From: Bacteroidia bacterium
GTDB lineage: Bacteria; Bacteroidota; Bacteroidia; NS11-12g; UBA9320
Assembly (NCBI GenBank): GCA_965216465.1
Contig: CBDCFW010000006.1
Span: 992,001-1,056,000 of the forward strand
DNA: 64,000 nucleotides
Direction: 5' to 3'
Shown: positions 1-64,000 of the stretch, one piece after another
How the letters are laid out: every line of letters starts with the position of its first letter
How positions within the stretch are numbered: the stretch's first letter is position 1
The notes under the pieces: generated by a model
Databases searched by the model: none
What the model was told of the DNA's origin: nothing
Seen by the model: the letters and a program-made list of their open reading frames with translations, nothing else
Program-made: the position numbers and the translations under genes

Positions 1-1
1 T

Positions 2-970
2 ACGGTTAGCTATGGAGAAAAATGGAGGCTTAGACTATCTAAACTTAGACATCAAAATTCGTTGGTATTTCACAAAACCGACAGATTCTATGGACAGTTT
101 ATAGGCCAAGAGATAAAAAAGTTTTTAAATGAAAATAGCTTAGAGGCAGATTTAATTGCGTCTCACGGACACACGGTGTTTCATCAACCCGACAACAACA
201 TTACTGTTCAAGTAGGAGATGGAAATAGCATCTATGCGTATACAGGAATTCCTACTGTTACAAACTTTAGAGCTTTGGATGTCGTTCTAGGTGGAGAAGG
301 TGCACCACTTGTCGGAGTTGCTGACCAATACATGTTTGGTGAGTTTGATATGTGCCTTAACCTAGGTGGATTTGCCAATATCTCGACCAACATAAACGGC
401 AATAGAATTGCATATGACGTTTGCCCTTGTAACATTGTTTTAAACAGAATTGCAAGAGAGTTCGATAAGGAGTATGATGAAGATGGAGCTATCGCAGAAA
501 GAGGTAACATTGATTACGACTTACTATCTGACCTAAATAACATTGAGTATTATGAATATGAACCACCAAAGTCTCTTGGGCGGGAGTGGATTAGCTCAAA
601 CTTCTGGCAAAATGTAAGAAGCAGTGTTGCTAAAAAAGAAGATAAAATGAAAACCCTTGTTGATCATATTGCTCAACAAATCGGAAATAACATTGAAGAC
701 CTGTCAAGCGAAGATGCAAGTGGAAGACGTGTATTGGTTACTGGAGGAGGAGCATTCAACAAAACGTTGATATCGCACCTAAGAAGCCACACGGAAGCAG
801 AAATTGTGGTGCCTGATGAAATGGTAGTAAACTACAAAGAAGCATTGGCATTTGCTCTGCTAGGAATGCTTCGGGTTCAAAATAAAATTAATGTATTATC
901 AATCGCCACAGGTGCAACCAGCGACACGGTTTCTGGTTCTCTTTATGGCGACTTTTCTAAACTGAAATAA
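2..970 (+). CDS. anmK: Anhydro-N-acetylmuramic acid kinase (5' end lies before the window)
   Basis: Motifs ASHGHTVFHQP, GGEGAPLV, LNLGGFAN, PPKSLGRE, TGGGAFN, KEALAFA; the frame is open from position 2. Confidence 0.92.
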   Translation, partial: TVSYGEKWRLRLSKLRHQNSLVFHKTDRFYGQFIGQEIKKFLNENSLEADLIASHGHTVFHQPDNNITVQVGDGNSIYAYTGIPTVTNFRALDVVLGGEGAPLVGVADQYMFGEFDMCLNLGGFANISTNINGNRIAYDVCPCNIVLNRIAREFDKEYDEDGAIAERGNIDYDLLSDLNNIEYYEYEPPKSLGREWISSNFWQNVRSSVAKKEDKMKTLVDHIAQQIGNNIEDLSSEDASGRRVLVTGGGAFNKTLISHLRSHTEAEIVVPDEMVVNYKEALAFALLGMLRVQNKINVLSIATGATSDTVSGSLYGDFSKLK

Positions 971-2214
971 TGGAAAAACTCCTTAAAAAATTCGAAAACA
1001 AACAACCTGAAATTGTTTTTGAGTGGAAAGACTCAGAAACAGAAGCAGAAGGATGGGTTGTAATTAACTCTCTTCGTAATGGTGCTGCCGGAGGTGGTAC
1101 GAGAATGAGAAAAGGCTTAGATAAGCGAGAAGTTGAATCGCTTGCTAAAACAATGGAAATTAAATTTACTGTGGCAGGACCTGCTATAGGCGGAGCAAAA
1201 TCAGGAATTAATTTCGACCCCTCTGACCCACGTAAAGAAGGTGTACTAAGAAGATGGTACAAAGCTGTGGCTCCACTTCTTAGAAATTACTACGGAACTG
1301 GAGGTGATATGAATGTTGACCAATATGCTGAAGTTATCCCTTATACTTCTGACCTTGGTGTTCTTCACCCTCAGGAAGGAGTTGTAAACGGTTACTTCAC
1401 CGAATACTCGAAAGTTGATAAGCTTCAAGCAATTACCCGTTTACAGACTGGGGTTCTTTTACCGATTGTGGATGAAAGATTCACGCCAAATATTTCAAAG
1501 CGATATACCATATCAGATATGATCACAGGATGGGGAGTAACAGAAGCTATTCGTCATTACTATGATATCTGGGGAGGAATTCTTCCAGGAAAAAGAGCCA
1601 TTATTCAAGGATGGGGTAACGTTTCAGCAGCGGCGGCATTCTACCTTGCGAAGCATGGCGTTAAGATTATCGGAATTATCGATAGAGTTGGTGGAGTAAT
1701 CAACATGGAAGGTTATGGAGAAGCAGAGATAACTGAAATGTTCATCAACAGAAATGGAAATTCATTAAACCTAGAAGCTCTAGGTGATGCAGCCTTGAGT
1801 TTTGAAGAAGCCAACGAGAAGATTTGGAGCCTAGGTGCAGAGATTTTTGTTCCTGGTGCTGGATCACGTTTAGTTACAAAAGAACAAGTTGATCAACTCA
1901 TCGACGGTCAAGCAGAAGTTATTAGCTGTGGAGCAAATGTTCCGTTTGCTGACCAAGAAATCTTTATGGGACCAATTTCGATGTACGCTGACGACAACAT
2001 CGCAGTAATTCCAGATTTCGTAGCGAACTGCGGAATGGCAAGAACCTTTGGTTATCTTATGTCAGAAAATGCAGAAGTTGAAGACGTTTCGATTCTAAAA
2101 GATTCAACAGAAACTATTCATAGGCAAATGTTAAAACTACACCAGTTCAATCCTAAACATACAGGATTAAGTAAGAAAGCTCTTGAGCTAAGCTTAACAG
2201 AATTGGTTAAATAA
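970..2214 (+). CDS. Glu/Leu/Phe/Val dehydrogenase family protein
   Basis: GGGTRM, GGAKSGI, GGDMNV, Rossmann IQGWGNV, GANVPF, PDFVANCG motifs; start overlaps the anmK stop. Confidence 0.88.
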   Translation: MEKLLKKFENKQPEIVFEWKDSETEAEGWVVINSLRNGAAGGGTRMRKGLDKREVESLAKTMEIKFTVAGPAIGGAKSGINFDPSDPRKEGVLRRWYKAVAPLLRNYYGTGGDMNVDQYAEVIPYTSDLGVLHPQEGVVNGYFTEYSKVDKLQAITRLQTGVLLPIVDERFTPNISKRYTISDMITGWGVTEAIRHYYDIWGGILPGKRAIIQGWGNVSAAAAFYLAKHGVKIIGIIDRVGGVINMEGYGEAEITEMFINRNGNSLNLEALGDAALSFEEANEKIWSLGAEIFVPGAGSRLVTKEQVDQLIDGQAEVISCGANVPFADQEIFMGPISMYADDNIAVIPDFVANCGMARTFGYLMSENAEVEDVSILKDSTETIHRQMLKLHQFNPKHTGLSKKALELSLTELVK

Positions 2215-2238
2215 TATTTCGAAAAATTAAATATTTAG

Positions 2239-2264
2239 AAGGGCGGCTTTGGTCGCCCTTTTTT
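2239..2264 (+). terminator. Intrinsic terminator between convergent genes
   Basis: AAGGGCGGC-TTTG-GTCGCCCTT stem followed by a T-run. Confidence 0.8.
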
Positions 2265-3222
2265 AGTAACCTATAATACTTTGGGTCTTGGCTCCGATTG
2301 GATGCTGATTTGCGGCCAAACGTGCATATTCCTTAGCCTGTTCGCTATCGCCTTTTCTTTCAGATGCTACTGCCAAATTGTGATATAATTTAGCCAGCTT
2401 TTTACGTTTCTTTTCGCGTTTAATTCCTTTAAGCCATTGTTCTTCGGCCTCATCCCAGTTGTCGTCTCGAACAAGAACAATACCTTTTTCAAGGAATGTA
2501 TTTCCTGAAATGTAGAGCTCACGAGTGGTGTAATAATTAATTGGAGAAACTTTTGCAGCATACATTCTTCCATATTTAGCTCCTAGGTTGTTCATTTCTC
2601 TTCTGAAATTGTTTTCAAGCAGTTGGGTTGCCGCCATTCTTGAAAGTGCTTCTCCTTCATAGAAATAATTGTCTGTGTACACTTCCTCATCCAAAACTCT
2701 CCCTGTTGCAACCTCATACAATCTCCACCCCATAGTGATGTCGATTGATCTCCGCCCAACGTAATAATCTACTTCTTTAAACACTCTATCGGCAATACGT
2801 TCTTTTCTGATTTCAATCGTGTAATTATCTCGAATTTGTTGATCCCACATCTCAAGCGAAATGGCTAACCCCGGATTGTTAGGCAAACCTTGAAGGTCAC
2901 CTGCGGTTAATGAGTCATGAAATCTGCCATTGGCACGTTGCATGTTAAACTGTCTAGTATAAGCACTAAAGTATCTTCGTCTTCTAATCTCAGATTGCAC
3001 ACCAGAAATTGCTCCATTTATCGCAAAAGGGGTATTTGGAATAACATAGCCATTCACATCTTGTTGTGTAATCGGCGGAGAAATACGGTTAAGTATTGCG
3101 ATTTGTTTATTCGTTTCTGGAAGAACCAGCTGAGTTTCAGAGGTGCCGGTTTGATACGAAACATTTTGTACTCCACAACCCATTATAAAAAATGGAAGTA
3201 GGGCTAATATCTTTTTTATCAT
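2263..3222 (-). CDS. Lipoprotein with C-terminal TPR (DUF6340-like)
   Basis: Lipobox FIMG-C; C-terminal TPR-like helices (AKLYHNLAVASERKGD). Confidence 0.6.
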   Translation of the reverse strand: MIKKILALLPFFIMGCGVQNVSYQTGTSETQLVLPETNKQIAILNRISPPITQQDVNGYVIPNTPFAINGAISGVQSEIRRRRYFSAYTRQFNMQRANGRFHDSLTAGDLQGLPNNPGLAISLEMWDQQIRDNYTIEIRKERIADRVFKEVDYYVGRRSIDITMGWRLYEVATGRVLDEEVYTDNYFYEGEALSRMAATQLLENNFRREMNNLGAKYGRMYAAKVSPINYYTTRELYISGNTFLEKGIVLVRDDNWDEAEEQWLKGIKREKKRKKLAKLYHNLAVASERKGDSEQAKEYARLAANQHPIGAKTQSIIGY

Positions 3223-5237
3223 AAGTCTTTTAATTTAGTTTCAAGTTCATTCATTTCATCACGCAATCGAGCAGCCTCCATAAAGTCCATATCTTTTGCA
3301 GCTTGAAGCATTCGTTTTTTTGTAGCCTCGATCGCCTTTTTAATGCCATCCTTGCTCATCATTTCCACTATTGGATCAGCTGCAATGTTCATAGCCGATT
3401 CAGATTCATATGGGTTTGTTACTTTTTCAAGAGCAGATTTATCTCCGGTATTAAAGACTGATGTTTTATCACGTATAATGGTCTGAGGCACAATACCATG
3501 TTCTTCATTGTATTTGAGCTGAAGCATTCTTCGCCTTTCAGTTTCTTCAATCGTCACACGCATGCTTTCTGTGATTTTATCAGCATACATGATTACTTTG
3601 CCGTTTACATTTCTAGCTGCTCTACCAACCGTCTGAACCAAGCTTCTTTCACTTCTTAAAAAGCCTTCTTTATCGGCGTCTAAAATAGCAACCAAACTTA
3701 CTTCTGGTAAGTCTAGGCCTTCTCTTAAAAGGTTTACTCCGATAAGCACATCAATGTCTCCATGACGCAATCGATCGAGTATTTCAACCCGATCCAAAGT
3801 TTTAACCTCTGAGTGAATATAAGTAGATGAAATTCCCAAGTTTCGAACGTATTTGTCAAGCTCTTCAGCCATTCTTTTGGTTAGGGTTGTGACCAAGACG
3901 CGATCACCCATTTTAACACGTTCATCAATCTGTTCAAGAAGGTCGTCAACCTGAGTGCCACAAGGCTTCACTTCGATTATTGGGTCTAATAATCCTGTAG
4001 GACGGATAAGTTGCTCAACGATTACACCTTCACTTTCTTGAATTTCGTAATCGGCAGGAGTCGCACTTACATAAACCACTTGATTAGTAATTTCTGTGAA
4101 TTCTTCAAATTTTAATGGTCTGTTATCTAGGGCTGCTGATAATCTAAATCCATAGTCTACCAAGTTAATTTTTCGACTTCGATCACCACCATACATGGCT
4201 CTTACCTGTGGGATTGTAACATGACTTTCATCAACAATCATCAGGTAATCATCAGGAAAATAATCGAGCAGGCAAAATGGTCGCTGACCCGGTTTTCTGC
4301 CGTCCATATAGCGACTGTAATTTTCTATTCCACTGCAGTAACCCAATTCACGCATCATTTCCATATCAAATTCAGTACGTTCCTGAAGTCGTTTGGCTTC
4401 AAGATACTTTTGAACTTCTTTGAAATAATCGACTTGTTTAACCATATCGTCTTGAATCGATGATATCGCTTTCCTCAATCTCTCTTTTGGCGTTACGAAA
4501 AGTTGTGCAGGAAATATTGCAGCATGTTCTAAGGTTTCAATTCGCTTGCCAGACATTGGATCGATGAATTCCAACTCCTCAATTTCGTTACCAAAAAAAC
4601 TAACCCTTAAAGCAACGTCGTCGTAAGCAAGGTAAATATCAACCGTGTCACCTTTTACGCGAAATGTACCGCGTTTGAAGTCAGCAGTAGTTCTTGAATA
4701 GAGCGAGTCAACTAAAGCATATAGCAAGGTGTTTCGAGCTAAAATTTGTCCTCGTTCCAATCGAATGATACTGTTCTCATAGTCGCTAGGATTACCTGCA
4801 CCATAAATGCAAGAAACCGAAGCAACAACAATTACGTCTCGACGACCACTAAGCAAAGCTGAAGTGGTTTGCAGTCGCATCTTTTCAATTTCTTCATTGA
4901 TATTAAGATCCTTCTCGATGTACGTGTTGGTTGTTGGTATAAATGCCTCAGGCTGATAATAATCGTAATACGATACAAAGTACTGCACCGAATTTTCAGG
5001 AAAAAAGTGTTTAAACTCGCCATATAGCTGAGCTACCAAAGTTTTGTTGTGGCTCACAATGATGGTTGGTTTTTGAACCTGTTCTATCACGTTGGCCATC
5101 GTAAAAGTCTTGCCCGATCCCGTCACACCAAGAAGGGTTTGTGCAGGTATGCCTTCATTCACTCCAGAAACAAGTTGTTTTATCGCTTGAGGTTGATCAC
5201 CGGTTGGTTTAAATGGAGAATGGATTTTAAAAGGCAT
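3219..5237 (-). CDS. uvrB: Excinuclease ABC subunit B
   Basis: PTGDQP, GVTGSGKT, YYDYYQPEA, DESH, INLLREGLD-type motif, C-terminal UVR domain. Confidence 0.98.
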   Translation of the reverse strand: MPFKIHSPFKPTGDQPQAIKQLVSGVNEGIPAQTLLGVTGSGKTFTMANVIEQVQKPTIIVSHNKTLVAQLYGEFKHFFPENSVQYFVSYYDYYQPEAFIPTTNTYIEKDLNINEEIEKMRLQTTSALLSGRRDVIVVASVSCIYGAGNPSDYENSIIRLERGQILARNTLLYALVDSLYSRTTADFKRGTFRVKGDTVDIYLAYDDVALRVSFFGNEIEELEFIDPMSGKRIETLEHAAIFPAQLFVTPKERLRKAISSIQDDMVKQVDYFKEVQKYLEAKRLQERTEFDMEMMRELGYCSGIENYSRYMDGRKPGQRPFCLLDYFPDDYLMIVDESHVTIPQVRAMYGGDRSRKINLVDYGFRLSAALDNRPLKFEEFTEITNQVVYVSATPADYEIQESEGVIVEQLIRPTGLLDPIIEVKPCGTQVDDLLEQIDERVKMGDRVLVTTLTKRMAEELDKYVRNLGISSTYIHSEVKTLDRVEILDRLRHGDIDVLIGVNLLREGLDLPEVSLVAILDADKEGFLRSERSLVQTVGRAARNVNGKVIMYADKITESMRVTIEETERRRMLQLKYNEEHGIVPQTIIRDKTSVFNTGDKSALEKVTNPYESESAMNIAADPIVEMMSKDGIKKAIEATKKRMLQAAKDMDFMEAARLRDEMNELETKLKDL

Positions 5238-5265
5238 CGAACAAAAGTATGCACTGAAATCGGAA

Positions 5266-5754
5266 TTAAGAATTGCCGAATGTTATCTTATCCAATTTAT
5301 TGGTTTCATTGAAAAGCATGCTGTACATTTTGCCTTTGAAGTTGATTTGAACCATATTTGATTGGTTGGGGAATGAATCTATCAATAAGGTATTTCCAAT
5401 TTCAATGTCTTTAAGCTTGCGGCGACACTTTATCGGTTTCAGGTGAACGATCGTTTCGCTGAAATTAACTTCAACAGTTGCAACACCAATACGCTGTTTT
5501 TTACCGTTGAATTTAATATCAAGGTTTTCGCTGATGTATAATAAAATTAGCAAGTCGTTAGTAGACGAATCAGATAGATGTACTTCTTCGTTCGCCCTCT
5601 CGCTTAACACGGCTTCTAAATGTTCTGTATCCGTTCGCCATTCTACTTCGAACTGTTTTTTATTCTCATCCAATGTCATAGTCATCCACGATGTGTGAAA
5701 GTCATGTTGAGGAGCCAATAGATAGATGAAAACTGCAATTATGTCCAATACCAC
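5266..5754 (-). CDS. Hypothetical exported protein (DUF6702-like)
   Basis: Hydrophobic N-terminus then HDFHTS; LLIDSFPNQSNMV motif; adjacent to an M1 peptidase; TAATTTTG promoter 4 nt before the GTG. Confidence 0.6.
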   Translation of the reverse strand: MVLDIIAVFIYLLAPQHDFHTSWMTMTLDENKKQFEVEWRTDTEHLEAVLSERANEEVHLSDSSTNDLLILLYISENLDIKFNGKKQRIGVATVEVNFSETIVHLKPIKCRRKLKDIEIGNTLLIDSFPNQSNMVQINFKGKMYSMLFNETNKLDKITFGNS

Positions 5755-5804
5755 TTTTCAAAATTAAGGATTTACCTTTCTTTGTTGACTTTATTTTTTA
5801 GCTC

Positions 5805-7979
5805 ATGAAGAAACCAACCTTAACCCTTCTCGCTTTAGCGGCATGTTTTCAACTGTCATTAGCCCAAAACACCAATCATAATAAGTTTAGGCAGCTTGGC
5901 CAAGAATTACCTACACCCAATGTGTATCGTACAGCTAGTGGTGCTCCTGGACATTTGTATTGGCAGCAGAAGGCTGATTATGTAATGAATATAGAGCTTG
6001 ATGATGAAAATCAGATTGTTAGAGGTACCGAAAATATTACCTATACCAATAATTCACCTGACCATCTTGAGTACCTATGGATTCAACTTGATCAAAACAT
6101 GAGAAATCCTGAGTCTCAGACTTACAAAATTCAAACCGGTAAAATCGACGATGGAATGAGTCTATACGAATACAAGAATTTATTTCATGAGTTTCCGGGT
6201 GGATTTAATATCGAGTATGTTCAAAAAGCTGATGGTTCAGATTTTGATATCGAAGTGAACCACACGATGATGTTGGTTAAATTGGAATCTCCACTCAAAC
6301 CAAGTGAGAAGATTGAGCTGAATATTAAATGGTGGTACAACATCAATAACCGTATGGAGATTGGCGGTAGAAGCGGCTATGAATACTTTGCTGAAGATGA
6401 GAACTATCTCTATACCATTGCACAATTCTTCCCAAGAATGGCGGTGTATAGTGATGTTGAAGGATGGCAAAATAAACAGTTTTTAGGGCGTGGAGAGTTT
6501 ACGCTACCTTTTGGGGACTACGATGTAAAATTAACTGTTCCGTCTGATATGATTGTAGGTGCTACTGGTGAAATTCAAAATAAGTCAGAAGTGCTAACGG
6601 CGACTCAAATTGAAAGACTAAAACAAGCCGAAACAGCAGATAAACCGGTTGTTATTGTAACGCAAGAAGAAGCTACTAAGAATGAGTCTTCTAGAAGTAA
6701 AGAAAATAAAACTTGGCATTTTAAAGCACAAAATGTCCGTGACTTTGGATGGTCTGCTTCTCGAAAATTTATTTGGGATGCTCAAGGTGTAAAGTTCGGA
6801 GATAGAACGGTAATGGCAATGTCGCTTTATCCTAAAGAAGGAAACCCGATGTGGGAGAAGTATAGCACAAAAGCAGTTGTTCTTACGCTTCAAACGTATT
6901 CTAAATTTACATTCGACTATCCATATCCCGTTGCATACTCCGTAAACGCTAAAAGTATAGGAATGGAGTATCCTATGATTTGTTTCAATGGAGGAAGAAC
7001 AAAAAAAGATGGTACTTTCTCAGATGACGTTAAATACAGAACAATTCTAGTGATTATTCACGAAGTGGGACACAACTTCTTTCCCATGATCATTAACTCT
7101 GATGAACGTCAATGGACGTGGATGGATGAAGGGCTAAACACCTTTTTGCAATATCAAACAGAAAAAGCATGGACGGATGAAACGGGTAAAGCATTCCCCA
7201 GTCAAAGAGGTCCAGCTCACAAGATTGTTCCATATATGTCAGGCGATAAGCGCTATATCTCGCCTATTATGACCAATTCAGAAAGCATTTATCAGTTCGG
7301 TAACAATGCCTATGGTAAACCATGTACAGGTTTAAATATTTTAAGAGAAACTATCATGGGGCCAGAACTTTTCGATTATGCATTTAAGACTTATGCAAAT
7401 CGCTGGATGTTCAAGCACCCTAGTCCTGCAGATTTCTTTAGAACAATGGAAGATGCAAGTGCGGTAGACCTTGATTGGTTTTGGAGGGGCTGGTTTTATA
7501 CTACAGATCATTGTGATATAGCAATGACCTCTGTTAAGGAGTACCGTATAAATCTGAATAGGCCTTCAGATAAAGCAAGTGCTAAAAAAGCCGAGAAGAT
7601 GGTCAAGAAACAGCATAAGAATGGAGAATTCGATCCAATCTTGCACAGCATCTATAACGCAAAGAATCCAGCAATGGCTTATGATAAAGTTAAGCAGTTT
7701 GTAATGGCAGATTCAAGAAAAAACAAGATGAGTGAAGATTCTTATTTCTATCAAATCGACTTGAAAAATCTTGGAGGACTAACCATGCCCGTAATCTTTA
7801 AACTAGATTATGCTGATGGCACTTCGGAAGAAATTCGAATTCCAGCTGAAATTTGGAAAATGGAAGATCAGGTAAGTAAGATTATCATAACAGATCAAGC
7901 AGTTAAGAAGATTACGCTAGATCCAAATCTTGAAACCGCAGACACCGATACAAGCAATAACATTTGGGAAAAGTCGTAA
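5805..7979 (+). CDS. M1 family zinc aminopeptidase, secreted
   Basis: Signal peptide; GMEYP; HEVGH-x18-E (WMDEG). Confidence 0.9.
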   Translation: MKKPTLTLLALAACFQLSLAQNTNHNKFRQLGQELPTPNVYRTASGAPGHLYWQQKADYVMNIELDDENQIVRGTENITYTNNSPDHLEYLWIQLDQNMRNPESQTYKIQTGKIDDGMSLYEYKNLFHEFPGGFNIEYVQKADGSDFDIEVNHTMMLVKLESPLKPSEKIELNIKWWYNINNRMEIGGRSGYEYFAEDENYLYTIAQFFPRMAVYSDVEGWQNKQFLGRGEFTLPFGDYDVKLTVPSDMIVGATGEIQNKSEVLTATQIERLKQAETADKPVVIVTQEEATKNESSRSKENKTWHFKAQNVRDFGWSASRKFIWDAQGVKFGDRTVMAMSLYPKEGNPMWEKYSTKAVVLTLQTYSKFTFDYPYPVAYSVNAKSIGMEYPMICFNGGRTKKDGTFSDDVKYRTILVIIHEVGHNFFPMIINSDERQWTWMDEGLNTFLQYQTEKAWTDETGKAFPSQRGPAHKIVPYMSGDKRYISPIMTNSESIYQFGNNAYGKPCTGLNILRETIMGPELFDYAFKTYANRWMFKHPSPADFFRTMEDASAVDLDWFWRGWFYTTDHCDIAMTSVKEYRINLNRPSDKASAKKAEKMVKKQHKNGEFDPILHSIYNAKNPAMAYDKVKQFVMADSRKNKMSEDSYFYQIDLKNLGGLTMPVIFKLDYADGTSEEIRIPAEIWKMEDQVSKIIITDQAVKKITLDPNLETADTDTSNNIWEKS

Positions 7980-8051
7980 GCGACCACAGATTTAATTCTT
8001 TCGCCATTCTGGTGTAAAAATCATTGCATTTGAGCAATATATTTGTATCGA

Positions 8052-8915
8052 ATGAAACATTGGATTGCCGCTTTTAGGCTCAAAACACTTCCGCTTGCAT
8101 TAGGAGCTATCATAATTGGAAGTAGCTTGAATAAGCTTTCTTTTGAATTTGAAATATTTCTTTTTGCCTCGATAACTGCCATCTTACTCCAAATTTTAAG
8201 CAACTTGGCAAATGATTATGGCGACTTCAAAAAAGGAACAGACAAACACAGAAAAGACCGACAACTGGCAGGAGGAAACATTTCTCCTAGAGCCATGCTA
8301 ATCGCAATTGTAGTTTTTATATTGATGTGTTTGGCATCTGGTGTTTATCTTTTGCATTTATCATTTGACACGAATTGGAAACTGTGGTTCACTTTCTTAG
8401 GACTAGGCATCGCATCCATTTTTGCTGCCATTGGTTATACCGTCGGCAAAAAAGCCTATGGATATCATGGGTTAGGAGACCTATTTGTATTCCTTTTCTT
8501 TGGACTCCTTGGAGTGCTAGGAACAGCTTTTTTATTTGAGCCAGAAATAACCATGTACCAATGGTTTCCAGCCATTGCTTACGGGTGTTTGTGTGTTGGA
8601 GTGTTGAATGTAAACAACATGAGAGATTTGGATAAAGATGTCTTAACTAACAAAATAACCATCGCTGCGAAATTGGGTAAAAGTGGGGCATTCTTATACC
8701 AGCTTATTTTATTGGTTAGTGCTGCTCTTGCTTTCATAATTTATCACTTTGAAACGGGTTATATAAGCTTAGCTCCACTTGTTCTTATTGCTCTCGGATA
8801 TTTTCATCTAAGAGCCTTGCAAAAAGCTGAAACGGCCGACGAATACAACAAGCAATTGAAGACCTTGTCATTGGGTAGCTTAGCCGTTGCAATCATTTTT
8901 ATCATTCCAATCTAA
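8052..8915 (+). CDS. menA: 1,4-dihydroxy-2-naphthoate octaprenyltransferase
   Basis: R-x-KTLP, NLANDYGD, YGYxGLGD, NNMRD motifs; multiple TM helices; ATG 8052 preferred over TTG 8043. Confidence 0.92.
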   Translation: MKHWIAAFRLKTLPLALGAIIIGSSLNKLSFEFEIFLFASITAILLQILSNLANDYGDFKKGTDKHRKDRQLAGGNISPRAMLIAIVVFILMCLASGVYLLHLSFDTNWKLWFTFLGLGIASIFAAIGYTVGKKAYGYHGLGDLFVFLFFGLLGVLGTAFLFEPEITMYQWFPAIAYGCLCVGVLNVNNMRDLDKDVLTNKITIAAKLGKSGAFLYQLILLVSAALAFIIYHFETGYISLAPLVLIALGYFHLRALQKAETADEYNKQLKTLSLGSLAVAIIFIIPI

Positions 8916-8920
8916 ATAGC

Positions 8921-9940
8921 GTGTATCAATTTCAATTAGAAAAACACGAACTCGAGTTCATTATTCCAGCTAAAACATCGCGAAACGAGTTTCGAAAAAG
9001 GGATGTTTTTCGCATTGAAATTATTGACCCAATTACCGGAAAATCAGGCTTCGGAGAGGCAGCTCCTCTTGCACTTTTAAGTATTGATGACCGTGATGAT
9101 TATGAGCAGGTTTTAGAAGATCGATTGGCCAAATTCTGTGAAACGGGAAAGTTAGAACAGGTTGACCTGAATCAATTGCCAAGTATTCGCTTTGGATTAG
9201 AAACTGCACTGTTAAGCTTACGATCTGAAGATTCTGAAATCTTGTATAACACTCCATTCACTAGAGGAGACCAGGATATTCCAATTAATGGTTTGGTCTG
9301 GATGGATACGTGCGATAACATGTACGAATCTGCACTAAGTAAGATCGAGCAGGGTTATACAACAATTAAATTCAAGGTTGGAGCACAAGATTTTGACGAA
9401 GAGTGCAAAATGCTTGAAAGAATAAGAAAAGGCTTTTCTGCTTTTAAAATAACTTTAAGACTTGATGCCAATGGAGCTTTTAAACCCGATGAGGCTATTG
9501 AGCAATTAAATGAACTAAAACGATTTGAAATTCATAGCATTGAGCAACCTATAGCCAAAGATCAATGGGATACTATGGAAGAATTGTGTCACAAAAAGCC
9601 AATTGATATCGCTTTAGATGAAGAATTAATTGGGGTAGATGTTCATCGTTACGGATTTCAACTATTAAGACACCTCAAACCGCAGTACATCATTTTAAAA
9701 CCAAATTTGCTAGGTGGCCTTGTATTATCAGATCAATGGGTGCAACTCGCAAATAATGAGGGTGTTGGATGGTGGGCTACTTCTGCACTAGAGGGAAATA
9801 TTGGGCTAAATGCAATTGCCCAATGGGTGAGCCAATACCCCGTTGAAACACCTCAAGGATTAGGCACTGGAGCCTTGTTCAAGAATAATTTTCCGAGTCG
9901 ACTGCAACTAAACAGAGGGTTTATGCGTCTAAGTGTATAG
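8921..9940 (+). CDS. menC: o-succinylbenzoate synthase
   Basis: Enolase superfamily KFKVG, LDANGAF, IEQP, ALDEEL, ILKP; next to menA. Confidence 0.88.
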   Translation: MYQFQLEKHELEFIIPAKTSRNEFRKRDVFRIEIIDPITGKSGFGEAAPLALLSIDDRDDYEQVLEDRLAKFCETGKLEQVDLNQLPSIRFGLETALLSLRSEDSEILYNTPFTRGDQDIPINGLVWMDTCDNMYESALSKIEQGYTTIKFKVGAQDFDEECKMLERIRKGFSAFKITLRLDANGAFKPDEAIEQLNELKRFEIHSIEQPIAKDQWDTMEELCHKKPIDIALDEELIGVDVHRYGFQLLRHLKPQYIILKPNLLGGLVLSDQWVQLANNEGVGWWATSALEGNIGLNAIAQWVSQYPVETPQGLGTGALFKNNFPSRLQLNRGFMRLSV

Positions 9941-10051
9941 TAGTGTAATATAAGTGTACGAATTTGAAAACACTTTTATTGTCATATTTTGTTTTTTTTA
10001 TATAAATCTGACAATGGCACAATATTTTCACTACTTTTGTATATACATTAC

Positions 10052-10363
10052 GTGAAAAAGGTTTTTTACATAGCGTTCATTTTTGTTTTCGCCAGTTTAA
10101 TGGCGTTTGCGACTGGAGATACTGACCTCGGGCAGAATTATCCTAATCCTGCTAAGGAAAAAACTTACGTAAATGTTGAATTCACTTCTCCTCAGGCAAC
10201 CCTTACAATTTCTAATGTTTTAGGGAAAACGCTTGAGATCAAAACCTTAACAACTTCAGGAACATTTGAGCTGGATGTTACCAACTATCCTGAAGGTATT
10301 TACTTCTACACACTCGAAGCCGATGGTGAAAAGTTGACTAAGAAGATGACTGTTAAGAAGTAA
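10052..10363 (+). CDS. Small protein: signal peptide plus T9SS type A C-terminal domain only
   Basis: GTG start giving MKKVFYIAF..AFA; then YPNPA...GIYF...TKKMTVKK CTD signature; TACTTTTG promoter at 10032-10039. Confidence 0.8.
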   Translation: MKKVFYIAFIFVFASLMAFATGDTDLGQNYPNPAKEKTYVNVEFTSPQATLTISNVLGKTLEIKTLTTSGTFELDVTNYPEGIYFYTLEADGEKLTKKMTVKK

Positions 10364-10406
10364 TTTTTTAATCCAAATTTTTTGAAATTGTCAAAGGGTG
10401 AATTCG

Positions 10407-11762
10407 TTACCCTAGAAGCATATTGCCTATCAGGAAGTAAAGAAAAAGTCCTAGTAGGTCATTACTTGTGGTGATAAATGGTCCTGTTGCAATTGCTGCA
10501 TCAATTTTTAATCGGTCAAGAATCAGAGGGACGATAGTTCCGACTATCGCGGCTAAAAGAATCACAGATAGCAGTGCTAAACTTACAGTAGCCATAATTT
10601 CTTTTGAGTTGCCAGAAACAAAGCCGTAGGATAAAAGTAGCATCGAACAAACCAATCCGTTTAATAAAGCAACAAATAGTTCTTTACTCAGCTTCGACCA
10701 GATCTTACCACTATCAATGGAGTTGTTTGCCAATCCCTGAACCATTATAGATGAAGATTGTACTCCTACATTTCCGGCCATCGCCATAATCAATGGCATA
10801 AATAAAGCAAGTTGTACATTTTTAGATAAATCTGCTTCAAAATTGCCAATTACCAACGAACTGGCAATTCCTCCGGCCAATCCAACAACTAGCCAAGGCA
10901 ATCGAGCACGTGTATTAAGCCAAACGCTGTCTGTACTTTCAACACTCTCAGAAATACCTGAAAGCATTTGGTAGTCTTTTTCAGCCTCGTCTTTTACATA
11001 ATCAAGAACGTCATCAAAAGTTATTATTCCGACCAATCGATTAAAGGCATCAACAATAGGCAATGTAACCAAATCGTATTTCTGCATGGTAGCAGCAACC
11101 TCTTCTCCTGATGCATAGGTGTTTTCATGAATAACGTTTTCGTTAAATATGGTCTCAACCTTTGTGCGCTCGTTAGAGAGCAAAATCTTTTTTAGCGAGA
11201 CCCAACCTACTAATTCGTCATAATCATCTACCACATAAGCGGCAAATACATTTGATACGTCTTCTGCTTGTTTTCTAATTTCGTCGGTACACTGTTTTAC
11301 GGTCCAGTCAAGCTTAACTTTTATAAGCTCTTTGGCCATCAATGCACCTGCTGTATTTTCAGGAAATTTCAGCAGCGAGGCGATATTCTTGCTATGCTCT
11401 TTATCGCTTATTTTTCGAAGAATTTCCTTGCTTTTAGACGATTCGATTGAATTCAAGATATCTGCTGCATCATCTGAATTCATAAGCAAAAAGAATGTAT
11501 TTGCAATGTCGTCGCTTGAATAGCCTCTAAGGAATTTAAGTTTTACCTCGGGTTCAAGCTCAATTAAAACATCCACTCTTTTTTGATCATCAAGAAGAGA
11601 AGCCAAGTAAACGGCTTGATCTAGATTGAGGTCATCAAAAATTTCGGCAATATCTTGAGGGAATAGCTTTTCCGCTATCTGCGTAAGCTCCTCACTTTCT
11701 TGAGATTCAATTAAACTAATTAATTCCTCTATAAACTCTTTGTTTACTTCAATTGCCGACAT
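10407..11762 (-). CDS. mgtE: Magnesium transporter MgtE
   Basis: N-domain, CBS pair, RLPWL, AGNVGVQS, ATGPFITT..D motifs. Confidence 0.95.
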   Translation of the reverse strand: MSAIEVNKEFIEELISLIESQESEELTQIAEKLFPQDIAEIFDDLNLDQAVYLASLLDDQKRVDVLIELEPEVKLKFLRGYSSDDIANTFFLLMNSDDAADILNSIESSKSKEILRKISDKEHSKNIASLLKFPENTAGALMAKELIKVKLDWTVKQCTDEIRKQAEDVSNVFAAYVVDDYDELVGWVSLKKILLSNERTKVETIFNENVIHENTYASGEEVAATMQKYDLVTLPIVDAFNRLVGIITFDDVLDYVKDEAEKDYQMLSGISESVESTDSVWLNTRARLPWLVVGLAGGIASSLVIGNFEADLSKNVQLALFMPLIMAMAGNVGVQSSSIMVQGLANNSIDSGKIWSKLSKELFVALLNGLVCSMLLLSYGFVSGNSKEIMATVSLALLSVILLAAIVGTIVPLILDRLKIDAAIATGPFITTSNDLLGLFLYFLIGNMLLG

Positions 11763-12513
11763 GCTCTTCTAAAAACAAACTTAGCTCTTCAAACTGAAGA
11801 TGGGTTAAATTTTCAGGTCGCAAGTTAGCAAATTGATGTTTATTAATGGTAGCCTTAGGAACAATACTTGATAAACTGTTAGACAATGTTTTACGACGCT
11901 GGCCAAAAGCGGTCTTTACAACCTTTTTAAGGAAGACGGGGTCACACTTCATTTGGTAATCAACGCGTTTTGCTTTTAAAACGATGCTGTTAACTTTTGG
12001 GGGAGGGTTAAAAGCTCCAGGAGGCAGAACCATCATTTTTTCAACCTTGTAGTAAAACGGAAGAAGAACACTCAAAATACCGTATGCTTTTTTGTCTTTG
12101 GGTTGGGCAAAAAGTCGCTCACCCATTTCAAGTTGAAACATTCCCACCCAATTCGGAATAAGCTCATGATACTCAATTATTTTGAATACAATTTGTGATG
12201 AAATATTGTACGGGAAATTTCCAATTAAACTGAATTGATTGGTGAAATAATGAGTCAAATCCACCTTTAAGAAGTCTGCTTTTATGAGTTCAATCCCTGC
12301 AAACTTTTGTTCTAAGAAATTTTGTGCTTCTGGATCAATTTCAACAGCTTTAAACGATTTAGCATTGTTGACCATAAATTGGGTAATGATTCCCATTCCA
12401 GGACCAATTTCGAGTACGTCAAGTTCTTTAATCTGACCTAAGCCGTCAACTATCTTCTGGGCGGTAGCATCACTGGTTAAAAAATGTTGTCCGAAGTGTT
12501 TCTTAGCTTTCAT
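11749..12513 (-). CDS. rsmA: 16S rRNA m6,2A dimethyltransferase
   Basis: KKHFGQHFL, EIGPGMG, GNFPYNIS, FxPPPKV, QRRKTL. Confidence 0.96.
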   Translation of the reverse strand: MKAKKHFGQHFLTSDATAQKIVDGLGQIKELDVLEIGPGMGIITQFMVNNAKSFKAVEIDPEAQNFLEQKFAGIELIKADFLKVDLTHYFTNQFSLIGNFPYNISSQIVFKIIEYHELIPNWVGMFQLEMGERLFAQPKDKKAYGILSVLLPFYYKVEKMMVLPPGAFNPPPKVNSIVLKAKRVDYQMKCDPVFLKKVVKTAFGQRRKTLSNSLSSIVPKATINKHQFANLRPENLTHLQFEELSLFLEEHVGN

Positions 12514-13459
12514 GATTTATTTGCTCTTTTATCCAGGGAATTAGGCTGCGTTCACCGAGTATAATATTAGTGATTTTTATATGTTGGATTGCTTTTGCAC
12601 TAGAAAATTCTTTAATCTTAGTCCAGTCTTTTTCCGTACAAACCAAGGTACAGTTTTCAGCAAGCTTGACTAATGCTTCGATGTCCGAATTTGTGAATGC
12701 ATAGTGGTCAGGAAAAGATTTAAATCCTGCAAGGGAATAGTGTGCATTTAAATAGTGCTGAAATACCCCATTATTTGCCAAACCGCTAAATCCGTAAATA
12801 GGGCCATTAATATTCACATTGCTGTATTGAATTTGGCTGTAAAACGTTGGTTTGTCAAAAGATCTTTTATCCTTAAAGTGTTCCGGACACTTGGTGTATA
12901 TGAGTGCATCAGCGCGTTGTACTCCACGCCGAGATTCACGAAGATTCCCAACAGGAAGAATCCAATCGTTATAAAACGGTTTGCTATAAGGTGTTAGCAG
13001 AATTTGTAATGAAGGGCTTATTGAGCGGTGTTGAAAAGCATCGTCAAGAAGAATAAGGTTAATGTCAGGGTGTTCCGAAAGCATTTGCTTAACCCCGTCA
13101 ACACGATTTTCGCAAACAGCAACGAGAATATCATTGAATTTTGACTTGATCTGTAGCGGTTCATCGCCAGTTGCTGAGACGTTGTCGTTTGTCAAAACCC
13201 ATCTAAACCCTTTTGATTTTCTTCCATACCCACGGCTAAGAACAGCAATAGTGTATTCAGAGGTTAAATGACGAATTAAATATTCAATCATTGGGGTCTT
13301 GCCAGTTCCTCCAACAGATATATTGCCGACAGAAATTATAGGTACAGCAAATGGGGTTGATTTGAGTAATCCTATATCAAACAAAGTGTTTCGCACCGTA
13401 GTAATGGCCCAGTACAATATGGAAAATGGAAACAAAATGTATCTCAGAAGGCGGATCAC
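12503..13459 (-). CDS. lpxK: Tetraacyldisaccharide 4'-kinase
   Basis: VGNISVGGTGKTP, SRGYGR, GDEP, DDAFQH, FPDHY, TEKD; GTG 13459 preferred over 13507. Confidence 0.94.
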   Translation of the reverse strand: MIRLLRYILFPFSILYWAITTVRNTLFDIGLLKSTPFAVPIISVGNISVGGTGKTPMIEYLIRHLTSEYTIAVLSRGYGRKSKGFRWVLTNDNVSATGDEPLQIKSKFNDILVAVCENRVDGVKQMLSEHPDINLILLDDAFQHRSISPSLQILLTPYSKPFYNDWILPVGNLRESRRGVQRADALIYTKCPEHFKDKRSFDKPTFYSQIQYSNVNINGPIYGFSGLANNGVFQHYLNAHYSLAGFKSFPDHYAFTNSDIEALVKLAENCTLVCTEKDWTKIKEFSSAKAIQHIKITNIILGERSLIPWIKEQINHES

Positions 13460-13527
13460 TGGATGCAAAGAAATGGAATTGCTTGCGAGTTTGTCACTGA
13501 AACGCACAATTATTCATAAAATTGCAT

Positions 13528-14625
13528 ATGCTGATAGCGGATCTAGTTAACCATCTTGAGACAATTGCACCACCAAGCTTACAGGAAAGTTATGATAACA
13601 GTGGACTAATAGTCGGTGACCCGAATACTTCTATTCAGGGAGTATTGATTGGGTTAGATTGCATTGAATCGACCATTGAAGAAGCCAAGCGAAAGAGTTG
13701 CAATGTGATTGTAGCGCATCATCCCATAGTTTTTAGCGGGTTGAAACGATTTAATGGCAGCGATTATGTCCAAAGAACAGTTCAACAGGCGATAAAAAAT
13801 GATATAGCAATTTACGCTATTCATACCAATTTAGATAATGTTTATCATAATGGAGTGAATCAGAAGATAGGCCAGATACTTTCACTCAACAACATGAGAA
13901 TTTTAGCTCCTAAGTCGGGGAATTTATTAAAGCTAGTGAGTTACGTTCCGGTAGACAAGAAGGCCGATGTTATGGATGCTTTGTTTGCAGCAGGAGCCGG
14001 GCACATTGGAAATTATTCTGAGTGTTCTTTTGCCGTTGAAGGTGAAGGAAGCTATAAAGGAAATGATTTGAGCAACCCGACAATGGGAGTAAAAGGACAA
14101 AGGCATTATGAGAAGGAAGCCAAAGTTGAGGTTATATTGAGAGACTATCAGAGATCAGCTGCGGTTAAGGCACTTATAGGTTCACATCCTTATGAGGAAG
14201 TAGCATACGAAATCTATCCGACATTAAATGGCGATAAAGAAATTGGAAGTGGACTGATTGGTGAACTTGAGAATGAACTGGATGCGAATGCATTTTTAAC
14301 TCATCTGAAGTCAAGAATGGAGTTAGATGTAATTAAGTATACACCGTTCAGCTCAAGCATAAAAAAGGTAGCCATTTGTGGAGGATCTGGCCAATTTTTA
14401 TTGAACAAAGCAAAGTCTGCAGGTGCAGATGCTTTTGTTACTTCCGACTTCAAATATCACCAGTATTTTGATGCAGAAAATGCAATAATGATATGCGACA
14501 TTGGTCATTACGAAAGTGAAAAATATACAATAGACCTTTTATATGATATTTTGACCAAAAAATTTAGTAATTTTGCCGTCCTTAAAACGGAGGGTACGAC
14601 CAACCCGGTAAAATATTTTCGATAA
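13528..14625 (+). CDS. Nif3-like dinuclear metal protein with PII-like insertion
   Basis: YDNSGL, HHP, HTNLD, GAGHIGNYS, HPYEE, GHYESE. Confidence 0.92.
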   Translation: MLIADLVNHLETIAPPSLQESYDNSGLIVGDPNTSIQGVLIGLDCIESTIEEAKRKSCNVIVAHHPIVFSGLKRFNGSDYVQRTVQQAIKNDIAIYAIHTNLDNVYHNGVNQKIGQILSLNNMRILAPKSGNLLKLVSYVPVDKKADVMDALFAAGAGHIGNYSECSFAVEGEGSYKGNDLSNPTMGVKGQRHYEKEAKVEVILRDYQRSAAVKALIGSHPYEEVAYEIYPTLNGDKEIGSGLIGELENELDANAFLTHLKSRMELDVIKYTPFSSSIKKVAICGGSGQFLLNKAKSAGADAFVTSDFKYHQYFDAENAIMICDIGHYESEKYTIDLLYDILTKKFSNFAVLKTEGTTNPVKYFR

Positions 14626-14627
14626 AA

Positions 14628-15416
14628 ATGGCAGTAAAAACAATCGCACAAAAATTAGAGCAGCTGTACAAGTTGCAAACTATTGATTCTAGACTAGACC
14701 AACTAAGAGCTGTTCGAGGAGAGCTTCCTATGGAGGTTGCAGATTTAGAAGATGAATTAGCTGGCTTAAATACAAGACTGTCAAACTTCAATACGGAGAT
14801 CGATCACTTTAATGAGCAAATCTTTGCAAACAAAGAGCAGATCAAAACTTCTAAGGAGCTAATTAAAAAGTACAACACACAGCTCAACAATGTAAAAAAC
14901 AACAGAGAGTTTGATGCATTGAATAAAGAAATTGAAATTCAAGAATTAACTATTCAGGCAGCTGAAAAGAAAATTGGCGAATTGCAAAAATCAATTGGTC
15001 TTAAAGATGAATTAATCAACGAAGTTCAAGGAAGACTTGATGAGCGTGAGAAAGATCTTGAAGACAAAAAGAAAGAGCTTGAAGAAATTACTGCAGAAAC
15101 TGAGAAAGAAGAAGCTCAGATTGGTGAAGAAAGAGCTAAAGCTACTAAAGGTGTTGAAGAAAAATTAATTAAAGCATATGACCGTATTAGAAATAACTTC
15201 AGAAACGGTATTGCCGTTGCTCCGATCTTAAGAGGAGCTTGCGGAGGTTGCTTTGCTAAGATTCCACCACAATTACAATCAGACATTAGACAATCTAAAA
15301 AAATTGTAATTTGCGAGGCATGCGGAAGAATCAATATTGATTCAAGAATGGCAGGCATTAAAGAAGATGTGGAAGAAGCACCAAAACCAAAAAGAAGAGC
15401 GGTTAGAAGAAAATAA
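14628..15416 (+). CDS. Coiled-coil, C4 zinc-ribbon protein (DUF164/CT398-like)
   Basis: Long coiled coil then CGGC..IPPQ..CEACGRI; follows nif3 as usual. Confidence 0.88.
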   Translation: MAVKTIAQKLEQLYKLQTIDSRLDQLRAVRGELPMEVADLEDELAGLNTRLSNFNTEIDHFNEQIFANKEQIKTSKELIKKYNTQLNNVKNNREFDALNKEIEIQELTIQAAEKKIGELQKSIGLKDELINEVQGRLDEREKDLEDKKKELEEITAETEKEEAQIGEERAKATKGVEEKLIKAYDRIRNNFRNGIAVAPILRGACGGCFAKIPPQLQSDIRQSKKIVICEACGRINIDSRMAGIKEDVEEAPKPKRRAVRRK

Positions 15417-16899
15417 TTCGTCTCGCTTCTTAACAGGTTTACTTCTTATTCTGATTGCGAGTTTCTCATTCGGAGAAACCCACTTTACCTATAATCATCA
15501 GATTCTTGAAGCTCAGAGAATGAGCCAAGAGTTGCAATTATTTCCTGCAAGAGATTCGTTAAATACCTTGTTGCAAGAAGACGGGTCAAATGCCGCGATT
15601 TACTTTGTTCTTCACCAAAATTATTGGCTTGAGGCCTTTATATCTGAAGAAGATTCAGTTTATGACAACTACAAAGAGTTAAAAGCTAAAGTATTGGCTC
15701 AATTGGCTGAATTGCCTGATTCGGTGCCCTATAAAAAGTTTGCCCTATCTGAAGTGCATTTTTTTTCAGCCATGATTAAGGCCAAGTTTGGTGATATTTA
15801 CTCAGCTGCACGGGAAGTAAACAGTGCCCATAACCTGATTGAAGAGAATCATGAAAAATTTCCAAGCTTTATCCAAAACAATAAGTCAAGGGGCATTATT
15901 AAGGTGTACCTGAGTACGGTACCCGACAACTACGTTTGGGTAATTCGATTGTTAGGAATAGAAGGAAACTTAAGCGAAGGATTGGCCTTATTACACAATC
16001 TCTCAAACTACAAAGGAGAAGATGAAGAACTGAAGTTGTTGGCCAAAGAAACAGGTTATGTTTACTCATTTGCTTTATTTCATGTTGCTAAGCAATATGG
16101 GAATGCTTGGGCAGAAACACTAAAGGTTACAAAAGACTACCAAACCAATGGGATGAGCTGTTTTTTTAGAAGCAATATGGCTTTAAAGATGAATCGCAAT
16201 GAGACGGCTATCAAAGTGCTTCAGAGTAGACCCCAAGGTGAATCATATTATCCGTTTTACTTCCTTGATTATCTCTTAGGAGTTGCCAAGTTGAACAGAA
16301 TGGATGTTGACGCCATTAACTACCTGAATAAGTACGAACAGCACTTCAAAGGGAATAACTATGTAAAGAGCTGTTTGCAGAAACAGAGCTGGTACTACCT
16401 TCTAGCCGGAAATAAACAAGAGTACAAGCGTTACAAAAAAATGGTGCTGTCTTCGGGCATAAGTCTAAATGAAGATGATAAACAAGCACAGAATTTTAGC
16501 AAAAAGCCCGATCCAAATCGCAGTTTACTTAAAGCCCGATTATTGTTTGATGGGGGCTATTATAAAAAGGCGTTAGAAGCGATGAAGGATTTAAGTGCAA
16601 AGAGCTTCACTTCGCAAAATGAAAAAGCGGAATATTGTTACCGAAAGGGGAGGATATATGAGAAACTCGGTAAGCAAAAAGTTTCTCTCATGTTTTATGA
16701 AGCATGTACGTTAATAGCTAAAAACAGCAATGAATATTACGGAGCATATGCCTGTTTATATCTAGGCGATCACTACTTAAAAATTGATGATGACGAGAAT
16801 GCTAAATTGTACTACGAAAGAGCCTTGACTTACGAAAACAACAATGAGTACAAAGACTCTATTGAGCAGCGAGCAAAAGCTGGTCTTAAAAAAATCTGA
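15367..16899 (+). CDS. TPR-containing exported protein
   Basis: Hydrophobic signal-like segment, TPR-like helices, LKARLLFDGGYY motif; start uncertain because it overlaps the upstream gene. Confidence 0.65.
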   Translation: MWKKHQNQKEERLEENNSSRFLTGLLLILIASFSFGETHFTYNHQILEAQRMSQELQLFPARDSLNTLLQEDGSNAAIYFVLHQNYWLEAFISEEDSVYDNYKELKAKVLAQLAELPDSVPYKKFALSEVHFFSAMIKAKFGDIYSAAREVNSAHNLIEENHEKFPSFIQNNKSRGIIKVYLSTVPDNYVWVIRLLGIEGNLSEGLALLHNLSNYKGEDEELKLLAKETGYVYSFALFHVAKQYGNAWAETLKVTKDYQTNGMSCFFRSNMALKMNRNETAIKVLQSRPQGESYYPFYFLDYLLGVAKLNRMDVDAINYLNKYEQHFKGNNYVKSCLQKQSWYYLLAGNKQEYKRYKKMVLSSGISLNEDDKQAQNFSKKPDPNRSLLKARLLFDGGYYKKALEAMKDLSAKSFTSQNEKAEYCYRKGRIYEKLGKQKVSLMFYEACTLIAKNSNEYYGAYACLYLGDHYLKIDDDENAKLYYERALTYENNNEYKDSIEQRAKAGLKKI

Positions 16900-17133
16900 T
16901 TATTTGTTATTTGTGGCCTTAGGTTTGATCTGAGCCTGTTTTTCTTCCTTAAACTCAACAATAGCAACCTCGGTATCAAATTCTGCAGTGCAGGCTTTTA
17001 ATCCGCCAACTTCAAATGATTTGTTAGCCTTAGAAATAGAAGAAACAGGTCTTGCTTCTGAATCCTTTTTAGTGGTCTCAGCCAAAACAAATGTTCCGAT
17101 ACAGATTAGAATTAATGTATAAAAGATCTTCAT
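16900..17133 (-). CDS. Small secreted hypothetical protein (77 aa)
   Basis: Clear Sec signal (MKIFYTLILICIGTFVLA); fills an intergenic gap; sigma54-like promoter upstream. Confidence 0.6.
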   Translation of the reverse strand: MKIFYTLILICIGTFVLAETTKKDSEARPVSSISKANKSFEVGGLKACTAEFDTEVAIVEFKEEKQAQIKPKATNNK

Positions 17134-17162
17134 CTCGTAAGTAATAAGTTCATTTTAGAATG

Positions 17163-17177
17163 TCAATTCACATGCCA
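17163..17177 (-). promoter_or_regulatory. Putative sigma54 (-24/-12) promoter
   Basis: Minus strand reads TGGCAT-GTGAA-TTGA, matching TGGCAY-N5-TTG spacing, about 30 nt before the ATG at 17133. Confidence 0.5.
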
Positions 17178-17339
17178 CGCTCCAAGGTAGTTCGTAAACA
17201 TCAACAAATCAGAGAGTTAATTGCAATCATTCGAAATGTATAGGTTCTTGCTTTTATCCCAAAATGGGAATATCAATCTAAATTTTATGGCTGAATTTGA
17301 ATGAAATCAGGCTATTTTTGCCGCCCAAATAGAATAATC

Positions 17340-18869
17340 ATGAGTAATAGACCAGTTAGAGTGAGATTTGCACCGAGTCCTACAGGGCCATTGCACATTG
17401 GTGGTGTAAGAACGGCTTTATACAACTACCTTTTCGCTAAGAAACATGGAGGTAAATTCTTGTTGAGAATTGAGGATACTGATCAAAAAAGATTTGTTGA
17501 AGGAGCAGAGGATTACATCATTGAGAGTTTAGAGTGGCTAGGTCTCGATTATGATGAAGGAGTAAAGAAAGAGGGGCCTTTTGGTCCATATAAGCAAAGT
17601 GAGAGAATGCATCTGTATGCAGACTATGCACACCAATTGGTTAAAGATGGTTTTGCATATTACGCTTTTGATACCGCTGAAGAACTGGATGAAATGCGTA
17701 AGAAACTTGAAGCAAACAATATGTCTTCAAAGTACGATTCAACTTCAAGAATGAGCATGAAGAATTCATTAACGCTTAGTGATGACGAGGTTAAACAGCG
17801 CATGGATGCCGGTGAACCATTCGTTATTAGAATTAAAATACCGCGTAATGAAGAGATTCGATTTCACGATGTTATACGCGGATGGATTGTTTTCAACTCG
17901 AGCCAGTTAGATGATAAAGTACTGCTTAAAACTGATGGTTTACCGACGTATCACCTAGCCAATATTGTAGATGATCATTTGATGGAAATTAGCCATGTAA
18001 TCCGAGGTGAAGAATGGTTGCCATCTGCACCGTTGCATGTAATGCTTTATAAATACCTGGGGTGGGAAGATACCATGCCTGAGTTTGCACATTTGCCATT
18101 ACTTCTAAAGCCAGATGGTAAAGGAAAGCTAAGCAAGCGAGATGGAGACCGATTAGGCTTTCCAGTATTTCCACTTGAATGGAATGATCCAAAGTCTGGA
18201 GAAGTTTCAAGCGGTTATCGTGAAGGTGGATACTTGCCAGATGCAGTAGTTAATATGTTAGCTTTATTAGGATGGCATCCGTCTGACAATACCGAAATGT
18301 TTAGTATCGAAGAGCTTATTGAGGCATTTAGCTTGGAGCGTGTATCTAAAAGTGGAGCTAAGTTCGATCAGGATAAGGCCAAATGGTTCAACCATCAGTA
18401 CTTGATGAAGGCCTCTAATGAATCAGTTTTGGAAATGATTTCTGGTGATTTTGAAGATAAACATAAAGCAAAATCAGACGATTATATTCTTCAGGTAATT
18501 GACCTATTGAAGGAGAAAGTGAGCTTTGCTTCTGACCTACTACCGGCAGCTGATTACTTCTTTAACGCACCTGCTTCATACGACGAAAAAGTTCAGCGTA
18601 AAAAGTGGAATGCGGATGTAAGTAATGACATTTCAGGATATATCGCTGAATTAGTTTCTAACAATATGCACGAAGCTCAAGCTATGGAAGATCACTTACA
18701 GGCTTATGCAGATGCTAAAGAGATAAACAAAGGAAGATTAATGCAACCGTTAAGATGGGTTGTTAGTGGCCAGGCTGGTGGTCCTCCAATTTTTGATATG
18801 TTGGCGTTAATCGGGCTTGATGAAATTGAGAGCAGATTGAAAATTGCTCAAGAGAAGTTTCCTGTATAG
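17340..18869 (+). CDS. gltX: Glutamate--tRNA ligase
   Basis: RFAPSPTG, HIGG, RIEDTD, KLSKR; TATTTTTG promoter at 17313-17320 supports ATG 17340. Confidence 0.97.
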   Translation: MSNRPVRVRFAPSPTGPLHIGGVRTALYNYLFAKKHGGKFLLRIEDTDQKRFVEGAEDYIIESLEWLGLDYDEGVKKEGPFGPYKQSERMHLYADYAHQLVKDGFAYYAFDTAEELDEMRKKLEANNMSSKYDSTSRMSMKNSLTLSDDEVKQRMDAGEPFVIRIKIPRNEEIRFHDVIRGWIVFNSSQLDDKVLLKTDGLPTYHLANIVDDHLMEISHVIRGEEWLPSAPLHVMLYKYLGWEDTMPEFAHLPLLLKPDGKGKLSKRDGDRLGFPVFPLEWNDPKSGEVSSGYREGGYLPDAVVNMLALLGWHPSDNTEMFSIEELIEAFSLERVSKSGAKFDQDKAKWFNHQYLMKASNESVLEMISGDFEDKHKAKSDDYILQVIDLLKEKVSFASDLLPAADYFFNAPASYDEKVQRKKWNADVSNDISGYIAELVSNNMHEAQAMEDHLQAYADAKEINKGRLMQPLRWVVSGQAGGPPIFDMLALIGLDEIESRLKIAQEKFPV

Positions 18870-18872
18870 GAG

Positions 18873-19613
18873 CTAAACGAGACCGAGGTGCTCGCATGTT
18901 TTTTCACTGGCTATTTGTTCAGCGACTTTTTTAGATTTTCCTCGACCTGTGGCGATTTCTTCACCGTCGATATACACGCCAATCGTGTACATTTTTTGCT
19001 TGTTATTGCCGTTTTCTTCAAGCACCTTAAACTCGAGTTGTTTCTTTTCTTTTTGGGAGTATTGGTTGAGTAAACTCTTAAAGTTTTCGGTTACATCTTT
19101 AAGGTGTTCAAAATCAAGGTGAGGGATTACAATTTTGGTTTTAATAAATTTACGGGTGAACCGATAGCCTTTATCTAAGTAAATTGAGCCAATTAGCGCT
19201 TCTAAAGCGTTTCCAGATATTCCACGAAGAGCGGCTTTATTTTTACGCAATGAGCTATCAAAAACTAAATGTTCATGGATTCCCATGTCGTATGCAATTT
19301 GCGAAAGCTTTTTACGACTTACCGCTTTTGACCGCATTTCCGTCAGGAATCCTTCTCCTTGAAAAGGAAATTTTTTGAATAGTAACTCAGCAATGATTAA
19401 GTCAAGTACTGCGTCACCAAGATACTCAAGACGTTCATTATTGTGCTTCGCTTTAAAGCCCTTAATGCGCTGCGATGTAGAATTATGAAGGAAAGCTTGT
19501 TTATAGAGCTTTATATTGTTTGGACAGTATCCAAGTAACCGATATAAATTTCGATAAAGTTCTTTGTTACGGGAAAAGGAGCAATAGTAAAGTTTTGTGA
19601 TTCGCTTGATCAC
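18873..19613 (-). CDS. rnc: Ribonuclease III
   Basis: NERLEYLGDAVL signature, EALIGSIYLD, C-terminal dsRBD. Confidence 0.96.
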   Translation of the reverse strand: MIKRITKLYYCSFSRNKELYRNLYRLLGYCPNNIKLYKQAFLHNSTSQRIKGFKAKHNNERLEYLGDAVLDLIIAELLFKKFPFQGEGFLTEMRSKAVSRKKLSQIAYDMGIHEHLVFDSSLRKNKAALRGISGNALEALIGSIYLDKGYRFTRKFIKTKIVIPHLDFEHLKDVTENFKSLLNQYSQKEKKQLEFKVLEENGNNKQKMYTIGVYIDGEEIATGRGKSKKVAEQIASEKTCEHLGLV

Positions 19614-19616
19614 AAC

Positions 19617-20867
19617 CTATTTACACTTACCCATGATTACAGACACGTTATGACCGCCAAAACCAAAGGTATTGCTTAAAGCATAGTTAATATCCCGTTT
19701 TTGTGCTTTGTTAAATGTGAAGTTCAATTTTGGGTCGAATCCTTCATCATCTGTAAAGTGATTAATTGTTGGAGGAATTACCCCTCTGTTGAGAGCCATT
19801 AGACAAGCTAAAGCTTCAACTGCACCGGCAGCTCCTAGAAGGTGACCGGTCATTGATTTTGTGGAGCTAATATTGATGTCATATGCATGCTCTCCAAATA
19901 CTTCTTTGATAGCGATACTTTCGCTAACATCCCCAAGTGGGGTTGAAGTTCCATGAACATTTACATAATCAATATCTTCTGGAGAAAGTTGAGCGTCTTT
20001 AAGAGCAAGTTTCATTACATTTTTTGCTCCTAATCCTTCTGGATGTGGTGCTGTAATGTGGTGAGCATCGGCTGTTAAACCTCCACCGAAGATTTCACCA
20101 TAAATTTTTGCTCCTCTAGCCTTAGCGGTTTCATATTCTTCAAGAACAAGAGCTGCAGCTCCTTCACCAAGTACGAATCCATCTCTATCTTTATCGAATG
20201 GTCTTGATGCGGTTTGCGGATCGTCGTTTCTTTCAGATAGGGCCTTCATGCTGTTAAAACCACCAACAGCAGATGTTGTAACGCAGGCTTCAGAACCTCC
20301 TGTTACTACGGCCTTCGCCATTCCTAATCGGATATAGTTGAATGCATCAACGATGGCGTTATTGGAAGATGCACAGGCAGACACTGTTCCGAAGTTAGGA
20401 CCTCTAAATCCGTATTTGATAGAGATATAACCTGGAGCGATGTCACCGATCATCTTCGGTATAAAGAATGGATTAAACCTTGGGGTTCCGTCCCCCAAGG
20501 AATAATCTTTCATTTCTTTTTCTAGCGTGAATAGTCCCCCAATACCAGAACCCCAAATTACACCTACGTCTTCAGGTTGAAGACCAGCTTCTGTAATTCC
20601 AGAATCAAGTACTGCCTCATCGGCAACTACCATTGCATACTGAGTAAAAGGATCCATTTTACGGGCTTCCTTTCGATCTAGAAAATCTTTTACGTCAAAA
20701 CCTTTTACTTCACAAGCAAATCGGGTTTTGTGCTTTTCAGCATCAAAATGAGTAATAGGAGCAGCTCCGCTAACTCCATTTTCTAGGGCGTCCCAATACT
20801 CCTTGGCAGTATTGCCAATCGGAGTAAGAGCTCCAATACCAGTTACAACTACACGCTTTAATTGCAT
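19617..20867 (-). CDS. fabF: Beta-ketoacyl-ACP synthase II
   Basis: RVVVTGIG, SACASS, HGTSTPLGD, GHLLGAAG, FGFGGHN. Confidence 0.97.
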   Translation of the reverse strand: MQLKRVVVTGIGALTPIGNTAKEYWDALENGVSGAAPITHFDAEKHKTRFACEVKGFDVKDFLDRKEARKMDPFTQYAMVVADEAVLDSGITEAGLQPEDVGVIWGSGIGGLFTLEKEMKDYSLGDGTPRFNPFFIPKMIGDIAPGYISIKYGFRGPNFGTVSACASSNNAIVDAFNYIRLGMAKAVVTGGSEACVTTSAVGGFNSMKALSERNDDPQTASRPFDKDRDGFVLGEGAAALVLEEYETAKARGAKIYGEIFGGGLTADAHHITAPHPEGLGAKNVMKLALKDAQLSPEDIDYVNVHGTSTPLGDVSESIAIKEVFGEHAYDINISSTKSMTGHLLGAAGAVEALACLMALNRGVIPPTINHFTDDEGFDPKLNFTFNKAQKRDINYALSNTFGFGGHNVSVIMGKCK

Positions 20868-20876
20868 GGCTGTTAA

Positions 20877-21113
20877 TTATCCTACGTTACCAGTGATATA
20901 ATCAACTGCATCTCCTACAGTAGCAATTTTCTCAGCTTGCTCATCAGGAATTGCAATGTTAAATTCTTTTTCAAATTCCATGATTAGTTCTACTGTATCT
21001 AAAGAGTCAGCACCTAAATCATTTGTAAAGCTTGCATCAATTGTTACCTCAGATTCTTCTACACCAAGTTTGTCTACGATGATTGATGTTACTTTTTCAG
21101 CTATTTCAGACAT
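20877..21113 (-). CDS. acpP: Acyl carrier protein
   Basis: [13 protein letters not shown] phosphopantetheine site. Confidence 0.98.
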
Positions 21114-21200
21114 ATTTAAATAATTTTTGTTAAGTGGTGCAAAGAACTATTTTTTAGTCAAAAAAGACAAAATTAATTTGCATTAAACTTATTCAATTAC

Positions 21201-21611
21201 ATGCAGTCTTTGTTCACTATAGAGGAATTAGCCTTAGAGGTACCCCCAATATTTGGGATATCGAGTGCACTAAAGGAAACAAAATTGGCCTACTTTCTTT
21301 TGTCGAACCCTGATTTGAGCGTTAAGCGAGTTGATGACGTTCAGAACTATGACAAAACAAGCTACCATGCAATTTATAGAATGACCTTCCTAGATGATGA
21401 TTATACATGTTTTTTAATCAAGAATAGAGGAAGCGATGGATACTTTTATAAGTCGTATAAAAACATCGATTATTTGTTATGTTCGGCCAGTGAAGAAGAA
21501 ATTAACAATGAAATAATTGAAATAGTGAGTGAACTTCGCGGTGTAAGTATTTGTTTTGCACTCAAAGAACCAAATCAAAACGAGATTCTAAATTTCAGTC
21601 AGCTTTTATGA
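21201..21611 (+). CDS. Hypothetical protein (IPExxxVDY-family-like)
   Basis: GISS..KLAYFL and IDYLL motifs; position between acpP and pyk is typical of Bacteroidota. Confidence 0.55.
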   Translation: MQSLFTIEELALEVPPIFGISSALKETKLAYFLLSNPDLSVKRVDDVQNYDKTSYHAIYRMTFLDDDYTCFLIKNRGSDGYFYKSYKNIDYLLCSASEEEINNEIIEIVSELRGVSICFALKEPNQNEILNFSQLL

Positions 21612-23047
21612 AGAAGCACAATATTAATTACAGTAAAACGAAAATAGTAGCGACCATTGGGCCTGCAACTTCTAGCGTATCTAACCTTAAAGAATTAATT
21701 AAGGCAGGTGTGGATGTGTGCCGTATCAATTTTTCGCATGGAGACCTCGAAACTCATAAGCAGGTTGTTGAGAATATACGAGAAGCAAATAAAGCACTTG
21801 GTACAACGGTTGCCATTCTAGGCGACTTGCAAGGTCCAAAGCTTCGAATAGGAGAGGTAGAAAACAACTTAATGGTTCTTGAAGAAGGAAGTACAGTAAC
21901 ATTAACCACTCAAGCTACTATTAGTAAAGATGGTCTAATCTATGTAAAATATACGACCCTCGCTCGCGATGTAAAACTAGGGGAAAGGGTACTACTCGAT
22001 GATGGAAAACTTGAATTGGAGTTTACTAAACGAGTAGATAAGCATACGGTCGAAGCTAAGGTGATAAATGGTGGTAATTTGAGTTCGAATAAAGGATTTA
22101 ATCTTCCTTCGACAGCATTATCGATTGATAGTATTACCCCAAAAGATAAGAAAGACTTGATGTTTGCTATCGAGAATGAATTCGATTGGGTTGCTTTATC
22201 TTTTGTTAGAGATAAGAAAGATATTGACCAACTAAGAAGCATCCTAAATAAACATGAGAGCGATGCTCATATCGTGGCAAAAATTGAAAAACCGCAAGCA
22301 GTGCATAACATCGATTCTATAATTGAGGCAACAGATGCAATTATGGTTGCTCGCGGTGACTTAGGAGTTGAAATGCCAATGGAGCAAGTTCCGATGATTC
22401 AGAAGAAGATTGTAAACAAATGCATTGACGCGGCAACTCCCGTAATTATAGCCACCCAAATGATGGAAAGCATGATTACTTCGCCAACTCCAACACGAGC
22501 TGAGGCAAACGATGTTGCCAACGCTGTAATGGACGGAGCTGATGCTGTAATGCTAAGTGCTGAAACATCGATAGGGCAGTATCCCATAAAAACAGTTGAA
22601 GCAGTGCATAGAATCGTTGGAAGTACAGAATTGGGCTGGGATGTGTACTATCGTATCCAACAACCAAACGAAGATTCTCCGACCTTTTACTCAGACGAGA
22701 TTTGCTTTGCGACTGTAACCATGAGTAGAGCCATTAAAGCAAAGGCTATACTTTCAATGACGCAAACGGGATACACGGCGTATCAAATAGCGAGCGGACG
22801 ACCAAATTGCGATGTGTTTATTTTTACTTCAAATCGCAAGCTGCTATCTAGATTAAGCTTAGTTTGGAATGTTAGAGCGTATTACTACAATCGTAAAACG
22901 AACACAGATGATACGGTTAAAGATGTAATCGCTATTTTGAAAAACGAAAAACTTTTAGAGAAGGGAGATGTTGTAGTAAATACTGCGGCCATGCCTGTTA
23001 ACGAGAACAGGAAGACCAATACGATGAAAATTAGTAGAGTACGCTAA
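21608..23047 (+). CDS. pyk: Pyruvate kinase
   Basis: KTKIVATIGPA, RINFSHG, DLQGPK, AKIEK, MVARGDLG, ATQMMESM; ATG 21608 overlaps the upstream TGA. Confidence 0.97.
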   Translation: MKKHNINYSKTKIVATIGPATSSVSNLKELIKAGVDVCRINFSHGDLETHKQVVENIREANKALGTTVAILGDLQGPKLRIGEVENNLMVLEEGSTVTLTTQATISKDGLIYVKYTTLARDVKLGERVLLDDGKLELEFTKRVDKHTVEAKVINGGNLSSNKGFNLPSTALSIDSITPKDKKDLMFAIENEFDWVALSFVRDKKDIDQLRSILNKHESDAHIVAKIEKPQAVHNIDSIIEATDAIMVARGDLGVEMPMEQVPMIQKKIVNKCIDAATPVIIATQMMESMITSPTPTRAEANDVANAVMDGADAVMLSAETSIGQYPIKTVEAVHRIVGSTELGWDVYYRIQQPNEDSPTFYSDEICFATVTMSRAIKAKAILSMTQTGYTAYQIASGRPNCDVFIFTSNRKLLSRLSLVWNVRAYYYNRKTNTDDTVKDVIAILKNEKLLEKGDVVVNTAAMPVNENRKTNTMKISRVR

Positions 23048-23559
23048 TGGCAAACCCAAACGAAATAGTAAACAGAGTTGAACAAAGTGGAATCATCACT
23101 TTAGATTTGGAACAGTTGATTCCAGATCAAAAGATTATGCATCTTGATATAAAGGATCAGCTTTTTCAAGGCCTTCTGCTTCGGGAAAAAGACTTTAGAG
23201 CTTGGGTGAAGTCGCACGATTGGGCTCAATACGAGGCGGCGTATGTTGCTGTTTTTTGTTCATCAGATGCTATTGTGCCAACTTGGGCTTATATGTTAGT
23301 TGCAACGGCATTAACTAATTACACTGATCAAGTCTATTACACACATCCTGAGCATTTACTCGGATTAATTGCAGAACGTCAGTTATCTGGTATAAATCCA
23401 GAAGATTATACCGATAAGCGTGTGGTAATAAAAGGTTGTGGCGACCGAGAGGTAGACAATCAAGGATATGTAAAATTGACATCAATGCTGGTTCCTTTTG
23501 CTAAATCTGTAATGTTTGGTGAACCCTGTAGCACCGTACCGGTTTACAAAAAGAGATAA
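23047..23559 (+). CDS. DUF2480 family protein
   Basis: EIVNRV..S, DAIVPTWAYML, VVIKGC, FGEPCSTVP motifs. Confidence 0.8.
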   Translation: MANPNEIVNRVEQSGIITLDLEQLIPDQKIMHLDIKDQLFQGLLLREKDFRAWVKSHDWAQYEAAYVAVFCSSDAIVPTWAYMLVATALTNYTDQVYYTHPEHLLGLIAERQLSGINPEDYTDKRVVIKGCGDREVDNQGYVKLTSMLVPFAKSVMFGEPCSTVPVYKKR

Positions 23560-23560
23560 A

Positions 23561-23587
23561 AAAAATCCCACCATCGGCGGGATTTTT
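23561..23587. terminator. Bidirectional intrinsic terminator
   Basis: AAAAATCCCACC-ATC-GGCGGGATTTTT between convergent genes. Confidence 0.75.
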
Positions 23588-23609
23588 AAGTTATAGTTAG
23601 TTTGTAGGT

Positions 23610-24188
23610 TTATTCACCAATTACTTCCAAAGCATCAAAGTCCATATTTCTTTCACCATCGATGTATTGCGTTACGAATGCATCATCAATCCCTAACGTC
23701 TTAATGTCGTTGCTGAATTGAACAGCATCCATTAGATTTTCAAAATATCCAATTACGTATCTTTTTGCACCATCAACTTCTTCAGCCTTTACAACTTTTA
23801 GCTTTTCATTAAAAGAAACAAGGTCTAAGTATTGATAGTATCCCATTTGAACTTGATAGATTGTGCCGTTAGGTACTTTAGCAGAAGGCATCGTCTCTAA
23901 AAGGTTGTTGTAACGGGCATTTAACTCATCAATTTTAGCAAGTAACTCGTTATTTGTTGCTTTGGCATCTTTCAATTCAGCTTTTAAGCGTTCAATCTCT
24001 GCTTCAAGATCATTGACTTCTGTTTTATGTCGGTCTAACATTTTTACCCATTTCTCTGGGTTTTTCTTATAGGTCTTTATTTCCTTTTTTAAGGCTTTAC
24101 GCTCTTGCTTTGAAAGAGTTTGTGCATCTACGAAGTTGAAATTTGCAGTGAATACCAAGGCTAAAATTGCCACAATTAATTTTCTCAT
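23610..24188 (-). CDS. Secreted coiled-coil protein with C-terminal SPOR-like domain
   Basis: Signal peptide, heptad coiled coil, YQVQMG..RYVIGYF..LGIDDAFV pattern. Confidence 0.6.
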   Translation of the reverse strand: MRKLIVAILALVFTANFNFVDAQTLSKQERKALKKEIKTYKKNPEKWVKMLDRHKTEVNDLEAEIERLKAELKDAKATNNELLAKIDELNARYNNLLETMPSAKVPNGTIYQVQMGYYQYLDLVSFNEKLKVVKAEEVDGAKRYVIGYFENLMDAVQFSNDIKTLGIDDAFVTQYIDGERNMDFDALEVIGE

Positions 24189-24288
24189 CTCTGATTGTAT
24201 CTATTTTGGCAACAAATCTAGAATTAAGCAAGCTTACTTTGAGGTTGACAATTGTTAATAACTAACTTTGCATACTTTTTTATATACA

Positions 24289-25692
24289 ATGGAATACAGA
24301 ATAGAAAAAGACAGTATTGGAGAGGTAAAAGTGCCTGCAGAAAGATACTGGGCTGCGCAAACCCAAAGGTCATTAGAAAACTTCAAAATTGGTAATCAGC
24401 GTATGCCAATTGAAATCATAAGAGCATTCGGAGTATTGAAAAAATGTGCTGCGATGACAAATCATGAATTAGGAGTGCTTGCAGAAGATAAGATGAAACT
24501 TATTTCAGCAGTTTGTGATGAAATTATTGAAGGTAAACTTGATGACGAATTTCCGTTGGTAATTTGGCAAACAGGAAGCGGTACCCAAAGCAACATGAAC
24601 GTAAATGAGGTAATCGCTAATCGCGGTCATGTATTAAACGGAGGGAAACTAAGTGATGCAGAAAAAGTATTACATCCTAACGATGATGTAAACAAATCGC
24701 AAAGTAGTAACGATACATTTCCAACAGCAATGACTATTGCCGTTTACAAACAAATGGTTGATTTTGCTATTCCAGGTCTACAAGTATTGAAAGATACCTT
24801 TAAGAAAAAGGCAAGGGACTTTAAGGATGTAGTTAAGATTGGAAGAACTCACTTTATGGATGCAACTCCATTAACGTTGGGTCAAGAATTCTCAGGTTAC
24901 AGAAGACAACTCGAATTAAGTATTAAAGCACTTGAAAAAGCTATGGATACGGCAACTGAGCTTGCACTTGGTGGCACAGCAGTAGGAACTGGCCTGAATA
25001 CACCAAAAGGATATTCTGAAATGGTTGCTGATAAGATAGCAAGAGAAATGGCAATGCCATTCAGAACAGCTGAAAACAAATTTGAAGCATTGGCTGCTCA
25101 CGACGCTATGGTTGAGCTTCATGGTGCTTTAAAGAGAGCTGCAGTGAGCTGCATGAAGATTGGAAACGATATTCGAATGCTGAGCTCTGGTCCTCGAAGT
25201 GGTATTGGTGAAATCATTATCCCAAGCAACGAACCAGGATCTTCTATTATGCCAGGTAAAGTAAACCCAACTCAAGCCGAAGCTCTAACCATGGTTTGTG
25301 CTCAAGTAATGGGTAATGATGTTGCAGTTTCAGTTGGAGGTAGTAATGGTCATTTTGAATTGAATGTATTTAAACCGATGATCGCAACCAACCTACTACA
25401 ATCAGCGAGAATATTAGGTCAAGCGTGTTTATCATTTAACAACAACTGTGTTGTTGGCATTGAACCAAATCACGCAGAGATTAAAAACAAATTGGATAAT
25501 TCGTTGATGTTGGTTACAGCTTTAAATACCCATATTGGTTATGACAAAGCCGCCAAAATTGCTAAGAAAGCATACAATGATAATTCTACTTTAAAGGCAG
25601 CTGCTCTTGAATTAGAGTACTTAACTGAAGAAGAATTTGATGCTTGGGTTAAACCAGAAGACATGTGTGGAGATACAGAATTAGGATTCTAA
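24289..25692 (+). CDS. fumC: Fumarate hydratase class II
   Basis: [32 protein letters not shown]; TAACTTTG promoter at 24263-24270. Confidence 0.97.
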
Positions 25693-25713
25693 TTTTTACA
25701 AACGAAATAAACC

Positions 25714-25744
25714 AAAAAAGGATCGCCTAGGCAATCCTTTTTTT
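25714..25744. terminator. Bidirectional intrinsic terminator
   Basis: AAAAAAGGATCGCC-TA-GGCAATCCTTTTTTT between fumC and fhs. Confidence 0.8.
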
Positions 25745-25765
25745 ATGAATAAAATTTTATAAAGT

Positions 25766-27433
25766 TTATGACAATCCGGTAATCGTACCGTTGTTGTCAA
25801 TGTCCATTCCTTCAGATGCAGGTACAGTAGGTAGACCTGGCATACGCATCATGTTGCCTAGAATAGGAATTAAGAATCCTGCTCCTGCAGCAATCTCAAA
25901 TTCTCTTACTGTAATTCTGAATCCTTCAGGTCTTCCAACTAACTTGTCGTTATCTGAGAATGATTTTTGTGTTTTCGCCATACAGATTGGTAGGTGGTTA
26001 AGCCCAAGTTTGTCAATTGTTCTCAACCCTCTTTTTGCTGCGGCTGCAAAATCCACCCCCTCTGCACCATAAATTTCGCGTGCAATAGTTTCGATTTTTT
26101 CAATAACAGAACTGTTCCAGTCGTACAATTTGTGAAAATCGCTTTTCCCACTTTCAACGGCATCAACAACGGCTTGAGCTAGATCTTGTGTGCCGTTTCC
26201 TCCTTCTGCCCATCCTTTGCTTAGAACAGCTTTAACGCCAATGGAAGCGCATTTTTCAATTAGCCAATCAATTTCTTCCTGGCTATCAGTATGGAAGTTG
26301 TTTACAGCAACAACCCGCTCCAAGCCAAATTTAGCCATGTTTTCTATATGCTTTTCAAGGTTTGCGAATCCTTTTTGAACACGCTCTAAGCTTGGGGTGT
26401 TGTATTCTTCTTTTGGTGACCCTCCGTGGTGACGAAGTGCTCTAATGGTTGCTACTATTACAACAGCTTTTGGTTTTAAGTTGCCATAACCGCATTTAAT
26501 ATCTAAGAATTTCTCAGCCCCTAAGTCTGCACCGAAACCAGCCTCGGTTACTACATAATCAGAAAGCGACATACCCATTTTAGTAGCGATAATGGTGTTC
26601 GTTCCTTGAGCGATGTTCGCAAATGGTCCACCGTGAATAATTGCCGGGTTATGCTCTAAAGTTTGCACCAAGTTTGGCTTGATTGCATCCTTCAATAAAA
26701 GCGTCATTGCATTTTCTGCGTTTAGATCTCTTGCATATACCGGTTTTCTATCGTAAGTATACCCAACAAAGATGTTTCCTAATTTTTCCTTAAGGTCAGC
26801 AATATCTTTTGCCATACATAAGATTGCCATAACTTCACTAGCAGCAGTGATATTGAATCCATCCTGTCTAGGAATTCCATTTGCAGTGCCCCCTAAACCA
26901 ATGGTAATGTCTCTTAATGCACGGTCGTTCATATCAATAACACGCTTCCATAGAATGGTACGCGGGTCAATATTCAAACTTCTTGTTTTGCTTTGAAGGT
27001 TGTTGTCGATCAATGCTGCAAGAAGGTTATTAGCTTTTTCAATCGCTCCAAAGTCTCCAGTAAAGTGAAGGTTGATATCTTCCATTGGAACAACTTGAGA
27101 ATGACCTCCTCCTGCTGCACCACCTTTAATACCAAAAACAGGTCCTAGTGATGGCTCTCTTAATACAACTAAAGATTGCTTTCCAATTTTGTTAAGACCT
27201 TCATTCAACCCGATTGATACAGTTGTTTTTCCTTCTCCTGCCGGAGTTGGAGTTAAAGCGGTTACAAGTACCAAATTGCTTTTAGCAATCTTGTCCTCAT
27301 TAATAAGTTCTAAAGGAAGCTTTGCCTTATACTTACCATACTGCTCAATGTCGTTTGATGAGATGTTTACTTTAGCAGCGATATCATTGATATGCTGCAT
27401 TTCGACTTGTTGTGCGATTTCTAAATCAGTCAT
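25766..27433 (-). CDS. fhs: Formate--tetrahydrofolate ligase
   Basis: TPAGEGKTT, KGGAAGGG, HGGPFANIA, EAGFGADLG, MPGLP. Confidence 0.97.
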   Translation of the reverse strand: MTDLEIAQQVEMQHINDIAAKVNISSNDIEQYGKYKAKLPLELINEDKIAKSNLVLVTALTPTPAGEGKTTVSIGLNEGLNKIGKQSLVVLREPSLGPVFGIKGGAAGGGHSQVVPMEDINLHFTGDFGAIEKANNLLAALIDNNLQSKTRSLNIDPRTILWKRVIDMNDRALRDITIGLGGTANGIPRQDGFNITAASEVMAILCMAKDIADLKEKLGNIFVGYTYDRKPVYARDLNAENAMTLLLKDAIKPNLVQTLEHNPAIIHGGPFANIAQGTNTIIATKMGMSLSDYVVTEAGFGADLGAEKFLDIKCGYGNLKPKAVVIVATIRALRHHGGSPKEEYNTPSLERVQKGFANLEKHIENMAKFGLERVVAVNNFHTDSQEEIDWLIEKCASIGVKAVLSKGWAEGGNGTQDLAQAVVDAVESGKSDFHKLYDWNSSVIEKIETIAREIYGAEGVDFAAAAKRGLRTIDKLGLNHLPICMAKTQKSFSDNDKLVGRPEGFRITVREFEIAAGAGFLIPILGNMMRMPGLPTVPASEGMDIDNNGTITGLS

Positions 27434-27519
27434 AAAATTTCCAGTTGCGGGCGACGAATATAACCAAAGCGGTTATTTGACTGAAATTTTCGCGGCACAA
27501 TTTCTATATATTTGAACGG

Positions 27520-28219
27520 ATGCGAAAGAGTATATTCCTGATTGGCGTTTGGGCATTTATATCAGCTTGTAACTCCAATTCTTCTCTCAACCAAAAAAAC
27601 AATGGACGATAATAATGCAGATACCATTTCCTACCTTGCCTTGGGAGATAGCTATACTATTGGAACAGAAATAGCCTTTAGCGAAAACTACCCAAGTCAA
27701 ATTGCTCAGGCCCTTAAAGACAGCTTGAATGCAGAGGTTGACTTGAAAGTAATTGCACAAAATGCATGGAGGGCCGACGACCTAAAACGTGCCATTAAAA
27801 GAGCAACACTAAAAGACCAATATGATTTAGTGACTCTATTGATAGGAGTAAATAATCAATACCAAGGATGGGATGTTAAAGATTTTAAACCGGAGTTTTT
27901 AGATCTGCTTGATACAGCGATTCAGTTTGCCAATGGAAATAAAAGCAAGGTTTCGGTATTTTCTATTCCAAATTACGGAGTAACTCCTTTCGGTGCTGAG
28001 AAAAGAGAACAAATCACCTCAGAACTTCAAGTCTACAATCAGGCAATAGACAGTATGTGTCAGTTAATTGGTGTTGATTTTTATGATGTATTCGAGGTTT
28101 CACTTGAAGCGGAAAAAAACCCAGATTTTGTTGCCAAAGATGGATTGCATCCCACCAAGCAGCAATACGCTAAATGGGTAGAGCCTTACCTGAAGGCCAT
28201 CATACAAAAGGCTAAATAA
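27520..28219 (+). CDS. SGNH/GDSL hydrolase; lipoprotein signal (27520-27612) out of frame with the catalytic domain (27602-28219)
   Basis: GDSYT, IGVNNQ, DGLHP motifs; upstream 30-aa ORF carries lipobox ISA-C; removing one A from the A7 run at 27593-27599 fuses the two frames. Confidence 0.8.
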
Positions 28220-29626
28220 TTACTTTACCTTCTTTTTCTTAATGTCGTAAGCTGCCTTTTTGTTTGACTTTTGATATACCTTCATTTGGCGTTCATTCAT
28301 GTCTTTGGAGGTTTCAATCTTTTTGCCATAAACCTGTACCAGTGAGTCTTGAGCCTCAAGTTCAGGAACTGCATCGTAATAAACCTTATTTTCTTGTAAA
28401 AAGTTCTCATTTGTTTGGTAATAATCATCTGCTCCATCAAAATCACGTTTGTCTACGGAGCGCATAGCCATTTCTTGCAGGTAGTTGCTGTAAAACAACG
28501 CATATTGTCCTTTCACTTCCTTATCAATATTTTCTGCAACAAGATTTACATCACTGGTTAGTTTGGCTGAAACGTTTCTACTTACTACTGCATCATTACC
28601 TCCTGAAGTAACATTTTTGAATGCCAGCTTGGTTGCAATTTCGTAGGTAGGAAGTGTGTTAAATCCTTCGAGAACGACCATAAGTGCCTTAGTGTTTTCT
28701 GAAGATAAATCGCCTAGGTTTACGAGCAAGGCATTATCAGATTGGGTAACACTTCTTTCGTAACCGTAAGTTTGTTTAACCTTTACTCCATTGGGGATAT
28801 CAATATGAAGCATCATGCCTTGAGCAACAACATTTAGCAAGCCATTCATTTCTTCTTCAAAAATGGTAGGTATTTGCGATGGATTTTCAATGAAGTAATA
28901 GTTTCCACTTCCAAACTCGGCCAGGTTCATCATGAGGTTTTCATTATAGTCAAGTCCAACCCCAAAAGTGGAAAGCGAGATGTCGTTGTCAAACTTCATA
29001 TTCTTAGCGATTTCTTGCAACTGGCTTTCGTCTGTGATTCCTTCATTTGCTAGGCCATCTGAGAGTAGAAGTACGCGGTTTACATATTCTTGGTTGTAAG
29101 TTGATTTAACTTCTTGATAGCCGTTTAATAGTCCACCGCTTAAATTAGTAGAACCATCCGCACCAATTCGATTAACCTTACTTCTCAACGCAGCTTTATC
29201 GGTTACCTTTCCAGAATGAACTACCGTCGTAGCTTGGTTGTCATAGGTGATAATTGAGACCAGATCTTCTGAAGTCAAATTATCAATAATAAAATTTGCC
29301 GCACGTCGCACGTAATCAATTTTGTCTCCTTTCATTGACCCGCTTTTATCAAGAACCAAGGCAAGGTTTAAGGGTGCTCTGGTAACATCAGGGTTTTGAT
29401 AAAAACCTGCTTGTATGTCGAGATACAGATAAGATTCTGCTGTGGTACTGGTATAATAAGCATTGTCTAATGTAGCCGAATACTGAATAAGCGAATCAGA
29501 CGAAACTGTAATTTCGTTGTCTCCAGATTTTGGCATTAAACTTTGATTGGTAGAGTTTCCTTCGGAAGCATTAATTGTACACGAAATCAGGAAAAAGGAG
29601 GTGGCAAATAGCGATAAACAGTTCAT
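28220..29626 (-). CDS. VWA-domain lipoprotein (YfbK-like)
   Basis: Lipobox LIS-C; MIDAS DKSGSM, GSTNLSGG, LLSDGLAN. Confidence 0.85.
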   Translation of the reverse strand: MNCLSLFATSFFLISCTINASEGNSTNQSLMPKSGDNEITVSSDSLIQYSATLDNAYYTSTTAESYLYLDIQAGFYQNPDVTRAPLNLALVLDKSGSMKGDKIDYVRRAANFIIDNLTSEDLVSIITYDNQATTVVHSGKVTDKAALRSKVNRIGADGSTNLSGGLLNGYQEVKSTYNQEYVNRVLLLSDGLANEGITDESQLQEIAKNMKFDNDISLSTFGVGLDYNENLMMNLAEFGSGNYYFIENPSQIPTIFEEEMNGLLNVVAQGMMLHIDIPNGVKVKQTYGYERSVTQSDNALLVNLGDLSSENTKALMVVLEGFNTLPTYEIATKLAFKNVTSGGNDAVVSRNVSAKLTSDVNLVAENIDKEVKGQYALFYSNYLQEMAMRSVDKRDFDGADDYYQTNENFLQENKVYYDAVPELEAQDSLVQVYGKKIETSKDMNERQMKVYQKSNKKAAYDIKKKKVK

Positions 29627-29679
29627 AGTTATTTTACAACGCATGAACGTTAGCATAAAGTATCTTGAATTAACGTGGG

Positions 29680-32274
29680 CTATATTTTAACAAACCTACG
29701 GACTGCTCGTCCATGTTCATTCGACAGAATGATAAAGTATTCTCCGGGAAGCATCGATGAGGTGTTATAATTCCAGGTCGTTGTTTGCTGCCCAGCATCT
29801 AATGTAGAAGTATGAAGCACTTGTCCTGTGATATCTATAATGCTCAAGTTAAGTAAGCCTAAATCTTTTCCATTAATTCTCAATTCAATTGAATTTACAC
29901 TGGGGTTAGGAGAGACTTCCATACCTATGCGCTCTGACAGAGTTTGAACTGAGCGTGTGCTTGTGTCTTTTGGCAATGCTTTTGGGATTTCAACTTCCCA
30001 CAGTCCTCTTCCAAATGTTGCAGCAACGAGTGTTTTCTTACGTTTATCCACCTCAAGTTCAGATACAATGACCTTTGGTAATCCATTGTTCAATGATTTC
30101 CAAGATGTACTGTCTTTATGCATGTAAAATACGCCAAGATCGGTGCCGATAAAGACATATTCAGTTGAATCGTGATGATATTGAATACAGTTCACTGGGA
30201 TGTTAGGTAGGTCGTACGTGATATTAGTCCACGATTGGCCATAGTTAGTGGTATGGTATATCTTTTTGGTTGCATTAAAACCTGAAAATACTAACCAAGC
30301 TTCGTTCGGTTGTTGTTGATTGAGGTCGATGTACGAAGGATATAAATCTCTTGGAAGCGATGACGCCTGATTATTCCAAGTGTTTCCTCCATTTTGTGTT
30401 ATAAGAATTTGATTTTCCACATTTTGACTGTTGTAACCACGTTTACCGAGATACATAATCTCAGCTTCAGAATGTTCGACGTCTAACGCTGTTCCTGGCG
30501 CATTATTAAAGTTGGAGTGAACATCGTTCATATATGCGCTTGTGTAACTATAGACATTTCCGTAGGCTACAAAAATCTGCCCATCGGCTGCTACAAATGG
30601 TGTGGTCCATTCTCCAAATTCTCCTGATGGGGGAGTTATTACTCCTTCATAGTCAAACGAATTTGAGGCAGAGAAGAAGGCATAAATTCGCCCATTTTGT
30701 GAAGAGGTATACCGGTAAAAGGCCTCATCGTCGAAAACTGCTTCCATGCCATCTCCACCAGTAATATTGTAAAATGCTGATCCGGTATGAAATACAGTTG
30801 AATTGTCTTGCGCCCCAGCCATTATCCCGCTGTCTAGAGACTGATTTATTCCTAGTCGATAGAAAGAGGTTATGTTCATCCCCTTGCGATAATGTATCCA
30901 TTCGGTGTTCGTGAACCCTGCTTGCAGGCGATCAACGGTGTCGGTTATTATCTTGTGCGTACGTGAAATTCCTCCATCATGACATACAAAATAAGAGTTG
31001 TTGTCTGGGTGTTGAATAATTTGGTGAATGTCTGCATGAATACTCTTATGTTGATAGTTGAGTGCCCAATAAGACACGGGATCAAAAGAATTTCCGCCAT
31101 CTTTAGTTTGCCAAATATTTACACCTCCCACAGTTACTTTTAACTTATCGTTCTTATCTACTTCAAGTGCTAAGTCATAACGACCTTGGCCTCCGGGTTG
31201 TTGACTAAATCCCCAGTTTAATATGTTGTATTCGTATGTGTTGTCGAGCACTTTAGTAAATGATGTACCAGCATTGGTGGATTGATAAAATCCATAAAAC
31301 CCGCCATCTGTGTCACAAGCTAATGCATAAATGTAATTGTTATCAGAAGGTGCTACCGCAAGTTGAATACGCTGAACAGTTCCGGTTTTGGGGATTGTCG
31401 TTGTTACTTCGGTCCATGTAGCACCAAAATCAGTCGATTTCAAAATACCTGCTTCACCTATTCCATAGGTATGAACATAGCCGGTAGAGGCATAAAGAAT
31501 ACTATCACTATCTGGGTCGCGTTCAAGATCCCAAAATAATTTGCTGCTTGTTTCGGTCCAGGTTAGCCCTCCATTATTTGACCGGTATGCCCCGGTTTGA
31601 CCAACCGCAATTAAGGTATCAGGATTGTTCTTATGAATAAAAACTTTAGCCAAAAGTGAACCTTCAAAATCAGTTTGTTCAAAGGATAATCCCGTGGGTT
31701 GCCAAGTAGCTCCTCCATCCGTAGTCTTGTAAATGCCAAGACCGTAATGTGAGTTTCTTTTGCTTTCATTAGCTTGAAGGTTATGTCCGAGATAAGCATA
31801 GTCTCCTAAAGCAACATACATCGTATTCGGGTTATTTGGATGAATGCTGAGATACGAAGTTCTGAGAACAGGAAGTTTGTTTGAAATTGACGTCCAGCTT
31901 TCTCCTGCATTTGTTGTTTTCCAAACCCCACCTTGAGCCACACAAACAAACCAAGTGTTGCTATCATTCGGGTGAAATTGTACCGCGTTTATTCGACCCA
32001 TTCCAGCTAACCTTTCATTTCCTAGAGGTCCGATCGGAGTCCATTCATTTTCACTCTTAAACTTGACATTTGAATTTGTAAGACTCTGATTTGCTGAGTA
32101 ATATGATCGAGCAAAATTGTCGTTGACCGACGCTGTTCTCCTATTTACAAAGTCTGCATTCCGTTGTTCACTTTTAGGCAGATGTTGATTGCTTGTAAAT
32201 TGCCCAAATCCAGACAAAGAAGTAAAAATAGCAGCTACAATTGCAACGCTTTTGATTAAACTAGACGTATTCAT
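29680..32274 (-). CDS. T9SS-secreted BNR/Asp-box beta-propeller (VPS10/sortilin-like) protein
   Basis: Repeated TxDGGxTW/SxNGGxTW boxes, ATFGRGLW, C-terminal SPNP...GEYF...RRFVKI CTD. Confidence 0.82.
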   Translation of the reverse strand: MNTSSLIKSVAIVAAIFTSLSGFGQFTSNQHLPKSEQRNADFVNRRTASVNDNFARSYYSANQSLTNSNVKFKSENEWTPIGPLGNERLAGMGRINAVQFHPNDSNTWFVCVAQGGVWKTTNAGESWTSISNKLPVLRTSYLSIHPNNPNTMYVALGDYAYLGHNLQANESKRNSHYGLGIYKTTDGGATWQPTGLSFEQTDFEGSLLAKVFIHKNNPDTLIAVGQTGAYRSNNGGLTWTETSSKLFWDLERDPDSDSILYASTGYVHTYGIGEAGILKSTDFGATWTEVTTTIPKTGTVQRIQLAVAPSDNNYIYALACDTDGGFYGFYQSTNAGTSFTKVLDNTYEYNILNWGFSQQPGGQGRYDLALEVDKNDKLKVTVGGVNIWQTKDGGNSFDPVSYWALNYQHKSIHADIHQIIQHPDNNSYFVCHDGGISRTHKIITDTVDRLQAGFTNTEWIHYRKGMNITSFYRLGINQSLDSGIMAGAQDNSTVFHTGSAFYNITGGDGMEAVFDDEAFYRYTSSQNGRIYAFFSASNSFDYEGVITPPSGEFGEWTTPFVAADGQIFVAYGNVYSYTSAYMNDVHSNFNNAPGTALDVEHSEAEIMYLGKRGYNSQNVENQILITQNGGNTWNNQASSLPRDLYPSYIDLNQQQPNEAWLVFSGFNATKKIYHTTNYGQSWTNITYDLPNIPVNCIQYHHDSTEYVFIGTDLGVFYMHKDSTSWKSLNNGLPKVIVSELEVDKRKKTLVAATFGRGLWEVEIPKALPKDTSTRSVQTLSERIGMEVSPNPSVNSIELRINGKDLGLLNLSIIDITGQVLHTSTLDAGQQTTTWNYNTSSMLPGEYFIILSNEHGRAVRRFVKI

Positions 32275-32349
32275 TTTATCAAAAATTGACGTCTAAGATA
32301 GTTAAAATAAGTCGAGTAAAGCTAGAATAATTACTAGCTTACGGTCATA

Positions 32350-33540
32350 TTAATCGATTACGCCGAGTTCTTTTCCAACTTTAGTGAAAGCAGCAATGGC
32401 TTTGTCAAGATGTTCTTGTTCATGAGCTGCAGATAATTGAACGCGAATTCGAGCTTGACCTTTAGGTACAACTGGGAAATAGAATCCAATAACATAAATG
32501 CCTTCTTCAAGAAGTTTTTCGGCCATTTTCTGAGCTAAAACCGCATCGTATAACATAATTGGTACGATAGGATGAACACCGGATTTAATGTCGAAACCAG
32601 CAGCGGTCATTTGTTCTCTGAAATACTTGGTATTGTATTCTAATTTGTCTCTTAGCTCAGTGGTTTCGCTAAGCATATCAAGCACAGCTATACTTGCTCC
32701 AACAATACTAGGTGCTACCGTATTAGAGAACAGGTAAGGACGAGATCTTTGACGCAGCATATCAATAATTTCTTTCTTGCCAGAAGTAAATCCTCCACTA
32801 GCTCCTCCTAGAGCTTTACCCAGTGTTCCAGTAATAATTTCAATCTTGCCCATAACACCACAGTGCTCATGAGTTCCTCTTCCGGTTTTACCTAAAAATC
32901 CACTGCTATGACATTCATCGATCATCACATTGGCATTGTACTTCTCTGCCAATTCAACAATCTTGTCTAATTGTGCAATGGTGCCATCCATCGAGAAACT
33001 ACCATCGGTAACGATAATTCGTTCTTTTTGAGCTTGACTTTCTTGCAGGCAGCGCTCTAAATCTTCCATGTCGTTGTGTTTGTAGCGGTAACGAGCAGCT
33101 TTACACAATCGAACACCATCGATGATAGAAGCATGGTTCAAGGTGTCAGAAATAATTGCATCATCCGGACCAAATAGAGGTTCAAAAACACCACCGTTTG
33201 CATCAAATGCAGCTGCATAAAGAATGGTGTCTTCAGTGCCTAGAAATTCAGATATTTTACGTTCAAGCTCTTTGTGAATGTCTTGGGTTCCGCAAATAAA
33301 TCGAACGGAAGACATTCCATATCCATGTGAATCAATTGCTGCTTTAGCGGCTTCAATTACTTTTGGATGAGAACTGAGACCCAAGTAGTTGTTGGCACAG
33401 AAGTTAATTACATCTCCACCATTTTGTGTCTTAATGTCAGCACCTTGAGGTGTGGTAATAACTCTTTCATTTTTGTATAATCCTGCTTCCTTGATTCCTT
33501 CAAGTTCGCCTTGCAATTTTGCTTGTAAACTATCGTACAT
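32350..33540 (-). CDS. kbl: 2-amino-3-ketobutyrate CoA ligase (glycine C-acetyltransferase)
   Basis: [49 protein letters not shown]. Confidence 0.95.
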
Positions 33541-33650
33541 ATTGATTCTATTGGGCAGCAAATTAAATCACAAAACTCAAATTTCAAACAGTAGGAAGTG
33601 TAGATTTAGCTGTTCTCTCTGCCACAAAAAGATATTTTTGAACATCTAAA

Positions 33651-33665
33651 TGGCATAGCTGTTGT
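33651..33665 (+). promoter_or_regulatory. Putative sigma54-type promoter of ftsH
   Basis: TGGCAT-AGCTG-TTGT, about 32 nt before the ATG. Confidence 0.4.
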
Positions 33666-33697
33666 ACTTTAGAGTTAACAACGAAGAATAGAATTCG

Positions 33698-35770
33698 ATG
33701 GCGGAAGAAAATAGAAACAGACAATCACCTGGTAATCAAGGAAATAACAAAAACCCATTTGATAATACGAAGCCAAAAGGCAAGAAACCAAGGTTCAATT
33801 ACCTTTGGATATATGCCATATTAGCAGTTGTTTTTTTCGGGGTCACATTTTTAGGACAAGACGGCGGTAAAAGAAAGCAAACCGGCGAGGTTCTTGAAAT
33901 GATCAAGAAAGGCGATGTAGAGAAGATTCGTGTAATCAATCGAAATAGAGCTGAGATCTACCTTACGAAAGAAGCCCTCAAAAAAGACGAATACAAAGAA
34001 GACGTTAAGGAAAGTCCTTTCCCAGGAAGTGAACAACCTTATACTTATTTCTTACCAGACATTGGTCCTGAAGATAAGTTCGATGAGAAAATTCAAGCCG
34101 CTCAATCCGAGTTACCTGATGATCAAAAAATAGAGGTTAACTGGGCTATTGAGAAAAGCATGTTAGATAACCCACTGGTTAGCACTTTGCTTTTTGTTGC
34201 CTTGTTTGCTGTTGTTTGGATTCTTATCATGCGTCGAATGGGTGGTGGAGCCGGAGGCGGAGGATCTGGTCAGATCTTCAGCATTGGAAAATCAAAAGCC
34301 CAGTTGTTCGACAAAGACACCAAGGTTAATGTTTCGTTCAAGGATGTGGCGGGATTGCAAGAGGCAAAAGTTGAGGTTATGGAGATCGTTGATTTCCTAA
34401 AAAATCCTAGAAAATATACAGATTTAGGGGGTAAGATTCCTAAAGGAGCATTGTTAGTAGGCCCTCCAGGAACGGGTAAAACATTACTTGCGAAAGCAGT
34501 TGCAGGAGAAGCTCACGTACCATTCTTTTCGTTGTCAGGATCTGATTTCGTTGAAATGTTTGTTGGAGTAGGAGCGAGTAGAGTTAGAGACTTGTTTAAA
34601 CAAGCCAAGGCCAAGGCACCATGTATAATATTCATTGACGAGATTGATGCTATTGGACGTGCAAGAGGCAAGAACGCCATGCAAGGAGCGAACGATGAAC
34701 GTGAGAATACATTAAACCAGCTGCTTACTGAAATGGATGGTTTTGGTACCGATACTGGTGTGATCATTCTAGCAGCAACTAACCGTGTAGATGTTCTCGA
34801 TAAAGCATTGTTAAGAGCAGGTAGATTCGATCGCCAGATTTTTGTGGACATGCCAGATCTTAATGAGCGTAAAGAAATCTTGGATGTTCATTTGAAGCCA
34901 ATTAAGGTTGATAAAGACCTTGATCGTGATTTCCTAGCTCGTCAAACACCTGGATTTAGTGGAGCTGATATCGCCAACATGTGTAACGAAGCTGCACTGA
35001 TTGCTGCAAGAAAAGGAAAGAAAACGGTGAGCAAACAAGACTTTTTAGATGCGGTTGATAGAATCATTGGAGGATTAGAGAAGAAGAATAAAATCATTAC
35101 GCCAGAAGAGAAGAAGGCTGTTGCTGTTCACGAGGCAGGGCACGCCGCAGTAAGCTGGTTGTGTGAACATGCCCATCCATTGGTAAAAGTGACTATAGTT
35201 CCTAGGGGAAGAAGTTTGGGCGCTGCATGGTACTTGCCAGACGAACGACAAATCACCCGCACCGAGCAAATGCTCGACGAGATGTGTGCTACCTTAGGTG
35301 GTCGCGCAGCAGAGAAGGTTGTGTTTGATAAGATATCGACTGGGGCCTTAAGTGATTTAGAGAAAGTAACACGTCAAGCAATGGCAATGGTTTCTATTTA
35401 TGGATTAAACGATAAAGTGGGCAATGTTTCATACTACAATATGGATGAAGGATTCCAAAAGCCGTTTAGCGAAACTACTGCTGCCTTGATTGATAGTGAA
35501 ATTAAGAAATTAACGGATGAGCAATACGCTCGTGCCATTAAAATTCTAGAAGAGAATAAAGACAAGCTTCTTCAATTGGCTGATAAGCTTTTAGAAAAAG
35601 AGGTAATCTTTAAAGAAGATTTGGAAGCAATTTTTGGCAAACGACCATTCGACAAACCTGAAGTTGAAGAGGAGAAAAAAGATGATTCAGCTGATGCTTT
35701 CTTAACAAATGAAACTCAGGATGAAGTTGAAGCAGAAGTTATAGAAGATAAGAGCGAGGAAGCAGAATAA
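33698..35770 (+). CDS. ftsH: ATP-dependent zinc metalloprotease FtsH
   Basis: Two TM helices, GPPGTGKT, IDEID, RAGRFDR, HEAGH. Confidence 0.98.
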   Translation: MAEENRNRQSPGNQGNNKNPFDNTKPKGKKPRFNYLWIYAILAVVFFGVTFLGQDGGKRKQTGEVLEMIKKGDVEKIRVINRNRAEIYLTKEALKKDEYKEDVKESPFPGSEQPYTYFLPDIGPEDKFDEKIQAAQSELPDDQKIEVNWAIEKSMLDNPLVSTLLFVALFAVVWILIMRRMGGGAGGGGSGQIFSIGKSKAQLFDKDTKVNVSFKDVAGLQEAKVEVMEIVDFLKNPRKYTDLGGKIPKGALLVGPPGTGKTLLAKAVAGEAHVPFFSLSGSDFVEMFVGVGASRVRDLFKQAKAKAPCIIFIDEIDAIGRARGKNAMQGANDERENTLNQLLTEMDGFGTDTGVIILAATNRVDVLDKALLRAGRFDRQIFVDMPDLNERKEILDVHLKPIKVDKDLDRDFLARQTPGFSGADIANMCNEAALIAARKGKKTVSKQDFLDAVDRIIGGLEKKNKIITPEEKKAVAVHEAGHAAVSWLCEHAHPLVKVTIVPRGRSLGAAWYLPDERQITRTEQMLDEMCATLGGRAAEKVVFDKISTGALSDLEKVTRQAMAMVSIYGLNDKVGNVSYYNMDEGFQKPFSETTAALIDSEIKKLTDEQYARAIKILEENKDKLLQLADKLLEKEVIFKEDLEAIFGKRPFDKPEVEEEKKDDSADAFLTNETQDEVEAEVIEDKSEEAE

Positions 35771-35775
35771 GCTTC

Positions 35776-36345
35776 TTAGCTCTTAATTTTTGTATTCATG
35801 TACTTGGCTACTGAGTCGGGTACAAGATACTTGATTGATCTTCCCATACGATTCAGGCCGCGAATAAACGTAGCTGAAATATTCAGCATAGGTCCTTTCA
35901 TAACACGAACTTTTTGATTTTTGGCAAATTCGCCACCAGGGAAACCATCTCTGAAATACGCAAGAATGTCGTAGTTCATAAGAATTTCTTCATGGTCTTT
36001 CCATTTTTCAAGATGTTGAAGATTGTCGGTTCCCAGAACAAGTACAAATTCAGTATCAGGGTGTAGCGTAGCTAACTTTTTAAGCGTATAAGCTGTGTAA
36101 GAAGGAGTTGGCATGTCAAATTCAACATCGCAAGCAACAAACTTTGGATTGTCTTTAATCGCAAGTTTCACCATGTTCAATCGGTGGTCAGCAGACATGA
36201 TATCTTTTCCTTTTTTCAATGGATTTTGAGGAGAGACAACGTACCATACTTCGTCGAGCTTTGCTTGATCCAGCATGTATTGTCCAATAATCAAGTGACC
36301 GTGGTGAATTGGATTAAAGGAGCCAAAAAATAATCCTACTTTCAT
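35776..36345 (-). CDS. nadD: Nicotinate-nucleotide adenylyltransferase
   Basis: FGSFNPIHHGH, SPQNPLK, ISATFIR. Confidence 0.95.
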   Translation of the reverse strand: MKVGLFFGSFNPIHHGHLIIGQYMLDQAKLDEVWYVVSPQNPLKKGKDIMSADHRLNMVKLAIKDNPKFVACDVEFDMPTPSYTAYTLKKLATLHPDTEFVLVLGTDNLQHLEKWKDHEEILMNYDILAYFRDGFPGGEFAKNQKVRVMKGPMLNISATFIRGLNRMGRSIKYLVPDSVAKYMNTKIKS

Positions 36346-36915
36346 CTAAACTTCTGATTTTAAAAAAGTTGTAACTAATTGTTCTGTTGTTGCAAATGTA
36401 TCACTTAATACATCGTTAACAACAACTTCATCAAAATGTTCCTCAAATTTTAACTCGCTTTGAGCTTTTGCAACACGTTCTTGTAACTGGTGCTCTACTT
36501 CGGTTTCTCTCTTTTTCAATCGTTCCATTAGCACATCAACAGAAGGTGGTCGCAAGAATACAGCCAGTGCTTTTTCGCCATAATATTTTTTGATATTCAT
36601 ACCGCCTACAACGTCAACATCAAAAATTACCGTTTTACCTTCCGCCCATAATCGCTCAACTTCAGATTTTAGCGTACCGTAAAACAGCCCTTTATATACT
36701 TCTTCATATTCTAGGAATTCATCATTGTTTTTGGCTTCCAAGAACTGTTCTTCAGAATAGAAATAATAATCTTTACCGTGAGTTTCATTTGGTCTTTGGT
36801 GACGTGTGGTAACACTTACTGAAAAAGCCAATTCTGGAAAAGTTTTCAGTAAATGATTTACGACAGTAGTCTTACCTGAACCTGAGGGTGCAGAGAAAAT
36901 GATTAGTTTATTCAT
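36346..36915 (-). CDS. gmk: Guanylate kinase
   Basis: APSGSGKTT, TTRxxRPNE, FYGT, DVDVVGG. Confidence 0.96.
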   Translation of the reverse strand: MNKLIIFSAPSGSGKTTVVNHLLKTFPELAFSVSVTTRHQRPNETHGKDYYFYSEEQFLEAKNNDEFLEYEEVYKGLFYGTLKSEVERLWAEGKTVIFDVDVVGGMNIKKYYGEKALAVFLRPPSVDVLMERLKKRETEVEHQLQERVAKAQSELKFEEHFDEVVVNDVLSDTFATTEQLVTTFLKSEV

Positions 36916-37787
36916 TACAGGATGTTTAGCGCTTGCTCCTTAATTTTTTCTAGTTCTTCTTTCATGTAAACCACTTGTTTTTGAATTCCAGCGTGGTTCG
37001 CTTTGCTGCCTAGCGTGTTAATTTCTCGACCCATTTCTTGAGCAATGAAGTTTAATGACTTCCCTTTTGGATTGTTATTTAATGAATCAATGAAGTGGTT
37101 GCAGTGAGCTTGTAGCCTGTTTTTTTCTTCGTTGATGTCAAATTTTTCTAGATAGTAAATCAATTCTTGTTCAAATCGATTTTTGTCGAACTTGTCATCT
37201 TCAATAAGCTGACTTAAGTTCTTTTGAAGTCTACCTTTGGTCGTTTCAATTCTTTCAGGTTCTAATTCGCTCACTTTTGGAATCGCACCTTCAATGTTCT
37301 TGCAGTACTCTTCCAAAACAGTTTTAACACTTGCTCCTTCTGTGGTTCTAAATTTTTCAAATTGGTTAAACGCCTCTTTGCCAACCTCAAGAACCAAAGC
37401 GAATAAATCCTCATCAACTTGCTCTTCGTCTTGGTAGATTACATCTTGCATTAAAGATGTAATTCTAAAAATGTCATGTTGAGGGGCATCTAGCTGCTCA
37501 CTCAGGTTTTTGAGTTTATTGTAGTATTGGGTTGCTAAGGCATTGTTAATCTGAATCTCGTTGTCATTTATTTTGTGTTTAACCACATTTATAGAGAGGG
37601 TAGAACTTCCTCTTTCAATCAACTTACCGAAGTGATTTCTAATCTCAATTTCCTTGGGCATAAGAAATCTTGGCATTCTTAGGTTAAGGTCAAGGTACTT
37701 CCCATTTAGGCTCCTAATTTCAACCTTAACGCTGTAGTCTTCGGTATGTTTTTCGGCCATTCCATAGCCAGTCATTGATCGGATCAT
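36915..37787 (-). CDS. yicC: YicC/YloC family endoribonuclease
   Basis: SMTGYG N-terminus; QEMGREINTLGSK; upstream of gmk. Confidence 0.92.
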   Translation of the reverse strand: MIRSMTGYGMAEKHTEDYSVKVEIRSLNGKYLDLNLRMPRFLMPKEIEIRNHFGKLIERGSSTLSINVVKHKINDNEIQINNALATQYYNKLKNLSEQLDAPQHDIFRITSLMQDVIYQDEEQVDEDLFALVLEVGKEAFNQFEKFRTTEGASVKTVLEEYCKNIEGAIPKVSELEPERIETTKGRLQKNLSQLIEDDKFDKNRFEQELIYYLEKFDINEEKNRLQAHCNHFIDSLNNNPKGKSLNFIAQEMGREINTLGSKANHAGIQKQVVYMKEELEKIKEQALNIL

Positions 37788-38671
37788 TTGTTCTTGTTAA
37801 CGAAGTATAAACCTGTTATTATTAGCAGTGCGAATATAGCCTTTTGAAGGGTAATCACTTCCATACCTAATCCAATAGCAATCCCAGTAGCAAGCAAGGG
37901 TTGCAAGTAAATATAACTTCCTACCAATGTGCTCGAAGAGTTTTGCAATCCCCAAGCATTTAAAATGTAGGCAAGTACTGTAGTACAAACCACAACATAA
38001 CCCATAGAAAAAATTGCTTTGGTCGGAAGTGCCTGCCATTGCACTTCAGTAAGGTCTTGAATTCCTAAAGGAAGCACATAGATAAACCCAAAAAGAAAGA
38101 TGTACGACGTAATCGTTATCGCTTTGTACTTCTTGAGTAACCTTGCTACGTAGTAGAGGTAAAAAGCATAGCTGGTGGCATTAATCATAATCAATACATC
38201 TCCCCAGATATGACCTGAGTTGATTGAGAATTTATTGCCATTGACTAAAAATGCTGCTCCAACAAAGGCCAGCAAAACCCCGAACCAAACCATAGGATGA
38301 ATCCTCTTTTTGTACCCAATTGCTGAAAAAATCACAACAAATACCGGTGCCAGAAGCATTAGTACTGAAGCATTAATAGCAGAAGTTAAAGACAGTCCTT
38401 TGAAGAATGCCGACATGTTTAGTGCAACTCCAAAGAAACCGCTGATGGCAAGATCGATATAGTCTCGCCTGCTTCTAATTTTTTCTTTTACGACCAAAAG
38501 ATGGTAGGTCATAAAGATGAGAGCCCCGAAACCAACTCTAAGTACTATAAATGCATAGGACGAAATGTATTCTGGCATTGCCCATTTGGCAAAAGAATAG
38601 TTCGCAGCATAAATCGCTGCAACCGTAAATAACGCTAAGTGTACAAGATATTTGTGTGGTATTGAACGCAA
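37784..38671 (-). CDS. DMT/EamA family transporter
   Basis: About 10 TM helices in two EamA repeats; YIYLQP motif. Confidence 0.85.
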   Translation of the reverse strand: MRSIPHKYLVHLALFTVAAIYAANYSFAKWAMPEYISSYAFIVLRVGFGALIFMTYHLLVVKEKIRSRRDYIDLAISGFFGVALNMSAFFKGLSLTSAINASVLMLLAPVFVVIFSAIGYKKRIHPMVWFGVLLAFVGAAFLVNGNKFSINSGHIWGDVLIMINATSYAFYLYYVARLLKKYKAITITSYIFLFGFIYVLPLGIQDLTEVQWQALPTKAIFSMGYVVVCTTVLAYILNAWGLQNSSSTLVGSYIYLQPLLATGIAIGLGMEVITLQKAIFALLIITGLYFVNKNK

Positions 38672-38733
38672 TTAAAGTGTAATGTTTATAAAGCTCGTTA
38701 AAATTGCCATTGCTATGAATTAATGTTGCAAAT

Positions 38734-39318
38734 ATGTTTGATTTTATTTCAGGAAAAACAGAAAGAATCACTCCAACCGAAATAGTTGTTAATTGTGGTG
38801 GAGTAGGCTATGTTTTGAACATTTCACTAAACACTTTCGAAAAGCTTAAAACTGAAAAAGAAGTCAAAGTATTTGCACATCTTGTGGTGAGAGAAGACAG
38901 CCATACGCTTTATGGTTTCGCAACAATGAATGAACGAGCGATGTATGTTAAGCTAGTGGGTGTAAATGGTGTTGGCCCGAGCACAGCTCGCATGATACTG
39001 TCAGCAATGAGCGTTGATGATGTGGTAAGCGCGATTACAAATGGCAATATTGCCATGCTCAAATCAATTAAGGGAATTGGCCCTAAAGCCGCACAAAGAC
39101 TCGTTGTTGAGCTCCAAGATAAGCTGGGAGGAATTGCCTCAGACGCTGCATATCAACTGGTTGGAGGCAACAAAGAGATGGAGGAAGCCACCGAAGCCTT
39201 AGTAGCATTGGGCTTCTCAAAGCCTGCCGTTAGTAAAGTTCTAGTGAAAATAAGTAAGGATTCGGGCAATAATCTAACAACAGAAGAGTTTATTAAAAAA
39301 TCATTGCAATTATTGTAA
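38734..39318 (+). CDS. ruvA: Holliday junction branch migration protein RuvA
   Basis: GGVGY, VREDSHTLYGF, HhH motifs GVGP and GIGPKAA, ALVALGF. Confidence 0.96.
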   Translation: MFDFISGKTERITPTEIVVNCGGVGYVLNISLNTFEKLKTEKEVKVFAHLVVREDSHTLYGFATMNERAMYVKLVGVNGVGPSTARMILSAMSVDDVVSAITNGNIAMLKSIKGIGPKAAQRLVVELQDKLGGIASDAAYQLVGGNKEMEEATEALVALGFSKPAVSKVLVKISKDSGNNLTTEEFIKKSLQLL

Positions 39319-39320
39319 TT

Positions 39321-42300
39321 TTGAAAGCTGCCAAAGAGACCGCCTATAAAGAGACACTACTATTAATCTTAGTTTGTAAGGATTTGATTAAAAAATTGAA
39401 TACAATTAGAATTGTAAATGGATCTTTATTGGCCATTTGTTTTTTATTCCTTCTCTTAGGCGTGGGCATGCAATCTGTTGCCCAAACTGACTCTTTGCGT
39501 TATGAATTAAAAGACAAAAAACCCTATGAAGATGATAAGGTAAATCTTATTGATTTTAAAGACCCTCCCAATATTAAAACCATATACAAATACGACCCCA
39601 CTACTGGGATGTATTTAGAAATTATTACTGTTGGAGGGAAACCTATAGGCTCTCCAAGAGCGCTTACAGCAACTGAATATTTGAGAGCTAGAGAGCGTCA
39701 AGCCCGAGATGAGTACTATCGTAAAAAAAGCAACGCGGCTAATTACGTAAAAGGAGGAGGCATCATTCCAAAAATTGCTGTTACCCCTGAAATATTTGAT
39801 AAGGTATTTGGAGGAGGAATAATAGATATTCGGCCAACCGGTTCTGCCGAGGTAACCTTTGGAGGGAATTTTAACAAAGTTGAGAACCCGACTTTCCCTG
39901 TTCGTCAACAACGAAATGGTCAGTTTGATTTTGGCATGAAAATGCAACTAAATGTGACCGGACAAATTGGTGATCGCCTAAAACTAAATTGGAATTACGA
40001 CACTGAAGCTACGTTTGAGTTTGAAAACCAAATGAAGCTCAATTGGCAAGGAACGGATGATGATATCTTAAAAAATATTGAACTGGGTAATGTTAGTCTA
40101 CCCTTGAACGGTTCCCTTATTCAAGGAGGTCGAAATCTTTTTGGTGTAAAAACTGAAATGCAATTCGGTAAAACTACAGTTGCTCTTATTGCTACACAAG
40201 ATAAAGGAGAAACAAGAGAGACTGAAGTAAATGGTGGTGCCCAAATTACCAACTATGATATACAGGCTCATAATTATGATCAGAACAGACACTACTTCTT
40301 GTCTCAATATTTTGCAGATAATTACGATTTTGCTTGTTCAAATCTTCCTCAAATCAATTCTAATGTTCAAGTAAACTACGTTGAAGTTTGGGTCACCAAT
40401 AGAAATAATGCTGTAGGAAACTCAAGAAATGTAATGGGTTTCATGGATTTGGGAGAAATGGAAGACGATGTTCATCGTGAGTGGTTGCTCCCAGGTAGTG
40501 CTGCATTTCCAGATAATGAGGCTACAGACCTTTATCAAAACTATGTAAGAGGCCAAGATTTCTGTAACCCAGCAGATCAAAGACTGGTACTTGGAACAGA
40601 CTATGAGTGTTTAAGCAATGCTCGGCAGTTGAATAACAATGAATTTACTTTCCACCCAACTTTAGGCTATATTTCACTGAATCAGTCACTGAACAACGAT
40701 GAGGTTCTGATGGTGGCATATGAGTATTCTATTAATCTGGTTAACTACCAAGTTGGAGAATTTGCTATTGACAATCCTCAAACTGGCGGAAATGAGAGTC
40801 ACCTTAATCTGAAACTCCTAAAGCATTCAACAATCAAAACCAATCTTCCGGCTTGGGATTTGATGATGAAGAATATTTATTCACTGAACACATACAACCT
40901 TCAAAAAGAAGATTTCTCATTGAATGTTGTTTATGCGGATGACCCTTCAGGTGCTGACTTGAATTACTTGCCAGTTCCTGATTCTGAAAATGCTATCAAG
41001 AATAAGCAGTTGATTACAGTGCTTAACCTTGACCGTTTAAATAAGCAGTTTGAGCCAAAGCCTGACGGTATTTTTGATGTTGTAGATAACATCACGATTC
41101 ATGCCGAGAGAGGAAGAATCATATTCCCAGTTAGAGAACCATTTGGTGCGTTTTTACGTAGTCAGTTTGTTGACGAAGCAGAAGCAGATTATTACGCATT
41201 TGACTCCTTGTATCGAACGACAAAGTGGAATGCCGAACAGGACCTTAAACACAACAAGTTTTTCTTACGAGGTACGTTTAAAGGAAGTTCATCTGATCAA
41301 ATTCGATTACAGTGTTACAATATTTCGCAAGGCTCTGTTAGGGTAACTGCAAACGGAAACGTGTTGAATGAAGGTTCCGATTACATTGTCGACTATACGA
41401 TGGGAACGGTAAGAATTGTAAATCAAGGAATTTTAAATTCAGGGGCATCGATTAAGGCAACATGTGAGAGTAATTCATTAATTAATATTCAACAGAAATC
41501 ACTTGTTGGAGCACGTTTCGATTATAAGCACTCCGATAAGTTGATTCTTGGAGGTACGTTCATGCACATGACCGAACGGCCACTTACAAATAAGGTAAAT
41601 ATTGGAGAAGAACCTCTTCTTAATTCAATTTGGGGATTAGACGGAAGCTATAATACAGACTCAAGATTCTTAACACGAATGGTCGATAAGCTTCCTTTCA
41701 TTGAAACCAAGGCAAAGTCTACTGTAAGTTTTACGGGTGAGTTTGCTCACCTCATACCTCATAAAGCGAAAACAATGGGTGAAAGAGGTACGTCTTATCT
41801 TGATGATTTTGAAGGAGCGGAGACACCTTATGATATTAAGTACGTACGTAGCTGGAGACTTGCAAGTGTGCCCCAGGGTCAACCTGAGCTCTTCCCAGAA
41901 ACTGTAAATCCTTTACACGCTGATAGCTTGTATAATTCAAAAAGAGCCAACTTAAACTGGTACAACATCGACCCAGTTTTCCAAAACGCTCAAGCAACGC
42001 TTACACCAGATAATATCAAGAATAATCCACGAGAGATGTCTAATCACTTTGTAAGAACAATCTTTCTTGAAGAAGTATTCCCTGAAATTGAGTTGCAACA
42101 AGGACAACCGCAGCAAATTCCGACATTAGATTTAGCTTATTATCCAAAGGAAAAAGGTCAGTACAACTACAATACAGAAGATTTAAATGCTGACGGAAGT
42201 TTAGCAAACCCAAAAGAAAACTGGGGTGGAATAATGCGTAGAATTGAAACAAATGATTTTGAAGCAACCAATATTGATTACATCGAAATTTGGTTGATGG

Positions 42301-45300
42301 ATCCATTTGTTTATTCAAAGCACAATGGAACGCAACACAACACAGGTCAACTGTATCTTAATATCGGTAGCGTTTCAGAAGATATTATTCCGGATAGAAG
42401 ACGTTCTGCAGAGAATGGATTGCCAACTCCAAAAGGGAATTTTCAAGTTGATAGCGGAAAATATGCTTTTACGCCTAAAGGCCAAATTATCAACAAGGCG
42501 TTTGACAATGATCCAGACGCAAGAGAGATTCAGGATGTTGGTTTAGATGGGATGGATGATGAGACTGAAAGAACTTGGTTAAAGGGGTATTTAGATGATA
42601 TAGCAGCGAAACACGGAACAAATTCTGCAGCCTATCAGCTGGCCCAAGCTGACCCTTCGAATGACAATTACGTTTATCCTCGTGATCCAATTTACGACCA
42701 GCAAGATGCTCTTATTCTTAAAAGATACAGACGATTTAATGGCTTTGATGGGAACTCAACTTTAGACAAACTTGACGACGGAACACCAATGTCGGGTAAC
42801 ACAATTCCGGATGATGAAGACATCAATCAAGATTATACTGTAAACCTAAACGAAGAATACTACCAATACCGCATCGAGCTTGACCCAGCGAAGATGGTAA
42901 TCGGTGAGAATTACATTGCAGATGTTAAAGAGGTAGACGCAATTCAACTCGATGAAGGTGAGTTGCCAAATAAAATCAACTGGTATCAATTAAAAATTCC
43001 TATTCGTCAATATGAGAAGAAAGTCGGGGGGATACAAGATTTTAAATCAATACGATTCATGAGAATGTTCGTAAAGGGATTTGAAGACAGTGTTGTTTTA
43101 CGTTTCGCAAACCTTCAACTGGTAAGAGCTGACTGGAGACGTTATTTGAATACATTAAAATTCCCGCCAAAAGTGGGTCCTCCAATTGATCCAAATGACG
43201 ACGCAGACCTTGTGGTTTCTACGGTGAATATTGTAGAGAACAGTAGAAGAACTCCAATTAAATATGTTGTTCCTCCTGGGTTTAACAGAGAGATTGATCC
43301 AACCCAAATAGGCAACGTTCAACAGAATGAGCAATCGCTTTCTATTGCAGTTTGTAACTTAGAAAAAGAAGACGCTCGAGGGGCATACCGAACACTCGAT
43401 TTAGACATTAGAAATTACAAGAGCTTGAAGATGTTTATTCATGCTGAGTCTCAAACAGCCCAAAATGGCGATGCGGTTGCAATAATGCGAATCGGTACAG
43501 ACTTGGAGAACAACTTCTATCAGTACGAAATTCCACTGCAGCTGACACCAATTGGATCTGCAGATCCACAAGCTATTTGGCCAACTGCAAATGAATTAAT
43601 TGTAGATCTTGAAGAGTTTTACAGAATAAAACTTAACCGCCAGAAAAGTGGAGGTGATCCGAACGGATACTATACTGAAACTTTACCGAACGGACATAGA
43701 ATTAGTATCATTGGTTTACCCGATGTAAGTAATGTAAGAACTGTTTTACTCGGAGTGAAGAATTCTGCAAATAGTTCAGTTGAGAATTTATGTGCGGAAG
43801 TATGGTTTAACGAGTTGAGGCTGGTTGACTTTGTCAATAAAGGAGGCTATGCAGCAAATGCTAGAATGGTCACTCAATTGGCGGATCTAGCAACCGTTAC
43901 ATTGTCTGGAAACTACCAATCAATTGGATTCGGGGCTATCGACAAAAAACTAAATGATCGTAATCTAGAAGAAGTAATTCAATATGATGTTTCTTCAAAC
44001 ATAGAATTGGGTAAATTCTTCCCGCAAAAATCAGGTATTACGATTCCAATGTTCATTGGCTACAATGAAAATATTGTAAACCCCAAGTACTATCCGCTTA
44101 ACCCAGATATCTTACTTCGTACGGCAATCGATAACGCCGAGACTCAGGCTGAAAAAGATCTCATTAGAGAAGCTGCACAAAATTATTCGTCGCGGTACAG
44201 TCTAAACTTTACCAACATTAAGAAGAATAGAACTTCTTCATCCAAAGGCAATCCCCACTTTTACGATATAGAAAACTGGAACTATTCATTCTCTTACCAA
44301 CGCTTGTTTAGACGAAGCCAGATTGTAGAAATGAACGATGTGAAAACCTATAAGTCTAGTTTGGGCTATAACTTTACAGCGAAGCCAAAAGTATGGGAGC
44401 CTTTCAAAAAGCATGTAAGAGCGAAAAGCTTAGGCTTAATCCGAGATTTCAATATTGGATTGGTACCATCGAATTTGAATTTTAGAGTAGATGTTGATCG
44501 TCGTTACTCTGAAATGAAGAACAGAAACAACGACAACTTTAAGTCGATTGTTCCAATTCTTTATGACAAGACTTTTAGCATCGGTAGGGTATATGGATGG
44601 AAATGGAATCTAGCAAATAGTCTTTCAGTTGATTATGCCTCAAACGCAACGTCATGGGTAGAGGAGCCTTTTGGAGCACTTGATTCGAAAGAGAAGCGAG
44701 ATACCATGTGGGAGAATTTCTGGTCACTTGGTCAGTTGAACAACTTTAACCAGACCATTAATGTAAATTATACCCTTCCATTCAGAAAAATTAGAGTTTT
44801 AGATTGGGTAAATGTGAGCTCTAGATACAGTGCCAATTATGAGTGGAAGAATGCTCCTCCAGCGAATATTACTTTAGGTAACACCATTCAAAATTCACGA
44901 ACTACTTCGTTGAATGGTAACATGAACTTCATTTCATTGTACAATAAGTCTTCGTTCTTGCAAAAAATTAATCGTCCGCCGCCTCCACGAAAGCGAACTG
45001 ACGAAGAGGATGAAGATGAGACGAAGAAGAAAGAAGAAATTAGCTCAACAACTCGAGCATTCTTTAAATTCTTGATGATGATGAAGCAGGCTCAGTTTAA
45101 AGTAACAAAAACTGAAGGTACGACTCTACCAGGTTTCACGAAGGTGATGGATTATGTCGGCCAAAACTTTAAACACAACACCCCTGGATTCCCATTTATT
45201 TTGGGTGTACAAGATGAAAACTTGCGTTACAACATTGCCAATAATGGATTTTTGACGAATGACACAACCCAAAACAATAGATTCTTGCAATTAGATGCAT

Positions 45301-46439
45301 TAGACATTTCTGGGTCTGCAACATTGGAGCCATTTAAAGGATTTAGAGTAAATATCAACTTCAGCAAGCGTCAAAGTATAAATACAAGCAGTAACTTTAG
45401 ATACAGTGAAAGTGCTACGGATTATGTTGATATTGGTTTAACAGAAGCAGCATCATTTACCACAACTTTTGGTATGTGGAATACCATGTTCGATAAGCTG
45501 AACCGAGAAAATTACCAATCGGATGTTTATGAGCAATTCAAGAATAACAGATATGTAATTGCGTCAAGACTGCAAGTACTCGAATTTACTGAAGGTAAGT
45601 ATGCTGAACTGTATGGTAATCGAATTAATGAGCAAGATGTGAAAACAGGTTTCCCAATTGGTTACAGCAGAACACATCAAGATGTATTGCTTTATTCATT
45701 CTTAGCGGCGTATAGCGGTAAAAATGCGAACAGCATTGAGTTAACTCCATTCAAGAAAATTCCAATTCCGAATTGGCGAGTGACATATAACGGTCTTGCT
45801 CAATTAGACTTGTTTAAAGATTTCTTTAGCAATATATCCATCACACATGCATACTCATCAACATTGAGCATGGGTAATTTCTTTAGACCTTTGGATTATG
45901 GTATTGATTCTCTTGTTTCTGGTGAGAACTTAGTTACTCAGTACGGGTATCAAAGCGGAGTTTCGTTGGTTGAGCGATTGACACCTTTAGCAGGGATTGA
46001 TATCACAACAAAAGGAGGTATTAGCTTTAAACTGGAATACAAAACCGACAGAAATCTTCAATTGAATATGCGTAACATTCAAATGATTGAAACGCGTAAC
46101 AAAGAGTTTGTAATTGGAGGAGGATGGAGAACGACAGGTGTTCGTCTTCCAATTAAATTCCAAGGAGATAGAATTGTATTGAGAAATGATCTTAACATGC
46201 GATTTGACCTTTCTATTCGTGATGGAGTGACAATCGTAAGAAATATTGAAACCGATCAGTTTAACGCTACGGGTGGAATAAGAACAATAAACATCCGTCC
46301 ATCTATTGATTACAAAATCAATGAAGTGTTAAACTTCAGAATGTTCTACAACAGAAATGTGAACGAGCCCGTTACCAGTAACTCATTCCCAAGTGCATTG
46401 ACAGACTTTGGGGTAACGTTGAGGTATACGATGCAGTAA
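39321..46439 (+). CDS. sprA: T9SS outer-membrane translocon SprA (Sov)
   Basis: About 2370 aa with SprA-type motifs (IDIRPTGSAE, LPLNGSLIQG, WDLMMKNIY, WGGIMR, IRFMRMF, VWFNELRL); downstream of ruvA; true start may be slightly later. Confidence 0.95.
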   Translation: MKAAKETAYKETLLLILVCKDLIKKLNTIRIVNGSLLAICFLFLLLGVGMQSVAQTDSLRYELKDKKPYEDDKVNLIDFKDPPNIKTIYKYDPTTGMYLEIITVGGKPIGSPRALTATEYLRARERQARDEYYRKKSNAANYVKGGGIIPKIAVTPEIFDKVFGGGIIDIRPTGSAEVTFGGNFNKVENPTFPVRQQRNGQFDFGMKMQLNVTGQIGDRLKLNWNYDTEATFEFENQMKLNWQGTDDDILKNIELGNVSLPLNGSLIQGGRNLFGVKTEMQFGKTTVALIATQDKGETRETEVNGGAQITNYDIQAHNYDQNRHYFLSQYFADNYDFACSNLPQINSNVQVNYVEVWVTNRNNAVGNSRNVMGFMDLGEMEDDVHREWLLPGSAAFPDNEATDLYQNYVRGQDFCNPADQRLVLGTDYECLSNARQLNNNEFTFHPTLGYISLNQSLNNDEVLMVAYEYSINLVNYQVGEFAIDNPQTGGNESHLNLKLLKHSTIKTNLPAWDLMMKNIYSLNTYNLQKEDFSLNVVYADDPSGADLNYLPVPDSENAIKNKQLITVLNLDRLNKQFEPKPDGIFDVVDNITIHAERGRIIFPVREPFGAFLRSQFVDEAEADYYAFDSLYRTTKWNAEQDLKHNKFFLRGTFKGSSSDQIRLQCYNISQGSVRVTANGNVLNEGSDYIVDYTMGTVRIVNQGILNSGASIKATCESNSLINIQQKSLVGARFDYKHSDKLILGGTFMHMTERPLTNKVNIGEEPLLNSIWGLDGSYNTDSRFLTRMVDKLPFIETKAKSTVSFTGEFAHLIPHKAKTMGERGTSYLDDFEGAETPYDIKYVRSWRLASVPQGQPELFPETVNPLHADSLYNSKRANLNWYNIDPVFQNAQATLTPDNIKNNPREMSNHFVRTIFLEEVFPEIELQQGQPQQIPTLDLAYYPKEKGQYNYNTEDLNADGSLANPKENWGGIMRRIETNDFEATNIDYIEIWLMDPFVYSKHNGTQHNTGQLYLNIGSVSEDIIPDRRRSAENGLPTPKGNFQVDSGKYAFTPKGQIINKAFDNDPDAREIQDVGLDGMDDETERTWLKGYLDDIAAKHGTNSAAYQLAQADPSNDNYVYPRDPIYDQQDALILKRYRRFNGFDGNSTLDKLDDGTPMSGNTIPDDEDINQDYTVNLNEEYYQYRIELDPAKMVIGENYIADVKEVDAIQLDEGELPNKINWYQLKIPIRQYEKKVGGIQDFKSIRFMRMFVKGFEDSVVLRFANLQLVRADWRRYLNTLKFPPKVGPPIDPNDDADLVVSTVNIVENSRRTPIKYVVPPGFNREIDPTQIGNVQQNEQSLSIAVCNLEKEDARGAYRTLDLDIRNYKSLKMFIHAESQTAQNGDAVAIMRIGTDLENNFYQYEIPLQLTPIGSADPQAIWPTANELIVDLEEFYRIKLNRQKSGGDPNGYYTETLPNGHRISIIGLPDVSNVRTVLLGVKNSANSSVENLCAEVWFNELRLVDFVNKGGYAANARMVTQLADLATVTLSGNYQSIGFGAIDKKLNDRNLEEVIQYDVSSNIELGKFFPQKSGITIPMFIGYNENIVNPKYYPLNPDILLRTAIDNAETQAEKDLIREAAQNYSSRYSLNFTNIKKNRTSSSKGNPHFYDIENWNYSFSYQRLFRRSQIVEMNDVKTYKSSLGYNFTAKPKVWEPFKKHVRAKSLGLIRDFNIGLVPSNLNFRVDVDRRYSEMKNRNNDNFKSIVPILYDKTFSIGRVYGWKWNLANSLSVDYASNATSWVEEPFGALDSKEKRDTMWENFWSLGQLNNFNQTINVNYTLPFRKIRVLDWVNVSSRYSANYEWKNAPPANITLGNTIQNSRTTSLNGNMNFISLYNKSSFLQKINRPPPPRKRTDEEDEDETKKKEEISSTTRAFFKFLMMMKQAQFKVTKTEGTTLPGFTKVMDYVGQNFKHNTPGFPFILGVQDENLRYNIANNGFLTNDTTQNNRFLQLDALDISGSATLEPFKGFRVNINFSKRQSINTSSNFRYSESATDYVDIGLTEAASFTTTFGMWNTMFDKLNRENYQSDVYEQFKNNRYVIASRLQVLEFTEGKYAELYGNRINEQDVKTGFPIGYSRTHQDVLLYSFLAAYSGKNANSIELTPFKKIPIPNWRVTYNGLAQLDLFKDFFSNISITHAYSSTLSMGNFFRPLDYGIDSLVSGENLVTQYGYQSGVSLVERLTPLAGIDITTKGGISFKLEYKTDRNLQLNMRNIQMIETRNKEFVIGGGWRTTGVRLPIKFQGDRIVLRNDLNMRFDLSIRDGVTIVRNIETDQFNATGGIRTINIRPSIDYKINEVLNFRMFYNRNVNEPVTSNSFPSALTDFGVTLRYTMQ

Positions 46440-46454
46440 TTTCAGAACCAATTT

Positions 46455-47109
46455 ATAAGTAAGGATTGCCTCCCTATGGTCGGCTTTCCTTGGGTGGTAA
46501 CGAATAACCTAAGCCTTGAAGCTATCGCTTCTATGGTCTTTTTAAGCTATAATCTTATTTGTGCAAATAAGTAAGGATTGCCTCCCTACGGTCGGCTTTC
46601 CTTGAAGGGGTAACGAATAACCTAAGCCTTGAAGCTATCGCTTCTATGGTCTTTTTAAGCTATAATCTTATTTGTGCAAATAAGTAAGGATTGCCTCCCT
46701 ACGGTCGGCTTTCCTTGGGTGGATACGAATAACCTAAGCCTTGAAGCTATCGCTTCTATGGTCTTTTTAAGCTATAATCTTATTTGTGCAAATAAGTAAG
46801 GATTGCCTCCCTATGGTCGGCTTTCCTTGGTGGGTAACGATCAACCTAAGCCTTGAAGCTATCGCTTCTATGGTCTTTTTAAGCTATAATCTTATTTGTC
46901 CAAATAAGTAAGGATTGCCTCCCTACGGTCGGCTTTCCTTGGGTGGGCTACGATTATTAAAGTCCATAAGCTGCGCTTAATTGTCCTTTTTGATTGTACT
47001 GTGGCTTTAATCAGGAAGGATTGCCTCCCTATGGTCGGCTTTCCTTGGGTGGATACGAATAACCTAAACCTTGAAGCTATCGCTTCTATGGTCTTTTTTA
47101 TAGCTATTA
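46455..47109. repeat. Tandem array of six ~112-bp structured non-coding units
   Basis: The 31-nt core AAGGATTGCCTCCCTAYGGTCGGCTTTCCTT starts at 46461, 46573, 46686, 46798, 46910 and 47016 (periods 112, 113, 112, 112, 106). Units 1-4 are near-identical, unit 5 has a divergent second half, unit 6 runs into an inverted repeat. Confidence 0.97.
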
Positions 47110-47142
47110 TCTCAAGCGAGCTTGGCTAATAGCTATAAAAAA
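47094..47142. repeat. Long hairpin with perfect 16-bp inverted repeat closing the array
   Basis: TTTTTTATAGCTATTA (47094-47109) / TAATAGCTATAAAAAA (47127-47142), with inner CAAG-CGAG-CTTG. Confidence 0.85.
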
Positions 47143-47167
47143 AGCCCAGTACTTTCGTACAAGGCTT
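47137..47167 (-). terminator. Intrinsic terminator of tRNA-Pro
   Basis: Minus strand AAGCC-TT-GTAC-GAAA-GTAC-TG-GGCTT followed by a T-run. Confidence 0.8.
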
Positions 47168-47173
47168 AGGTTG

Positions 47174-47248
47174 TCGGGTAGAGAGGATTCGAACCTCCGA
47201 TCTCTGGTCCCCCAGACCAGCACTTTAACCGGACTAAGCTACTACCCG
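47174..47248 (-). tRNA. tRNA-Pro (anticodon GGG), CCA not encoded
   Basis: Minus strand CGGGTAG...CTACCCG-A acceptor stem, anticodon arm CTGGT-CTGGGGG-ACCAG, T-arm GGAGG-TTCGAAT-CCTCT. Confidence 0.96.
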
Positions 47249-47271
47249 ATCTGATAGGATTTTAATGAGAG

Positions 47272-47279
47272 CAAATTTA
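47272..47279 (-). promoter_or_regulatory. Bacteroidota -7 promoter element for the tRNA
   Basis: TAAATTTG (TAnnTTTG) on the minus strand, 23 nt before the tRNA 5' end. Confidence 0.65.
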
Positions 47280-47364
47280 TTTTCTTTTTTGAATTGCCAA
47301 GAAACAATTGAGCAGAATAGCGGGTTATTTATTCAATTTCATAGATTAGCTCCAAATTCCACTT

Positions 47365-49056
47365 TTGACGAAAGAGTTATACATAGCACCCATCTTGTCT
47401 ATTGGTGAAAAAGATGAATCAAATTTTCATTTGTTCGATGGTATTCGAACAGGAGTTGTAAATCAATTGGTAAGCATCAAAGCATTTAAGGTACTGTCAG
47501 AGGCTTCAGACCTTGAAGATGGATATAAGGGCTATGTTGTAAACTCCAGTTGTTCAATTCTGAAGAATCAAGTGTATTTGTTAATTCGCCTGATACAGAA
47601 AGAAAAAACCATTGCTCACAAGTCTTTTGAAGGAAAAGTGTCTGATTTAAATCTTCTTCATAATCAGGTAGCACGATTTGTGGTTAATCAAATTCTTGGT
47701 CGATCTAAATCAACTATTAAAACTGCTGAAACAATTTCTACTAAGGCAAATCAACTCTATCTTTTAGCGGAATTCAATTTTAAGAAAGGCAATCCAGAAG
47801 CATTGGCCAAATCCAAAGAGCTTTACGAACAAGTATTGAAGCACGAACCTAACTTTTCATATGGTCACTCGGGCTATGCTAAGGTTCTGTTTAATTTGAT
47901 TCGATACAATCAACTTTCTACTAAAGTATACCAAACCGCAATGGAATGCTTGTCGGCAGCAATGGATAGTGACCCCGAGAATATTGAGGCTTATACTACA
48001 CGAGCTATGTTTGCCATGTATATTGAGAAAGACTTTCCAAAGGCGGGTGTATTCTTCGAAAATGCATTGGCTTTAAAAAAAGACTACGCCACGGTGTACA
48101 GAGAATACATTTGGTATCTAGCGGCATTAGGAAAGTACAATGAGGCTATAAAGTTGGTTGACATTGCACTCGATTACGACCCCTTGTCTCTAGATCTTAG
48201 ATGCTCAAAAGGTGACCTGTTTAGATACGCAGATAAGTTCGACGAAGCTTTGTTCTGTTATCAAGATGCTTTTCAAATGGACCCGAATTACAGAAGATGC
48301 ATTATTGGTTTAATTTCTTGTTATAAGCACAAACAAAACCAAGATCGAGCAAAGTACTATTTGGATTTGTACCTATCTAAACTAGCCAACCCATTAGCGG
48401 GGTATGGAAGTGCAGGTGCTTATGCCATTTGGTTTGGAGATCAAGAATTGTTGAAACTTGCGGAAGAAAAACTGCAGGAGCGTTCTGTAAAAGAGCCCGA
48501 TGTTGACCTTACAGCAGATTATCTTTTTATGTATGGTCATGAAGCATCTGATATAGCAATTCATTATCTGAAGAAGATGTATGCAAGTGGTGGCGGTTTG
48601 ATATCTGTGATTTGCGATCCAACTTTGTCAAAATTGAGAGAGAGTGATGCATATAAAGAAGTTACTGCGGATCTTGATTTATCCGATAGCACATCTATTA
48701 AGTTTGAATCACCAGATCGCATCATTCACATTCAATCTGAGCTTTCAGAAAGTTTGACCATTCCAAAAGTGTCATTCTTGTATGGTGAAGCTGAAGGAAA
48801 CTACACGCACATCTTTTATAAAAAAGGGCTGAATATAGCCTCGCACCTTATGCGTGTGAAAATATCTTCACTCGAAAAACAACTAGCCATAGAAGGAATT
48901 GAAAGAATTCACAAGTCGTATCTTGTGAATATTAGAGGAGCCAACTACAAACTTAAAGGCAACGCCCGTGAAGCTTACTTAGTTGATAGCTCCTTCGATC
49001 TAGAACTTCCTGTTTCCAGAACGCGGTTTTCAGAGCTTAAGAAAACACTGGGGTAA
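47365..49056 (+). CDS. Putative one-component regulator: TolB-N-like domain, TPR repeats, C-terminal LytTR DNA-binding domain
   Basis: N-terminal IAPI..LFDGIRTGVVNQL pattern; TPRs (ALDYDPLS, AFQMDPNY); LytTR motifs EAEGNYT, RIHKSYLVN, LPVSR. Confidence 0.8.
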   Translation: MTKELYIAPILSIGEKDESNFHLFDGIRTGVVNQLVSIKAFKVLSEASDLEDGYKGYVVNSSCSILKNQVYLLIRLIQKEKTIAHKSFEGKVSDLNLLHNQVARFVVNQILGRSKSTIKTAETISTKANQLYLLAEFNFKKGNPEALAKSKELYEQVLKHEPNFSYGHSGYAKVLFNLIRYNQLSTKVYQTAMECLSAAMDSDPENIEAYTTRAMFAMYIEKDFPKAGVFFENALALKKDYATVYREYIWYLAALGKYNEAIKLVDIALDYDPLSLDLRCSKGDLFRYADKFDEALFCYQDAFQMDPNYRRCIIGLISCYKHKQNQDRAKYYLDLYLSKLANPLAGYGSAGAYAIWFGDQELLKLAEEKLQERSVKEPDVDLTADYLFMYGHEASDIAIHYLKKMYASGGGLISVICDPTLSKLRESDAYKEVTADLDLSDSTSIKFESPDRIIHIQSELSESLTIPKVSFLYGEAEGNYTHIFYKKGLNIASHLMRVKISSLEKQLAIEGIERIHKSYLVNIRGANYKLKGNAREAYLVDSSFDLELPVSRTRFSELKKTLG

Positions 49057-49159
49057 TTCCCATACGTACCAAAGATTTACATTTCGTAACAAAGTACGAA
49101 AGGGAAAGCTATTTTGCACGTTGATTTGAACAAGAATTTATAGGCATAAATAGTTTAGA

Positions 49160-49828
49160 ATGATAGAATCATCAACACTTAAATTTTTAAGATCGCTCGA
49201 GGCGAACAATAACCGCGAATGGTTTCAAGATCATAAATCAGAGTATAACAAAGCCAAGTCTAATGTTGAAGATTTGGTCATGGCATTAGAGAATGAGTTG
49301 AATAAAACAGACAAAATTGAAGCTCATAAACTCTATAGGATTTATCGTGACGTTCGCTTTTCAAATGATAAAACACCTTATAAATCATGGTTCAGTGGAT
49401 ACTTCAAACGAAGCGGAGCGGAACGCAGAGGAGGATATTATTTCAGCATTCAGCCAGAAGGCACTGTAATTGGAGGAGGGTTTTACGGACCCAATAAAGA
49501 AGATCTGCTTCGAATTAGAAAGGAGTTTGAGGCTGACGGCAATACAATAGAATCGATAGTAAAAGACCCTCGATTTATTAAACATTTCAATCAGATGGAA
49601 GGAAGCGAAGTGTCTACAGCACCAAAAGGATTTCAAAGAGATCATCCAAACATTAAGTGGATTCGCAAAAAGCAACTTTATGCATTCGAGCATTTTTCTG
49701 ATTCAGAGGTAACATCCAAAAATTTTGTTCAAGACGCAGCAAAAAGCTTTAAGGCAATTAGACCATTTTTTGACTATATGTCTGATGTGTTAACCACAAA
49801 TCTCAATGGGGAGAGTGTTTTAAAATGA
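49160..49828 (+). CDS. DUF2461 family protein
   Basis: FLRSLEANNNREWF, RIYRDVRFSNDKTPYK, APKGF..DHP motifs. Confidence 0.88.
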   Translation: MIESSTLKFLRSLEANNNREWFQDHKSEYNKAKSNVEDLVMALENELNKTDKIEAHKLYRIYRDVRFSNDKTPYKSWFSGYFKRSGAERRGGYYFSIQPEGTVIGGGFYGPNKEDLLRIRKEFEADGNTIESIVKDPRFIKHFNQMEGSEVSTAPKGFQRDHPNIKWIRKKQLYAFEHFSDSEVTSKNFVQDAAKSFKAIRPFFDYMSDVLTTNLNGESVLK

Positions 49829-50964
49829 TTGAAAACTATTTAAAAATAAGAGCTCATACCGAAGCACTGTGTGAGCCTCTTGAGCTGGAAGATTATAGCG
49901 TACAGCCCATGCTCGACGTGTCACCACCAAAATGGCACTTGGCTCATATAACATGGTTCTTTGAGCAGTTCTTGCTAACGGAGTACTACCCTGATTATAA
50001 GGTGTATAATGAGGATTATGCGTACTTATTTAATAGCTACTATAACAATGTAGGAGATCGGGTGATTCGTGCAAATCGAGGGTTGATGACTCGTCCTGCG
50101 GTGAGCGATATTTTAGCTTATCGGAAATATGTAGACCAACACATGGTTAAACTTCTTGAAAAGGGAATTGATAAAACCGCTCAGGAGGTATTGGCCTTGG
50201 GGTTGAATCACGAGCAACAGCACCAAGAGTTATTGGCCTACGACATTAAATATATTTTGGGCAATCAAGTAACCTTCCCAAAATATGGCGATGGATTTGC
50301 TTTAAATCCTGAGAAGACCGAAGGTTTCACGCGAGTGGAAGAAGGAGTATACGAAATTGGTTATGAAGGGGAGGACTTTCATTTCGATAATGAGAGAGGT
50401 AGACACAAAGTATACCTTCACGAATTTGAAATTTCCAATCGTTTGATAACGAATGGAGAATGGAAAAAATTCATTAAAGATAGTGGGTATAAAAACTTCA
50501 ATTTCTGGCATGCCGAAGGATGGGATTGGGTAAACGATAACAAAATTGAAGCCCCGTTGTATTGGCACTGGCACAATGATGAGTGGCATTATTACAACAT
50601 GGAAGGGTTGCAGCCTGTTCGAGATGATCTGCCAGTAATGAATATTAGCTTATTTGAGGCTTTTGCCTTCGCTGAATGGAAGGGAATGCGCCTGCCAACC
50701 GAAGCAGAGTGGGAAGTAGCCGCTGACCATTTTAATTGGGGACAGGTTTGGGAATGGACGAATAGCGCTTATTTACCATATCCCGGATATAAAAAAGAGG
50801 AGGGAGCAATTGGGGAGTACAACGGTAAGTTCATGGTCAACCAAAAAGTGTTGAAAGGCGGATCGGTTGCCACTCCTAAAAATCACACTAGAAAAACATA
50901 CCGGAACTTTTTTCATCCTCATGTGAGATGGCAGTTTTCGGGTTTAAGATTAGTTAAGAAATGA
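49825..50964 (+). CDS. egtB: Ergothioneine biosynthesis sulfoxide synthase EgtB
   Basis: DinB-like SPPKWHLAH..WFFE, FNSYY, Fe-binding HEQQHQE; FGE-like RLPTEAEWE, VWEWT, GEYNGKFM, YRNFF. Confidence 0.92.
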   Translation: MIENYLKIRAHTEALCEPLELEDYSVQPMLDVSPPKWHLAHITWFFEQFLLTEYYPDYKVYNEDYAYLFNSYYNNVGDRVIRANRGLMTRPAVSDILAYRKYVDQHMVKLLEKGIDKTAQEVLALGLNHEQQHQELLAYDIKYILGNQVTFPKYGDGFALNPEKTEGFTRVEEGVYEIGYEGEDFHFDNERGRHKVYLHEFEISNRLITNGEWKKFIKDSGYKNFNFWHAEGWDWVNDNKIEAPLYWHWHNDEWHYYNMEGLQPVRDDLPVMNISLFEAFAFAEWKGMRLPTEAEWEVAADHFNWGQVWEWTNSAYLPYPGYKKEEGAIGEYNGKFMVNQKVLKGGSVATPKNHTRKTYRNFFHPHVRWQFSGLRLVKK

Positions 50965-51926
50965 AAATGATTAATACAGAAACACAAGTTGAATTTGCAA
51001 GCGATGTTGATAGTGGGTTAAGCACCTATCCTAAAAAGCTAAGCAGTAAATATTTTTATAACGACCAGGGCGATAAACTTTTTCAGCAAATTATGGCCAT
51101 GCCAAGCTACTATGTAACCGATGCTGAAATTGAAATTCTAAAAACGCATGGAAAAAGCATTGCTCGAGCAATGAACACAAATGGTCATCTCAATATTTTT
51201 GAGCTTGGTGCTGGAGATGGAACTAAAACAATACTGTTTTTAGAGTCTTTAGAAGAATTGAATATCGACTATACCTACTACCCAATTGATATTTCAGCTG
51301 ATGTTTTGCAGACATGCGAAAACAATGTGAGAGATAGGTTCTCAGATGCAAAGGTTGAAGGTGTTAACTTGTCGTATGACGACGCGTTAGATAGTTTACT
51401 GCTTACGGAAGATAGCACCAATTTGGTCATGTTCTTAGGGTCAAACCTTGGAAACTTGTACCACAAAGAGGCAATAACATTTTTAGAGAAGATTAGCAGA
51501 TCCCTCAATGCTAACGACTATCTATTGATGGGATTAGACAGCATGAAAGACCCTGAAGTAATTCTTGAAGCGTACAATGATAAAGAAGGGATTACTAAGG
51601 CTTTCAATTTGAATCTTCTTACTCGAATAAATGAAGAATTAGGCGGCAACTTCAATACAGAAAACTATAAACACTGGCCTGTATACGACCCAGAAAGTGG
51701 AACTACAACGAGTTATTTGGTTAGTACAGTTGAGCAGGAGGTTCATGTTGCGGCCCTCAATAAGACCTATAAGTTCGATAAATGGGAGTCGATTCATACT
51801 GAAATTTCTCAGAAATATGATGAAACCACAATAGAGTGGCTTTGCCAAATGTCAGGATTATCACTTCATTCGATTTATTCTAATGAGAAAAATGAATTTT
51901 TCGAATGTTTAATTAAGAAGAGATGA
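50961..51926 (+). CDS. egtD: L-histidine N-alpha-trimethyltransferase EgtD
   Basis: KKLSSKYFY, PSYYVT..E, ELGAGDGTKT, FLGSNLGN, AYND..G.T..FNLN, ESIHTEISQKY. Confidence 0.93.
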   Translation: MKMINTETQVEFASDVDSGLSTYPKKLSSKYFYNDQGDKLFQQIMAMPSYYVTDAEIEILKTHGKSIARAMNTNGHLNIFELGAGDGTKTILFLESLEELNIDYTYYPIDISADVLQTCENNVRDRFSDAKVEGVNLSYDDALDSLLLTEDSTNLVMFLGSNLGNLYHKEAITFLEKISRSLNANDYLLMGLDSMKDPEVILEAYNDKEGITKAFNLNLLTRINEELGGNFNTENYKHWPVYDPESGTTTSYLVSTVEQEVHVAALNKTYKFDKWESIHTEISQKYDETTIEWLCQMSGLSLHSIYSNEKNEFFECLIKKR

Positions 51927-52204
51927 AAGCAATTTGGAATGACAAAATTTTAGCAGAAAGTGACGATACGATTGTTATAGAGGGCAATCATTATTTCCCT
52001 GAAGATTCAATCAATAAAGAGTATTTTGTGAACAGCGATACGCATACAGTTTGCCATTGGAAAGGGGTGGCCTCATATTACACCTTAAATGTTGATGGTC
52101 AGCAAAATCCAGATGCTGCTTGGTATTATCCAGAGACACGAGAATTGGCGAAGCACATCGAAGGATATATCGCATTCTGGCACGGTGTTGAAATCGTTGA
52201 ATAA
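51923..52204 (+). CDS. DUF427 domain protein
   Basis: EGNHYFP, CHWKGVASYY, AAWYYP, IAFW. Confidence 0.88.
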   Translation: MKAIWNDKILAESDDTIVIEGNHYFPEDSINKEYFVNSDTHTVCHWKGVASYYTLNVDGQQNPDAAWYYPETRELAKHIEGYIAFWHGVEIVE

Positions 52205-52224
52205 AATAATTGTACCTTTAACCT

Positions 52225-52371
52225 ATGAAAAATGTATTAATCTTCTTGATCGTTTTGATTGGGGTTGTTATGATTTATTTAGGAGCAACTGGCCCTAAAT
52301 TAATGCTTCCTCCGATTTTATCAGGAGTAGCATTTATCCTGATTGCCATTATGCTTTATAGCAAAGAATAG
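52225..52371 (+). CDS. Small two-TM membrane protein (48 aa), not in the ORF track
   Basis: MKNVLIFLIVLIGVVMIYLGATGPKLMLPPILSGVAFILIAIMLYSKE; TACCTTTA promoter-like element 4 nt before the ATG. Confidence 0.65.
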   Translation: MKNVLIFLIVLIGVVMIYLGATGPKLMLPPILSGVAFILIAIMLYSKE

Positions 52372-53458
52372 CATCAATAAATCGATCGATATCATCTTCA
52401 TTATTGTAGTAATGAACCCCAAGTCTTATGTTGCCTCCACGCTCTGAGGTTTCAATTTTATTGTTAGCCAAGTGCTCAAATAACCCAGGTTTACTTGCAA
52501 TAGAGATAATGCCAAGTCTATTTTCTTGATGGAAGTCACCTACTACAACCACCTCATTTTGCTCAAGTCTATCAGTGAGATAATCCATTAGCTCGTTTAT
52601 TCTCGTATGAATATTGTCTTGGCCGATTTCTTCTATTTGGGATAAGGCAAAGTGCATTCTATTAAAAGCGTCGTGGTCGTGATGGCCTGGTTCAAAGCAC
52701 TTTATTCCAGGTATAAATTCAGGAATGTTACCGTTCCATGAATTGCTATTGAATCCAGCGGTTTTAACTGGAAACCTAGTTAAGCATTCTTCGGAAGCAT
52801 AAATAAATCCATTTCCGAAACCAGCAAGACTCCACTTGTAGCAACTTGCTCCAAGCAAATCAATATTGCATTTGGCTACATCAATAGATATTGCACCAAA
52901 GCTTTGCGTTGCATCAACCACAAAAGTACAGTTGTAATTGTTGCATATATTTCCAATTGTTTCTAAGTCGCAGAGAAAACCAGTTAACCACTGACAATGA
53001 CTTATCGCCAAAATCTCGGGTTTCACTTCTTTAACTAAAGTCTCAAGTTTGACAAGGTCTAAAGTAGAGTCAGGTTCAAAATCTAAATAATGAAGCTTGA
53101 AATTTCCTTGTTCAAAGGGCATGTTTAGCGAAGGGTAATCGCTATTGAACAACACAACTTTGGTGTCTTTTGGTAGCGAGTTAACAAAAAAGTTAATTCC
53201 TACTGAGAAGTTTTGAACCAAAGCAATATCGCTTGAAGATGAATTTATCAATCTCCCCACCTGATCTTTTATTGCGGGGACCGTCTTAAACATAAAATCC
53301 ATTCGGTAATCCCACGGATTTGCTGTAAACTTCTTAGCTTCACCTGCTACATGATCTAAAGTCACTGATGATGGGATTCCGTTAGCTGGAGAATTAAGAT
53401 ACACCCCACTTCCTTGAATATTAGCCACGTGATTAAGACGCAAGTCGTTCCAATTCAT
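52349..53458 (-). CDS. Class V PLP-dependent enzyme (candidate C-S lyase)
   Basis: VYLNS, VDATQSFG, SCYKW (PLP lysine), IRLGVHYYN; no NifS/SufS catalytic Cys loop seen; ATG 53458 preferred. Confidence 0.8.
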   Translation of the reverse strand: MNWNDLRLNHVANIQGSGVYLNSPANGIPSSVTLDHVAGEAKKFTANPWDYRMDFMFKTVPAIKDQVGRLINSSSSDIALVQNFSVGINFFVNSLPKDTKVVLFNSDYPSLNMPFEQGNFKLHYLDFEPDSTLDLVKLETLVKEVKPEILAISHCQWLTGFLCDLETIGNICNNYNCTFVVDATQSFGAISIDVAKCNIDLLGASCYKWSLAGFGNGFIYASEECLTRFPVKTAGFNSNSWNGNIPEFIPGIKCFEPGHHDHDAFNRMHFALSQIEEIGQDNIHTRINELMDYLTDRLEQNEVVVVGDFHQENRLGIISIASKPGLFEHLANNKIETSERGGNIRLGVHYYNNEDDIDRFIDAILCYKA

Positions 53459-53471
53459 GAGGTAAAAGTAC

Positions 53472-53501
53472 AAAAAAAGGCCCTTGCTTAAACAAGGGCC
53501 T
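53472..53501 (-). terminator. Intrinsic terminator of the TonB receptor gene
   Basis: AGGCCCTTG-N6-CAAGGGCCT stem with a T-run on the minus strand. Confidence 0.8.
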
Positions 53502-53508
53502 AAAAGTT

Positions 53509-55956
53509 TTAAAGTGTTATTCCGACCTTCAACATCCAGTTAAAGCCAGCCATGGGATAGAGGTAGTTGAAATCTGCTCGTTCTCCTCCGAGGTAGCCGC
53601 TAAATGTATATCCGTTTGGAGCGTAATATTGATTTAGGACATTATTTAAAAAGAAGCTCACATTCATTTTTGCAATACCTGGAACATCGTTTGTTTCGTA
53701 GTTTATACTTGCATCAATGTTGGTGAAAGCATCCAGCGAACGTTCGTCACTAGAGGTGTTATCCAAATACTGCTTTCCAACATACTTTCCTTGAACATTA
53801 AAACTAAGCGGAGAATTAGGTTTGTATCCAAGAATTATAGCCGCAATGGTATTTGGAGAAAAAGAAATGTCTGTATTCTCGTGATGGTCTATTAAATCAA
53901 AATTGCCGTCCCAAGCAACAACATATTCAGTGAATTCTGCAATTTTGTTTTGTGCGAAGGTAGCATTACCACCTACTTGAAGCTTTTTGGTTAACGGGTA
54001 TTGAAACTGCATTTCAATTCCCCTTCTGAAACTCTCTTCAACATTGGTTCTAATTGCTTCTCCTACATCATTTACTGCACCAGTTAAAACCAATTGATTG
54101 GTGTAGTCCATGCTATAAATGTTAATGCCAAACTGTTTTCTTCCGCTTTCAAATTTGTAACCAGCCTCAATGTTATTCATTTCTTCGTGTTGTGGCCAGT
54201 CGTCGGTTTTGTTATCTCTAAAATCATCGCGAACAGGTTCACGATTCCCTCTTGCCCAAACGGCGTAGAAAGTGTTGTTTTTTAGCAAATAAGTTAATCC
54301 TAACTTGGGGTTAAAGAACACATAATTTACATCTTGTTGCTCCAACTCCAGATTGTTGTTTAGTCCTTCAAAGTCGTAATTGATGAAACGGTATTGCAGA
54401 TCAATAAATGGAATTAAGTTTTTGTAATTGTAGCTTTTCTTTACAAAGAAGTTTGCATCTTGCTTAGTTGCGTTGTTGTCGTAGTAGATGGCATTGATTT
54501 CTTCATATGCTGTAAATTCTGTTGAAATCGCCTCGCCAAAATGACGGTTTTCATAATGGCTAAAACCACCACCAACTGTAATGTCAAACTTGTTTTTCTT
54601 GTAGTTTGCACTGGCAATTATTCCTTTAAGCGTGTTATCTAACCAACGTCTACGCACAATGTCAGAAATGGTGATCGTATCTCGGCCATTTATCTGATCA
54701 GCAATTCCATAGTCGGCTAAGTCTTCGCCACCTTTAAATTGCTCAAAGTAACCTTTACCTGTTGTGAGAAAAGCTGCAGAACTTACTTTTATAGCAGAAG
54801 AAACCTCATAGTCATAGAACAATTGATAGTGATTTTGATTGTAATTGTCTACCTCGTTCTCGTACGTGTAGTAGTTGTAGGTCTTGCTGTTGGAGTTGAT
54901 TAAATTTTGTAGGTCATCCCCGCCAATCCATAGTTGGTTAACATAACGATTGAGTTCAGCAGTATTTTGTTCAAATTTAGGTTCCGGTATACCCCACCAT
55001 GCTTGATAAGTACGTTCATGACCAAGTAGGATGTTTGTTTTTAGAACAGATTTGTCCCAGTGTTTTGCACCTGTAAAATTGAATGATTTTAAGTTTGATG
55101 ATGCTCGATCGATGAAACCATCACTGGCAATTAAACTGCCTCTGAATTGGTAAGCCCATCCTTTTTCTAGCATGCCACTTGCATAGCCAAATGTTACTCG
55201 AGACGTATTAAAACTTCCTAGTCCTAGGCTTGCTACGGTTGTTTGTTTTTTAGCAATTTCACTGGTTCTTATGTTAACGCTTGCTCCAAATGCTGCAGCA
55301 CCATTTGTGCTGGTTCCAATTCCTCTTTGAACTTGAACACTTTGAGTTGATGAAGCAAGGTCAGGTAAGTTAACCCAGTACGTACCTTGACTTTCAGCAT
55401 CATTTAGTGGGATGCCGTTGATGGTTATGTTTACACGAGTTGGGTCAATTCCTCTAATTCGAATACCGGTATATCCAACTCCGTTGCCGGCGTCTGAAGA
55501 AATTACAGTACTTGGAGTGAGGTTAAGCAAAAAAGGGAAATCCTTGCTTTGGTCGAGGGTTTCAATCTGTTTTCGATCTAGATTAGTGAAAGTAGTTGGC
55601 GAAGTTCGAGAGGCCCTAACAGTTGAGATAATGGCGGCGTCAATAAACTCCATGTCATCTACAAAATGATAGGTCTCGTTATAATCGCTATACAACTCAA
55701 TGGTTCTAACCAAAGTACTCATACCGATATGGGAAATAGATAAAGTGTAACGACCTTTTTCCACATTCTCAATTTTAAATGAGCCATTCGGAGTTGAGTA
55801 GGTGGTGTAGGTGTTTTGGTCGTTCTTGATTCGGATAAATGCAGATTCAACTGGTGTGAGTGATTCTGAACTTTTTAATTGTCCCGAAAAAGTGATTTGG
55901 GCAATCGACAACCTGGTTGTCATCGCCAACAAAGTGAAAATTAATATTTTTTTCAT
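53509..55956 (-). CDS. TonB-dependent receptor, probably thiamine uptake
   Basis: Signal peptide, carboxypeptidase-regulatory-like N-domain, plug (SDAGNGVGYT.IRIRG..RVNITINGIPLNDAES), beta-barrel; TPP riboswitch upstream. Confidence 0.88.
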   Translation of the reverse strand: MKKILIFTLLAMTTRLSIAQITFSGQLKSSESLTPVESAFIRIKNDQNTYTTYSTPNGSFKIENVEKGRYTLSISHIGMSTLVRTIELYSDYNETYHFVDDMEFIDAAIISTVRASRTSPTTFTNLDRKQIETLDQSKDFPFLLNLTPSTVISSDAGNGVGYTGIRIRGIDPTRVNITINGIPLNDAESQGTYWVNLPDLASSTQSVQVQRGIGTSTNGAAAFGASVNIRTSEIAKKQTTVASLGLGSFNTSRVTFGYASGMLEKGWAYQFRGSLIASDGFIDRASSNLKSFNFTGAKHWDKSVLKTNILLGHERTYQAWWGIPEPKFEQNTAELNRYVNQLWIGGDDLQNLINSNSKTYNYYTYENEVDNYNQNHYQLFYDYEVSSAIKVSSAAFLTTGKGYFEQFKGGEDLADYGIADQINGRDTITISDIVRRRWLDNTLKGIIASANYKKNKFDITVGGGFSHYENRHFGEAISTEFTAYEEINAIYYDNNATKQDANFFVKKSYNYKNLIPFIDLQYRFINYDFEGLNNNLELEQQDVNYVFFNPKLGLTYLLKNNTFYAVWARGNREPVRDDFRDNKTDDWPQHEEMNNIEAGYKFESGRKQFGINIYSMDYTNQLVLTGAVNDVGEAIRTNVEESFRRGIEMQFQYPLTKKLQVGGNATFAQNKIAEFTEYVVAWDGNFDLIDHHENTDISFSPNTIAAIILGYKPNSPLSFNVQGKYVGKQYLDNTSSDERSLDAFTNIDASINYETNDVPGIAKMNVSFFLNNVLNQYYAPNGYTFSGYLGGERADFNYLYPMAGFNWMLKVGITL

Positions 55957-56001
55957 TCCTGTATAATTAAACAGGAGTTGAGAGATACTGTAAAGTATGT
56001 T

Positions 56002-56082
56002 AATTCCTACGGCAGCATTACCTGCATCAGGTGTATGGGTATCATCTCAGCAATACCGCAATGCGGTAAAGCACCCCTTTCT
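56002..56082 (-). ncRNA. TPP (THI-box) riboswitch
   Basis: Minus strand GGGGTGC...GCTGAGA...ACCC...ACCTGAT.CAGGTAATGCTG.CGTAGGAA, matching the TPP aptamer core, upstream of the TonB receptor. Confidence 0.93.
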
Positions 56083-56229
56083 GGGTGCAAAGGAATTAAA
56101 AACTTAGCAATACCATTTAAAATTATTGAAAAAGTGCCTTGGAAGCTGTTTGAGAACAGAACATTTTATCCCAATAATATGGTGATGTAAAATGGCTTAA
56201 CTACTTTCGTGGCCTTATTTGATTTCAGC

Positions 56230-60683
<4,454 letters not shown>

Positions 60684-63600
60684 TTAGTCAATATCCCATA
60701 CAAGGTCTCCTGATTTGGTAAAATATCCAAATTGGTTCTTGAACTGAAATTGAAATACACCCTCATTGGGAAGGTAATTTATATAGGTGCATTCAGGAGC
60801 AACAAGATAGTTTGTATTGAGGTCACAAACACCCACTGCTGAGCTAAGACCAACAATGCTCACACCATTTTGAGGTCTATCTACATAACTATAACTTGGA
60901 AATATTCTGTAGAACCCTGTTCTGTCTATAAGGCCGTACTTTCCATCAATCGCTACCACTGCAGTGCCATTTTCAAATGGTTTAGCGTCGGAATAAAGGC
61001 TGCCAAAAACTTGATTTCCTGAAGTGTTGATATACTGATAGGATTTTCCTTTTCTAACAAGTAGCAACCCTTCGCTGAAACCTCCTCTTACTCTTCCGTA
61101 CTCTGTTTTTACAGTGTCTCCCTCGCTATTAAGGATAGTATAATTAATGCCCTTTTGTGATACAGTAAGTCCGTTTTCGAATGGCATAAGTTTAGCGTAC
61201 TTATACTTCATTGCAGTTTTTCCTTCTAAATCAACTGCTCCGTATTTTTTGAATCGCTTAATTACAAGAAGGCCATCTGAGTACCCACTTCTGATGGATG
61301 AAGCTCGATACTTTTTAATCTTGTTTCCTTCATTGTCATATACTACCGTAGTGCCCCTGTAATAGCATGCAAATCTTCCGTCACCATAATAGATCTTCTG
61401 GTACTTTGGTTTAATAATTTCAATGCCTTTTGCGTTTACAACACCTCGTTTGCTTCCGTTTCGGACTTCAGCATATCCATTTTCATTAATTGATTCTGCC
61501 TTTGAATATTTATTCCTGTTAACAAACTCGTTTTGAAGATTGATGTAGCGATACATAGCATTTTTCCGTTTTGATTCTTTATGACGTACCAGAGCAACAC
61601 CGTTAACAAAAGGTCCTGCCTTATTGTATACAGGCTTTATAATAACTTGGCCTTCTAGTGTAAAGTAACCGTACTTTCCCCTCACCTTTGCCGGAATTAG
61701 TTCTTCTGCATGTTGTCCAATTTTGGTGAAAAGAAAATCGGAGTGCACATTTCCCATTGAGTCTACAAACGCCATTCTTCTTTCTTCGGCAAATCCAGCT
61801 ACTCCATTATAAAAATTAGAAACTTTATGCAGTCCTTCATACGATGTGAAATCACCGTTGTTTTTGAGTAAAACAGTAAGATGATCATTAAAACACCATG
61901 TTTGATTGTCGGTAAACGGTAGTGCCTTGGTGTATTGAACATCAGCTATGGTTGTTCCATCTTCTCGAACATATCCGTAACGATTTTTTCTGACTCTGGT
62001 CATGAGTAAAGAGTCATTTGTGCCAGGTAGAAAAGCTATTTCTAAATAGACATCTTTAAGTCTTAAGTTCCCATTTCCATCCATTAAACCAAATAAACTA
62101 TCCCGGTTCATGATAATGGCTCGCTCATTTCTAAAGTTTTCACAAGCTCGTATATCCAACTTTTTAAATTCTTTGAGGTCCATAATATATCGACCATCCC
62201 TATCTATATATGCCCAAAATCCTAAGCCATCAATTCGGGTTTGCCACCTAGATCTATAGTTGGGGTAGCTCATATTAAATTCATTTGCAAAACTGATAGC
62301 GGAGCCTAAGTCACAAAGAATAGGTTTCGCAGTTTTATAGAACTTTGTTCCTACAAAAATTTTGGCATAACCATTGGTGAAAGGTCCGATGTACTTCGAG
62401 GTGTAGCGTAAAATTCGTCCAGAAAATCGATTCACCGTAGCCATATATCCATTGGAGTACATTACACGCATCACATGTACTGCACTATCTCTTATTCCTG
62501 TTGTATCAACATAGACTAAACCTGCTTGAATTACAGGCTTAAACTTCTCTTCATTAACAATTCCATAAACCGCTCTTGATCTTAAGGATAAGCCGGTTCT
62601 GTGAGTTACTGTTTTGGGTATAAAAATCTTCCCTATTACCATGGGTGTATTTGGCACTTTGTACACCGCATCGTATATTGGTTTTATAGATACCTCACCA
62701 TTCGGATATTTTAAGCCCCACTTTCCTTTTTTATCTTGAAACCAGAATTGACTTGTAGTTTGTTGTCTGACATTGCCATTCACAACATCCATTTGAATGC
62801 GACCGCCAAGTTTCATAGTTGCGGTATTTGTAAAAATCATAGAATCGATAATCTCGTTTCTTGAATTCAGATCAAACAAATAGATCATTGAGTCTTTCTT
62901 TGCCTTGATTACACCATCAGAGCCTTTAGCAAGGAAAGAAAATTTGCAGGGAAGTACTTCCCTTCCTTCTTCAGCAAGCAAGCCGAATTTTCCTTGATAC
63001 TCTACAGTACTTAGCCCATTAACAAACATTCCAATTTGGTGGTATTTATTGTCTACAACAGTTGTTCCGGTACTATCTATTAAGCCATATTTGTAATCAT
63101 TATAGGGCATCAGATAGCTCGAATTCTGGAGGCTATAAACTTGTTCGTACACTGGATCAATAATAATTCGGTTTAGTTGTGTTGAATAAACTCCTAAACC
63201 TGTTGAAGTTCTAATAGTTATATACTTTCTATTAAATCGATCATAAGCTAGTGCCAAGGAGTCTACGATTAGTCTTTCAGGGGCATTGAGTAAGTAAGCT
63301 TTTTCATTTTGTTTCAACTCAAAATAACCGCTAACCAAAGGATCAACATCGTCAAACCTTCCATTAAAAATGGCCTCACCATTTTCATTTTTGATCTGCT
63401 TTGATCCATCATGGTGGGTAGTTATGAAATGACTGCCTCGCTTTTCAATGTTGGCATAAATGCAAGGAGCTAGCTCAGTGCCCATGTGGTTATATAAGCC
63501 AACAGAGTCGGCCTTATAGCAATAAAAAAACCCATCTTGCTCTATAACGTGATCATAAGCTGTATCAATCAAGTATACACCTTTAGCATTTAGAACACCT

Positions 63601-63998
63601 GATTTTAAACCAGTTGATACGACAAAACTTTCTTCCGGACTATTAATATACTCAATGCTTCTAAAAGTGGGGGATATTCTTAACCGCGAGTTTTTGCTCT
63701 GCATACCATATAGGCCATCTTGCTTAAAAACAAGCATGTCGCCATAGATGAAAGAGATGTCCGTTACGGACAGTTCAGTAATTTGTTGACCCTTTTTGTT
63801 AATTAAGAAGCTTTTTCCATCTTGAAGTACCCACGTATATTCTCGATTCTTGAATGGATGGCATTGATCATATTGAGGCGAAATTTTCCAAGATCCATGT
63901 TTGTCGATAAACCCCCAAACATTTTTTTCTTTAGCAGGAAGAAGCACTTCGTTCGTTTGGCCGAACAAAGAAATAAACAAGAAAATCAGAGCAAAGAC
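60684..63998 (-). CDS. WG-repeat (beta-repeat) exported protein; 5' end beyond the window
   Basis: Many [KY][WY]G[FL]ID..G..[IV]..P.Y / F.NG.A.V repeats; frame open to the window edge with a signal-like hydrophobic stretch. Confidence 0.85.
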   Translation of the reverse strand, partial: VFALIFLFISLFGQTNEVLLPAKEKNVWGFIDKHGSWKISPQYDQCHPFKNREYTWVLQDGKSFLINKKGQQITELSVTDISFIYGDMLVFKQDGLYGMQSKNSRLRISPTFRSIEYINSPEESFVVSTGLKSGVLNAKGVYLIDTAYDHVIEQDGFFYCYKADSVGLYNHMGTELAPCIYANIEKRGSHFITTHHDGSKQIKNENGEAIFNGRFDDVDPLVSGYFELKQNEKAYLLNAPERLIVDSLALAYDRFNRKYITIRTSTGLGVYSTQLNRIIIDPVYEQVYSLQNSSYLMPYNDYKYGLIDSTGTTVVDNKYHQIGMFVNGLSTVEYQGKFGLLAEEGREVLPCKFSFLAKGSDGVIKAKKDSMIYLFDLNSRNEIIDSMIFTNTATMKLGGRIQMDVVNGNVRQQTTSQFWFQDKKGKWGLKYPNGEVSIKPIYDAVYKVPNTPMVIGKIFIPKTVTHRTGLSLRSRAVYGIVNEEKFKPVIQAGLVYVDTTGIRDSAVHVMRVMYSNGYMATVNRFSGRILRYTSKYIGPFTNGYAKIFVGTKFYKTAKPILCDLGSAISFANEFNMSYPNYRSRWQTRIDGLGFWAYIDRDGRYIMDLKEFKKLDIRACENFRNERAIIMNRDSLFGLMDGNGNLRLKDVYLEIAFLPGTNDSLLMTRVRKNRYGYVREDGTTIADVQYTKALPFTDNQTWCFNDHLTVLLKNNGDFTSYEGLHKVSNFYNGVAGFAEERRMAFVDSMGNVHSDFLFTKIGQHAEELIPAKVRGKYGYFTLEGQVIIKPVYNKAGPFVNGVALVRHKESKRKNAMYRYINLQNEFVNRNKYSKAESINENGYAEVRNGSKRGVVNAKGIEIIKPKYQKIYYGDGRFACYYRGTTVVYDNEGNKIKKYRASSIRSGYSDGLLVIKRFKKYGAVDLEGKTAMKYKYAKLMPFENGLTVSQKGINYTILNSEGDTVKTEYGRVRGGFSEGLLLVRKGKSYQYINTSGNQVFGSLYSDAKPFENGTAVVAIDGKYGLIDRTGFYRIFPSYSYVDRPQNGVSIVGLSSAVGVCDLNTNYLVAPECTYINYLPNEGVFQFQFKNQFGYFTKSGDLVWDID

Positions 63999-64000
63999 AA

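Follow-up and report, generated by a model that had tools for sequence, protein, structure and literature searches.

Tandem arrays of small-RNA genes have been described before. Twelve tandem copies of the 60-nt sRNA gene NsiR1 lie near hetF in Anabaena PCC 7120 (PMC4030482, PMC6596454); according to these reports, each copy has its own promoter (PMC4030482), and the array is conserved in at least 19 other heterocystous cyanobacteria (PMC6596454). Sibling RNAs also occur in pairs: OmrA and OmrB are described as having conserved ends and a variable middle (PMC4211561), and in PrrF1/PrrF2 the read-through of the first terminator gives a longer species, PrrH. Both pairs are Hfq-dependent and come from Proteobacteria. 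Among the structured elements situated downstream of genes, the REPs are short, extragenic, imperfect palindromes tagged by GTAG or CGTC, which have been proposed to terminate transcription or to stabilise mRNA, and REP singletons reiterated in tandem together with flanking DNA are described as well (PMC3733652). In Flavobacterium psychrophilum, transcribed 3' regions resulting from partial termination are a recognised class (PMC9723704).

Here we analyzed a 64-kb stretch of DNA (the window) from an uncultured-looking marine Bacteroidia bacterium, which carries an array of six tandem units just 3' of sprA. Comparison of this array with the described systems revealed that its layout is closest to that of NsiR1. 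The shared features are: (i) intergenic tandem direct repeats, (ii) units of the size of a small RNA, (iii) several near-identical copies, and (iv) a location beside a protein gene. The differences from NsiR1 are that no promoter was found in the units of the array, no relative of the array was found, and an empty Rfam search revealed no sequence similarity between the two. As in OmrA and OmrB, a variable stretch in each unit is flanked by conserved parts, one at the 5' end and one that holds the terminator; however, OmrA/OmrB and PrrF1/PrrF2 have two copies each, whereas the present array has six and belongs to a member of Bacteroidia. The units resemble REP/BIME elements in containing short imperfect palindromes that are extragenic and downstream of a gene, but they differ in having no terminal tag, no dispersal in the 64 kb, no RAYT gene in the window, and a single orientation.

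Most probably, the array represents a known kind of element in a lineage-specific form, be it a tandem small-RNA array or an array of 3'UTR hairpins, and nothing in the evidence points to a novel system for mobility, defence or editing. The preliminary description had ranked the locus as the best candidate for an undescribed system. This ranking is not upheld by our analysis, in which no associated gene, relative or dispersed copy was found and the modules of the units turned out to resemble ordinary terminators.

Genomic context of the array

The array is located between sprA and a convergent tRNA-Pro(GGG) gene (Table 1). The first unit starts 16 nt after the sprA stop codon with no terminator in between, and all six units have the orientation of sprA. 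The genome is compact: only eight intergenic gaps in the window exceed 100 nt, and the largest of them, 925 nt, is occupied by the array. Beyond the tRNA gene lies a gene for a protein combining TPR and a LytTR DNA-binding domain, and any connection of this neighbor with the array is speculation only. Otherwise, the window encodes housekeeping functions. No transposase, integrase, reverse transcriptase, RAYT or Cas domain was detected in its 44 ORFs of at least 110 aa, in agreement with the preliminary description as regards the first three of these. The GC skew has no turn at the array locus, and a replication origin or terminus at this position was therefore rejected.

The tRNA-Pro gene is preceded by a canonical promoter of the Bacteroidetes type, a perfect match to the consensus that we took from PMC9723704, and this promoter shows which promoter type is used by the host. 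An SD-like motif was observed ahead of only 3 of the 44 genes in the window; for this reason, an anti-Shine-Dalgarno role of the CCUCC loop that is present in every unit was dropped.

Table 1. Positions of the array units and of related features in the window
Feature	Position	Strand	Details
Bidirectional terminator	25714-25743		AAAAAAGGATTGCCTAGGCGATCCTTTTTT; between the fumC-like gene (24268-25692, +) and fhs (25766-27433, -); hairpin related to the core at 25718-25739
sprA (T9SS translocon gene)	39321-46439	+	ORF of 2372 aa; Pfam SprA_N, E 4.7e-183
Unit 1, A-type	46455-46567	+	Core 46461-46492; hairpin B 46518-46531; T-run 46539-46543; palindrome C 46554-46571
Unit 2, A-type	46568-46679	+	Core 46573-46604; hairpin B 46631-46644; palindrome C 46667-46684
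Unit 3, A-type	46680-46791	+	Core 46686-46717; hairpin B 46743-46756; palindrome C 46779-46796
Unit 4, A-type	46792-46903	+	Core 46798-46829; hairpin B 46855-46868; palindrome C 46891-46908
Unit 5, B-type	46904-47009	+	Core 46910-46941; TAAGC-TGC-GCTTA 46967-46979; T-run 46987-46991
Unit 6	47010-47125	+	Core 47016-47047; hairpin B 47073-47086; T-run 47094-47099
Terminal perfect inverted repeat	47094-47142		16-nt arms TTTTTTATAGCTATTA / TAATAGCTATAAAAAA, 17 nt between them
tRNA-Pro 3' trailer	47136-47172	-	AACCTAAGCCTTG, GTAC-GAAA-GTAC hairpin, 7 T; -13.1 kcal/mol
tRNA-Pro (anticodon GGG)	47173-47248	-	ARAGORN; Rfam tRNA, 65 bits
Bacteroidetes-type promoter of tRNA-Pro	47272-47300	-	TTG-N18-TAAATTTG
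TPR + LytTR DNA-binding protein	47365-49056	+	Pfam; nearest relative 28% identical

Organization of the repeat units

The array (46455-47125) consists of six head-to-tail units of 106-113 bp, each with AAGTAAGG at its start and each containing the same components in the same order: the 32-nt core hairpin, a short hypervariable segment, and a weak hairpin with a T-run behind it on the + strand. Tandem Repeats Finder reported it as one array (46455-47112, period 112, 5.9 copies, 85% matches, score 945), which is the sole tandem repeat with a score of at least 50 in the 64-kb window. The mean column identity in the alignment of the units is 87%. The distances between consecutive core starts are 112, 113, 112, 112 and 106, none of which is divisible by 3, and all six reading frames are broken and shift between the units, the longest stop-to-stop frame having 77 aa. 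A coding repeat or a small peptide was rejected because of the breaks in every frame. The repeat finder, the spacings and the broken frames thus bear out the six tandem non-coding units reported in the preliminary description. A 13-aa ORF starting within the weak hairpin was seen but is not believed.

The hairpins A and B, the T-run and the palindrome C that had been named previously are all present, hairpin A being identical to the core. Palindrome C (CTTATTTGTGCAAATAAG, 18 bp) occurs once in each of units 1-4 and, again as described before, is missing from units 5 and 6. The A-type units differ in details: the hypervariable segment of unit 2 has a 1-nt insertion, GAAGGGGTA, and palindrome C of unit 4 is the loop variant GTCC. 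In the B-type unit 5, the core is the same as in the other units and the remainder has diverged. Unit 6 is A-type across the core-to-T-run stretch and has different flanks. A CRISPR array, which would have repeats of 24-48 bp, unique spacers and cas genes nearby, was rejected on the grounds that the stretches between the cores are near-identical in units 1-4 and 6 and no Cas domain is encoded in the window; the earlier judgment on this point was correct.

The core, AAGGATTGCCTCCCTAYGGTCGGCTTTCCTTG, occurs in six copies with no mismatches, on the + strand only, and none was obtained in 100 shuffles. It corresponds to a 34-nt imperfect palindrome that forms a hairpin of -13.7 kcal/mol with a C-rich apical part, CCUCCCUAY, and two T-T mismatches in the stem. 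The hairpin is followed by GGGTGG and has no U-run; therefore, it does not qualify as an intrinsic terminator. Hairpin B (GAAGC-TATC-GCTTC) with its T-run is found in units 1-4 and 6, and the equivalent in unit 5 is TAAGC-TGC-GCTTA followed by TTTTT (46967-46991). A hairpin with at least five T on the + strand is present in all six units, five of them satisfying the rule of the terminator scan and unit 5 being assigned by reading the sequence. Each unit, therefore, combines two hairpins, a strong one without a U-run and a weak one with it, the stability of the latter being -8.6 kcal/mol in unit 1 and -3.5 kcal/mol in unit 5.

Likeness of the modules to ordinary terminators

The 13-mer AACCTAAGCCTTG is present in five units on the + strand and, in addition, directly 3' of the tRNA gene on the - strand; six matches with at most one mismatch were found versus 0.08 expected. 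At both places, the 13-mer is followed by a hairpin and a T-run, and the inner stems differ (GAAGC/GCTTC in the units versus GTAC/GTAC in the trailer). The 3' module of the unit is an inverted homologue of the terminator in the tRNA-Pro trailer. Together with this trailer, the 3' part of unit 6 forms an imperfect palindrome of ~115 nt around the 16-nt inverted repeat that closes the array, and this repeat looks like a bidirectional terminator separating the array from tRNA-Pro.

A second likeness concerns the core, whose arms (AAGGATTGCC...GGCnnTCCTT) match the stem of the bidirectional terminator between the fumC-like gene and fhs, 21 kb from the array. The same terminator was the best match outside the array for a covariance model run with the filters off (17.8 bits, with a rough E-value of 0.079 for the window). 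The pattern AAGGANNGCC-N1-20-GGCNNTCCTT, which was composed after this match had been seen, has exactly seven sites, namely the six cores and the fumC/fhs terminator. This likeness is borderline and was noticed after the fact, and we treat it as a lead and not as proof. The core differs from the fumC/fhs terminator in a loop that is ~10 nt longer, in the T-T mismatches, and in the GGGTGG that replaces the T-run. Taken together, the likenesses to the tRNA-Pro trailer and to the fumC/fhs terminator suggest that the unit is made of two terminator-type hairpins.

The modules of the array also depart from the ordinary terminators of this genome. With its 5-bp stem, hairpin B is far weaker than the latter: stems of 10-13 bp are seen in the clear terminators at other places in the window, and the trailer hairpin of tRNA-Pro is likewise the stronger one. 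Moreover, ordinary terminators are not iterated six times.

Pattern of variation among the units

Conservation along the units is non-random. Comparison of unit 5 with the A-type consensus showed that 1 of 38 core columns differs versus 36 of 73 columns elsewhere (Fisher 1.1e-7), the sole difference in the core being the Y position; the core loops and internal loops are as well kept as the stems. When the five A-type units are compared with one another, the hypervariable segment after the core has 8 variable columns out of 14 versus 3 out of 72 in the rest (Fisher 7.5e-6), where the rest covers the remainder of the core-to-T-run stretch, i.e., of the putative transcript. The variants of the segment are point changes and a 1-nt indel only. 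In unit 5, the terminator stem is preserved by a two-sided change, with the closing pair G-C replaced by U-A.

Units 1-4 and their spacers are nearly the same in sequence. Over the core-to-T-run stretch, the outermost unit 6 departs from unit 3 by two substitutions only, T to G before the core and G to A in AACCTAAACC, and the diverged unit 5 sits between these two units. Since the A-type and B-type have diverged from each other, the array is not brand new. The overall pattern matches that expected if the units were paralogous RNAs in which the head and the terminator are constrained and the linker is free, and not that of neutral decay. Unequal crossing-over or gene conversion with the core as the region of homology could produce the same picture.

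Signals of RNA genes and search for relatives

No promoter of the form TTG-N17-21-TAnnTTTG was found in the units, though tRNA-Pro carries a perfect one, and no sigma-70-like site was detected at 46300-47500. The nearest likeness to a promoter in the spacer is CTTATTTG, in which TTTG is kept, the TA of TAnnTTTG is missing, and there is no TTG upstream. Of the 8 pairs in the terminator alignment, 2 have both partners replaced, a value that was attained in 123 of 500 shuffles and is within chance. The 11 base pairs of the core are invariant across all units; because they never vary, they are uninformative on covariation, for or against. The folding z-scores were -1.32 and -1.67 on the + strand and -2.24 and -2.46 on the - strand. 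Being lower on the - strand, they do not favor the + strand. Pairing of the core and the hypervariable segment with the 44 start regions gave a best energy of -30.5 versus a shuffled best of -32.0 +/- 2.9.

Searching the whole window against Rfam 15 at the gathering threshold, only tRNA passed, and a search over 3 kb at E<=10 revealed nothing in the array. The only Rfam model that could be aligned in the array is the Flavo-1 RNA of Bacteroidetes (RF01705), which is listed in PMC2864571 and here covers palindrome C with its flanks (46661-46695, - strand). Membership was rejected, as the match has 12.5 bits versus a gathering threshold of 42 (E 6.6 when 256 nt were searched at E<=10; 20-57 of the 76 model positions matched) and is at the level of chance. 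The array, therefore, belongs to no Rfam family. A tRNA-like unit was rejected as well: ARAGORN calls only tRNA-Pro, and alignment of the unit to the tRNA yields just the shared trailer.

BLASTN in its distant mode gave no match of the array to plasmids and phages. An exact scan of species-representative genomes with the 22-nt center of the core gave one match, in a Verrucomicrobia MAG; it was rejected, as it lies in GC-rich coding DNA with no repeat there, and about one match is expected by chance. For the 46-aa frame on the + strand, a word-based search of predicted proteins yielded no candidate, and for the 73-aa + strand frame a full HMMER search matched none of 1,835,955,588 proteins. The lack of relatives is a weak negative, because the exact-word methods may have had no close relative to find: the nearest RuvA proteins, which carry the name 'Bacteroidia bacterium' if they carry one, are 82-88% identical, and a close relative was perhaps not among the searchable genomes. 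In open-access text, we found no description of such an array in Bacteroidetes or flavobacteria, either as a tandem or multicopy sRNA or in connection with REP/RAYT.

A putative array of sibling small RNAs

The explanation that we prefer, tentatively and as possible rather than probable, is a + strand array of sibling small structured RNAs that begins as the 3'UTR of sprA. According to this reconstruction, unequal crossing-over would have amplified terminator-type hairpins into an array of six sibling modules, each a structured RNA of ~87 nt. In each module, the invariant 34-nt hairpin with its CCUCCCUAY apex would be the functional head, serving as a protein-binding or base-pairing site, and the short linker after the head would be free to vary. 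The module would end in a weak intrinsic terminator made up of the 5-bp hairpin B, a 3-bp outer helix and U5. Each weak terminator would partly stop the transcription reading out of sprA, or would mark a site of cleavage of the transcript, yielding several copies of one small RNA, A-type from units 1-4 and 6 and B-type from unit 5, that may act in trans. The strong 16-bp palindrome at the end of the array would then terminate everything ahead of tRNA-Pro.

Several observations argue for this reading: (i) the succession of the core and of a hairpin with a T-run on the + strand in 6 of 6 units, the stem being preserved in unit 5 by the two-sided change, (ii) the preservation of the unit 5 core, loops included, amid a diverged remainder, (iii) the concentration of variation after the core, as in OmrA/OmrB, (iv) the start of unit 1 close behind the sprA stop codon with no terminator between and with all units oriented as sprA, (v) the occupation of the largest gap in a compact genome by an array that is not brand new, and (vi) the precedents of NsiR1 for tandem small-RNA gene arrays and of a flavobacterium for transcribed 3' regions resulting from partial termination (PMC9723704). 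The units, however, have no promoter that we could find, hairpin B is weak compared with the clear terminators of the window, covariation is within chance with the core pairs invariant, the folding energy is not in favor of the + strand, and pairing to the start regions is no better than that of shuffled RNA. No relative was found in Rfam, species-representative genomes, plasmids, phages or predicted proteins, and the identity of the cores could stem from gene conversion or unequal crossing-over and not from selection.

RNA regulation in Bacteroidota, which involves neither Hfq nor Shine-Dalgarno pairing, is poorly charted. Should the units be expressed as discrete RNAs, the locus would give this phylum a clear example of a multicopy small-RNA array and would illustrate how duplicated terminator hairpins in a 3'UTR are built into new small RNAs.

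Alternative explanations

The strongest rival, which we consider rather unlikely, is a neutral minisatellite, or one that acts in cis at most. It would have arisen by tandem duplication of the sprA terminator region, with the similarity of the copies maintained by concerted evolution. Any role would then be that of a stack of hairpins and weak terminators that terminates sprA transcription, protects the 3' end of its mRNA and also stops RNA polymerase meeting the tRNA-Pro gene head-on, with no trans-acting RNA involved. The resemblance of both unit modules to ordinary terminators of the window, those of the tRNA-Pro trailer and of fumC/fhs, fits this explanation, although the fumC/fhs half of the argument is borderline and post hoc. 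The near-identity of units 1-4 together with their spacers points to recent amplification, and no promoter, relative or associated gene was found. However, a cis-acting hairpin needs its stem only, yet the core loops are invariant even in the diverged unit 5; the similarity of the outermost unit 6 to unit 3, with the diverged unit 5 between them, is not a simple decay towards the edge; and 650 bp of junk would not be expected to persist for long in a compact genome. Were the units not expressed as discrete RNAs, the array would be an ordinary lineage-specific minisatellite, of use as a strain marker at most. The preliminary description had offered three alternatives, of which the small structured RNAs and the tRNA-linked terminator stack both stand and are hard to separate by analysis of the sequence; the third, a REP/BIME-like element, fails the tag test.

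In this third alternative, the core would belong to a dispersed family of palindromes mobilised by a HUH enzyme (RAYT/TnpA) encoded elsewhere, and would have been reiterated here in tandem along with flanking DNA, as is known for REP singletons (PMC3733652). We find this improbable. As a 34-nt imperfect palindrome, the core falls in the size range of such elements, 20-40 bp, and a second hairpin with the same arms occurs 21 kb away, in a terminator; but neither a GTAG nor a CGTC tag is present at either end of the hairpin. GTAG occurs in the core on the - strand only, within the apical loop and in 3 of 6 copies, and CGTC is absent from both strands. The six copies share one orientation inside the 112-nt units, and no further copy was found in the 64 kb by exact pattern, nhmmer or the covariance model: the exact pattern has no site outside the array, and nhmmer detects only the six units, the next match having an E-value of 0.53. 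The window has no RAYT or transposase among its 44 ORFs, and the center of the core is absent from species-representative genomes apart from the single chance match.

Still less probable is that the array acts as DNA, providing iterated binding sites with palindrome C or the core as the operator, for instance for the TPR-LytTR protein. An 18-bp palindrome does recur every 112 bp in units 1-4, and the LytTR-domain gene starts 240 bp past the array. Palindrome C, however, is not found in units 5 and 6, and a search of the window with up to three mismatches allowed revealed no further site; there is no + strand gene downstream to be regulated, and the T-runs are restricted to one strand, for which a DNA-binding site would have no need. 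LytTR proteins, moreover, are known to bind direct repeats and not palindromes.

As a further elaboration of the RNA reading, the core could serve as a scaffold, or handle, to which an RNA-binding effector from another locus of the genome attaches, with the hypervariable segment as a short specificity or guide segment; we regard this as a long shot. Equally far-fetched is the corollary that the array encodes a family of RNAs with a handle and a variable segment, or a multi-site protein sponge, of a kind undescribed in Bacteroidota. The conservation of the core, loops and all, and the concentration of variation in one 14-nt segment are compatible with such a handle, but nothing positive supports it, the variants of the segment are restricted to the point changes and the 1-nt indel, and no partner gene is present in the window.

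An assembly artefact, with a wrong number or order of units or a repeat created by mis-assembly, is hardly credible even for an uncultured-looking genome and a tandem repeat of the sort that is difficult for short-read assembly, as the array lies within a 1.3-Mb contig, mis-assembly typically collapses repeats and does not expand them, and most units have private variants (the Y position, the hypervariable segments, the TC of unit 4, the B-type of unit 5, and the G to A change of unit 6), which indicate distinct copies and not one collapsed or inflated repeat.

Terminator-like hairpins within and beyond the array

The array of six tandem non-coding units between sprA and the convergent tRNA-Pro(GGG) gene carries an identical 32-nt core hairpin in every unit, and the arms of this hairpin match the stem arms AAGGATTGCC / GGCGATCCTT of the bidirectional terminator that separates fhs from its fumarase-like neighbor. 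In the window, this terminator was the top match beyond the array for a covariance model built from the core hairpin (17.8 bits, E 0.079). Such likeness hints that the genome may contain a small family of kindred terminator hairpins.

At the end of the array, unit 6 contributes its 3' part, and tRNA-Pro its trailer, to an imperfect palindrome of ~115 nt, centred on a perfect 16-nt inverted repeat. The arrangement points to a terminator region that was duplicated in inverted form between two convergent transcription units.

A partial and weak alignment to the Rfam family Flavo-1 recurs at every junction of units 1-4, where it spans palindrome C (the 18-bp palindrome at the ends of these units) and its AATC/GATT flanks. 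It covers model positions 20-57 of 76 and reaches 12.5 bits, where the family's gathering score is 42, with an E-value of 6.6 in the 256 nt searched; the alignment was thus taken as chance, and membership of the array in Flavo-1 was rejected.

A 13-codon ORF starts from an ATG within the 3' side of hairpin B, the weak hairpin preceding the T-run. Units 1-4 carry it at corresponding positions with the reading MVFLSYNLICANK, and in unit 6 it encodes MVFFIAIISSELG. It is not present in the diverged unit 5, and is probably meaningless.

Coordinates of features in the window
Feature	Position	Strand	Remark
Bidirectional terminator	25714-25743		between fumarase-like gene and fhs
13-codon ORF, unit 1	46532-46573
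Flavo-1 alignment	46661-46695	-
Imperfect palindrome	47058-47173
13-codon ORF, unit 6	47087-47128
16-nt inverted repeat	47094-47109 / 47127-47142
tRNA-Pro promoter	47272-47300	-
TPR + LytTR DNA-binding protein gene	47365-49056		adjoins array
DinB_2 + FGE-sulfatase protein, then Methyltransf_33 (histidine-specific methyltransferase) protein	49825-51926
93-aa ORF	51923-52204
Further intergenic gaps	16900-17300, 20868-21200, 51927-52348, 55957-56208		250-420 nt

Promoter and translation-start signals

The tRNA-Pro gene is served by a perfect Bacteroidetes promoter, TTG-N18-TAAATTTG. Sigma-70-like sites were below the shuffled count in all three 20-kb scans (38, 42, and 38 vs ~55), and an SD-like motif lies within 20 nt of the start in only 3 of the 44 genes in the window.

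Neighboring genes and other gaps

The TPR + LytTR protein, which lacks a receiver domain, is an orphan regulator beside the array; its closest relative besides its own database entry, from a Balneola MAG, is 28% identical. The next two tabulated genes, preceded upstream by a DUF2461 gene, may constitute an ergothioneine pair, since their domains match those of EgtB (DinB_2 + FGE-sulfatase) and EgtD (Methyltransf_33).

Outside the further intergenic gaps, in which no Rfam match was found, the rest of the window is tightly packed, and the 93-aa ORF may occupy part of the gap that follows the possible ergothioneine pair.
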